Translations under genes and position numbers: made by a program | Shown: in pieces, positions 1 to 43,423 of the stretch | Layout of the letters: the number at the start of each line of letters is the position of its first letter | Numbering within the stretch: position 1 is the stretch's first letter | Notes under the pieces: model-generated | Told to the model about the DNA's origin: nothing | The model's database searches: none | Seen by the model: the letters and a program-made list of their open reading frames with translations, nothing else | Assembly (NCBI GenBank): GCA_947569245.1 | Contig: CANORV010000002.1 | Coordinates: 1-43,423, forward strand | DNA: 43,423 bases | From: an uncultured Mycoplasmatota bacterium | GTDB taxonomy: Bacteria > Bacillota_I > Bacilli_A > RF39 > UBA660 | Direction of reading: 5' to 3'

Positions 1-880
1 TAACTCAAATGGAATGTGGGTAGGAAAGTTTGAAACAAGTAAATCAAACACTGCACCAGATAACTCCATAAATGGAAATGGAGTACAGATAAAACCAAAT
101 GTAACAAGCTATCGAAATATTCAAGTAGGAAATGCTTTTTATACAAGTTACAATTACAAAAGAGAAATGGAATCCCATATGATGAAGAATAGTGAATGGG
201 GTGCTGTAGCCTACTTACAACATTCAAAATATGGTTCCGAGATGAGTGTTAGATTTAATAACAACAGTAACTTTATAACAGGATATTCATCAGTTAATGA
301 ACCAACATGTGGATATACTAATGATAACCGTGACTGTAATAAATATGGAACAACAAGTGATATAACACTTCCCTATAATACTGAAACAGGATACCTTGCA
401 TCAACTACTGGAAATATAACAGGTATATATGATATGTCAGGAGGAGCTTGGGAATATGTGATGGGAGTAATGACAGATTTAAGTGGTAAGCCATTATCAG
501 GAAGAAATACTGCCTATAATTCAGGATTTACTGGTAGTTTTGGAGAAGGAGGAAGCCTTTCATCAGGCTTATCATGGCCAGAAGAAAAATATTATGATAG
601 ATATGATTATGGTACAAGTCTATCAGATTATACAAGAGGCCACTTAGGGGATGCAACTGTAGAAATGGGACCATTTAAAAGTATAATATATGTCAATAAT
701 GTAGTAAGACAGATTAGTTCATGGTATGATGCTAATGCATTTTTTATTTATCCAACTGCTTCTTGGTTTGTTAGAGGTGGAGTTTGTTATCAGGGAATAG
801 AAGCTGGTACTTTTGCTTTTGCTGAAGATTATGGTTCATTACAGAACTATATTAGTTTTCGAGTTGTTTTAGCACCATAA
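1..880 (+). repeat. Tandem duplication, copy A (partner 1935-2814)
   Basis: Nucleotide x aligns with x+1934 with no indels, and both copies end at the stop codon (880 and 2814). The first 47 nt are identical. Confidence 0.9.
2..880 (+). CDS. FGE-sulfatase/SUMF1-like domain surface protein, C-terminal part (5' end lies off the window)
   Basis: The frame is open back to nt 2, and the residues NSNG precede the listed Met exactly as in the paralogue at 1936. Motifs GIYDMSGGAWEYVMG, WFVRGG and the C-terminal SFRVVL resemble the G(L/I)YDMxGNVWEW...RGG...GFR signature of the formylglycine-generating-enzyme family. Confidence 0.6.
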   Translation, partial: NSNGMWVGKFETSKSNTAPDNSINGNGVQIKPNVTSYRNIQVGNAFYTSYNYKREMESHMMKNSEWGAVAYLQHSKYGSEMSVRFNNNSNFITGYSSVNEPTCGYTNDNRDCNKYGTTSDITLPYNTETGYLASTTGNITGIYDMSGGAWEYVMGVMTDLSGKPLSGRNTAYNSGFTGSFGEGGSLSSGLSWPEEKYYDRYDYGTSLSDYTRGHLGDATVEMGPFKSIIYVNNVVRQISSWYDANAFFIYPTASWFVRGGVCYQGIEAGTFAFAEDYGSLQNYISFRVVLAP

Positions 881-934
881 TTTATATACTTATTAAAACA
901 AGTTTACTTGAAATAATAGTAAATTTTTTTTTGC

Positions 935-963
935 TTGCTAGCTGATAAAGAATAGAGTATAAT
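935..963 (+). promoter_or_regulatory. sigma-A type promoter for the 606-aa gene
   Basis: TTGCTA (935-940), 17-nt spacer, TATAAT (958-963). A T9 run lies just upstream. Confidence 0.5.
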
Positions 964-993
964 TTAATTATATAATAAAGGTAGGTATAAAAT

Positions 994-2814
994 ATGAAGA
1001 ATAAAAAAAATATCATAGTAGTTATAATGATAGTTTTAGCTGTTGTTTTAGTTGGTACAAGTTATGCTTTATGGCAAATTACTCTAACTCAAGAGTCAAC
1101 TAATGTAGTAACAACAGGTTGTTTTAATATAGAGTTTCAGGATAATAATCCAATTACTTTAGAAAATGCTATACCACTAACTGATGAAGAGGGTAGTAAA
1201 CTTACTCCATATTCATTTACTTTAACAAATACCTGTGATACTTTAGTAAAATATCAAATAAACTTAGAAGTATTAGATTCTACAACGCTAAATAATGAAT
1301 ATGTAAAAACAAAATTTGAAGATAAAAATCCTACTCAACTTACAGCTAATAATCTAGTTGTAAAAACACTTAGTAATACTTCTTTTTCTTATAATTTAGA
1401 TGAGGGAGTTTTAAGCAAAAAGGGAAGTAAAACATTTAATTTAAGACTATGGTTGAATGAAACAACAGAAGCAGTAGAGGATGCAATGAATAAAGTATTT
1501 GAAAGTAAGATTGTAGTAAATACTGTTCAAAGTATAGATAATTACACAGAAGATACTCTAAATGGAGCAGACCCAGTATTAAAAACAGACTTAATTCCAG
1601 TAACTATTGATAATGATGGAACTGTAAAAAAAGCAGATACTAAAGAAAAATGGTATAGTTATAGTGAAAAGATATGGGCTAATGCAGTAATACTAAAAGA
1701 TAAAACAAAGTCATATGCATTAAATACAGTAATACCAGAAAGTGATATTGAGTCATACTTTGTATGGATACCAAGATATAGGTATAAAATCTTTAATGAT
1801 GAGACTTATAGTGGTTTAACTGAAATAGAAGATAGAGATCAAACAATTGAGGTTGAATTTGAAACAAAAGATGTTGCACCATCAAATGGAACAAAAAAGA
1901 ATGAATGGTTAACGCATCCTGCCTTTACGTCTTTTAACTCAAATGGAATGTGGGTAGGAAAGTTTGAAACAAGTAAATCAAATAATGCATTAGATAATTC
2001 ATTTAATGCTATGGGAGTCCAGATAAAACCAAATGTAGTAAGCTATCGAAATATTCAGGTAGGAAATGCCTTTTATACAAGTTATTATTACCAAAGAGAA
2101 ATGGATTCTCATATGATGAAGAATAGTGAATGGGGAAGTGTAGCCTATTTACAGCATTCAAAATATGGTTCTATGACTAGTGTTAGGCTTAATAATAATA
2201 GTAATTATCTAACAGGATACGCAAGTGTTTCAGAACCAACATGTGGATATACAAATGATAATCGTGATTGTAATAAGTATGGAACAACAAGTGATATAAC
2301 AGTTCCTTATAATACCGAAACAGGATATCTTGCATCAACTACTGGAAATATAACAGGTATATATGATATGTCAGGTGGTGCTTGGGAATACGTCATGGGA
2401 ATAATGACAGATTCAAATGGTAAGCCATTATCAGGAAGAAGTGCTAGTAATAACTCAGGATTTACTGGTAGTTTTGGAGAAGGAGGTTCTCTTACATCAG
2501 GATACTCATGGCCAGAAGAAAAATATTATGATAAGTATGTGTATGGAACAAGTTATTCAGACTATACAAGAGGACATTTAGGAGACGCAACAGTAGAAAT
2601 GGGACCATTTAAGAGTATAATATATGCTGCTAATTTAACAAGACAAATTAGTTCTTGGTATACTAACTTTGCTTATTTTGTTGGTGCTGACACTCCTTGG
2701 ATTGTACGTGGTGGTGGAGACAATAGTGGTTCAGAGTCAGGTGTATTTGCATCTGGTAGTGATAATGGCTCAGTTCGTATCTACGGTGGTTTTAGAGTAG
2801 TCTTGACACCATAA
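994..2814 (+). CDS. Secreted or membrane-anchored protein with an N-terminal hydrophobic signal/anchor, a beta-rich middle region and a C-terminal FGE-sulfatase/SUMF1-like domain
   Basis: 606-aa ORF with RBS AGGTAGG upstream. The N-terminus is MKNKKNIIVVIMIVLAVVLVGTSYALW (signal/anchor, reminiscent of SipW/TasA-type leaders). C-terminal motifs are NSEWGSVAYL, GIYDMSGGAWEYVMG, WIVRGGG and GFRVVL. Confidence 0.65.
   Translation: MKNKKNIIVVIMIVLAVVLVGTSYALWQITLTQESTNVVTTGCFNIEFQDNNPITLENAIPLTDEEGSKLTPYSFTLTNTCDTLVKYQINLEVLDSTTLNNEYVKTKFEDKNPTQLTANNLVVKTLSNTSFSYNLDEGVLSKKGSKTFNLRLWLNETTEAVEDAMNKVFESKIVVNTVQSIDNYTEDTLNGADPVLKTDLIPVTIDNDGTVKKADTKEKWYSYSEKIWANAVILKDKTKSYALNTVIPESDIESYFVWIPRYRYKIFNDETYSGLTEIEDRDQTIEVEFETKDVAPSNGTKKNEWLTHPAFTSFNSNGMWVGKFETSKSNNALDNSFNAMGVQIKPNVVSYRNIQVGNAFYTSYYYQREMDSHMMKNSEWGSVAYLQHSKYGSMTSVRLNNNSNYLTGYASVSEPTCGYTNDNRDCNKYGTTSDITVPYNTETGYLASTTGNITGIYDMSGGAWEYVMGIMTDSNGKPLSGRSASNNSGFTGSFGEGGSLTSGYSWPEEKYYDKYVYGTSYSDYTRGHLGDATVEMGPFKSIIYAANLTRQISSWYTNFAYFVGADTPWIVRGGGDNSGSESGVFASGSDNGSVRIYGGFRVVLTP
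1935..2814 (+). repeat. Tandem duplication, copy B (partner 1-880)
   Basis: See copy A. Similarity is high through about codon 225 of the shared domain, and the last ~60 codons have diverged. Confidence 0.9.
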
Positions 2815-2902
2815 TTATTATTGACTTTAAACTCCTTATATTTAGTATTTGTTAGAAAGAAAGTTTTACTATTTTTTTAAGTAATAAAACTATCTTTTTT
2901 TG

Positions 2903-2911
2903 TGTTATAAT
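2903..2911 (+). promoter_or_regulatory. Extended -10 promoter element (TGTTATAAT)
   Basis: A TGnTATAAT match lies 22 nt upstream of the ATG at 2933. It falls inside the TTG-started N-terminal extension of the listed ORF, which argues for the shorter start. Confidence 0.5.
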
Positions 2912-2932
2912 GTTTTTGGAGAAATGATTTCT

Positions 2933-4030
2933 ATGAAAAATAAAAAAGATGAAAAAGAAACTATTGAATTGGCAATTGAAAAAACTGATAACTTATGTGA
3001 TAATTATCTTAATGATAATCAATTTGTAATAAGTAAAATTTTTATTGAAGAGAAAAAAATTCAATTACTTATCGATCAGATGTATCAAGTTAGTGATATT
3101 AAAGATATAGATAAAAAACAAGATGTTATTTATCGAGATATTCTTCTTTTGAAGAGAGAATTGAATAATTTTATTAAATTAATATCAACAGATTCTTTTG
3201 GTGAATTTTTTGATAATTATACCAAACTTGTGATTGAAAAATATAAGCAATTACTTAACGATGCCGTTTTTTTAAATATAGAAGAAAGTGCTAATTATAA
3301 AGATAGTAAAAGTGGAAAAGAAAAAATAGATAATACTTTTAAGATGCTAGATGAAATTTACAAAACTAATAACGATTTACAAGTTTATTCTTTATCTAAG
3401 TTAGAAACACTTAACGTTAGAGATAAACAAATTTTAAAAGTAGATAAAAACTTAGATGATATCAGCTTGATACTTAGAGATATTGATGTTTTAAGATATG
3501 AACAAGAAAAAAATATTCAGAGGTTAGTAAATAATATTGAAAACTCTACTTCAACTGTTAAAAAAGTTCAAAATGTTGTTGATACTAGTAATCAAGTTTT
3601 AGACTCTTTTCTTTTAAATGTTCTTGCAGCTAAGATGATTCCTAAAAAAAGTGTTAGATACTCATTTCTAGCATTAGAAACATTAAAGTTTATGGGTAGG
3701 GTAATGAGTCCTAGGATAAAAGAAGAAGAAATAGATTTAATTCAAGTAGTTGATTACAGTTATGATATTTACTCTATATTAAATGATGTAGAAAAGATTA
3801 GCTACATGCTTGATAATATAAGTAGAGAAGTTGTTTTAGTTAAAGATAAATTTATTGCTGATTTTTTTCAATATAAAGGCTTGATAGCAGAATATGATTC
3901 AGTTATAGAAAAACTTGATTTAATTCTTTTTACAATAGATAAAGAGAAGGAAGAGATTAATAGTAGTAAGGAAGAATTAAAAAAACAAGAAAATATTAAT
4001 TATGAAAAAGTTAAAACAAGGACAATATGA
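2933..4030 (+). CDS. Hypothetical Lys/Glu/Asp-rich helical (coiled-coil-like) protein
   Basis: Long ORF. GGAGA at 2918-2922 is about 10 nt from the ATG at 2933, whereas the listed TTG at 2900 overlaps the -10 box. I recognise no family motif. Confidence 0.6.
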   Translation: MKNKKDEKETIELAIEKTDNLCDNYLNDNQFVISKIFIEEKKIQLLIDQMYQVSDIKDIDKKQDVIYRDILLLKRELNNFIKLISTDSFGEFFDNYTKLVIEKYKQLLNDAVFLNIEESANYKDSKSGKEKIDNTFKMLDEIYKTNNDLQVYSLSKLETLNVRDKQILKVDKNLDDISLILRDIDVLRYEQEKNIQRLVNNIENSTSTVKKVQNVVDTSNQVLDSFLLNVLAAKMIPKKSVRYSFLALETLKFMGRVMSPRIKEEEIDLIQVVDYSYDIYSILNDVEKISYMLDNISREVVLVKDKFIADFFQYKGLIAEYDSVIEKLDLILFTIDKEKEEINSSKEELKKQENINYEKVKTRTI

Positions 4031-4044
4031 AGTTATAAAATAAA

Positions 4045-4079
4045 AGTAGACAGATAAAAAAGAACTGTTTACTTTTTTC
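4045..4079 (+). terminator. Rho-independent terminator
   Basis: Stem AGTAGACAG / CTGTTTACT (one G-U pair) followed by TTTTTT. Confidence 0.7.
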
Positions 4080-4126
4080 TTTTATCTAAATTTGTTTTAT
4101 GATAAAATATAAATGGTGATTAAAGC

Positions 4127-5932
4127 ATGGAAAATATTAGAAACTTTTCAATTATTGCACATATAGATCATGGTAAAAGTACTTTAGCAGATAGGATTCT
4201 TGAATTAACTGGTGCTGTTTCTAAAAGAGAAAGTAAAGAACAAATGCTAGATTCTATGGATATTGAAAGAGAAAGAGGTATAACAATAAAACTAAATGCT
4301 GTTTGTTTAAAGTATACCTATAAAGATAAGCAATATACATTGCATTTGATAGATACTCCAGGGCATGTTGATTTTTCATATGAAGTAAGTAGAAGTCTTG
4401 CAGCATGTGAAGGAGCAATTTTAGTAGTTGATGCATCTCAAGGAATTGAGGCACAAACATTAGCTAATTTGTATTTAGCTATGGAAAACGATTTAACAAT
4501 TATTCCGGTTATCAATAAAATTGATTTACCTGGTGCTGATATTGATAAAGTAAAACGTGAACTTATCGACACACTTGGTTTTAGTGATGATGAAATTATT
4601 TTAACTAGTGCTAAAACAGGAGTTGGAATCGATAAGTTATTAGAAGCTATTATTCTTAGGATTAAACCACCTAAAGGAGATAAAGAAAAAAAATTACAAG
4701 CTTTAATATTCGATAGCTATTTTGATCCTTATCGTGGTGTTGTAATACTTATTAGAATTGTTAATGGTACTTTAAGAGTGCAAGATAAGATTAAATTGAT
4801 GAAAACAGGTGCAACTTATCAAGTAGTTGATGTTGGTGTTATGAGGCCAAAAGAAGAGAAAAGACAAGCTTTAGAAGCTGGTGATGTTGGTTTTATTACA
4901 GCTGCTATTAAGGATATTTCTGATATTAAAGTAGGAGATACAATAACACTTGATGGGGATGAGTGTGACTTTGCTCTTTCTGGGTATAAGCCAATGAAAT
5001 CAATGGTTTTTTGTGGACTTTTTCCAGTTGAAGCTAATAAGTTTGAAGACCTTAGAGAGGCTTTAAATAAACTTAAATTAAACGATGCTTCCTTATTGTT
5101 TGAACCTGAAACATCTAAAGCCTTAGGATTTGGTTTTAGATGTGGATTTCTGGGACTTTTACATATGGAAATAATTGAAGAAAGAATCGAAAGAGAATTT
5201 GGTATTGATATTATTGCAACTAGTCCTTCTGTTATATATGAGGTTCATCTTACTGATGAAAGTGTTATTGAAGTTGATTCTCCAAGTAAACTTCCAGATA
5301 GACAAAGAATTAAAATGATAAAAGAACCATTTATTAAAACTAATATTTTTACTCCTAGTGAGTATATTGGTCCGATTATGGATTTGTGTCAGGAAAAGCG
5401 TGGAATTTATAGTTCTATGGATTATATAGATCCAACTAGAGTAAATATTCATTATGAACTTCCTCTTTCAGAAATTGTTTATGATTTTTTTGATAAATTG
5501 AAATCGTATACTAAGGGGTATGCTTCATTTGATTACGAACTTATTGGTAATAGAGAAAGTGATTTAGTAAAAATGGATATTTTATTAAATGGTGATGTTG
5601 TTGATGCCTTGAGTACAATTGTTCATAAAGATTTTGCCTATCAAAGAGGTAAACTTATTGTAGAAAATTTAAAAGAATTAATTCCAAGACAATTGTTTGA
5701 GGTACCAATTCAAGCAAGTATTGGAAATAAGGTTGTGGCAAGGACTGATATTAAAGCACTTCGTAAAGATGTTTTAGCTAAATGTTATGGTGGAGATATT
5801 ACAAGAAAAAGAAAACTACTTGAAAAACAAAAAGAAGGTAAAAAACGTATGAAGAGAGTAGGAAGCATTGAAATACCACAAGAAGCTTTTTTAGCTGTTT
5901 TAAGTATGGATAGTGGTAAGGAGAATAAATAG
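4127..5932 (+). CDS. lepA: Translation elongation factor 4 (LepA)
   Basis: GTPase motifs [25 protein letters not shown] and NKIDL. Length of 601 aa and the conserved LepA C-terminus ([19 protein letters not shown]). Confidence 0.97.
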
Positions 5933-5934
5933 TT

Positions 5935-6408
5935 ATGAAAACAAGTAAAATAGAAAAAAATAAAACACATAAGAAGAAAAATCGTGCTTCGATTGAATTA
6001 TCAGAATTTAAAAAATTTATAATGCGTGGAAATATTGTTGATATGGCTGTTGGTGTTATTATTGGTTCTAGCTTTAGTAGTATCGTAACAAGTTTAGTTA
6101 ATGATATTTTAATGCCAGTTATTGGGGTATTTCTAGGAGGTGTTGATTTTACTAGTTTAAAAGTTACTGTATTAAATGATGCTGTTATTAGTTATGGAAC
6201 TTTTATTCAAAATGTTATCAATTTTTTAATAATTGCTTTTAGTGTTTTCTTATTTGTTAAAATAGTAAATAGTATATTAGATAGATTTAGAGAAAAAAAA
6301 GAAGATGAGAGGGAAAATAAACCTAAGAAAAGTGATGAAGTAGTTCTTCTTGAAGAAATTCGTGATTTGTTAAAAGAAGAAAGAGGAAAAAATGTCAAAA
6401 GAAAATAA
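5935..6408 (+). CDS. mscL: Large-conductance mechanosensitive channel MscL, with a basic N-terminal extension
   Basis: Signature FKKFIMRGNIVDMAVGVIIGSSF, two TM helices and a charged tail. RBS AAGGAGA lies 11 nt upstream. Confidence 0.85.
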   Translation: MKTSKIEKNKTHKKKNRASIELSEFKKFIMRGNIVDMAVGVIIGSSFSSIVTSLVNDILMPVIGVFLGGVDFTSLKVTVLNDAVISYGTFIQNVINFLIIAFSVFLFVKIVNSILDRFREKKEDERENKPKKSDEVVLLEEIRDLLKEERGKNVKRK

Positions 6409-7507
6409 GATAAAGAGTATGTATATACATATTCCGTTTTGTGATACTATTTGTTCTTATTGTGACTTTTGTAAAATGTTTTATAATGAAAAATTAGTTG
6501 ATAGGTATTTAGATGCTTTAAAAGAAGAAATTTTAGAAAACTATAGGGGTGAAGTTTTAGACACTTTATATATAGGTGGTGGAACACCTAGTAGCTTGAG
6601 TGCTTCACAGTTAAAAAAATTATTTTGTGTTTTAAGTTCTATTAAACTTAATAAAGAATGTGAATTTACTATGGAAGTAACAATTGACTCTTTGACGCAT
6701 GAAAAAATTGATATTTTAAAAGAAAATGGTGTTAATCGAGTTAGTATTGGTGTTCAAACAATTAATGAAAAGTTTTTTAAGTTTTTAAATCGTAAAACTG
6801 ATAAAGATAAGCTTATTGAAGATATCAATTATTTAAAATCTGTTCAAATTGATAATATTAATCTCGATTTAATGTATGCTTTGAAGGATGAAACAATCGA
6901 AGATGTCTTGAATGATTTAGATTTTTTTATTAGTTTAGATGTAAAACATATTTCTACTTATTCTTTGATTTTAGAAGAAAATACAATGCTTTATATTAAT
7001 AAGTATTCTTTAATAGATAGTAATATTGATAGAAAAATGTATGATGTTATTTGCAAAAAGCTCAAACAAAATGGTTATATTCATTACGAAGTTAGTAATT
7101 TTTCTAAAGAGGGATATTTATCAAAACATAATATGACATATTGGAATAATGATAGATATTATGGTTTTGGACTTGGTAGTAGTGGGTATATAAATAATAT
7201 AAGGTATACTAATACTAGAAGTATCAATAGTTATATACATAAAAAATTTAGATATTTAGAGGAAGTAATTGATAGTAAGAGTGATATGGAAAATGAGATT
7301 ATGCTTAATCTTAGAACGGCTAGAGGTTTAAGTAAAGAGAAATTTTGTGAAAAATTTAATAAGGATATATTAGCTTTGTTTGATATTAAGTTTTTAATAG
7401 ATGATAATATTCTTATTGATGATGGTAAATTTTTAAGAGTTAGTGATCAGTATTTTTATGTTCTTAATAATATTTTAGTAAAAATATTTGCAAATGCTAA
7501 TTGTTAG
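6392..7507 (+). CDS. hemW: Radical-SAM heme chaperone HemW (HemN-like, oxygen-independent coproporphyrinogen oxidase family)
   Basis: CxxxCxxC motif in YIHIPFCDTICSYCDF, plus YIGGGTPS. It follows lepA as in Bacillus and overlaps the mscL stop by 17 nt. Confidence 0.85.
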   Translation: MSKENKIKSMYIHIPFCDTICSYCDFCKMFYNEKLVDRYLDALKEEILENYRGEVLDTLYIGGGTPSSLSASQLKKLFCVLSSIKLNKECEFTMEVTIDSLTHEKIDILKENGVNRVSIGVQTINEKFFKFLNRKTDKDKLIEDINYLKSVQIDNINLDLMYALKDETIEDVLNDLDFFISLDVKHISTYSLILEENTMLYINKYSLIDSNIDRKMYDVICKKLKQNGYIHYEVSNFSKEGYLSKHNMTYWNNDRYYGFGLGSSGYINNIRYTNTRSINSYIHKKFRYLEEVIDSKSDMENEIMLNLRTARGLSKEKFCEKFNKDILALFDIKFLIDDNILIDDGKFLRVSDQYFYVLNNILVKIFANANC

Positions 7508-7523
7508 AAATAGTAAAATATTA

Positions 7524-7552
7524 TTGACGAACAGATGTTTTCTTTGTATAAT
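7524..7552 (+). promoter_or_regulatory. sigma-A type promoter
   Basis: TTGACG (7524-7529), 17-nt spacer, TATAAT (7547-7552). Confidence 0.6.
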
Positions 7553-7610
7553 TGAATAGAAGTAAATAACGTGTTCTATAAGCTTGTTATAGATAATGTG
7601 AGGTGTAATC

Positions 7611-8192
7611 ATGAATAAAAATATAGCATTTGATCAGGAAGTAAACTTTATTAAAGATGATAGACTTGCTTCCTCTTTAAGAAAATTGATTTTATTACTT
7701 CCTGATTATTTTTTTGAAGTTCCTGCTACTTCTACTGGTAAGTATCATCCATCTTTTGCACAAGGTGATGGTGGCTTAGTAAGACATACTAAAGTTGCTG
7801 TAAGGATTGCCTATGAACTTTTACAAAATCCACTTATCGGAGGTAAGTATACAGATAATGAGAAGGATTTAATGTTAATTGCTTTGGTTATTCATGATGG
7901 AATTAAATCTGGAATGCCTAAAGAAAAATATACCCGAGTAGATCATCCTCTTTTGAGTGGTAAGTTTTTAGAGGATAATAAGGCTTCATTAAGTTTTACT
8001 GATAGTGAAATTGAATTTTTAAAAGATGTTATTGCTAGTCATATGGGAATTTGGAATAAGGATTTTAATGGTAATGAGGTTCTTCCAATTCCTAAGACAA
8101 AATATCAAAATTTTGTTCATATGTGTGATTATTTATCTAGTAAGAAATTCTTGGATGTTAAGTTTGATGAAAATAATAATATATTATCTTAA
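7611..8192 (+). CDS. HD-domain metal-dependent phosphohydrolase
   Basis: H...HD pattern (VRHTKVAV ... LVIHDGIK ... DH). RBS GTGAGGTG upstream. Confidence 0.6.
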   Translation: MNKNIAFDQEVNFIKDDRLASSLRKLILLLPDYFFEVPATSTGKYHPSFAQGDGGLVRHTKVAVRIAYELLQNPLIGGKYTDNEKDLMLIALVIHDGIKSGMPKEKYTRVDHPLLSGKFLEDNKASLSFTDSEIEFLKDVIASHMGIWNKDFNGNEVLPIPKTKYQNFVHMCDYLSSKKFLDVKFDENNNILS

Positions 8193-8224
8193 GTTTATGT
8201 AGTTGAAGGAGTTGAATACTGATT

Positions 8225-8905
8225 ATGAATAAAGGAAAAATAATTGTAATTGAGGGAACTGATTGCTCTGGTAAGGAAACACAAAGTAAGCTTCTCGTTC
8301 AAAATTTAAAAAAGCTAGGAAAAAAAGCAATTATGATATCATTTCCAAGGTATGATACACCAACTGGAAAAATTGTTGGTGGTCCATATTTAGGTAGAAA
8401 AGACATTTGTAATTGCTATTTTGAGGAGGGAGCTGTTAAAGTTGATCCTAAGATTTCTTGTTTATATTATGCTGCAGATAGAAAGTATAATATTGAAGAG
8501 GTTTTAAAGTATGTTAATGATGGTTATTATGTTATACTTGATCGTTATACATCTTCAAATATGGCTCATCAAGGATGTAAAATTTTGAATAAAGATGATC
8601 GATTTAATATGTTTCAATGGATTGATAAATTAGAGTATTGGTTACTTGAATTACCAAAACCTGATAAGACAATTTTTCTTTATGTTCCCTATGATTATAG
8701 TAAAAAATTAAAATGTCAGAGACAAGATGCATTATTAGATGATGAACATGAAAAAAATGAAGAATATCTTATTAATTCTTTTAACTGTTATTTAGAATTG
8801 TCTGAGTTATATAATTGGGATAGGGTAAATTGTATAGGCAATGAAGGTTTAAAATCAATTGATGAAATTGGTAAAGATGTCTTAAATTGTGTTATTCAAA
8901 AATAA
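8225..8905 (+). CDS. tmk: dTMP (thymidylate) kinase
   Basis: P-loop IVIEGTDCSGKETQ and the DRYTSSNMAHQG motif typical of Tmk. Somewhat longer than the canonical enzyme. Confidence 0.75.
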   Translation: MNKGKIIVIEGTDCSGKETQSKLLVQNLKKLGKKAIMISFPRYDTPTGKIVGGPYLGRKDICNCYFEEGAVKVDPKISCLYYAADRKYNIEEVLKYVNDGYYVILDRYTSSNMAHQGCKILNKDDRFNMFQWIDKLEYWLLELPKPDKTIFLYVPYDYSKKLKCQRQDALLDDEHEKNEEYLINSFNCYLELSELYNWDRVNCIGNEGLKSIDEIGKDVLNCVIQK

Positions 8906-9021
8906 TATATATCATTAAAATTTTGTCAATTATAAATTTTTAGTTGTTTCCTTTTGCAAATTAAAAGTATTGACTCTTTACCAAATTGTTTGTAATTAGG
9001 TAAGTAAGTGATTAATTAAGG

Positions 9022-9057
9022 ACATTAGTTGGATAAATTTTAACTAATGTTTTTTTA
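9022..9057 (+). terminator. Rho-independent terminator
   Basis: Perfect 9-bp stem ACATTAGTT / AACTAATGT followed by TTTTTTT. Confidence 0.75.
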
Positions 9058-9065
9058 TCGGATTA

Positions 9066-9090
9066 AATAAAAAAAGTACCTTAAAGGTAC
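9066..9090 (-). terminator. Weak terminator for the ATPase gene
   Basis: Short GTACC/GGTAC stem, followed on the minus strand by a T-run. The stem is only 5 bp. Confidence 0.35.
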
Positions 9091-9101
9091 CAAAGATAAA
9101 T

Positions 9102-10376
9102 TTAACTTTCTTTAGCTTGTTCTATTTCTTTTTGTTCTTTTTTATCCATTTCTTCAGTTTTAAAAATATCTTGAATATTTAAATCAATTGCATCTTCTAT
9201 TTCAACTAATTTATATATTTCTTCAAATGATGTATATCCTGCTATTACTTTTTGTAAACCATCTTGAAGTAGAGTAGTAACTTCACCTTTTTCATATACC
9301 ATTTCACGTAATTGACTTTTTTGTAAATCCTCATTATTAATAGCGTCTCTTATAGCATCATTTAATAAAAGAACTTCTTGAATGGCAATACGACCACGGT
9401 AACCATGTCGGCATTTATTACAACCTTTAATATCCCAAGTTTCTGGAACATCTTTATTTAAAACTTCTTTAAAAACTCGTTTTTCAAAGGTACTTGTTTT
9501 TCGTAGGATAGAACAATATGGACAGATACGACGAGCTAATTTTTGAGAGATAATTCCTGTTAAAGCAGTTGATAGTAAATATCTTTCGACATCCATATCA
9601 AGTAAACGCTCGATTGTAGAAAGGGAATTATTAGTATGGATAGTTGATAGAACTAAATGCCCAGTAATCGATGCACGGACTGCAATTTGAGCAGTTTCAC
9701 TATCACGAATTTCTCCAATTAATATAACATTAGGATCTTGTCTTAATATAGAACGTAGGGCAGTAGCAAAGGTCATTCCAATTTCAGAATTGACTTGTAC
9801 CTGATTTATACCTTCAATATTCATCTCTATTGGATCTTCAACAGTAATTATATTAGTTTCTTCTTTATTTAAAGCTTTTAGCATGGTATAAGTTGTTGTA
9901 CTTTTTCCAGAACCAGTAGCACCAGTTACTAGAATAATACCATTTGGCACTTCTAACATTCTTTTTAATTTTACAAAATTTTGGGGAGAAAAGTCGAGTG
10001 TTTCGACGCCTCCTGTACTTTTTGTAAAATCGAGGATACGAATAACAACTTTTTCACCTTCGTTTGTTGGAAGAACACTAACACGCATATCTAAATCAGT
10101 TCCATCAATTCGTCCCTTTATAGCTCCATCTTGTGGAAGACGACTTTCAGTTATATTCATATTAGATATTAGTTTTATCCTAGTTACTAAATTTCTTTCA
10201 TATTCTTTTGGAATAATAGTATGATCTTTTAAATCACCATCAACACGAAAACGAATCTTTAATCCTTCTTCAATTGGGTCATAGTGAATGTCAGATGCAC
10301 GTGATTTAACAGCTGCTAAAATAATTTTGTTAGCCAAATCAACTATTGGTATATTGGCTATGTCATATTCTATCAT
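9102..10376 (-). CDS. Type II/IV secretion (type IV pilus / competence pseudopilus) assembly ATPase, GspE/PilB/ComGA family
   Basis: Motifs DIHYDP...RFRVDG, Walker A GATGSGKSTT, ILRQDPNVILIGEIRD and the His box GHLVLSTIHTN. Tetracysteine CPYC...CNKC. Confidence 0.9.
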   Translation of the reverse strand: MIEYDIANIPIVDLANKIILAAVKSRASDIHYDPIEEGLKIRFRVDGDLKDHTIIPKEYERNLVTRIKLISNMNITESRLPQDGAIKGRIDGTDLDMRVSVLPTNEGEKVVIRILDFTKSTGGVETLDFSPQNFVKLKRMLEVPNGIILVTGATGSGKSTTTYTMLKALNKEETNIITVEDPIEMNIEGINQVQVNSEIGMTFATALRSILRQDPNVILIGEIRDSETAQIAVRASITGHLVLSTIHTNNSLSTIERLLDMDVERYLLSTALTGIISQKLARRICPYCSILRKTSTFEKRVFKEVLNKDVPETWDIKGCNKCRHGYRGRIAIQEVLLLNDAIRDAINNEDLQKSQLREMVYEKGEVTTLLQDGLQKVIAGYTSFEEIYKLVEIEDAIDLNIQDIFKTEEMDKKEQKEIEQAKES

Positions 10377-10480
10377 AATAAGTTCCCCTTTACATTCTTC
10401 GATAAATTGTCTATAGTATTTTATCTTAATTTATTATATAATAATTTTATAAGATAATCAAGTAAGAGGAATGTGATTTT

Positions 10481-11083
10481 ATGAAAAATAGCAATAACAA
10501 TGGTTTTATTTTGGCAGAAACCTTAGTAGTTACGGTATTTGTTATGATTATGTTCATGTTTTTATATCGTAATTCATTACCTTTAGTTGGTGAATATGAA
10601 AGACGTAAAAACTATGATGATATTGAAACAGTTTATGCTGCAAATGAAATAAAAAAACTTATACTTATGGATCCGGCATTTGATAGTTGGGCTAATACTG
10701 TCAAAAATGATTATTATAAGGATTTATCAGATTGTTCTAATTATTCAACTGATGATCTTAGAATTATGTGTGGTGTTTTAAAACAGAAACTTGGGATGGA
10801 TACAGGTAGTAAAAAAGATTATATTTTGCTTGTTACTAATGATATAAATCGATTTAGGCTTAAAGTTAAAAGGGGGGAAATATTTAATGAAGGTGGTAGA
10901 CGTGCTGTAAAAGATTATATAAGTTATCTACCTTCAATAACTTCACACACTGCAGGATATGATCAATACTATCTGATATTTAGTCGTACTGAAATACTTG
11001 ATATTGGTAAACAAAAGGAAGAAGAAATTGTTTATACTAAAAAACAGGTTCAAAAATTTGCTTATTTGGAGGTAAACAGATAA
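10481..11083 (+). CDS. Prepilin-type (type IV pilin / pseudopilin) protein
   Basis: Class III signal MKNSNNNG|FILAE with Glu at +5, followed by a hydrophobic helix. RBS AAGAGGA upstream. Confidence 0.75.
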   Translation: MKNSNNNGFILAETLVVTVFVMIMFMFLYRNSLPLVGEYERRKNYDDIETVYAANEIKKLILMDPAFDSWANTVKNDYYKDLSDCSNYSTDDLRIMCGVLKQKLGMDTGSKKDYILLVTNDINRFRLKVKRGEIFNEGGRRAVKDYISYLPSITSHTAGYDQYYLIFSRTEILDIGKQKEEEIVYTKKQVQKFAYLEVNR

Positions 11084-11643
11084 TGAAAAAATTAGGAAAT
11101 AGGGGTTTTACAATAGTTGAAGTAATTGTTTGTTTTGTTTTATTAATGATTATTGTTACAGCTATGTTAAAAGTTGCAATGTCTTATAGAACAACAGCTC
11201 AAAATAAAGAGGTAGAAGAACAACTTAGTATGTATAAAAACTTGCTTACTAAAGATGTTAACAAAGATATTTTGGAACGTGGTTTAGAAAGTATGCAACG
11301 ATGTAGTAGTAGTGAAGGAAGATGTGTTAAACTAAATTTTATCGATGGAACTTTTAAGGATTTTATTCTTGCTGATGTTAATGTATTTGATAGAAATAGT
11401 GTTCAAAATAAATATGTTCGATATGGTGGTATAAAATATCCAATGATGAAAGATGAAATTCCTGATGTTTTAAGTGAGGGTTCTAGACCAGGTGATTATC
11501 AGTCTATATATATTAGTAGTGGTGATATATTTGATGCAACAGAACTTAATTTGGGAATTGTTTATACTATAGAGTTTAAAATAGAATATGCTGATTTAGA
11601 TGATGATTATGGTATACATATTACAACACTAGTTAAAAAGTAG
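11083..11643 (+). CDS. Prepilin-type (type IV pilin / pseudopilin) protein
   Basis: Class III signal MKKLGNRG|FTIVE with Glu at +5. The start overlaps the upstream stop (TAATG), consistent with translational coupling. Confidence 0.75.
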   Translation: MKKLGNRGFTIVEVIVCFVLLMIIVTAMLKVAMSYRTTAQNKEVEEQLSMYKNLLTKDVNKDILERGLESMQRCSSSEGRCVKLNFIDGTFKDFILADVNVFDRNSVQNKYVRYGGIKYPMMKDEIPDVLSEGSRPGDYQSIYISSGDIFDATELNLGIVYTIEFKIEYADLDDDYGIHITTLVKK

Positions 11644-12586
11644 CTGTTAGATAAAAAAGAATAGATATAATGATTGACGATATAATTACATGAAGAATTC
11701 TAGCATATAAAAAATCATTATATTTTATTTTTGTATCAGAAATAATACTTAGTATTTGCATATGAACACTAAAACCTCCAAAAGAGATGATGGCAGTCAT
11801 TAAAATAGCACGTGAAATAATTGATATTTGTAGATTTGAAACAAAAATCAAGCCACCTGTCATTTCTAAGATACATGATGATGTTTGTTTGATAAGGTTT
11901 GAAATAGCAAATGTTGAGATAATAGAATTAATTATTAAAAAAATAGTTATGATTCCAAGTAGAAGTGATAATGTTTTTATAGCGTCAGTTACAGAAAGAG
12001 TGATATTTTCTCCTAAAGACTTATTTGAACCTAGTTGATTTAAGGCTTTTTTTAGAGATACTTTTTCTTTTTTATATGCAATTTTTCTTTTAAATATAAT
12101 AGCTATAACAAAGTTTCCTAAATAATGACTTACTAGAATTAATAATCCAAGTTTTGTATCTTGAAGTAGAAGACTTCCGATAGTTCCAATTATAAATAGT
12201 GGGTTTGAAAAATGAGTAAATTTGATTAAGTAAGAAGCATCCTCTAATGAAATTTGCTTGTTATTTAGTAGTTCTCTTATATATTTACTACTTGAAGGGA
12301 AACCTGCTATCATACTAATTATTAAAATAAATGAACTACTTCCTGGAAGAGAAAAGTATTTGGCTGTTTTATTTTTTAAAAGTTCTCCCATAAAGGATGG
12401 AAAATTATAATTTACTAAAAGATTACTTATTACAAACATTGGAAAAAGGGTAGGAAATACTTTATTTTTCCAAAGAGTTATACCAAGTATTGCACTGTCT
12501 ATGACGTTTTTTGAATTTAGTAAAATAGCTATAGTTAATGTCAATAAAATGCCAACTATAATAGTATTTATTGTTTTTTCTTTCAT
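11633..12586 (-). CDS. ylbJ: Sporulation integral membrane protein YlbJ-like (nucleoside-recognition/Gate domain family)
   Basis: Polytopic 317-aa membrane protein. It lies divergent from a ylbL-like gene, as in Bacillus. Confidence 0.55.
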   Translation of the reverse strand: MKEKTINTIIVGILLTLTIAILLNSKNVIDSAILGITLWKNKVFPTLFPMFVISNLLVNYNFPSFMGELLKNKTAKYFSLPGSSSFILIISMIAGFPSSSKYIRELLNNKQISLEDASYLIKFTHFSNPLFIIGTIGSLLLQDTKLGLLILVSHYLGNFVIAIIFKRKIAYKKEKVSLKKALNQLGSNKSLGENITLSVTDAIKTLSLLLGIITIFLIINSIISTFAISNLIKQTSSCILEMTGGLIFVSNLQISIISRAILMTAIISFGGFSVHMQILSIISDTKIKYNDFLYARILHVIISSIIISILFYLTATF

Positions 12587-12631
12587 AAATAAGCCTCTTT
12601 CGTGTTATAATTTATTGTAAAGGAGAAAAAT

Positions 12632-13645
12632 ATGATTAATAAAGCATATGAAAAATTTATAAAATTTATAAAAGAAAATTATAAAATATTATTAGTATAT
12701 ATCATATTATTTATAGTTTTAACATTTCGTCTTCCTTATTATATATATGTAGGTGGTGGAACAATAAATGTAAATAGTCGTATTTCTATTCAAAACGAGA
12801 CTACAAGTAAGGGAAGCTTTAATTTGGCTTATGTTTCTGAGGTTAAGGCAACGATTCCAACACTTATTCTTAGTAGATTATTTTCTTCTTGGGATGTTGT
12901 TAAAGTAGATGAACTTACTTTGGGAGATAATGAAAGTGAAAAAGATGTTTTAGTTAGGGATAAACTTTATTTAAATGATGCTAATCAAAATGCTATTAAA
13001 GTGGCATATGAAAAGGCTGGAAAGACTTTTAAAGTAACAAGTATTGATTTAATTATTGCATATATTAGAGAAGATAGTAAAACTGATATGAAAGTTGGAG
13101 ATATCGTTTTAGAAATTGATGGTATTAAAGTGAAAGATTTTGATAATCTTGGAAATCTTATAAGAAAACATGAAATAAATGATAAGATAAATTTTGTTGT
13201 TATGAGGGATAAAAAAGAAGTAGAGTGTTATGCTATTTTACAAGAGATTAATGATACTAAAGTAGTTGGTATTTCTTTTATGCAAGATTTTAATTATGAA
13301 ACAGATCCAAAGATAGAGTTAAAATTTAAATCTTCTGAATCTGGTCCTTCTGGTGGATTAATGACAGCTATTAGTATTTATGATAAATTGGTAGATGATG
13401 ATTTAACTAAGGGATTAAAAATTGTTGGAACAGGTACAATTAATAGTGATGGAACTGTAGGAAGTATCGGTGGGGTAAAATATAAATTAAAAGGTGCTGT
13501 AAGGTCTAAAGCCGATGTGTTTATTGTACCAAATGAAGAAAACTATGATGAAGTTATGAAAATAATGAAAAAGGAAAAATATAAAATAAAGATTTTGGGT
13601 GTATCAACTTTTGATGAAGCTATTAAAAAAATTAATGAATTATAA
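12632..13645 (+). CDS. ylbL: PDZ-domain Lon-like (S16) serine protease, YlbL/SepM family
   Basis: N-terminal TM segment, a PDZ-like segment (GDIVLEIDG), then the Lon catalytic region SGPSGGLMTA ... GTGTINSDGTVGSIGGVKYKLKGA. Confidence 0.75.
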   Translation: MINKAYEKFIKFIKENYKILLVYIILFIVLTFRLPYYIYVGGGTINVNSRISIQNETTSKGSFNLAYVSEVKATIPTLILSRLFSSWDVVKVDELTLGDNESEKDVLVRDKLYLNDANQNAIKVAYEKAGKTFKVTSIDLIIAYIREDSKTDMKVGDIVLEIDGIKVKDFDNLGNLIRKHEINDKINFVVMRDKKEVECYAILQEINDTKVVGISFMQDFNYETDPKIELKFKSSESGPSGGLMTAISIYDKLVDDDLTKGLKIVGTGTINSDGTVGSIGGVKYKLKGAVRSKADVFIVPNEENYDEVMKIMKKEKYKIKILGVSTFDEAIKKINEL

Positions 13646-13815
13646 ACAAATTATATAAGTAAGAATTTTAAATAAGGTTGTTTAGTTGTCATGGCTATTT
13701 TAATTAAATAGATTTTGATAAAAATAATTACTGATGTAGATTTCTATTAACCTTATTTTTTATTTTTGGTTATTACTTTCATATTTGATATTTTTTTTAA
13801 AAATTGTCTATTTTC

Positions 13816-13844
13816 TTGCATGTAGTACATATTCAATGTATAAT
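13816..13844 (+). promoter_or_regulatory. sigma-A type promoter for mutS
   Basis: TTGCAT (13816-13821), 17-nt spacer, TATAAT (13839-13844). Confidence 0.6.
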
Positions 13845-13863
13845 ATTTTTAGGTGAAGTAGTA

Positions 13864-16416
13864 ATGTTACGTAGTGAAGTAGATAGAGATAAAGTGTCTC
13901 CAATGATGAAACAATATTTAGAAATTAAGGATAAATACGAAGATAGTATTATCTTTTTTAGACTTGGTGATTTTTATGAGATGTTTTTTGATGATGCTAA
14001 AACAGCTAGTAGGGAATTGGAGCTTACATTAACTGGTAAAAATTGTGGATTAGATGAAAGAGTTCCAATGTGTGGTGTACCATATCATGCTTATAAAAGT
14101 TATTTAGATAAATTGATAGATAAAGGGTATAAGGTTGCAATTGTTGAACAACTTACTAATCCTAAGGATACTAAAAAAATGGTAGAAAGAGATGTTATTC
14201 AAGTTGTTACTAAAGGAACAAGATTAGATGATGAACTTAATGCCAAAGATTATAATTATGTTGGAAATGTTTACGATTTTGAGTATTGTTATGGACTTAG
14301 TTTTACAGATATTTCAACAGGATATTTTTATGCAATGATAATAGATATTGATACTAGAAAACTTGTTAATGAAATAGTTGTTCATAATATTAAGGAAATA
14401 ATTGTTAATGAAAAAATTGATAGGACTATTATTAATACATTAAGGGAAGAATATAATATTTTGGTTACAATAAAATCAGATATCTTAGAAGATAGTAAGT
14501 ATGAATATGTATATAAGGATTTAAATGATATTAGACTTACTACAACGGTTAAACATTTACTTAGCTATGTTTGTTCCATGAAACTTGGAAATTTAGAACA
14601 CTTACAAAAGGTTGAAATAATTAATCCAAACAAATATCTTTATTTTGATGTACACACGAAAAAAAATCTAGAACTTTGTGAAACTATTAGAAATAGAGAT
14701 AAAACATATTCTCTTTTGTGGCTTTTAGATAAGACAAAAACAGCTATGGGGAGTAGATTTTTAAAACTAAATATTGAAAATCCACTTACAGATAAAAAGG
14801 AAATAGAAAGACGTTATAATATAATTGAAAAGTTGTTGACAGAGTTTATTTTAAAAGAAGAGTTACGTAATGAGCTTGATGGAGTGTATGATTTAGAAAG
14901 ACTTGCAAGTAGAATTAGTTATGGTAATTTAAATGCAAGAGATATGATTCAGTTAAAAAATTCACTTGGACATTTACCTAAAATTAGAGATATCTTAAAA
15001 GAATTAAATTATGATAAAAATATTGAAACATTAGATGAAGTTTTTTTACTTCTTGATAATTCAATTAATTTGGATCCTCCAGTTACATTAAAAGAAGGTT
15101 CTTTAATAAAAGAAGGATATAACGATGAACTTGATTCACTTAGAAGTATCAGAAAAAATAGTAAAAATTACATCATGGAAATAGAAAGATGTGAAAGAGA
15201 AAAGACTGGAATTAAGAACTTAAAGATTGGTTTTAATAAGGTTTTTGGTTATTATATAGAAGTGTCTAAGGGTAATATAGATATGGTTAAAGAGGAGTTT
15301 GGATGGATTAGAAAGCAAACCCTTACAACAGGTGAAAGATATATTACTCAAGATTTGAAGGAAAAAGAAGATATTATTTTAGGTAGTGAAGAAAAAATTA
15401 TTAATCTAGAATATAAATTATTTATGGATATTAGAGAAAAAGTTAAATCTTATATTGGAAAAATTCAAAAACAAGCTAAAGTAATAGCAGAGATTGATAT
15501 GCTTATTTCTCTTTCGTTGGTTGCTAGTGAAAATGGTTATGTTAGACCAACTATTGTAAATGATAGAAGTATAAATATTAAGGATGGACGTCATCCGGTT
15601 GTTGAAAAAGTATCAAAAGATGGTTATGTGCCAAATGATATTGTTATGGGAAAGACAACGGATATTTTACTTATTACAGGACCTAATATGGCAGGTAAAT
15701 CTACTTACATGAGGCAGCTTGCTATAATTATTATTATGGCTCAAATAGGTTCTTACGTTCCTTGTAAAAGCTGTATGATTCCAATATTTGATAAAATATT
15801 TACCCGTATTGGAGCCAGTGATGACTTAGTTAGTGGAGAATCTACTTTTATGGTGGAAATGAAAGAGGCTAATATTGCTATATCAACCGCTACTGTTAAT
15901 AGTTTGATTTTATTTGATGAACTTGGACGTGGAACTGCAACTTATGATGGGATGAGTTTAGCTCAAGCTATACTTGAATATATTCATGATGAGATTCATG
16001 CAAAAACTTTGTTTTCTACACATTATCATGAACTTACTAGACTTGAAGCTGATTTGCAAAATTTAAAAAATGTTCATGTAAGTGCTAAGGAAGAAAATGG
16101 TACTGTCACATTTTTACATAAAATTAAAAATGGAGCTGTTGATAAAAGTTATGGTATTCATGTTGCTAAACTGGCAAAACTTCCTGATTGTTTGATTAAA
16201 AGGGCAGGGGAGATTTTAGATGTTTATGAACATAAGGAAAATGGTAAACAAACATTTCAACAAACTTCTTTATTTTTAAATTTAGAATCTGAGGATAAGG
16301 TTAAAAATGTAATAGAAGAAAAACTTGAAAAAATTAATCCTCTTGAAATTACTCCAATAGAAGCACTTAATATTTTGTATGAATTAAAAACAGATTATAA
16401 TGATAAGACAAAGTAA
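13864..16416 (+). CDS. mutS: DNA mismatch repair protein MutS
   Basis: N-terminal SPMMKQYLEIK...FYEMF, Walker A GPNMAGKST, DELGRGT and STHYHEL. The ATG at 13864 is preferred (AGGTGA RBS), since the listed upstream start overlaps the promoter. Confidence 0.95.
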   Translation: MLRSEVDRDKVSPMMKQYLEIKDKYEDSIIFFRLGDFYEMFFDDAKTASRELELTLTGKNCGLDERVPMCGVPYHAYKSYLDKLIDKGYKVAIVEQLTNPKDTKKMVERDVIQVVTKGTRLDDELNAKDYNYVGNVYDFEYCYGLSFTDISTGYFYAMIIDIDTRKLVNEIVVHNIKEIIVNEKIDRTIINTLREEYNILVTIKSDILEDSKYEYVYKDLNDIRLTTTVKHLLSYVCSMKLGNLEHLQKVEIINPNKYLYFDVHTKKNLELCETIRNRDKTYSLLWLLDKTKTAMGSRFLKLNIENPLTDKKEIERRYNIIEKLLTEFILKEELRNELDGVYDLERLASRISYGNLNARDMIQLKNSLGHLPKIRDILKELNYDKNIETLDEVFLLLDNSINLDPPVTLKEGSLIKEGYNDELDSLRSIRKNSKNYIMEIERCEREKTGIKNLKIGFNKVFGYYIEVSKGNIDMVKEEFGWIRKQTLTTGERYITQDLKEKEDIILGSEEKIINLEYKLFMDIREKVKSYIGKIQKQAKVIAEIDMLISLSLVASENGYVRPTIVNDRSINIKDGRHPVVEKVSKDGYVPNDIVMGKTTDILLITGPNMAGKSTYMRQLAIIIIMAQIGSYVPCKSCMIPIFDKIFTRIGASDDLVSGESTFMVEMKEANIAISTATVNSLILFDELGRGTATYDGMSLAQAILEYIHDEIHAKTLFSTHYHELTRLEADLQNLKNVHVSAKEENGTVTFLHKIKNGAVDKSYGIHVAKLAKLPDCLIKRAGEILDVYEHKENGKQTFQQTSLFLNLESEDKVKNVIEEKLEKINPLEITPIEALNILYELKTDYNDKTK

Positions 16417-16632
16417 TGTAGAAATCTGTTTGTTTAATAAAAGGTTTAAAGCTATAAAAATAGCAGATATTTAAATGTTATAAATAATTGTTTTAATGAT
16501 ATCAAATGACTTATTAGAAGGTGGAAGAATATTTAAAACCTAATATTTTGTTTTTATATATTTAAATTAACTTTAAAAATAATTTGTATACTTTTTACTC
16601 TAAGTATGATACAATTTTTTTAGGTGATTTTT

Positions 16633-17028
16633 ATGAAAAACAGAAGTGAATTAAGAGAAATTATCATGCGTGTTATTTATCAAATAAGTATTATGAAAAA
16701 TGCATCTCTTGAGTATGATGTTGATAATCTTATAAATGAACAACTCGAGGTTAAAAATGAGTTTGTAGAAAGTATTGTGTATGGTATTTTAAAACATGAT
16801 GATATCTTAATAGAGAAAGCTAATTTATATATGGATAATTGGACAATTGATAGACTTAATAATGTCGATCAAGCTATTTTAAAAATCGGAATTTATGAGC
16901 TTCTTTATACTGATACACCTGATGTTGTTGCAATCAATGAAGCAATCGAGCTTTCTAAAATTTACAGTGATGAAAAGGTTACTAAGATGATTAATGCAGT
17001 ACTCGATAGTATTTATAAAAATAAATAA
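16633..17028 (+). CDS. nusB: Transcription antitermination factor NusB
   Basis: About 130 aa with the pattern [14 protein letters not shown] ... [12 protein letters not shown] ... [15 protein letters not shown] lies 6 nt before the ATG at 16633. Confidence 0.85.
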
Positions 17029-17050
17029 AGATTAAAATAATCTTTTTTGT
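17027..17050 (+). terminator. Short AT-rich terminator after nusB
   Basis: Stem AAAGATTA / TAATCTTT with a 3-nt loop, followed by a T-run. Confidence 0.45.
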
Positions 17051-17078
17051 TTTTATGCTTTTAGCAAACAAATGTTTG

Positions 17079-17087
17079 TGATATAAT
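17079..17087 (+). promoter_or_regulatory. Extended -10 promoter (TGATATAAT) for xseA
   Basis: Perfect TGnTATAAT 24 nt upstream of the xseA ATG. Confidence 0.55.
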
Positions 17088-17110
17088 GTATTTGAATGTG
17101 AGTTGATAAT

Positions 17111-18376
17111 ATGCAGGAAAAATATATAACAGTTACACAGTTGACTAGGTATATTAAATTTAAAATTGATAATGATGAAAATTTGAATATTGTTTTTTTA
17201 AAGGGAGAAATATCTAATTTTAAAGCACATAGTAGAGGACATTTTTATTTTACATTAAAGGATGAAAATTCACGGATTAATGCTATTATGTTTGCATCAA
17301 GTGCCAATCGTATAAATTTTACTCCAATTGATGGAATGAAAGTTATGATTGTCGGAAAAGTTAGTGTTTATGAAGCTAATGGTGGATATCAAATATATGT
17401 TAATGAAATGATTGAGGATGGTATTGGAAATCTTTATTTAGAATTTGAAAAATTAAAGAAAAAACTAGCAAGTGAAGGTTTATTTGATAAAGAAAAGAAA
17501 AAGCCAATACCAAAATTTCCTAGGACTATTGGTATTGTTACGGCCCCAACAGGTGCTGCTATTCGAGATATTTTGTCGACGATTAAAAGAAGATGGCCGA
17601 TTGCTAGGACAATTCTTTTTCCTGCATTAGTTCAGGGATCTGATGCTGCAAAATCAATAGTTAAGCAAATAGAAAAAGCTAATACTTATGATATAGATGT
17701 TCTAATTGTTGGAAGAGGTGGTGGCTCAATTGAAGATTTATGGTGCTTTAATGAGGAAATAGTAGCTAGAAGTATTTATAATTCATATGTTCCAATAATT
17801 AGTGCTGTTGGACATGAGGTTGATTTTACTATTAGTGATTTTGTTGCAGATTTAAGAGCTCCAACTCCAACAGGTGCAGCGGAAATGGCTGTTCCTAATA
17901 TGGTTGATTTTGATAATTATTTAAAGCAAGTTAAGATTAGACTTAATAAAGCTTTTATGAATAATATTAAAATTAAAAAAGAGAAATTTAATGCTATTAG
18001 AGATAGTTATATTTTAAAAAATCCACTTTCTATATATGAAATCAAAGAACAGAAATTTGATAATTTATTTGAAAGGTTACAGCTTGCATCTACTTCTTAT
18101 ATATATAAAAACAAAAATAATTATTTAGCAATTAATGATAAACTTAAGATTGTTATACAAAAAAATTTGGATTATAATAAAAATAGATTTTTAGTATCAA
18201 TTAATAAACTTGAAGCATTAAATCCTTTGCTTGTAATAAAGCGTGGATATTCAATTATAAAGAAAAATGATGTGGCAGTGGCAAGTATAAATTCACTAAA
18301 AAAGGGAGATAATATAAATATTGAATTAATGGATGGAGAAGTTAATGCTAATATAGTAGGAGTAAAAAAAGTATGA
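17111..18376 (+). CDS. xseA: Exodeoxyribonuclease VII large subunit
   Basis: N-terminal OB-fold region ITVTQLTRYIK...GEISNFK, catalytic region GIVTAPTGAAIRD ... GRGGGSIEDLWCFNEE and a coiled-coil tail. It follows nusB as in Bacillus. Confidence 0.93.
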   Translation: MQEKYITVTQLTRYIKFKIDNDENLNIVFLKGEISNFKAHSRGHFYFTLKDENSRINAIMFASSANRINFTPIDGMKVMIVGKVSVYEANGGYQIYVNEMIEDGIGNLYLEFEKLKKKLASEGLFDKEKKKPIPKFPRTIGIVTAPTGAAIRDILSTIKRRWPIARTILFPALVQGSDAAKSIVKQIEKANTYDIDVLIVGRGGGSIEDLWCFNEEIVARSIYNSYVPIISAVGHEVDFTISDFVADLRAPTPTGAAEMAVPNMVDFDNYLKQVKIRLNKAFMNNIKIKKEKFNAIRDSYILKNPLSIYEIKEQKFDNLFERLQLASTSYIYKNKNNYLAINDKLKIVIQKNLDYNKNRFLVSINKLEALNPLLVIKRGYSIIKKNDVAVASINSLKKGDNINIELMDGEVNANIVGVKKV

Positions 18377-18807
18377 ATAGGTATGATAATGATGTTACAC
18401 GAATGATTATGGAAGAAAATATTCTTAAAAAACCTACAAAGAAAAACAAACATAAAGTGGCAAAAATAGAAAGTAAGGAAACTTTTTTTAATGATATTTC
18501 TAATCTTGAAGTAATTTTTATCTTTCTTTATATTTTCACATTGATAATAGATGTTTTGACTTCTGTATCGAAAATAGGTAATTCAATTATTAAAAAGAAT
18601 GCTTTTTATTCTAATTTTATTTATATTATAATGTTTTTTGTTTTTATACATAGTATTTTAGTTTTTGGCTACTCATTATATCTTAGAAAAAAATATAATT
18701 ACGAGGTCAAATATATTATTAGAACATTAGTAAAACCGATACTATTACTAGTTTTAACATTAATTATTTTAATTATACGGGTAAAATTCATAAATAAATA
18801 TTTATAA
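18373..18807 (+). CDS. Hypothetical small membrane protein (basic N-terminus plus about 3 TM helices)
   Basis: The ATG overlaps the xseA TGA stop (ATGA). TAGGAG lies 11 nt upstream, and hydrophobic segments follow. Confidence 0.5.
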   Translation: MNRYDNDVTRMIMEENILKKPTKKNKHKVAKIESKETFFNDISNLEVIFIFLYIFTLIIDVLTSVSKIGNSIIKKNAFYSNFIYIIMFFVFIHSILVFGYSLYLRKKYNYEVKYIIRTLVKPILLLVLTLIILIIRVKFINKYL

Positions 18808-18924
18808 AAGGAGAAGGTTGAAAAAACATAATTAAATTGAAACACGCAAAAGGAGTTCAAAAATAGTAAAATTTTTTTGAACTTAGAATAGTCAATGAAG
18901 ACTATAAAATAAGTAGATCTTTGA

Positions 18925-18941
18925 AATAGTAAACTGTTATT
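18925..18941. repeat. 17-bp inverted repeat, arm 1 (AATAGTAAACTGTTATT)
   Basis: Exact reverse complement of 20406-20422. It overlaps the transposase stop codon. Confidence 0.9.
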
Positions 18942-20193
18942 AGGTATTCTGCAAAGTAATGTTGTAACCTAAATTAGTTAAATAAGAAATCATTTCTTCA
19001 GGAGTATTTTGAATATTTTTATGAGACTTAAAATTTCTATACATAAGATTTTCAAATTTTTGATAATCAAAAACTTCACCAGTAAGTAAAATATGATAAA
19101 TACTTGTAAGTAATAATCTTGCAATAGCAATAATAGCTTTCTTGTGACCGCGTCTTCTTTTTAAAGACTCATATCTAGCTTTAATATAAGGACAAGATTT
19201 ATCTTTAATGGCACATAAAGCACATTGAACAAGCAAAGGTTTAATATAAATTCCTGCTTTGGTAATTCTAACAGATTTCTTTTTCTTAGCAGATTCATTA
19301 CATCTAGGAGTAAGACTGGCCCAAGAACAAAGATGTTTATCATCAACAAAAGTATTCATATTTGTACCAATTTCTGCTATAATAAATATCGCTGATATTT
19401 CTTTTATACCAGGAACTGTTAAAAGAAGATTAATTTCAGTTGAATATTGAATTGCAAGTTTTAAAATTTGCTCTTCTAATTCATCGATGCATTTATTAAT
19501 TGAATCATAATGTTTTAGAATAATATTCATTTTTGATGATTGAGATTCATCAAAATTACTATTGATAGATTTCAAAATCTCTTCAGGTGATGATTTCAAA
19601 TGACCATGCATTAATGGTGTAATATCTTTTAGAGTTAAATTTGGACTAGAAAGCATTAACTTTAGGATTGATTGAGATGTTTTGCCGAAAACATCACTTA
19701 CAACATTAGCAATTTGAACATTAGACATAGTAAGAGAATTTTGAAATCTATTTTTTTCTGAAGAACGAGCGTTGATTAGCTTATTTCTATACCGCATCAA
19801 ATCTCTCAATTGTCTAATATCTGCTGGTGGCATAAACGAAGGTTCAACTAAGCCATGCTTAAACATATCTGCAATCCAAATAGAATCTTTCTTGTCAGTT
19901 TTCTTTCCTGGTATTGATCTAACATATTTAGGATGAGTAATAATGCATTTGCATTTTTCTTCTAAAATATTAAAAACTGGAATCCAATACTTACCAGTAG
20001 ATTCCATACAGACATCTAAAGTGTCATTAGAAACTAACCAATCACGGCATTTTATCAATTCTTCAGTAAAAGTATTAAAAGATTTAGTTTGGTAATCAGT
20101 AATATCATGTTCGTTAGTTTTAGCAATAGTTACAACAATAATCTTTTTATGAACATCAATACCTGCACAATTTCTGTTAACAATCTTTAACAT
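18940..20193 (-). CDS. IS110-family transposase (DEDD/RuvC-like N-domain plus Tnp C-domain)
   Basis: Motifs CAGIDVHKK, MESTGKYW and KTDKKDSIWIA, with the C-terminal segment SVRITKAGIYIKPLLVQCA. The ATG at 20193 is preferred (GAAAGGAA 8 nt upstream), because the listed longer start has no RBS. Confidence 0.88.
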   Translation of the reverse strand: MLKIVNRNCAGIDVHKKIIVVTIAKTNEHDITDYQTKSFNTFTEELIKCRDWLVSNDTLDVCMESTGKYWIPVFNILEEKCKCIITHPKYVRSIPGKKTDKKDSIWIADMFKHGLVEPSFMPPADIRQLRDLMRYRNKLINARSSEKNRFQNSLTMSNVQIANVVSDVFGKTSQSILKLMLSSPNLTLKDITPLMHGHLKSSPEEILKSINSNFDESQSSKMNIILKHYDSINKCIDELEEQILKLAIQYSTEINLLLTVPGIKEISAIFIIAEIGTNMNTFVDDKHLCSWASLTPRCNESAKKKKSVRITKAGIYIKPLLVQCALCAIKDKSCPYIKARYESLKRRRGHKKAIIAIARLLLTSIYHILLTGEVFDYQKFENLMYRNFKSHKNIQNTPEEMISYLTNLGYNITLQNT

Positions 20194-20425
20194 AAACATT
20201 TTCCTTTCTAAAAATATTTTGTTAAAGGGCTTTGACTGAAAATTCTCAACTAGAAAATAACAAGAAATGGTTTTCACATAGATAAGGTTCCGTGCTCAAA
20301 AAGGCAACACTCATTTGTACACCGAGAATAATCGACACATATAATTATACGGGTTTAAAGTTATACTTTAACACCACTCACCTTGCCGTGCTCTGTAGTA
20401 TGCCCAATAACAGTTTACTATTATA
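20194..20425 (-). ncRNA. Candidate IS110 bridge (guide) RNA / structured 5' leader
   Basis: ORF-free stretch between a TATAAT box (minus strand, 20420-20425) and the transposase ATG. It is visibly GC-richer than the flanks. The octamer CCGTGCTC occurs twice (20290-20297 and 20386-20393), and there is a small hairpin at 20355-20371. Confidence 0.35.
20406..20422. repeat. 17-bp inverted repeat, arm 2
   Basis: Exact reverse complement of 18925-18941. It abuts the minus-strand TATAAT box. Confidence 0.9.
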
Positions 20426-20524
20426 CAATAGATAATAAGTGTTGGAAATTTAATTATTATTTTTCAACTCAATTTGTGCCTTTCAGAGGACTGAAAGGAC
20501 GAAAGAAAGGAATGTTAGTTAATT

Positions 20525-20752
20525 ATGACAAAAGAAAAAGAACTTAGTTTTGAGGAAAACTTACAAAAATTAGAGGAAATTGTGAAAAAATTAGAATCAG
20601 GAAATGTTCCTCTTGATAATGCAATTGATGCATTTAAAGATGCTATGAGATTATCTAAAATATGTGATGACACATTGAAAAATGCTGAAGAAAATGTTAA
20701 TAAAATTTTAAATAGTAATGATGAGCTTTCTGACTTTACTGTGCAAGAGTAA
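20525..20752 (+). CDS. xseB: Exodeoxyribonuclease VII small subunit
   Basis: 75 aa with LSFEENLQKLEEIVKKLESGNVPLDNAIDAFKDAMRL, typical of XseB. RBS AAAGGAA upstream. Confidence 0.9.
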   Translation: MTKEKELSFEENLQKLEEIVKKLESGNVPLDNAIDAFKDAMRLSKICDDTLKNAEENVNKILNSNDELSDFTVQE

Positions 20753-20839
20753 AGTTTATTTTGGTAAGTATTTCATCCTATAAAAACTATTAAAAAAGTT
20801 ATAATACTAATGTAGTTTATTTTGTAGGAGTTAGATATT

Positions 20840-21835
20840 ATGAAATTAAAAAAAAGAATTTTATTTAATTTAATTCTTGTTGTAATGTTGTTATTGATTC
20901 CACTTAACACTTTTGCTTATAGTAAGTATTTAATTCCTGGAGGGGAAAATATTGGAATCCAAGTTAATAATAAATATATTACTGTTGTTGGATTTTATGA
21001 AGTTGATAATAAATATATTGCTAAGGATGCAGGATTTAATGTTGGTGATAAAATACTAAAGATAAATGATCAAGATATTCAGTCGATGAATGATATGGTG
21101 AGTAGTATAAATGATAGTATGAATCGCTCAGCTTTAGATGTTTTAGTATTAAGGAAAAATAAAAAATATAATATTAATTTAAATATTTTTAAGGATAATG
21201 ATGGTGTTATTAAAACTGGACTTTACGTTAAAAACCAAATCAGTGGTATTGGTACGCTTACTTATATTGATCCTAGCACTAATAAGTTTGGAGCTTTAGG
21301 ACATGAAATTGTTGAAAAGGCTACATTAGAAAAAGTTGAAATTAAAAATGGTACAATTTTTAAATCTGATATTACAGGAATAAATAAGAGTGTTGATGGT
21401 ACACCTGGTGAAAAAAATGCAAAATTTTATAGTGATGATGTTTATGGAAATATTACTTTAAATAAACATTCAGGTATATATGGTATTTATAGTGGTAAAT
21501 TACCGAATAGGAACGCTATTGAAGTGATGGACGAAGAAGATGTTCAAGTAGGTAAGGCTACAATTAGAACAGTGATAAAAGATGATACTGTTGAAGAATT
21601 TGAAATAAAAATACTAGAACTTGATTACTCTAGTGATACTAAAAATATTTTGTTTGAAATAGTCGATGAGAGACTACTTGATTATACTGGAGGAGTTGTT
21701 GCTGGTATGAGTGGTAGTCCGATTATTCAAAATAATAAAATTGTTGGGGCCGTTAATTATGTTGTTGTAAATAAAGTTAATAAGGGATATGGAATCTTTA
21801 TTACTAATATGTTAGATGGAAATGAAGAGGATTAA
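20840..21835 (+). CDS. spoIVB: SpoIVB peptidase (S55 sporulation signalling serine protease)
   Basis: Signal anchor, PDZ segment (GDKILKINDQDI), catalytic His context GTLTYIDPSTNKFGALGH and catalytic Ser context GMSGSPII. Confidence 0.85.
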   Translation: MKLKKRILFNLILVVMLLLIPLNTFAYSKYLIPGGENIGIQVNNKYITVVGFYEVDNKYIAKDAGFNVGDKILKINDQDIQSMNDMVSSINDSMNRSALDVLVLRKNKKYNINLNIFKDNDGVIKTGLYVKNQISGIGTLTYIDPSTNKFGALGHEIVEKATLEKVEIKNGTIFKSDITGINKSVDGTPGEKNAKFYSDDVYGNITLNKHSGIYGIYSGKLPNRNAIEVMDEEDVQVGKATIRTVIKDDTVEEFEIKILELDYSSDTKNILFEIVDERLLDYTGGVVAGMSGSPIIQNNKIVGAVNYVVVNKVNKGYGIFITNMLDGNEED

Positions 21836-22029
21836 AAATCTTCTTTATTTCATTTTTAAAATTTTATTTTATTGTCTAAATTGCTTGATTACAAATTATA
21901 ATATTAAATAATTTTGTATACAAGTATTAAAATATAGTATTGGTGATTATTTTTTGGTAAATGTAATAGTTCTTTACATATTTTGTTAATTATGCTATCA
22001 TTTTATTATGATATAGGAGGAGTTATTAT

Positions 22030-22440
22030 ATGGATAAAAATATGAATGATTTAGACAATCGTCAGTCTTTGGAAGAAAATGACAGCCAAGTAATTACTGA
22101 TGTTAATGCTAATACTAATACTACTACTAATCCTGAAGTTAAGGTTGTAGTTGTTAATGAACCTAGAAAAAAGAAAAAGAGATTTAATATATTCAAGTTT
22201 TTAGTTGATGTTGTTTTATTTTTACTATTTGCTATAATTATAGCTTCAGCTATTTTAGGTTTTTTAAATACTCAAAATATTAGTGAAGGAAAAGAACCTG
22301 TTTGGTGTTTAAAACAAGATGTACAAGAACGTAATAATGAGATTAAAACGACTTGTGATTTGGGAGTTTTTAGAATTGTTAAAGTTGAAGACTCTAAAGA
22401 AACAGTGATCTCATTTAAACCTTTCTTTTTAGCTGATTAG
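22030..22440 (+). CDS. Hypothetical bitopic membrane protein
   Basis: Strong RBS AGGAGGAG. Asn/Thr-rich N-terminus, basic patch, one TM helix and a small C-terminal domain with two Cys. Confidence 0.55.
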   Translation: MDKNMNDLDNRQSLEENDSQVITDVNANTNTTTNPEVKVVVVNEPRKKKKRFNIFKFLVDVVLFLLFAIIIASAILGFLNTQNISEGKEPVWCLKQDVQERNNEIKTTCDLGVFRIVKVEDSKETVISFKPFFLAD

Positions 22441-22458
22441 TTAAAAATTTTTGTAAGT

Positions 22459-22491
22459 AAAAACGTATTCATATTTTTGAATACGTTTTTA
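22459..22491. terminator. Bidirectional rho-independent terminator
   Basis: Perfect stem AAAACGTATTC / GAATACGTTTT with A/T runs on both sides. It is shared by the convergent 136-aa and 31-aa genes. Confidence 0.8.
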
Positions 22492-22584
22492 TATGAAAAA
22501 GTAACCAACTATACTTGCTACAAAAGCTAATATCATAATAAGTAGAAAAAATATAGAAAATATTTTTGTTGCTTTTTTGTTCAT
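22489..22584 (-). CDS. Small hydrophobic membrane peptide, 31 aa (MNKKATKIFSIFFLLIMILAFVASIVGYFFI), not in the ORF track
   Basis: Hand translation of the minus strand. RBS AAGAGGTG lies 6 nt before the ATG, a consensus promoter lies upstream, and the TAA stop abuts the terminator. Confidence 0.6.
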   Translation of the reverse strand: MNKKATKIFSIFFLLIMILAFVASIVGYFFI

Positions 22585-22602
22585 ATTTAACACCTCTTTA
22601 TA

Positions 22603-22631
22603 ATTATATAAAATATTGATTCGTTTGTAAA
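22603..22631 (-). promoter_or_regulatory. sigma-A type promoter for the 31-aa peptide gene
   Basis: On the minus strand: TTTACA (22626-22631), 17-nt spacer, TATAAT (22603-22608). Confidence 0.6.
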
Positions 22632-22691
22632 TATATCTTTTTTTGTTATAAAATTTTATCTTTTCGCATACAGTTTAATGGGTGATAATTT

Positions 22692-23315
22692 ATGCAAAAG
22701 TTTAAAAGATATAAGGACAACCTTTATAAGCAAAAAAGACGTTATTTATTTTTATTATTAATTTCTTTAATTGGTATGTTTATTGGAATAATTTACTTTT
22801 TTTACTTGTCTAAAGCAAATAAGGAAATAGTCTTTGAACAATTACGTAATGTGTTTAAGATGATTGAAGAAAACACAATTGATTATAATAGTTCTTTATT
22901 TAATGGAATTTGTTCTAATTTAATTACTTGTTTTTTGGTATGGGTTTTGGGTGTTTCAATTGTTGGAATTCCATTTATTTTGCTGTTTTTGTTCTATAAA
23001 GCTTTTGTAATAGGTTTATCTATTTCATCTATTATTTCATGCTATGGAATAAAAGGAATTTTTGGTGCTATTTTATATATTTTTCCTCATAAAATTTTAT
23101 TTCTTGTTGTTGATATATTACTTGTATTTTATGCAGTTGGTTTTTCTGTTAAATTAATTAAATATTTGTTTTTTAAGATAAATATTAATTTTAAGGATGT
23201 CTTTCATAAATATTTAAAAATATTAGGTATTTCGTGTTTTTCTTTGATTTTTCTTTCTATTTATGAATGTTATATTGCAACTTTTATTTTAAAGTTATTT
23301 ACTTTTTTAATTTAA
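22692..23315 (+). CDS. spoIIM: Stage II sporulation protein M (SpoIIM family membrane protein)
   Basis: About 207 aa with 5 TM segments. The N-terminal segment YLFLLLISLIGMFIGIIYF and the overall layout are typical of SpoIIM. Confidence 0.65.
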   Translation: MQKFKRYKDNLYKQKRRYLFLLLISLIGMFIGIIYFFYLSKANKEIVFEQLRNVFKMIEENTIDYNSSLFNGICSNLITCFLVWVLGVSIVGIPFILLFLFYKAFVIGLSISSIISCYGIKGIFGAILYIFPHKILFLVVDILLVFYAVGFSVKLIKYLFFKININFKDVFHKYLKILGISCFSLIFLSIYECYIATFILKLFTFLI

Positions 23316-23414
23316 AATACTACTCATTATATTTTTGTTATTTTTATTTTTTAATATCACTTTAATTTTTTTTAATAATATGGTAGAATTGTCAGTAGTA
23401 GAGGTTGATTAAAA

Positions 23415-24521
23415 ATGAAAAAAGTTATTGTTGGTATGTCAGGTGGAGTCGATAGCAGTGTTGCAGCCATTATTTTAATGAATCAAGGTTACCAAGTTGA
23501 AGGTTTATTTATGCGTAATTGGGATGCTATGGTTAATGGTGATGTGCTTGGTAATCCTAGTCTGAATAATAGTATTTGTCCACAGGAAGAAGATTATAAT
23601 GATGCTCTTGCAGTTTGTCAAAAACTTGGGATAAAGCTTCACAGGATTGATTTTGTAAAGGAATACTGGGATAATGTTTTCGTTTATTTTTTGGATGAGT
23701 TGAAGAAAGGAAGAACTCCAAATCCTGATATTATGTGTAATAAATATATAAAGTTTGATTATTTTATTCGAGAAGCAAAAAAACTTGGTGCTGATTATAT
23801 TGCAACTGGGCATTATGCTAGAATTATAGATGGCCAGTTGTCTAGAAGTATTGATAAGAATAAAGATCAAACATATTTCTTATCACAACTTACTAAGGAG
23901 CAGCTTAAAAATGTATTATTTCCAATTGGAGATCTTGAAAAGTCTGAGGTTCGAAAAATAGCTTCGGAGTATGGATTAATTACAGCAAAAAAGAAAGATT
24001 CTACAGGAATCTGCTTTATTGGTGAGAGAAACTTTAAAAATTTCCTTAAGAATTATTTACCTAATAAAAATGGAGATATTATTGATATTAGTTCTATGAA
24101 GAAGGTTGGAACTCATATTGGTCTTATGTATTATACAATAGGGCAGAGAAGAGGACTTGATATTGGTGGTACTAGAGATAGAATGTTTGTTGTTGGAAAA
24201 AATTTAAAGGATAATATTTTGTATGTTGCTGAAGGTGAAGATAATAAGTTTTTAATTTCTGATAGTTGTTTTTTAGAAATGGTTAATTTTAATACTGATT
24301 TAAGGCCTAATAAATTAACGGCTAAATTTAGATATCGTCAAGATGATTATCCAGTCACTTTGGAATATTTAGATAATGGGGAAATTAAAGTTAATTACAA
24401 TAATATAAAATCTGTTACTCCAGGACAAGCTTGTGTATTTTATTTAGGTAGTAAGTGTATTGGGGGAGGTATTGTTAGAGAGGTCTGTAAAGATAATAAA
24501 AAAATTTGGTATTTATTGTAA
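23415..24521 (+). CDS. mnmA: tRNA 2-thiouridine(34) synthase MnmA
   Basis: PP-loop VGMSGGVDSSVAA, TPNPDIMCNKYIKF, ATGHYAR, KDQTYFL and GICFIGE. Confidence 0.95.
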   Translation: MKKVIVGMSGGVDSSVAAIILMNQGYQVEGLFMRNWDAMVNGDVLGNPSLNNSICPQEEDYNDALAVCQKLGIKLHRIDFVKEYWDNVFVYFLDELKKGRTPNPDIMCNKYIKFDYFIREAKKLGADYIATGHYARIIDGQLSRSIDKNKDQTYFLSQLTKEQLKNVLFPIGDLEKSEVRKIASEYGLITAKKKDSTGICFIGERNFKNFLKNYLPNKNGDIIDISSMKKVGTHIGLMYYTIGQRRGLDIGGTRDRMFVVGKNLKDNILYVAEGEDNKFLISDSCFLEMVNFNTDLRPNKLTAKFRYRQDDYPVTLEYLDNGEIKVNYNNIKSVTPGQACVFYLGSKCIGGGIVREVCKDNKKIWYLL

Positions 24522-24593
24522 AGTAATTGTACAAGTTTACACTTGATTTTTTCTAGGAAAATGGTACAATGATATTAGGGAGGTATTTAACAA

Positions 24594-25361
24594 ATGGAAA
24601 AATTAAACAAAGTGTTAACAGAACTTGGTGTGTCAAAGGTACGATTGGCAAAATACCTTGGTGTTTCAAGACAAATGTTATATAATTATTTAGGTCAAGA
24701 TACATTTGCTAGTTGGCCAAAAGAAAAATCAATGAAGGTTATGTGTTTATTAGGAATAAAAGACGCAAAAGAACTTGATGATATTAAAATTACTGGTGAA
24801 TATATAATTGAGGTTGAAAATCGTTTAAATGAGGGTGTTAAGGACATTACTAGTAAAGAGGTTCTTGCTGATTTAAAGGGATTCAATAAGAAAGAACAAG
24901 AATTATTATCAGATATTATTAATTTGTTAAAGGAAAAATTATCCGAGGACAAGACAAAAGATGCTTATAATAGTTTTAGATATTTATATCATTTTTTACA
25001 ATCGATGGAGAATACTAAAGAGTTAAAATATATACTTGCTTATATGTCTAAATCAATGGGATTTATTGAACCTAATGAATTCGTTTTTAATGAAAACCAA
25101 CAATTTTATTTTGAAAGTATATTGTTTTCAGCTATGACTTTATATAATAATGGTGGTGCATCAAAGGCTAAAATTGCTGATACTCATAAAAGGTTTGTTC
25201 AGGAAATTGAACATAAAAAAGAGGAGAGGCTTAGCCGTACTCAGGAGTTAAATACTGCAAAAGTTCAGGCTTTAAGGGAACTTGGTTATTCAGAAATTAA
25301 TAATGAAAATGCAAAAGAGGTACTTGATAAAATAGCTGAAATTCAATCTAGAAAGGTTTAG
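24594..25361 (+). CDS. Helix-turn-helix (XRE-like) DNA-binding protein with an uncharacterised helical C-terminal domain
   Basis: The N-terminal segment LNKVLTELGVSKVRLAKYLGVSRQMLYNYL is a classic HTH. RBS GGGAGG upstream. The remaining ~190 aa have no motif I recognise. Confidence 0.6.
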   Translation: MEKLNKVLTELGVSKVRLAKYLGVSRQMLYNYLGQDTFASWPKEKSMKVMCLLGIKDAKELDDIKITGEYIIEVENRLNEGVKDITSKEVLADLKGFNKKEQELLSDIINLLKEKLSEDKTKDAYNSFRYLYHFLQSMENTKELKYILAYMSKSMGFIEPNEFVFNENQQFYFESILFSAMTLYNNGGASKAKIADTHKRFVQEIEHKKEERLSRTQELNTAKVQALRELGYSEINNENAKEVLDKIAEIQSRKV

Positions 25362-25368
25362 TTTAATT

Positions 25369-25860
25369 ATGGATAGTAATAGAAATAAAGTAATAATAAT
25401 TCCAAAAGAGAGAGACGGAAATTTTCCTGTTTTTTCAGCATCTATTAGAGATAAATCAAGTGATAATTTTTATGGTAATCATATTGATGCTATTAGAAAA
25501 TATATGATGGATAATTGTATTCCAATCTCTAATGATAGATATATTGATCTTACTAGGGTATTATTAACTGGTGCAGTTATATTTGAGTTTTCTGTTTTTG
25601 ATTTTATTTCTATTCCTTTCACATTGGATGATAGACAGCATGATTTATTGTTATCTTACTTAAATGATGATGATTCCTTAAAAAGCTCTAGTATTGCTGT
25701 TCATGAAATAAATAAGACTGGAGATGAACATTCTTTAAGTAGATATTCAGTTGAATTAGAAAGTGAAATGGAATATTTAAATACTGTGGTTGATAGAAAA
25801 TGGTTTGCTTATAAAGTGAATCAAGTAACAAAGAGGGTTACTAATAAAACATCAAAATAA
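25369..25860 (+). CDS. Hypothetical protein (163 aa), apparently co-transcribed with the HTH gene
   Basis: It starts 8 nt after the HTH stop. The RBS is weak and no family motif is recognised. Confidence 0.45.
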   Translation: MDSNRNKVIIIPKERDGNFPVFSASIRDKSSDNFYGNHIDAIRKYMMDNCIPISNDRYIDLTRVLLTGAVIFEFSVFDFISIPFTLDDRQHDLLLSYLNDDDSLKSSSIAVHEINKTGDEHSLSRYSVELESEMEYLNTVVDRKWFAYKVNQVTKRVTNKTSK

Positions 25861-25904
25861 ATTTTTAGATGTATAATTACTAATATTAATAAAAAAAATG
25901 TAGA

Positions 25905-25932
25905 AGTTAACATAACATCAATTATACGAAGT
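25905..25932 (-). other. dif: Candidate chromosome dimer resolution site dif (XerC/XerD target)
   Basis: The minus strand reads ACTTCGTATAA-TTGATG-TTATGTTAACT (11-6-11). As I recall it, B. subtilis dif is ACTTCCTAGAA-TATATA-TTATGTAAACT, which gives arm matches of 9/11 and 10/11. The site sits in a 400-bp gene-free spacer next to the coding-strand switch. Confidence 0.7.
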
Positions 25933-26264
25933 TAAAAGTATAATGCTTTTTTAACAATAAATGCAGATTTATTATAACTTTATAAAAACCATTATTAATG
26001 ATTACTAGATATACACATAGGCAAAAATTATATATTTTTATAAAGTCACTCTTTATTTGATTTAAAATTAATTTACTTAATAATAGTACTATATCGTTTA
26101 AAAACTCTTTCATAATTAGAACTAAAAACAAACTTAGTTAAATCTAATTCAATTTCAATGGATGATAAAAAATTTATGTTCATCAATATGATAATGATAC
26201 ATCGACTATATATTTGAAAGAACAAATATTAAAGAAGCATATACAAAAAATAAAGGAGTAAAGA

Positions 26265-26759
26265 ATGATTAAAGTAATCAAAGAACTTATAAATGAAATA
26301 ATTAAATTCTTAGCAAAATTATTAAATGCACAAGATGAAAACAATAAACAAGAAACAAAACAAGAAAATTTATATAAAGCAAAAAATTTAATGACAAAAA
26401 ATGAATTAGTATTTTATAATAAATTAAAAGAACTAGAATATGAATATAAAATAGTTCCACAGTTAAATCTAGGAACAGTTATTCAAAAGACAACAAAAGG
26501 ATACAGAAATGAACTTTTCAAAAATATAGACTTTGCTATATTTAGCAATGATTTTAGTAAGTTGCTACTATTAGTAGAATTGAATGATAGTACACATAAG
26601 CAATCAAAAAGAAGAAAAAGAGATAAAAGAGTAAAAGAGATATGTAGTAAAGCTAACATAAAATTGATAACATTTTATACAACGTATCCAAATGAAAAAG
26701 AATATGTTGTTAATAGAATAAAACAAGAAATAAAAAAAGAAAAGGAGCCTATTATTTAG
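26265..26759 (+). CDS. DUF2726-like (restriction-endonuclease-like fold) protein
   Basis: The pattern TKNELVFYNKL ... VPQLNL ... IDFAIF ... LLVELNDSTH ... RDKRVKEICSKANIKLITF fits the DUF2726/NERD-like layout. RBS AAGGAG upstream. Confidence 0.55.
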   Translation: MIKVIKELINEIIKFLAKLLNAQDENNKQETKQENLYKAKNLMTKNELVFYNKLKELEYEYKIVPQLNLGTVIQKTTKGYRNELFKNIDFAIFSNDFSKLLLLVELNDSTHKQSKRRKRDKRVKEICSKANIKLITFYTTYPNEKEYVVNRIKQEIKKEKEPII

Positions 26760-26781
26760 ACTCTTTTAAGTTAAAAGAAAC

Positions 26782-26810
26782 ATTTAAAATACCATCAAAT
26801 TATATATACT
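26782..26810 (-). other. Degenerate dif-like site in direct orientation with dif
   Basis: The plus strand reads ATTTAAAATAC-CATCAA-(A)-TTATATATACT, against dif on the plus strand AGTTAACATAA-CATCAA-TTATACGAAGT. The central hexamer is identical, the arms match 8/11 and 7/11, and there is one extra nucleotide. Confidence 0.3.
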
Positions 26811-26995
26811 TAACTATTTTAAATTATTTATTTAAAATTATATATTAAATTTCTCTTTATTATATTATTATATTGAATTATTATTAAGGAAAATTTTTTG
26901 TTTTATACACTTATATTTCCTTTATGCAGGAAAATAATTTAGAAATCTGTATAGTTCTTTAATATTTAAACCAAACTATTATTGAGGTGATTAAT

Positions 26996-27184
26996 TTGAG
27001 TAAAAAGGAATGCAATAAAGATAATATTAACAAGCAAAAAATTGGGTGTGCTGTTGATGCTTGCAAATATAATGATGAAAGTTCTAATTGCTGTACATTA
27101 AAGGAAATAAAAGTCTCTTGTGATTGTGGATGTGCAGATTGCAAAGATGATACTATTTGTTCTAGTTTTGAATGTAAAAAGTAA
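26996..27184 (+). CDS. DUF1540-like cysteine-rich small protein
   Basis: The Cys pattern GCAVDACKYN...CCTLKEIKVSCDCGCADC...TICSSFEC fits DUF1540. The TTG at 26996 is preferred because GAGGTGA lies 5 nt upstream, and the listed GTG start sits inside that RBS. Confidence 0.55.
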   Translation: MSKKECNKDNINKQKIGCAVDACKYNDESSNCCTLKEIKVSCDCGCADCKDDTICSSFECKK

Positions 27185-27224
27185 GCCATAAAATAGAGTA
27201 GAAAAAGTTATATACTATCCTACC

Positions 27225-28385
27225 CTATTTTAATTTTTGTAAAAATGATTCACCAATAATTGGTTTTGGTTGTTCAAAGTTTTCAGCAATTGTTGCAGCA
27301 ATGTCAGCCATAGATTCGAATACTTCTAAACGTTTTGGTTCTAAAAATGATCTACTAAATATTATTACTGGGACGTTTTCTCTGGTATGTTCATCTTTTA
27401 TAGTGAAATCACATCCATGATCTGCTGTGATAATCAATAAATCATCATTATTTAAGTGATTTAACAACATAGGTATCTCTACATCTAATTCTTCAATAAG
27501 TCTTCCATATTCCTCTATATCGTGTTTATGAGCTGCTTCATCAAAATCAGGAAGCGTACAAAGGCATAAACCAGTAAAATTTTTCCCCATTATATCTGAT
27601 AGTTTATTTACTGCCTCATTATTACTTGATGCTTTCATTATTTTACTTATTCCAACACTTGCAACAATATCATTTATTTTTCCAATTGATATAACATTGT
27701 ATTTATTTTCTTTTAATGATGTTAAAACGCTTGGCATTGGTGGATTAACAGCATAGGCTCTCATTTCGTTGGTAAATTTAAAATTTCCTGCTTTTCCATT
27801 AAATGGTCTTGCAATTACTCGTCCAACTTTAAAGTTATTGTCCAAGGTAATTTTTCTTATTGTTTCACAAAAATCGTATAATTTGGCAACTGATATAACA
27901 TCTTCATGGGCTGCTATATTAATATTTGAACCATTTGAAGTATATAAAATTAATGATTTGTTACTTACTTGTCTTTCTCCAAGCTCATTAATTATATCAC
28001 TTCCGATGGCATTTTTATTTCCAATTGTTTCTTTTTTTGTATACTTTTCTATTTCATCGATTAATTCTCTTGGAATACCACTTTGACTAAAATCTTTCAA
28101 ATCGTTTTCACTTTTAATACCAATTAGTTCATAATGTCCAGTGATACTATCTTTTCCTGGATTGGTTGGTCTTGCAATTGTATAATATGCCTCGACTGAT
28201 TGATTTTCGTCCATATTTATAGTATTTAAAAATCCTAGTTTTTGGAGATTAGGAATAAATAAATCATAATTTTCTCGAACGTGTCCAAGGGTATTACATC
28301 CCGTATCGTCATAATTTATTGCATCTACTGCTTCCCCTACTCCTAATGAATCTAAAATAACTAAGAATATTCTTTTAAATTGCAT
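27225..28385 (-). CDS. deoB: Phosphopentomutase
   Basis: N-terminal FKRIFLVILDSLGVGE, a metal-binding core and ITADHGCD near the C-terminus. It lies downstream of xerD, as in Listeria and Bacillus. Confidence 0.9.
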   Translation of the reverse strand: MQFKRIFLVILDSLGVGEAVDAINYDDTGCNTLGHVRENYDLFIPNLQKLGFLNTINMDENQSVEAYYTIARPTNPGKDSITGHYELIGIKSENDLKDFSQSGIPRELIDEIEKYTKKETIGNKNAIGSDIINELGERQVSNKSLILYTSNGSNINIAAHEDVISVAKLYDFCETIRKITLDNNFKVGRVIARPFNGKAGNFKFTNEMRAYAVNPPMPSVLTSLKENKYNVISIGKINDIVASVGISKIMKASSNNEAVNKLSDIMGKNFTGLCLCTLPDFDEAAHKHDIEEYGRLIEELDVEIPMLLNHLNNDDLLIITADHGCDFTIKDEHTRENVPVIIFSRSFLEPKRLEVFESMADIAATIAENFEQPKPIIGESFLQKLK

Positions 28386-28387
28386 AT

Positions 28388-29317
28388 TTACTCTTCCTCT
28401 CTTGGATGATAACTTTTATAATCATCTCGTACTTGCTTATTTGATATATGGGTATATATTCTAGTGGTTGATATATCACTATGTCCTAAAAGTTCTTGTA
28501 TTACACGTAAATTGGCACCGCGTTCTAGCATATGAGTTGCAAATGAATGCCTTAGTGTGTGTGGTGATATATTTTTTTCAATATTTTTCTTTTTTAATTC
28601 AGCCTTTAATATTTTAAAAAAACCTTGTCTGGTCATTTTGTTACCATGATTATTTAAAAATATATGCTCACATCTTCTGTTTTTATCAAGTTTTTCTCTT
28701 GTTTTTAAGTATTCATTTAGTGAATCAATAATGTATTCTCCTATTGGAACAATTCTTTCTTTTTTGCCTTTTCCAGTGCATCTTAATGTACATTCATTAA
28801 AATCTATATCGTGAAACGTTAGGTTTAACATTTCACTTATTCTAAGTCCTGTTCCATATAATAATTCTAACATAGCTTTGTTGCGGTAGTCAAATACACT
28901 TTCACATTCAAAAGATAAAAGTCTATCTACTTCTTCTGTAGTCAATACATCTGGTAGTTGTTTTTTTATTTTTGGTCTTTTAACTGATGATGCTACATCT
29001 TTATCTAAGTACTTAATTTTTAAAAGATATTTATGAAAATTTTTTATAGCGGTAAGTTTATGAGCAATAGAAGTAGTTTTTTCATTGTTATTCTTTAAAT
29101 ATTCCATATACGTAATAATATCCTTAACAGATACATCTTTTAGGTTGCTTATCTTTTTTTTCTGTAAGTATATTAAATATAATTTTAAGTCATTTTCATA
29201 AGAATTTTCTGTGTTTATAGAAAGATTTCTTTCTAAAACTAAGTGATTACAGTAATCTTCTAAAAGCATTTTATAATCAATATTTAAAATTTTAAATTCA
29301 TCAATTTTTGTATTCAT
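28388..29317 (-). CDS. xerD: Site-specific tyrosine recombinase XerD (XerC/D family)
   Basis: Motifs GLRISEMLNL, HTLRHSFATHMLERGANLRVIQELLGH and TRIYTH (catalytic Tyr). The XerD rather than XerC assignment rests on the xerD-deoB linkage. Confidence 0.75.
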   Translation of the reverse strand: MNTKIDEFKILNIDYKMLLEDYCNHLVLERNLSINTENSYENDLKLYLIYLQKKKISNLKDVSVKDIITYMEYLKNNNEKTTSIAHKLTAIKNFHKYLLKIKYLDKDVASSVKRPKIKKQLPDVLTTEEVDRLLSFECESVFDYRNKAMLELLYGTGLRISEMLNLTFHDIDFNECTLRCTGKGKKERIVPIGEYIIDSLNEYLKTREKLDKNRRCEHIFLNNHGNKMTRQGFFKILKAELKKKNIEKNISPHTLRHSFATHMLERGANLRVIQELLGHSDISTTRIYTHISNKQVRDDYKSYHPREEE

Positions 29318-29405
29318 AAAATCACCAATCTATTATTATTATACCATAATTATAGTAATTTATATTCAAATTTGATAAAATATAAAATGATTAGGTGATG
29401 GAATT

Positions 29406-30638
29406 ATGGAAAAATTATTAGCTAGTATTTTGGCACCACAGTGTATTGATGATGTTATAGGTCAAAAACATTTACTTGGTGAAAATAAAATACTAAGAAA
29501 TTTAATAGAAAATAAAAAGTTGTTTTCGATGATTTTGTATGGTAGACCTGGTATTGGAAAAACATCAATTGCTAAAGCTATCGTTAATACACTTAAAATT
29601 AGATATCGTTTTTTAAATGCAACAATTAATAATAAGAAGGATTTTGATGTTGTTGTCGAGGAAGCTAAAATGTATGATGGTATTGTTTTAATAATGGATG
29701 AAATTCATAGATTAAATAAAGATAAACAGGATTTACTTTTGCCAGCATTAGAAAGTGGATTAATAACTTTGATTGGTATGACAACTGCTAATCCTTTTCA
29801 TGCAATTAATCCTGCTATTAGAAGTAGATGTCAGTTATTTGAATTGCATGAATTGGATGATGATGACATTATGGAAGGTTTGAAAAGAGCAGTTCAAAAT
29901 GATACTCTTGATGGTATTATTGTCGATGATGGCTGTTTAGAATACATTACTAAACTTTCAGCAAATGATTTAAGATTTGCTTATAATCTTTTAGAAGTAG
30001 CTTTTTACTCTACTAAAGATAAGCATATAACAATGGATGTTTTAACAAGCATTAATAATAAACCTGCATTTTTTCATGATAAAGATGGTGATGGTTATTA
30101 TGATGTACTTAGTGCTTTTCAAAAATCTATTAGAGGAAGTGATGTAAATGCTTCTTTACATTATTTAGCCAGGTTAATTGTTAGTGGTGATTTGGAGAGT
30201 ATTTTTAGAAGAATGGCAGTAATTGCCTATGAAGATATTGGTCTTGCTAATCCATCTATTGGACCGAAAGTTATGGCAGCAATTGAAGCTTGTCGTTTAA
30301 CAGGATTACCAGAAGCTCGAATTCCTCTTGGGACAATTGTTGTTGAGATGGCTTTATCTCCTAAATCAAATACTGCACATATTGCCTTAGATGAAGCTAT
30401 TAGAGATGTTGAAACTGGTAGATGTGGTGCTATTCCTGAATATTTAAGAGGTGGTGGAACAAGTGATTATAAATATCCCCATGATTATAAAGGAAGTTAT
30501 ATTCCTCAGCAATATCTCCCAGATAATTTGAAACATAAAAAGTATTATAATCCTAAAAATGAGTCAAAATTTGAATGTAGTCTTTATAATATAGATAAAT
30601 ATTTGGATAAAATAAAAAAGGATAATAATGTCATGTAA
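29406..30638 (+). CDS. rarA: Replication-associated recombination protein A (RarA/MgsA AAA+ ATPase)
   Basis: Walker A YGRPGIGKTSIA, Walker B LIMDEIHR, and the MgsA C-domain YYDVLSAFQKSIRGSD...AYEDIGLANP. Confidence 0.92.
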   Translation: MEKLLASILAPQCIDDVIGQKHLLGENKILRNLIENKKLFSMILYGRPGIGKTSIAKAIVNTLKIRYRFLNATINNKKDFDVVVEEAKMYDGIVLIMDEIHRLNKDKQDLLLPALESGLITLIGMTTANPFHAINPAIRSRCQLFELHELDDDDIMEGLKRAVQNDTLDGIIVDDGCLEYITKLSANDLRFAYNLLEVAFYSTKDKHITMDVLTSINNKPAFFHDKDGDGYYDVLSAFQKSIRGSDVNASLHYLARLIVSGDLESIFRRMAVIAYEDIGLANPSIGPKVMAAIEACRLTGLPEARIPLGTIVVEMALSPKSNTAHIALDEAIRDVETGRCGAIPEYLRGGGTSDYKYPHDYKGSYIPQQYLPDNLKHKKYYNPKNESKFECSLYNIDKYLDKIKKDNNVM

Positions 30639-30688
30639 AAAAGATTTGTGAAAATCATTCAATATAAATGAAAACACAAATCTTTTTA
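30637..30688. terminator. Bidirectional terminator between the convergent rarA and dnaJ genes
   Basis: Stem AAAGATTTGTG / CACAAATCTTT with an inner TCATT/AATGA stem. A-run on the 5' side and T-run on the 3' side. Confidence 0.65.
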
Positions 30689-30692
30689 TTTA

Positions 30693-31826
30693 TTAATTAT
30701 TTTCCTTTGTAAATTTTTCAAACTTGCTTAATTCACCTGTTTTTAAATCCGTTTTATTTAATTCTTCAATTAATTTCTTTTGTTGTCTATCTAATTTATT
30801 TGGTATTACAACTTTCAATACAATATACATATCTCCAACTTTTTTATTGGTTTTATTGTTGACACCTTTTCCTTTGATTCGGTGTTTATCTCCACCTTCA
30901 CTTCCAGCTGGTATGGTTAATTTTACATTTCCATATAGTGTAGGTATTTCTTTTTTAGTTCCTAATATTGCTTCTGTAATTGTAATTGGCACTTCTAAAT
31001 AAATATCGTCTTCTAATCTTTCGAAGAATTCATGCTCTTTAATTATAAATTCAATATATAAATCACCATTTGGTCCACCGTAATAACCACAGGCACCTTT
31101 ACCTGCAATACGTAGTCTGCTTGATTCATCGACTCCAGCTGGTACAGTAACCTCAATTTTTTTATGTTCTCTTACACGCCCTTCACCACGACATTTTTTA
31201 CATGTTGTCGAATAAATTTTTCCCTTTCCAGAACATTTTGGACATGTTGTTTTAGTTAAGAAAGTTCCTAACATAGTATGTTGTTCAGAGGTAATAGTTC
31301 CACTACCATGACATTTATCACAGGTTTCTTCACCATGCCCTCCTGCTCCATCACATTCACTACATTCTTCCATAACATCTAGTTCTAAATCTTTTTTTAC
31401 TCCAAAGATACTTTCTAAAAAAGTTAATTTCATTCTTACTAGAGAGTCGTTTCCCTTTTGAGGTCTTTTTTTACCACCTGCTGCCGATCTAGAACCAAAT
31501 CCCATTCCTCCAAATATATTATCAAATATATCTGTATAATCGAAATCACCAAAATCAAAACCAGAGAAGCCACCACCAAATGGATTTGAGCCACCAGCTC
31601 CACCTTGGAAAGCAGCATGGCCAAATTGATCATATTGACGACGTTTATCTTCGTCTGATAAAACGGAATATGCTTCTTGAACTTCTTTGAACTTAGCTTC
31701 GGCATCTTTTTCTTTACAGACATCTGGATGATATTGTTTAGCTAATCTTCTAAAGGCACTTTTAATATCTGCTTGACTAGCACTTTTGTCGACTCCTAAG
31801 ACTTCGTAATAATCTTTTTTGTTCAT
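30693..31826 (-). CDS. dnaJ: Molecular chaperone DnaJ
   Basis: J-domain DYYEVLGV...YHPD, a G/F-rich linker and four CxxCxGxG zinc-finger repeats (CSECDGAG, CDKCHGSG, CPKCSGKG, CKKCRGEG). Confidence 0.97.
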   Translation of the reverse strand: MNKKDYYEVLGVDKSASQADIKSAFRRLAKQYHPDVCKEKDAEAKFKEVQEAYSVLSDEDKRRQYDQFGHAAFQGGAGGSNPFGGGFSGFDFGDFDYTDIFDNIFGGMGFGSRSAAGGKKRPQKGNDSLVRMKLTFLESIFGVKKDLELDVMEECSECDGAGGHGEETCDKCHGSGTITSEQHTMLGTFLTKTTCPKCSGKGKIYSTTCKKCRGEGRVREHKKIEVTVPAGVDESSRLRIAGKGACGYYGGPNGDLYIEFIIKEHEFFERLEDDIYLEVPITITEAILGTKKEIPTLYGNVKLTIPAGSEGGDKHRIKGKGVNNKTNKKVGDMYIVLKVVIPNKLDRQQKKLIEELNKTDLKTGELSKFEKFTKENN

Positions 31827-31873
31827 GCTCTATATTCTTCCTTTCTAAATATATTTTACAGTTTATACACGAG

Positions 31874-31897
31874 AAAGTTCTAGTTACCTAGAACTTT
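31874..31897 (-). terminator. Intra-operon hairpin between dnaK and dnaJ (attenuator or processing site)
   Basis: Perfect 10-bp stem AAAGTTCTAG / CTAGAACTTT with a 4-nt loop. The U-tail on the minus strand is poor, so termination is likely partial. Confidence 0.45.
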
Positions 31898-31910
31898 TGA
31901 TTGTGTAGTA

Positions 31911-34383
<2,473 letters not shown>

Positions 34384-34394
34384 GATATCTCCTT

Positions 34395-35405
34395 CTAATT
34401 TTCCAAGTTAGATTTTATGTATTCTAAGAGGCTAACAACACGATCATAGTCCATTCTTTTTGGACCAACTATTGCTATTGTTCCTTCTTCTTTGCTAGTA
34501 TGATATTTGGTTTTTACAATAGTCATATCATCATCGATATTAGATTCTTTTCCAATGTAAACTTTTATGTTCTTATTGTTTTCTTCAATGTCTTCGATAT
34601 CTTCGATGTAGTCTATTTTCTTCATAATATCTTCTTCATCTAACTTAGTGAAAATGTTTTTAACTTTATCAATATTATTAAATTCTGGTTGCTTTAAAAT
34701 ATTATTTTTGCCTACAATATTGACATTTTTACTCGAAAAGTCTTTAAATACGTTATAAATTGTATTATAAACTATTTCGTGTTCTTTGACATACCTACCA
34801 ATAATTGGCTTTATTTCATATTCTAATTTACTACTTATTTCATCAATTGGTGTTCCTACTATTAATTCATTTATTAATGAAATAATCTTTTTTATTTCAT
34901 CTAATGAAACATTTTCAAATTCAATTGTTTTGTGTTCCACGTGTCCTTTATCAGTTACGACGATAATAATCATTTGTTTATTGTCTATTGGAACAACATT
35001 AATTTCTTTTAGTCTATTCTCATGTGATGCATTTCCAAGGACAATTGTTGTATAATTTGTCATGTCAGCAATAAGTTGAAGACTTTTGGTTATACAATCA
35101 GATAATTGTAATTGTTGATTGTTAAAAATGATTTGTAATTTTAACATATCTTCTCCACTTATTTCCTTTGGATTCATTAAATTATCAACATAGTAACGGT
35201 ATCCTTGTTCACTTGGAATTCTTCCTGATGAAGTATGTGTCTTTTCTAATAAACCAATCTCTTCTAAGGTTGCCATTTCACTTCTTACTGTAGCACTAGA
35301 ACATTTTAGTGTTTTACATATCAATTTTGAGCTTACTGGTTTGGCAGACTTTATATGCTCACCTACTATTAACTTAAGCAATTTTTTCTGTCTTTCTGTA
35401 AGCAT
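34395..35405 (-). CDS. hrcA: Heat-inducible transcription repressor HrcA
   Basis: Winged-helix N-terminus MLTERQKKLLKLIV...SSATVRSEMATLEEIGLLEKTHTSSGRIPS. The ATG at 35405 is preferred because AGGAGGTG lies 7 nt upstream. CIRCE operators lie upstream. Confidence 0.93.
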   Translation of the reverse strand: MLTERQKKLLKLIVGEHIKSAKPVSSKLICKTLKCSSATVRSEMATLEEIGLLEKTHTSSGRIPSEQGYRYYVDNLMNPKEISGEDMLKLQIIFNNQQLQLSDCITKSLQLIADMTNYTTIVLGNASHENRLKEINVVPIDNKQMIIIVVTDKGHVEHKTIEFENVSLDEIKKIISLINELIVGTPIDEISSKLEYEIKPIIGRYVKEHEIVYNTIYNVFKDFSSKNVNIVGKNNILKQPEFNNIDKVKNIFTKLDEEDIMKKIDYIEDIEDIEENNKNIKVYIGKESNIDDDMTIVKTKYHTSKEEGTIAIVGPKRMDYDRVVSLLEYIKSNLEN

Positions 35406-35420
35406 TTTGACAGCACCTCC

Positions 35421-35447
35421 TAGCACTTCTTTTTCTCAAGTGCTAAC
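35421..35447 (-). promoter_or_regulatory. CIRCE operator 2 (HrcA binding site), downstream of the -10 box
   Basis: The minus strand reads TTAGCACTT-N9-AAGTGCTAG, against the consensus TTAGCACTC-N9-GAGTGCTAA. Confidence 0.8.
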
Positions 35448-35451
35448 ATAA

Positions 35452-35479
35452 TTATATGCATTTAATTAGCACTTGTCAA
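35452..35479 (-). promoter_or_regulatory. sigma-A promoter of the hrcA-grpE-dnaK-dnaJ operon
   Basis: On the minus strand: TTGACA (35474-35479), 16-nt spacer, TATAAT (35452-35457). Confidence 0.75.
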
Positions 35480-35493
35480 CTATAAAGTGCTAA
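35466..35493 (-). promoter_or_regulatory. CIRCE operator 1, overlapping the -35 box
   Basis: Perfect 9-bp arms TTAGCACTT / AAGTGCTAA separated by 10 nt (the canonical spacer is 9). The TTGACA -35 box lies at the arm/spacer junction of the element. Confidence 0.7.
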
Positions 35494-35509
35494 TTTTTAA
35501 AAATTTTAA

Positions 35510-35540
35510 GAAAAAAGTAAGTTTTGTTGGACTTACCTTT
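35510..35540 (-). terminator. Rho-independent terminator after the pilin-like gene
   Basis: The minus strand reads AAGGTAAGT-loop-ACTTACTTTTTT. Confidence 0.6.
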
Positions 35541-35566
35541 TGAATATTATTATCATTTGTGTTTTT

Positions 35567-36298
35567 TTAAGCTATTCTCATCCACAAATCAACGCTTTGT
35601 TTAATAGGAATACTAACATCAGGTCCTGGAATTCCTGTTAGTGTAGTGCTATCCTCTGGCATTCTACAGGGATTAGGCCAACATTGGTATGATCCAATTG
35701 CATAATAATATGCAGGGTGTCCAATGCTTCCATTTAAGGCAGTTTGATTACTCGTTGATTTAGCTAAACCACCCCAATAGTGATCTTTCCAAGAAACCTT
35801 AATTTCTCTGTAATCGGGAACAACTGCATTAAAATCTCCATCGGGAATAATTGTTGTCCATGGATTTGATGATTGATACCACCAATTATATCCAGAAATT
35901 TCTGGATATTCTAAGAGAAACTCATATTTTGTTGCTGGAAGTGTTATAGCAATTTCGTCAAGGTATCCTAAAACACTTTGTTTGTTTGGCATATTTACTT
36001 TGGCAACCTCTTCTTCATTTAAAAACATATTGGTTTGAAGACCATTACTTGTATTATGATGAAATACTCTAACCCATGTACAGCCATATGCTTTTTTTAC
36101 TGGCAACTTTATTCCTTCTATTATCATACTTCGTTTATTGTTGTTTAGTTCATCTTTAATGCTGTCAACTAAGTCATCTTGATTTTTTTTAACACCTGAC
36201 ATTATGCCTAGAATTAAAGCTAAAGTCATAGTAATTAGTGCTATTATTGAATATAAAACGGTAGTAACTGCAAAAGCTTTATTATTTAATTTTATCAT
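35567..36298 (-). CDS. Atypical pilin-like / minor-pseudopilin-like secreted protein with an aromatic-rich C-terminal domain
   Basis: The N-terminus MIKLNNKA|FAVTTVLYSIIALITMTLALILG resembles a class III signal, but has Ala at -1 and no Glu at +5. The C-terminal domain is Trp/Tyr/Pro-rich with 4 Cys and belongs to no family I recognise. Confidence 0.45.
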   Translation of the reverse strand: MIKLNNKAFAVTTVLYSIIALITMTLALILGIMSGVKKNQDDLVDSIKDELNNNKRSMIIEGIKLPVKKAYGCTWVRVFHHNTSNGLQTNMFLNEEEVAKVNMPNKQSVLGYLDEIAITLPATKYEFLLEYPEISGYNWWYQSSNPWTTIIPDGDFNAVVPDYREIKVSWKDHYWGGLAKSTSNQTALNGSIGHPAYYYAIGSYQCWPNPCRMPEDSTTLTGIPGPDVSIPIKQSVDLWMRIA

Positions 36299-36349
36299 AC
36301 TATCACCTATTATAGATTATATAATAAATGATAAAAGAAGTAAACTTTT

Positions 36350-36907
36350 TTACTTTCTTTTATATATCTTTATAAATTTATATCCGTATTTTTTTGATTT
36401 ATATTCTATTATATTTGAAAAATCCTTAGTAAAATTGTCAGTTTCATATTCCACTACTATTAATCCATTTTCCATAAGTAAATTAAATTTATCAATATAT
36501 TCTAAAATATCGAGTATGTAATTTGTCTTATATGGTGGATCTATAAATATTATATTAAATTTGATATTATTTTCTTTAAAATTAATGAGAGCTGATTTAT
36601 AATCTAGTTTTAATACTTTAGAAATTTTGTCTTTATCATTTTGACATATAGTAAGTAAGTTTTCGTTTATAATATTAATTGCTTTATTACTATTATCAAC
36701 AAAATAGCAAAAAGAGGCATTATTACTTAGGCTTTCTATTCCTAGGTTACCACTTCCAGCAAAAAGATCTAGGCAAATACTTTCATTTAAGTAAGTTTGA
36801 ATCATAGAAAAAAGAGATTCTTTTACCCTATCTTGTGTTGGTCTAGTTCCATTTATATTATATCCTTTTATATTTCTTCCTTTATATTTACCACTAATTA
36901 CTCTCAT
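36350..36907 (-). CDS. rsmD: 16S rRNA (guanine966-N2)-methyltransferase RsmD
   Basis: Motifs MRVISGKYKGR...TRPTQDRVKESLF, DLFAGSGNLGIESL and IFIDPPY. Confidence 0.9.
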   Translation of the reverse strand: MRVISGKYKGRNIKGYNINGTRPTQDRVKESLFSMIQTYLNESICLDLFAGSGNLGIESLSNNASFCYFVDNSNKAINIINENLLTICQNDKDKISKVLKLDYKSALINFKENNIKFNIIFIDPPYKTNYILDILEYIDKFNLLMENGLIVVEYETDNFTKDFSNIIEYKSKKYGYKFIKIYKRK

Positions 36908-37001
36908 TTTATTATGTAGTCAGTCATTAATGTTTAGCTGATTGACAATTCCTTTCTATTTATTTGTTTGCAGTTATATATTTTTATTATAAAAATGTTT
37001 A

Positions 37002-37295
37002 TTAAATATTATTTTTTACTAATGTTTTTAATTTTTGATTTATTTTACATACTAATAAAAAAATTTTATTTTCTAATTTTATATATTTTTGAACATCTTT
37101 ATCTAATAGGTAATCTTTTTTTAATTTTTGATAATTTGGGTCATAAATATTAACTATTTCATCTAATTGTTTTTTTATTGATAAAAGTTTATCATTTTTC
37201 ATAATTTTCTGTTTTTCATTTTCTAATTCCTTAAATAGAGAACTATTTTTAAAAATCGTTTCTAGTTCGGTTAATTTATGATTTAATTCTTCCAT
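37002..37295 (-). CDS. ylbF: YlbF/YmcA-like (UPF0342) regulatory protein, short form
   Basis: Helical 97-aa protein with a loose match to the YlbF/YheA pattern (...DKDVQKYIKLENKIFLLVCKINQKL). Its position between ylbE-like and rsmD matches Bacillus gene order. Confidence 0.4.
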   Translation of the reverse strand: MEELNHKLTELETIFKNSSLFKELENEKQKIMKNDKLLSIKKQLDEIVNIYDPNYQKLKKDYLLDKDVQKYIKLENKIFLLVCKINQKLKTLVKNNI

Positions 37296-37485
37296 AATAA
37301 TACCTCTAAACTATTATATTTACTAGTTTTTATTAATTAATAATTCCTTTTTTTATTTTATTATAGCATAATATATATTAAATTAATATATTAATTTAGT
37401 TGTGGCTATAAAACTCTAATATAAATAAAAAGCAAGATTTATTAGTTAATACGCTAGTAATAATTAATTAATCTTGTTTTAAATT

Positions 37486-37707
37486 TTACCTCATTATCTC
37501 CATAAAAGTTCTAATGAGTTCTATTTTTCTTTCTAATTCTTGCATCTTGTCTTTTGGTGTTATTTTGTAATACTCTTTCATTTTCTCTTCCATTTGTTTT
37601 ATACTTTCTGGGTTTCTATTTAATTCTTTGTACCAGTAGGAATTTTCCCTTAAAAAACGATATAGATTCGGATTATTTTTGATGGCAAATTGGGTAGCTA
37701 AATCCAT
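37486..37707 (-). CDS. ylbE: YlbE-like protein
   Basis: 73 aa. The segment NPNLYRFLRENSYWYKELNRNPES resembles the YlbE family. The start overlaps the ylbD-like stop (TAATG). Confidence 0.55.
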   Translation of the reverse strand: MDLATQFAIKNNPNLYRFLRENSYWYKELNRNPESIKQMEEKMKEYYKITPKDKMQELERKIELIRTFMEIMR

Positions 37708-38102
37708 TAGTCCTCAAAGTATTTATACATTGGTCTTGCTTCGTATGTTTGATTTTTAGGTGTTTCTTTTGAACTGTTTAAGTCTTGTACTAAGTTTATA
37801 GCTCTAGTAAGGCCATCTACTGCTTTTTTTACAGTATCTAAATCAATCGTTTTTACCATATTGAATAATTCTTTTAAGGATGTATCCCCTAAAAGTGATT
37901 GTTGTTTTGTGTAAGTATTGTTTGATGAAGTAGAGAAGTTATTTTGGGTGTTGTCTTTTAAAAATGGAGTCCAAACTGAACTATTTTCACCATACACATC
38001 GTACATTTCATAGAATTTTTGCCACGTCATACTATTATTGTTAATATGTTCTAGTAATGATGGGTTGTTTCTTACAAAAACTTTAAATGTTTCTTTAGAC
38101 AT
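37707..38102 (-). CDS. ylbD: YlbD-like putative spore coat protein
   Basis: The segment FKVFVRNNPSLLEHINNNSMTWQKFYEMYDVYGENSSVW resembles the YlbD N-terminal region. The ATG at 38102 is preferred because AGGTGA lies 5 nt upstream. Confidence 0.55.
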   Translation of the reverse strand: MSKETFKVFVRNNPSLLEHINNNSMTWQKFYEMYDVYGENSSVWTPFLKDNTQNNFSTSSNNTYTKQQSLLGDTSLKELFNMVKTIDLDTVKKAVDGLTRAINLVQDLNSSKETPKNQTYEARPMYKYFED

Positions 38103-38155
38103 TTTCATCACCTAGTTAATTATATGCAAAAGGTATGATTAAAAACCATATAAAT

Positions 38156-38185
38156 AGAAAAAGAATAATCTTTTTTAATTATTCT
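38156..38185 (-). terminator. Rho-independent terminator after parC
   Basis: Perfect 8-bp stem AGAATAAT / ATTATTCT, followed on the minus strand by TTTTTC. Confidence 0.6.
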
Positions 38186-38188
38186 TTA

Positions 38189-40804
38189 TTAAAAATCTAG
38201 AAAATCATCAATTGTCATTAATCTGTCATCTATTTCTTTTAGTGAAATTTTTTCTTTTGGCTTTTCTTTTACTGTAGATTTTATTTCACTTTTCTTTTTT
38301 TCTATTGGAATTGTTTCCATATCTAAAATTGTTGTTTCTATGTTTTCTATTTCGTCTTTTATATTTAAGGTAATATCTTCTTTTTTTGTTAAATCAGAAA
38401 TTTTAAAAACATCTTTGATTTTTTCTTTTGTTATTAATGATCCAGTAGAATATCTATCTAATATTGGAATTTCACTTATTTTTAATGTTTTTATACTATC
38501 TGTTTTAAGCCCTATTAAAGCCTTATTTTCAAATACAAAAGCTTTTATAGTTCTGTAAGGAGTTGTTTTTACTTCTCTTAGTAAAAGTAGACCACGTCTA
38601 GCACGAGATGTTTTATCAAATTCATTTAAATGAACTCTTTTAGCTGTTTTTCGATCAGTAAATACGGTTAAATATTCGTCTTTTGTTTCATCGAAATTAG
38701 ATACCGAAACTACATAGTCATCAGTATTTAATTTGATTGCTTTTACTCCGCTGGTTTTTAAGCCAACTACTGGTATGTCATCTATTTCAAACCATAGACC
38801 ATAGTTCATATGTGTTGCTATAAAAATGTCATTTGAAGTAGCAATTGTTGCCATTATCAATCTATCTTCATCTTTTAGTTTCATACAAGTTATTGGCTTT
38901 GAGTAACGACTTACTTCAAATTCTTTTAAATTTGTACGTTTTATCATACCATCTCTAGTAGCAAGGATAATGTTACTTGCCACATTGAAATCAGAAACAG
39001 GTATTACACCAATTATTTGTTCTTGCTCTTCTAATTTTATAATATTACTTATATGTTTTCCAAGTTCTTTCCATTTCAAATCAGGAATAGTGTGAACTGG
39101 TACGTAAAGGTAATTACCAAGATTAGTAAATAAAAGAATTGTGTTTGTAGTGTTTATTTCAAATAGTCCTAATACATAATCATTATCTTTTAAAATAGGA
39201 CTATCTGTTGATGATTGATAACTTCTAATACTAGTTCTTTTTACATAACCATCTTTAGTTATCATGACAATAACATCTTCTTTTGGAATCATCACAGTTG
39301 TGTCTATTTTTATTTCGGTTATTTCCTCTTTTATTTCAGTTAATCTAGGTGTTTGATATTCTTTTTTTACACTACGAAGTTCATCTTTCATAACATTTTT
39401 CAAAATGTTTTCATCATCTATTATAGCTTGCAATTTTGATACAATAAGATTTAAGTTGTTTAATTCTTCTTCTAATAAAGTTACATCTGTATTAGTTAGT
39501 TTATACAATTGTAAAGTAACAATAGCTTCTGCTTGAAGTTCAGTAAAAGCAAATTCTTTAACTAAATTTATCTTAGCATCACTTTTGTTTTTACTGGCTC
39601 TAATTACTTTAATAACTTCATCTAATATTGATAGACATTTTATTAATCCTTCAACTATATGAAGTCTTGCTTTTGCTGTTAACAAATCAAAGTTAGTACG
39701 TTTTATGATAACTTCTTTTTGAAATTTAATATAAGCATCTAGAATATCTAAAAGTCCGAGTTGTCTTGGGCGTCTATTATCTATTGCAATCATATTAAAG
39801 TTATAAGTCACTTGTAAGTCGGTATTTTTTAGTAAGTAATTTAATACTAGTTCTCTATTACAGTCAGATTTTAAATCAATGGCTATTCTTAGTCCTTCTC
39901 TATCCGATTCATCTCGAACTTCAATAATTCCATCTATTTTTTTATCTATTCTTATCTCATCGATTTTACGAACTAGTTGGGCTTTGTTTACTTCAAACGG
40001 TATTTCTGTAATTACTAGAGTTAAATCTTTTTTGTTTTCTATGAATGAACTTTTAGATCTAACAATAATTCTACCACGACCGCTCTCATAAGCATTTCTA
40101 ATGCCTTCGATTCCTTCTACTATTGCTCCTGTTGGAAAATCTGGGCCTTTGACAATTTCCATAATTGTTTCTAGCTTACAATTTGGTGAATCAATTCTTT
40201 TTATTGTTGCATCGATAATTTCTCCTAGGTTATGTGGAGGAATATTAGTTGCATATCCTGCTGAGATACCAGTAGCACCATTAACAATTAAATTAGGAAA
40301 GCGTGCTGGTAAAACAGTTGGTTCTGGTAATGTGTCATCAAAGTTTGGTGCCCAGGTAATTGTGTCTTTATCGATATCTTTTAATAATTCATTACTTATT
40401 TTAGAAAGCCTAGCTTCTGTATAACGCATTGCTGCTGGACTATCTCCATCCATTGAACCATTATTACCATGCATATCTATATATATAGTATTTTGTTTCC
40501 ACCACTGACTCATACGAACCATGGCATCATATATAGAAGAATCTCCATGTGGATGGTATTTACCCATAATATCTCCAACGCTTCTAGCACTTTTAACATA
40601 TGGTTTATCGTATGTGTGTTTTTCACGATACATAGAATAAAGAATTCTTCTTTGAACAGGTTTTAAACCATCACGTACGTCTGGAATAGCACGGTCTTGA
40701 ATAATATATTTTGAATATCTTCCGAAACGTTCTCCCATTATTTCTTCCAAGGAGAAGTCAATTATTTTTTCTATTATTTCTTTAGCTGTTTCTTTTTTCT
40801 TCAT
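38189..40804 (-). CDS. parC: DNA topoisomerase IV subunit A (ParC) with an extended charged C-terminal tail
   Basis: Motifs YIIQDRAIPDVRDGLKPVQRRILY and GKYHPHGDSSIYDAMVRMSQ, with the catalytic Tyr context AAMRYTEARL. No GyrA-box (QRRGGKG) is present in the C-terminal domain, and the gene is paired with a ParE-like gene. The ATG at 40804 is preferred because AAGGAG lies 9 nt upstream. Confidence 0.88.
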   Translation of the reverse strand: MKKKETAKEIIEKIIDFSLEEIMGERFGRYSKYIIQDRAIPDVRDGLKPVQRRILYSMYREKHTYDKPYVKSARSVGDIMGKYHPHGDSSIYDAMVRMSQWWKQNTIYIDMHGNNGSMDGDSPAAMRYTEARLSKISNELLKDIDKDTITWAPNFDDTLPEPTVLPARFPNLIVNGATGISAGYATNIPPHNLGEIIDATIKRIDSPNCKLETIMEIVKGPDFPTGAIVEGIEGIRNAYESGRGRIIVRSKSSFIENKKDLTLVITEIPFEVNKAQLVRKIDEIRIDKKIDGIIEVRDESDREGLRIAIDLKSDCNRELVLNYLLKNTDLQVTYNFNMIAIDNRRPRQLGLLDILDAYIKFQKEVIIKRTNFDLLTAKARLHIVEGLIKCLSILDEVIKVIRASKNKSDAKINLVKEFAFTELQAEAIVTLQLYKLTNTDVTLLEEELNNLNLIVSKLQAIIDDENILKNVMKDELRSVKKEYQTPRLTEIKEEITEIKIDTTVMIPKEDVIVMITKDGYVKRTSIRSYQSSTDSPILKDNDYVLGLFEINTTNTILLFTNLGNYLYVPVHTIPDLKWKELGKHISNIIKLEEQEQIIGVIPVSDFNVASNIILATRDGMIKRTNLKEFEVSRYSKPITCMKLKDEDRLIMATIATSNDIFIATHMNYGLWFEIDDIPVVGLKTSGVKAIKLNTDDYVVSVSNFDETKDEYLTVFTDRKTAKRVHLNEFDKTSRARRGLLLLREVKTTPYRTIKAFVFENKALIGLKTDSIKTLKISEIPILDRYSTGSLITKEKIKDVFKISDLTKKEDITLNIKDEIENIETTILDMETIPIEKKKSEIKSTVKEKPKEKISLKEIDDRLMTIDDFLDF

Positions 40805-40822
40805 AAAAGTCATCTCCTTATT

Positions 40823-41365
40823 TTAATTAGCAATACTACTTATATAATAACTGTCTATATTTTGACTAATCTCTTTATCTATTTCATCTATAAGAATATT
40901 ACAAGCTACTTTATATAGTTTGATTGTTTCTCTAATTGATAAAAAGGCTTTTTGATTATTTTTTTCTAGTTCTTCAATAATTTTATATGTATAATAAAGA
41001 TTAAATGCTTTATTATATGTTGAGTCTTTGATTAATTCATTTTGTTTTTCATCTAATATTACAATGTTTCTTATTTCTTTTAAATGAATATGTTTATCAT
41101 TGTCTTTTTTGATTACTCGATCAATACAATCCAGTTTTGTAAATTCTTCTTTATATTTTTCTTTTGCTTGTTCAATATATGATACTTTAATTTTTTTAAT
41201 AAACATTGGAAAAAGGAGCATAACCTGATCTATACTTGGTTTAAATAGAATGTTTTCAAGATCACTGAGTTTCATTTTGTCTTGTTCTAACATATAGAAA
41301 ATAGTAGCACCATATTCGTTTATTTCCTTTAATAAATTATATGTATCTTCATTATTTAATGCCAT
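40823..41365 (-). CDS. Hypothetical helical protein (180 aa) encoded between parE and parC
   Basis: The ORF fills the parE-parC gap almost exactly, 15 nt after the parE stop and 18 nt before the parC start. No motif is recognised. Confidence 0.5.
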   Translation of the reverse strand: MALNNEDTYNLLKEINEYGATIFYMLEQDKMKLSDLENILFKPSIDQVMLLFPMFIKKIKVSYIEQAKEKYKEEFTKLDCIDRVIKKDNDKHIHLKEIRNIVILDEKQNELIKDSTYNKAFNLYYTYKIIEELEKNNQKAFLSIRETIKLYKVACNILIDEIDKEISQNIDSYYISSIAN

Positions 41366-41380
41366 AATACTACCTACCTT

Positions 41381-43285
41381 CTATTTTATTTTATAATCGT
41401 CTTCTAAAGAGAATTCGACATTTTCTTCAATCCATTCTTTTCTTGGTTCTACATTATCTCCCATAAGAACACTCACACGTTTTTCAGCAAGAAGTGCGTC
41501 TTCTATATTAACTCTTATTAAACTTCTAGTTTGGGGATTCATTGTTGTTTCCGCAAGTTGATCAGCATTCATTTCACCCAATCCTTTGTATCTTTGAACA
41601 TCACATTTTTTACCTTTAGTTAATTCTTTCATTTCTTCAACAGTATATGCGTATAATTTTTCTTTACCTGTTTTTATTAGAAAAAGTGGTGGAAGGGCAA
41701 TATATAGACGACCATCTTCGATTAGTGGTTTCATATAGCGATAGAAAAATGTTAACAAAAGACACTGAATATGTGCTCCATCATCATCGGCATCGGTCAT
41801 AATTATTATTTTAGAATATTCGGCATCGGCAATATCAAAATTAGAACCAACTCCTGCACCGATTGTATATATCATTGTATTTATTTCTTCGTTTTTTAAA
41901 ATATCTTCCATTCTGGCTTTTTCTGTGTTAACAACTTTACCACGAAGTGGCAATATGGCTTGAAATCTACGATCTCTTCCTTGTTTTGCAGATCCACCTG
42001 CTGAGTCTCCTTCTACTAAGAATAGTTCTTTATGGGTCTTATCCTTCGATTGTGCTGGGGTTAGTTTTCCTGATAAAGCTCTTTCTTTTGGGTTTTTAGT
42101 TTTTCCTTTTCGAGCCTCTTCTCTTGCTTTTCTTGCTGCTTCTCTTGCCATTTTACTTTTTAACGATTTATCAATAATAGCAGTTGCTATTTTTTTATTT
42201 TCTTCTAAAAAAAATTGAAGTTTTTCTCCTACAACGGCCTCTACTGCCGTTCTTGCTTGAGGAGTCCCTAGTTTTGCTTTTGTTTGACCTTCAAATTGAA
42301 GTAGTGCTTCAGGAATTTTTAAGGAAATAATGGCAGTTAATCCCTCACGTACGTCACTACCTTCGAAAGCTTTTTCTTTTCCTTTTATATAGCCATTGTT
42401 TTTGGCGTAGTCATTAAAGGCTCTAGTTAAGGCTGTTTTAAAACCTACTTCATGACTTCCACCATCACTTGTTTTAACGTTATTTACAAATGATATAATA
42501 TTTTCATTATAAGTATCAGTGTATTGTAAAGCAATATCAACTTCTATCTTATCCTTAACTCCTTCAAAAGCTAAAATATTATGAAGAGTATTCTTTCCTT
42601 CATTTAGGTATTCAACAAATTGGGATAGCCCTTTTTCATAGTAAAATTTTTCTTCTTTTTTATCTTCCTCATCAACAACTTCAATTGTTAATCCTTTAAG
42701 TAAAAAGGCTGATTCTTGCATTCTTTCACAGATTGTTGTGTAAGAAAAATTAGTTGATGAAAAAATTTCATCATCTGGTAAGAATCTAACTGTAGTACCA
42801 GTTTTATTTGTTGTACCAATTTCTTTTAGTGGAACTACTACTTTTCCACCATTTTCAAAACGAATATACCATTCTTTTTTATTATTTTTTATAGTTACTT
42901 CCATCCATTTACTTAAAGCATTAACAACGCTTCCACCTACTCCGTGAAGGCCACCAGATACTTTGTAACCTGATTCTTCGAATTTACCACCAGCATGCAA
43001 AACTGTATAAATAACTTCAGGTGTTGACTTACCTGATTCATGCATTCCTGTTGGAACTCCACGACCGTGGTCTTCAATACTTATTGATTTATCTTTATGA
43101 ATGGTAATTTTTATATTATCTCCGAAACCATTAATAGCTTCATCAATTGCGTTATCTACTATTTCCCAAACAAGATGATGTAAACCTCTTTTATCTGTTG
43201 AGCCAATATACATACCAGGTCTTTTTCTAACAGCTTCTAATCCTTCTAGTATTTTTATTGAACTTGCATCATATTTTACTGCCAT
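41381..43285 (-). CDS. parE: DNA topoisomerase IV subunit B (ParE)
   Basis: GHKL ATPase motif GLHHLVWEIVDNAIDE, GLHGVG, Toprim motifs LVEGDSAGGSAKQGRDR and PLRGKV, IMTDADDDGAHI and QRYKGLGEM. The ATG at 43285 is preferred because AGGAG lies 9 nt upstream. Confidence 0.9.
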   Translation of the reverse strand: MAVKYDASSIKILEGLEAVRKRPGMYIGSTDKRGLHHLVWEIVDNAIDEAINGFGDNIKITIHKDKSISIEDHGRGVPTGMHESGKSTPEVIYTVLHAGGKFEESGYKVSGGLHGVGGSVVNALSKWMEVTIKNNKKEWYIRFENGGKVVVPLKEIGTTNKTGTTVRFLPDDEIFSSTNFSYTTICERMQESAFLLKGLTIEVVDEEDKKEEKFYYEKGLSQFVEYLNEGKNTLHNILAFEGVKDKIEVDIALQYTDTYNENIISFVNNVKTSDGGSHEVGFKTALTRAFNDYAKNNGYIKGKEKAFEGSDVREGLTAIISLKIPEALLQFEGQTKAKLGTPQARTAVEAVVGEKLQFFLEENKKIATAIIDKSLKSKMAREAARKAREEARKGKTKNPKERALSGKLTPAQSKDKTHKELFLVEGDSAGGSAKQGRDRRFQAILPLRGKVVNTEKARMEDILKNEEINTMIYTIGAGVGSNFDIADAEYSKIIIMTDADDDGAHIQCLLLTFFYRYMKPLIEDGRLYIALPPLFLIKTGKEKLYAYTVEEMKELTKGKKCDVQRYKGLGEMNADQLAETTMNPQTRSLIRVNIEDALLAEKRVSVLMGDNVEPRKEWIEENVEFSLEDDYKIK

Positions 43286-43423
43286 TATAATCATCTCCTA
43301 GAACATTATAACAGATATTATAACGAAAAAAAAGAAGAGTGACAATATATTTACAAACTTTTTTAAAAGGTGAATTGTAAAAGTAAAAGCCAGAAAAATT
43401 TTATGTAACTATAGTGTAAGACA

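Follow-up and report, generated by a model that had tools for sequence, protein, structure and literature searches.

A very probable dif site, also the likely integration site of a filamentous-phage-like element, at the gene-orientation boundary of an uncultured gut bacterium

Analysis of a 43,423-nucleotide stretch of DNA (the window) revealed a 28-base element that is very probably the dif site of this gut bacterium. It is highly likely that the 28-mer is both the chromosome's dif and the integration site of a prophage, and that it lies at a gene-orientation boundary while the replication forks meet further to the right. The dif call is strongly supported by arms identical to published ones, by a site that spans phyla in one copy per assembly, by convergent gene and skew boundaries at the same site elsewhere, and by the precise insertion of a prophage. 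The site probably marks the terminus region, in that gene orientations converge there.

The first-pass annotation had described a 28-nt element of 11-6-11 layout on the minus strand, and re-reading of the sequence and its coordinates reproduced it exactly (Table 1). The plus strand reads AGTTAACATAACATCAATTATACGAAGT and its reverse complement ACTTCGTATAA-TTGATG-TTATGTTAACT, which gives two 11-bp arms with imperfect dyad symmetry around a 6-bp spacer, the canonical layout of a XerC/XerD-type dif. The 28-mer is single in the window even when up to three mismatches are allowed, with no match in 100 shuffles, and the degenerate Firmicute dif pattern ACTTCNTANAA-N6-TTATGTWAAMT has one match in the window, without mismatch, where 0.00 were expected. 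The runner-up 28-mer, with agreement at 16 of 22 arm positions, is no better than chance (best scores in the shuffles, 15–19). A candidate second, degenerate dif just after DUF2726 (26782–26809; spacer 6/6, right arm 8/11) was rejected, as equally good matches are found elsewhere in the window.

Table 1. Features of the window that bear on the predicted dif site and its surroundings.
Feature	Position	Strand	Remarks
Predicted dif, 28-bp Xer recombination site	25905..25932	-	ACTTCGTATAA-TTGATG-TTATGTTAACT; unique in window; prophage polymorphism here
Left arm, XerC/CodV-type, ACTTCGTATAA	25922..25932	-	Homology-based assignment (PMC5357621)
Central hexamer TTGATG, predicted strand-exchange region	25916..25921	-	Same hexamer in deduced prophage attP
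Right arm, XerD/RipX-type, TTATGTTAACT	25905..25915	-	Matches to published dif arms
21-nt core TAATTGATGTTATGTTAACTT, common to chromosomal site and prophage attachment site	25904..25924	-	Empty site aligned with attL and attR of L001
AT-rich non-coding spacer containing dif	25861..26264	.	18.3% GC; no credible ORF, Rfam family or tRNA
163-aa hypothetical gene, XerD-arm side	25369..25860	+	Lineage-specific accessory gene; no family match
DUF2726	26265-26759	+	PF10881, 53.4 bits, above cutoff; XerC-arm side
DUF1540	26987-27184	+	PF07561, 29.8 bits, above cutoff
Convergence point, plus genes (last DUF1540) meet minus genes (first deoB)	27185..27224	.	ORF map
xerD	28388..29317	-	TIGR02225 XerD equivalog, 341.1 bits (NCBIfam cutoff 329.6); predicted to act on right arm
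rarA-like gene	29406-30638	+	Right-side exception
T2SSE pilus-type ATPase	9102-10376	-	Left-side exception
317-aa ORF	11633-12586	-	Left-side exception
MutS, 870-aa ORF	13804-16416		
IS110 transposase	18940-20277	-	Left-side exception

The E. coli dif/XerCD/FtsK system has this same architecture. The XerD arm of the E. coli dif, TTATGTTAAAT, matches the right arm at 10 of 11 positions; its XerC arm matches the left arm at only about 7 of 11. For Bacillus, the earlier claim of at most two differences per arm is borne out by the B. subtilis dif ACTTCCTAGAATATATATTATGTAAACT, with 9 of 11 matches in the left arm and 10 of 11 in the right (PMC3025954), and the S. aureus dif sequence given in the same annotation is present in the supplement of that paper. 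The left arm is identical to that of the published L. rhamnosus dif prediction, and the right arm recurs unchanged in the predictions for B. anthracis and Desulfotomaculum reducens and occurs 33 times in the supplement of Kono et al.; in all three genomes the predicted dif is only a few degrees away from the skew shift point. Like the B. subtilis dif, which is served by CodV/RipX (XerC/XerD), SftA and SpoIIIE, the site described here is a 28-bp 11-6-11 element with imperfect dyad symmetry; it probably lies in the terminus region, and its host is likewise a spore-forming Firmicute with an XerD/RipX orthologue. The hexamer differs, being TTGATG here and TATATA in B. subtilis, and here xerD is linked to the site.

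A search for the same 22 arm bases around any spacer in 185,579 species genomes returned 97 stretches with one match each, two of which belong to one assembly, so that 96 other assemblies carry the site. Their hosts range from 22 to 73% GC and include Longimicrobiales and Gemmatimonadota loci of 59–73% GC, where the match cannot be due to chance because the 22-mer is AT-rich. The central hexamer varies across the 97 loci, TATATA being the commonest (25 loci), and TTGATG is also found in L059 and L103. On the complete chromosome of Mycoplasma sp. P36-A1, which measures 1,966 kb, the site is found at 975.4 kb (49.6%). For the 48 loci with enough flanking sequence, raw GC skew around the site is convergent in 39 and divergent in 2. 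Gene order is conserved as well: mnmA, hyp255, dif, deoB, xerD and rarA follow each other in about 40 low-GC gut MAGs, and the order dif–deoB–xerD, with the recombinase gene within 2.5 kb of the site, is kept in about 25 related MAGs. Many of the relatives carry the label Tenericutes or Mycoplasmatota and are MAGs with reduced genomes.

Within the window, the site sits in the AT-rich spacer of about 400 bp that had been described as free of credible genes. The spacer measures 404 bp, and its ORFs are of low complexity and no longer than 69 aa; no Rfam family or tRNA was found in or near it, and repeats between 25300 and 27400 amounted to AT-rich noise only. The xerD gene said to lie 2.5 kb away is indeed found on the minus strand, 2,456 bp from the site. 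The reported orientation pattern also stands, since only three minus genes occur to the left of the site and the rarA-like gene is the only plus gene to the right of 27225. The actual coding-strand switch is 1.25 kb from dif. The intervening block of DUF2726 and DUF1540 (26265..27184), between dif and deoB, is a lineage-specific accessory region; in relatives without it (e.g. L032, L093), deoB begins about 200–250 bp from dif and dif itself lies inside the convergent gap. On the other side, blastn matches in syntenic relatives end at about 25360, before the 163-aa gene, which is shortened to 105 aa in L114.

Further support for the dif call comes from a natural insertion polymorphism. Among contigs that are 99.96–100% identical to the window, at least six are empty at the site, as is the window itself, and two are occupied (L001/L109 and L005/L112). 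The metagenomic insert in L001 and L005 is 6.2 kb long, filamentous-phage-like, and located inside the 28-mer. Its genes include a REP_ORF2-G2P rolling-circle initiator (PF23343; 53 bits, cutoff 27.8), a Zot/pI-type ATPase (PF05707; 30.2 bits, cutoff 20.3), a 72-aa membrane protein with a weak match to the virion protein phrog_2186 (E = 0.0016) and an HTH_3 repressor. The small genome, rolling-circle Rep, pI/Zot ATPase and small membrane protein together suggest an inovirus-like element. No recombinase or integrase was found among its called genes, nor in comparisons of 10 proteins with PHROGs and 6 with Pfam. Relatives of its Rep were not found in IMG/VR, and the best matches in the phage collection are “bajarodino” viruses from rodent faeces, at 29–35% identity.

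The left end of the insert, attL, is a perfect dif, and attR reads CTCTTTTTTAA-TTGATG-TTATGTTAACT, a half-degenerate copy in which the left arm is degenerate. Alignment of the junctions places the crossover within a 21-nt common core that includes the spacer. The coexistence of occupied and empty sites and the confinement of the crossover to this core argue that site-specific recombination occurred at the 28-mer, and the insertion was presumably catalysed by Xer proteins. As judged from the junctions, the insert has a perfect dif at one end paired with a degenerate copy at the other, the signature of Xer-exploiting elements (IMEX). Like the elements of Vibrio cholerae (VGJphi, TLCphi, CTXphi) and the gonococcal genetic island, the insert lacks an integrase, resides in dif and is flanked by a working and a degenerate copy; unlike them, it has an uncultured Gram-positive spore-former as its host. 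In the deduced attP the XerC arm is degenerate, while spacer and XerD arm are retained; in TLCphi and the gonococcal island it is the XerD arm that diverges, with XerC arm and spacer conserved (PMC5357621). The circular attP junction, CTCTTTTTTAATTGATGTTATGTTAACTTGTGTATT, had no match in viral_contigs or metagenome_contigs, so that the sequence of attP is reconstructed from both ends of the prophage alone; the dif 28-mer itself had 0 matches in metagenome_contigs, a collection that evidently lacks samples holding the organism. Samples in which the organism does occur include JGI 3300006217 and 3300006147, ERZ15143728 and SRR29547553. Almost no Xer-exploiting filamentous prophages outside the Proteobacteria are documented in the literature searched.

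These data bear on three other readings of the 28-mer. A spacer of 18% GC is the kind of DNA in which AT-rich palindromes are common, but a functionless near-palindrome arising by chance is next to inconceivable here: the shuffles gave no match and fell short of the 22 arm positions observed, identical arms recur in genomes whose GC content reaches 73%, and a prophage has inserted precisely in the 28-mer, so that this explanation is refuted. It is also very improbable that the 28-mer is a mere phage attachment site, or the relic of an earlier Xer-exploiting element, with the working dif elsewhere. Such integrations do create additional dif-like copies, as attR of L001 illustrates, and the genes directly flanking the site are on either side lineage-specific and accessory; against this, both arms are perfect consensus where the actual relic, attR, has a degenerate left arm, the same gene neighbourhood recurs in about 40 relatives, and the site is the sole copy found in each of the 96 assemblies.

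The third reading is a single-recombinase module, in which the linked XerD-like protein alone would act on both arms. The systems difSL/XerS of streptococci and lactococci and difH/XerH of Helicobacter and Campylobacter likewise have the recombinase gene linked to the site across a clade. The proximity of the gene in about 25 related genomes, the reduced genomes of many relatives and the lack of a second xer gene in the window would all fit such a module, and the linkage is unusual for xerD, which is mostly found near the origin (Kono et al.). However, the site is a canonical asymmetric 28-mer and not a 31-bp difSL, its left arm is that of L. rhamnosus, which is listed with XerCD-type dif predictions, and the protein passes the XerD cutoff and scores 116 bits against the XerS model (cutoff 267); it is thus an XerD rather than an XerS, and the locus falls outside the difSL/XerS class. 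No xerC/codV gene was found in the window, which says nothing about its presence in the genome because the window spans only 43 kb. Taken with these points, a single-recombinase module is quite improbable, and a dif of the XerC/XerD type remains the preferred reading.

Where the forks meet is a separate question. The first-pass annotation had equated the site with the replication terminus, with a convergent leading-strand pattern around it, and this holds in part: a switch of gene orientation and of raw GC skew is indeed seen at 26–27 kb, but the skews at third-codon positions, 4-fold sites and in intergenic DNA are not reversed. The raw switch, with a cumulative peak at about 27–30 kb, results from the coding strand having more G than C at the first and second codon positions. 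To the left and to the right of the site alike, the plus strand has G>C and mostly T>A at third-codon positions, at 4-fold sites and in RBS-trimmed intergenic DNA, and synonymous and intergenic skew has no reversal from −26 kb to about +25 kb. A constant-strand model outperformed a sign-flip model by 112 (GC3) and 93 (AT3) log-likelihood units; given these signs and this fit, the convergent leading-strand pattern is not seen in the mutational skew.

Counts by gene orientation agree in detail. Coding-strand G:C at third positions is 505:257 in the left plus genes and 159:414 in the right minus genes (chi-square 194, p ~4e-44), and T:A is 3265:2329 and 1692:2179, respectively (p ~9e-45). Plus genes on the right resemble plus genes on the left (p = 0.48), and minus genes on the right resemble those on the left (p = 0.32), although few genes uncouple orientation from side (two left, three right). 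The fitted side term is 0.11 ± 0.10 and the constant strand term 0.82 ± 0.06; on contig L104 the bias persists past parE (GC3 +0.26). The constant-strand test is not trivially positive, because the constant term lies within three standard errors of zero at 34 of 48 other dif loci. In the 8-kb loci of relatives, third-position skew is too weak to locate termini and served as a control only. Related genomes display a one-sided bias of the same kind, on either side of dif.

Two artefacts were considered and rejected. A recent inversion does not account for the unflipped skew, since inverted genes take the composition of their coding strand with them, and to the right of the site that composition is of the lagging type. 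Nor can the junction at dif be the product of a chimeric assembly, as it recurs in six or more independent assemblies and in about 40 relatives with the same synteny.

If the leading strand is taken to be the one with G>C and T>A at synonymous sites, the forks probably meet near dif and not at it, at least 17–25 kb to the right. That dif is instead the terminus itself, with leading strands converging exactly at the coding-strand switch at 26–27 kb, seems unlikely. It would suit the peak of the raw cumulative skew, the convergence of gene orientation at 27185–27224 and the convergent raw skew at this dif in most other genomes, as well as the flip of the purine-rich polar motif GAAGAAG (6:1 on the left, 0:9 on the right). 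Yet the synonymous and RBS-trimmed intergenic skews keep their sign for at least 25 kb rightwards, the sign-flip model fits worse by the margins given above, and the motif flip, like that of GGGNAGG (6:0 and 0:1), is fully confounded with the coding strand and may not concern the host's own motif; since they follow the coding strand, the polar-motif counts were discarded as evidence. Published work also places termination near dif, not at dif (PMC3025954; PMC13220808), and B. subtilis forks likewise do not terminate at dif itself (PMC13220808).

By analogy with characterized systems, a XerC/CodV-type recombinase would bind ACTTCGTATAA and the XerD encoded nearby would bind TTATGTTAACT, both exchanging strands at the borders of the TTGATG spacer, and a FtsK/SpoIIIE-type translocase would bring sister copies together at the septum so that chromosome dimers are resolved. 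Sequence comparison shows that the integrase-less 6.2-kb element integrates at the same site, with an attachment site that copies the spacer and XerD arm, and that its integration leaves a perfect dif beside a crippled copy. Strand composition suggests that in this lineage forks usually cross dif from left to right before meeting, in which case dif would be a segregation boundary and not the fork-meeting point.

The site itself is ordinary, because a dif is expected in any circular bacterial chromosome. What sets this case apart is that the call rests on a natural recombination event, beyond motif similarity, and yields a well-supported dif for uncultured low-GC spore-forming gut Bacilli. The analysis also illustrates that fork convergence cannot be concluded from a sign change of raw GC skew where the coding strand switches, as the raw skew flips here and the synonymous-site skew does not. 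If the fork placement is right, transcription of some 14 genes or more, among them parC/parE and the dnaK operon, would run head-on to replication, an arrangement unusual for a Firmicute. We propose only tentatively, as a possibility that we hold to be somewhat doubtful, that in this lineage the forks meet at a place stably uncoupled from the segregation boundary (dif and the orientation switch), and that the prophage represents a class of Xer-exploiting elements of Gram-positive spore-formers anchored on the XerD arm and spacer. The former would mean that a block of at least 25 kb, with xerD, the dnaK operon and topoisomerase IV, has long been replicated head-on; the latter would make the anchoring on XerD arm and spacer the mirror image of that in the gonococcal island and TLCphi. 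The known range of Xer-exploiting prophages would broaden with a case from a Gram-positive spore-former whose attachment site keeps the XerD arm, and such a case also offers a simple test system.

By sequence, the 28-nt element at 25905–25932 fits the definition of a Firmicute XerCD-type dif and is very probably the chromosomal dif site. It reads AGTTAACATAACATCAATTATACGAAGT on the plus strand and ACTTCGTATAA-TTGATG-TTATGTTAACT on the minus strand, exactly the 11-6-11 arrangement reported in the first-pass annotation. Compared with the B. subtilis dif, ACTTCCTAGAATATATATTATGTAAACT (PMC3025954), the left (XerC/CodV-type) arm agrees at 9/11 positions and the right (XerD-type) arm at 10/11, and the reference sites given in that annotation proved sound. 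Allowing up to three mismatches, the window has no second copy of the 28-mer, and 100 dinucleotide-preserving shuffles gave 0 matches; the 28-mer is also the sole 0-mismatch match to a degenerate Firmicute-dif pattern (0.00 expected). The runner-up 28-mer agrees at 16/22 arm positions, and the best scores in shuffled sequences were 15–19. A pseudo-dif candidate at 26782–26809, after the DUF2726 gene (hexamer 6/6, right arm 8/11), was no better than chance. The AT-rich intergenic region around dif spans 404 bp (25861–26264, 18.3% GC) and indeed lacks a credible gene: its ORFs are low-complexity and at most 69 aa long, and neither an Rfam match nor a tRNA was found in it.

Features of the window and of the 6.2-kb insert found in related contigs
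Feature	Position	Strand	Evidence
lepA	4127–5932	+	
hemN-like gene	6392–7507	+	
mutS	13804–16416	+	
xseA	17111–18376	+	
IS110-family transposase	18940–20277	-	
SpoIVB-like peptidase	20840–21835	+	
spoIIM-like gene	22692–23315	+	
mnmA	23415–24521	+	
Hypothetical gene	24594–25361	+	
163-aa hypothetical gene	25369–25860	+	
DUF2726 gene	26265–26759	+	
DUF1540 gene	26987–27184	+	
deoB	27225–28385	-	
xerD	28388–29317	-	TIGR02225, 341 bits (cutoff 329.6)
dnaJ, dnaK, grpE, hrcA (30693–35426), rsmD	right of xerD	-	
YlbD and YlbE coat-protein genes	37486–38102 (right of 27225)	-	
parC, parE	right of 27225	-	
Insert	L001 13414–19609 = L109 3440–9640 (same contig); L005 from 10113		
Insert: rolling-circle initiator			PF23343 REP_ORF2-G2P, 53 bits (27.8); phrog_3419
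Insert: Zot/pI-type morphogenesis ATPase			PF05707, 30.2 bits (20.3); phrog_197
Insert: 72-aa membrane protein			weak virion-protein match
Insert: several small ORFs			
Insert: HTH_3 repressor		divergently transcribed	

The window carries chromosomal housekeeping genes of a low-GC (~27%) spore-former. As annotated earlier, nearly all genes to the left of dif lie on the plus strand, the exceptions being a T2SSE ATPase, a 317-aa ORF and the IS110 transposase, and those from 27225 rightwards lie on the minus strand, with a rarA-like gene as the sole exception. The IS110 transposase has a plus-strand third-position GC skew of −0.25 against +0.3 to +0.75 in its neighbours, and this opposite skew suggests a recent insertion. 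On both sides dif is flanked by lineage-specific accessory genes missing from syntenic relatives (the 163-aa hypothetical on one side, the DUF2726 and DUF1540 genes on the other), which is compatible with repeated mobile-element traffic there. In Firmicutes, lepA, hemN, hrcA, grpE, dnaK and dnaJ usually form a single co-oriented cluster; here lepA and the hemN-like gene on the plus strand and the hrcA–dnaJ genes on the minus strand form two oppositely oriented halves flanking dif, the layout that an inversion across the dif region would give. Sporulation genes include those for the SpoIVB-like peptidase, SpoIIM and YlbD/YlbE, and also SirA in the JGI contig L104 (5418–5843); despite these, many of the closest syntenic relatives are MAGs deposited under the names Tenericutes, Mycoplasmatota or uncultured Bacilli. 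Most independent assemblies (e.g. L105, L107, L108) end about 140 nt upstream of parE, as does the window (43286–43423). In that upstream position L106 (1–3401) has two acetate kinase genes and L104 (6318–7862) has glmM and an IS66 transposase, and the right end of the window resembles a hot spot for strain-level rearrangement or repeats.

Both arms occur among published dif predictions: ACTTCGTATAA is the left arm predicted for L. rhamnosus, and TTATGTTAACT, which appears 33 times in the supplement of Kono et al. 2011 (PMC3025954), is the right arm for B. anthracis and D. reducens, among others. Scanning one genome per species (185,579 species) with ACTTCGTATAA-N6-TTATGTTAACT returned 97 stretches with one match apiece, which represent 96 assemblies because one MAG bears the site on two contigs. 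In this MAG the 28-mer and identical 10-nt flanks lie at the ends of short contigs, L057 (CAKPAQ010000147) and L094 (CAKPAQ010000197), with the deoB side on one and the hyp255 side on the other; the assembly is broken at dif, possibly by an insertion polymorphism. Hosts include Bacilli, Lactobacillaceae, Enterococcus, Mycoplasmatota, Omnitrophota, Armatimonadota and Longimicrobiales/Gemmatimonadota. Loci of the last group have 59–73% GC, and since the AT-rich 22-mer is present in such high-GC genomes it is not a chance match. The central hexamer was TATATA in 25 stretches, TTAATA in 8 and TGTATA in 7, and TTGATG was confined to L059 and L103. Mycoplasma sp. P36-A1, whose chromosome is complete, carries the site 975.4 kb into 1,966 kb (49.6%). 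Raw GC skew was assessed at the 48 loci flanked by 1.5 kb or more on each side, and was convergent in 39, divergent in 2 and of one sign in 7.

About 40 of the loci belong to gut MAGs of low GC content, which carry the labels uncultured Bacilli, Tenericutes, Erysipelotrichaceae or Candidatus Pelethosoma; these loci share mnmA, hyp255, dif, deoB, xerD and rarA (plus dnaJ and dnaK) with the window at 65–76% nucleotide identity; the placement of dif in the convergent gap is therefore old. Its orientation relative to the conserved flanks varies, as a comparison of the window with L032, L093, L028, L077, L079 and others showed: the XerC-type arm points toward mnmA in 38 syntenic loci, and toward deoB in the window and in five loci (L020, L026, L048, L059, L103). 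As the two arms differ at four arm positions, point mutation is an unlikely cause of such a flip, and the variation suggests that dif was inverted or replaced locally.

The best available evidence for recombination at the 28-mer, presumably Xer-catalysed, is a 6.2-kb insert. Metagenomic contigs retrieved through exact identity to the XerD and DUF2726 proteins of the window were 99.9–100% identical to it; at least six have the same empty site, and two (L001/L109, JGI 3300006217; L005/L112, JGI 3300006147) carry an insertion exactly at the 28-mer. Judged by its marker genes, the insert is a filamentous (inovirus-like) phage, remote in sequence from catalogued phages, and no integrase or other recombinase gene was found in it. 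One end, attL, reads ...CTTTTA ACTTCGTATAA TTGATG TTATGTTAACT TGTGTATTTT..., a perfect dif followed by phage DNA; the other, attR, reads ...AACCTCTTTTTTAA TTGATG TTATGTTAACT TCTACATTTT..., in which phage DNA is followed by the same hexamer and right arm and then the chromosomal flank. The attP deduced from these junctions, CTCTTTTTTAA-TTGATG-TTATGTTAACT, has a degenerate left arm and, in common with the chromosome (25904–25924), a 21-nt core, TAATTGATGTTATGTTAACTT; the crossover must fall inside this core. Integrase-less elements that enter within dif through a dif-like attP, leaving an intact dif and a crippled copy, are termed IMEXs (PMC5357621), and as read from its junctions the insert is one of them. 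The phage DNA of L005 is 100% identical to that of L001, so the two are perhaps not independent integrations. No match to the circular attP junction was found in metagenome and viral contig collections, nor to the dif 28-mer in the metagenome contig collection, which evidently lacks samples of this organism.

The first-pass annotation had placed a probable replication terminus at the coding-strand switch, and this holds only in part: gene orientation converges (at 27185–27224) and the raw skew flips, its cumulative extremum within the window falling at ~27–30 kb, near the proposed 26–27 kb, but synonymous and intergenic skews keep their sign. Coding strands on either side have G over C at codon positions 1 and 2 (skew +0.29 for plus-strand genes on the left, +0.22 for minus-strand genes on the right), so the raw skew must flip where the genes flip. 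With the plus strand as reference and ATG and TGG codons left out, GC3 skew was +0.33 in the left plus-strand genes (21), +0.55 in the left minus-strand genes (2), +0.24 in the right plus-strand genes (3) and +0.45 in the right minus-strand genes (13). AT3 skew was negative in three of these four classes and about zero (+0.02) in the two left minus-strand genes. Coding-strand third-position G:C was 505:257 in plus-strand genes on the left and 159:414 in minus-strand genes on the right (chi-square 194, p ~4e-44), and T:A was 3265:2329 and 1692:2179 (p ~9e-45); 4-fold sites gave p = 3e-8 and 2e-18 for the same contrast. Right plus-strand genes resembled left plus-strand genes (p = 0.48), as right minus-strand genes did left minus-strand genes (p = 0.32). 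A binomial model returned a constant plus-strand term of 0.82 ± 0.06 and a side term of 0.11 ± 0.10, and the log-likelihood of the sign-flip (terminus) model was lower by 112 units for GC3 and by 93 for AT3. Intergenic DNA, once the 20 nt upstream of start codons were cut out, had a GC skew of +0.19 ± 0.05 to the left of dif; to the right it was +0.11 ± 0.08, where a mirror image would need −0.19. L104 runs 10 kb past the window with glmM, SirA, tkt, Big_2 protein and M3 peptidase genes in the same orientation, and their plus-strand GC3 skew is +0.26, down to ~0 in the last gene only.

Where selection is weak, leading strands are richer in G than in C and in T than in A, and by this criterion the plus strand looks like a leading strand across the entire window. 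Most simply, forks would pass dif rightwards and meet no less than 17–25 kb beyond it. An inversion was rejected as the cause of the unflipped skew because it would carry coding-strand composition along, and misassembly was excluded because independent assemblies and synteny share the arrangement; polar-motif counts, confounded with the coding strand, were set aside as terminus evidence. Forks meeting away from dif agrees with Kono et al. (PMC3025954), who place termination near dif and not at it (typical offsets up to 1.4% of the genome), and with B. subtilis without RTP, where forks converge opposite oriC, not at dif (PMC13220808). As a control, the symmetric term was computed at 48 other dif loci: at 34 it stayed within 3 standard errors of zero, and at 14 it differed significantly from zero in one direction or the other. 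L020 and L066, both syntenic relatives, gave 0.76 and −0.68. A one-signed third-position bias on both sides of dif is also strong in several relatives (L020, L038, L049, L066, L032, L093; 8-kb loci), and its sign varies between species, as expected if the fork-meeting point falls on different sides of dif by lineage.

The dif is a known kind of site, and the IMEX insert and the skew pattern are two side results of moderate interest. The locus does not fit a difSL/XerS module, the site being 28 bp long versus 31 and the XerS model scoring far below cutoff. In both TLCphi and the gonococcal island it is the XerC arm that is conserved, together with the spacer, and the XerD arm that is divergent (PMC5357621), whereas the attP deduced here keeps the spacer and XerD arm and has the degenerate left arm. 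We found no Xer-exploiting filamentous phages outside Proteobacteria in the open-access literature, and a broad inovirus survey does not discuss dif.

Beyond the motif, its conservation and the junction inside it, which are observed directly, the mechanism is modelled on the XerCD and CodV/RipX paradigm (PMC5357621). By analogy, a CodV/XerC-type protein would bind the left arm and the linked XerD the right arm, strand exchange would occur at the TTGATG borders, and dimers would be resolved after a septal translocase aligns sister sites; the prophage would use the same host enzymes. If forks do pass from left to right, xerD, the dnaK operon and parC/parE would long have been transcribed head-on to replication, which is odd. 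Because attP has a perfect right arm and spacer and a poor left arm, the dif regenerated by integration (attL) would be a working one and lie on the DUF2726/deoB/xerD side, with a site expected to be a poor substrate on the other, an arrangement that would preserve dimer resolution.
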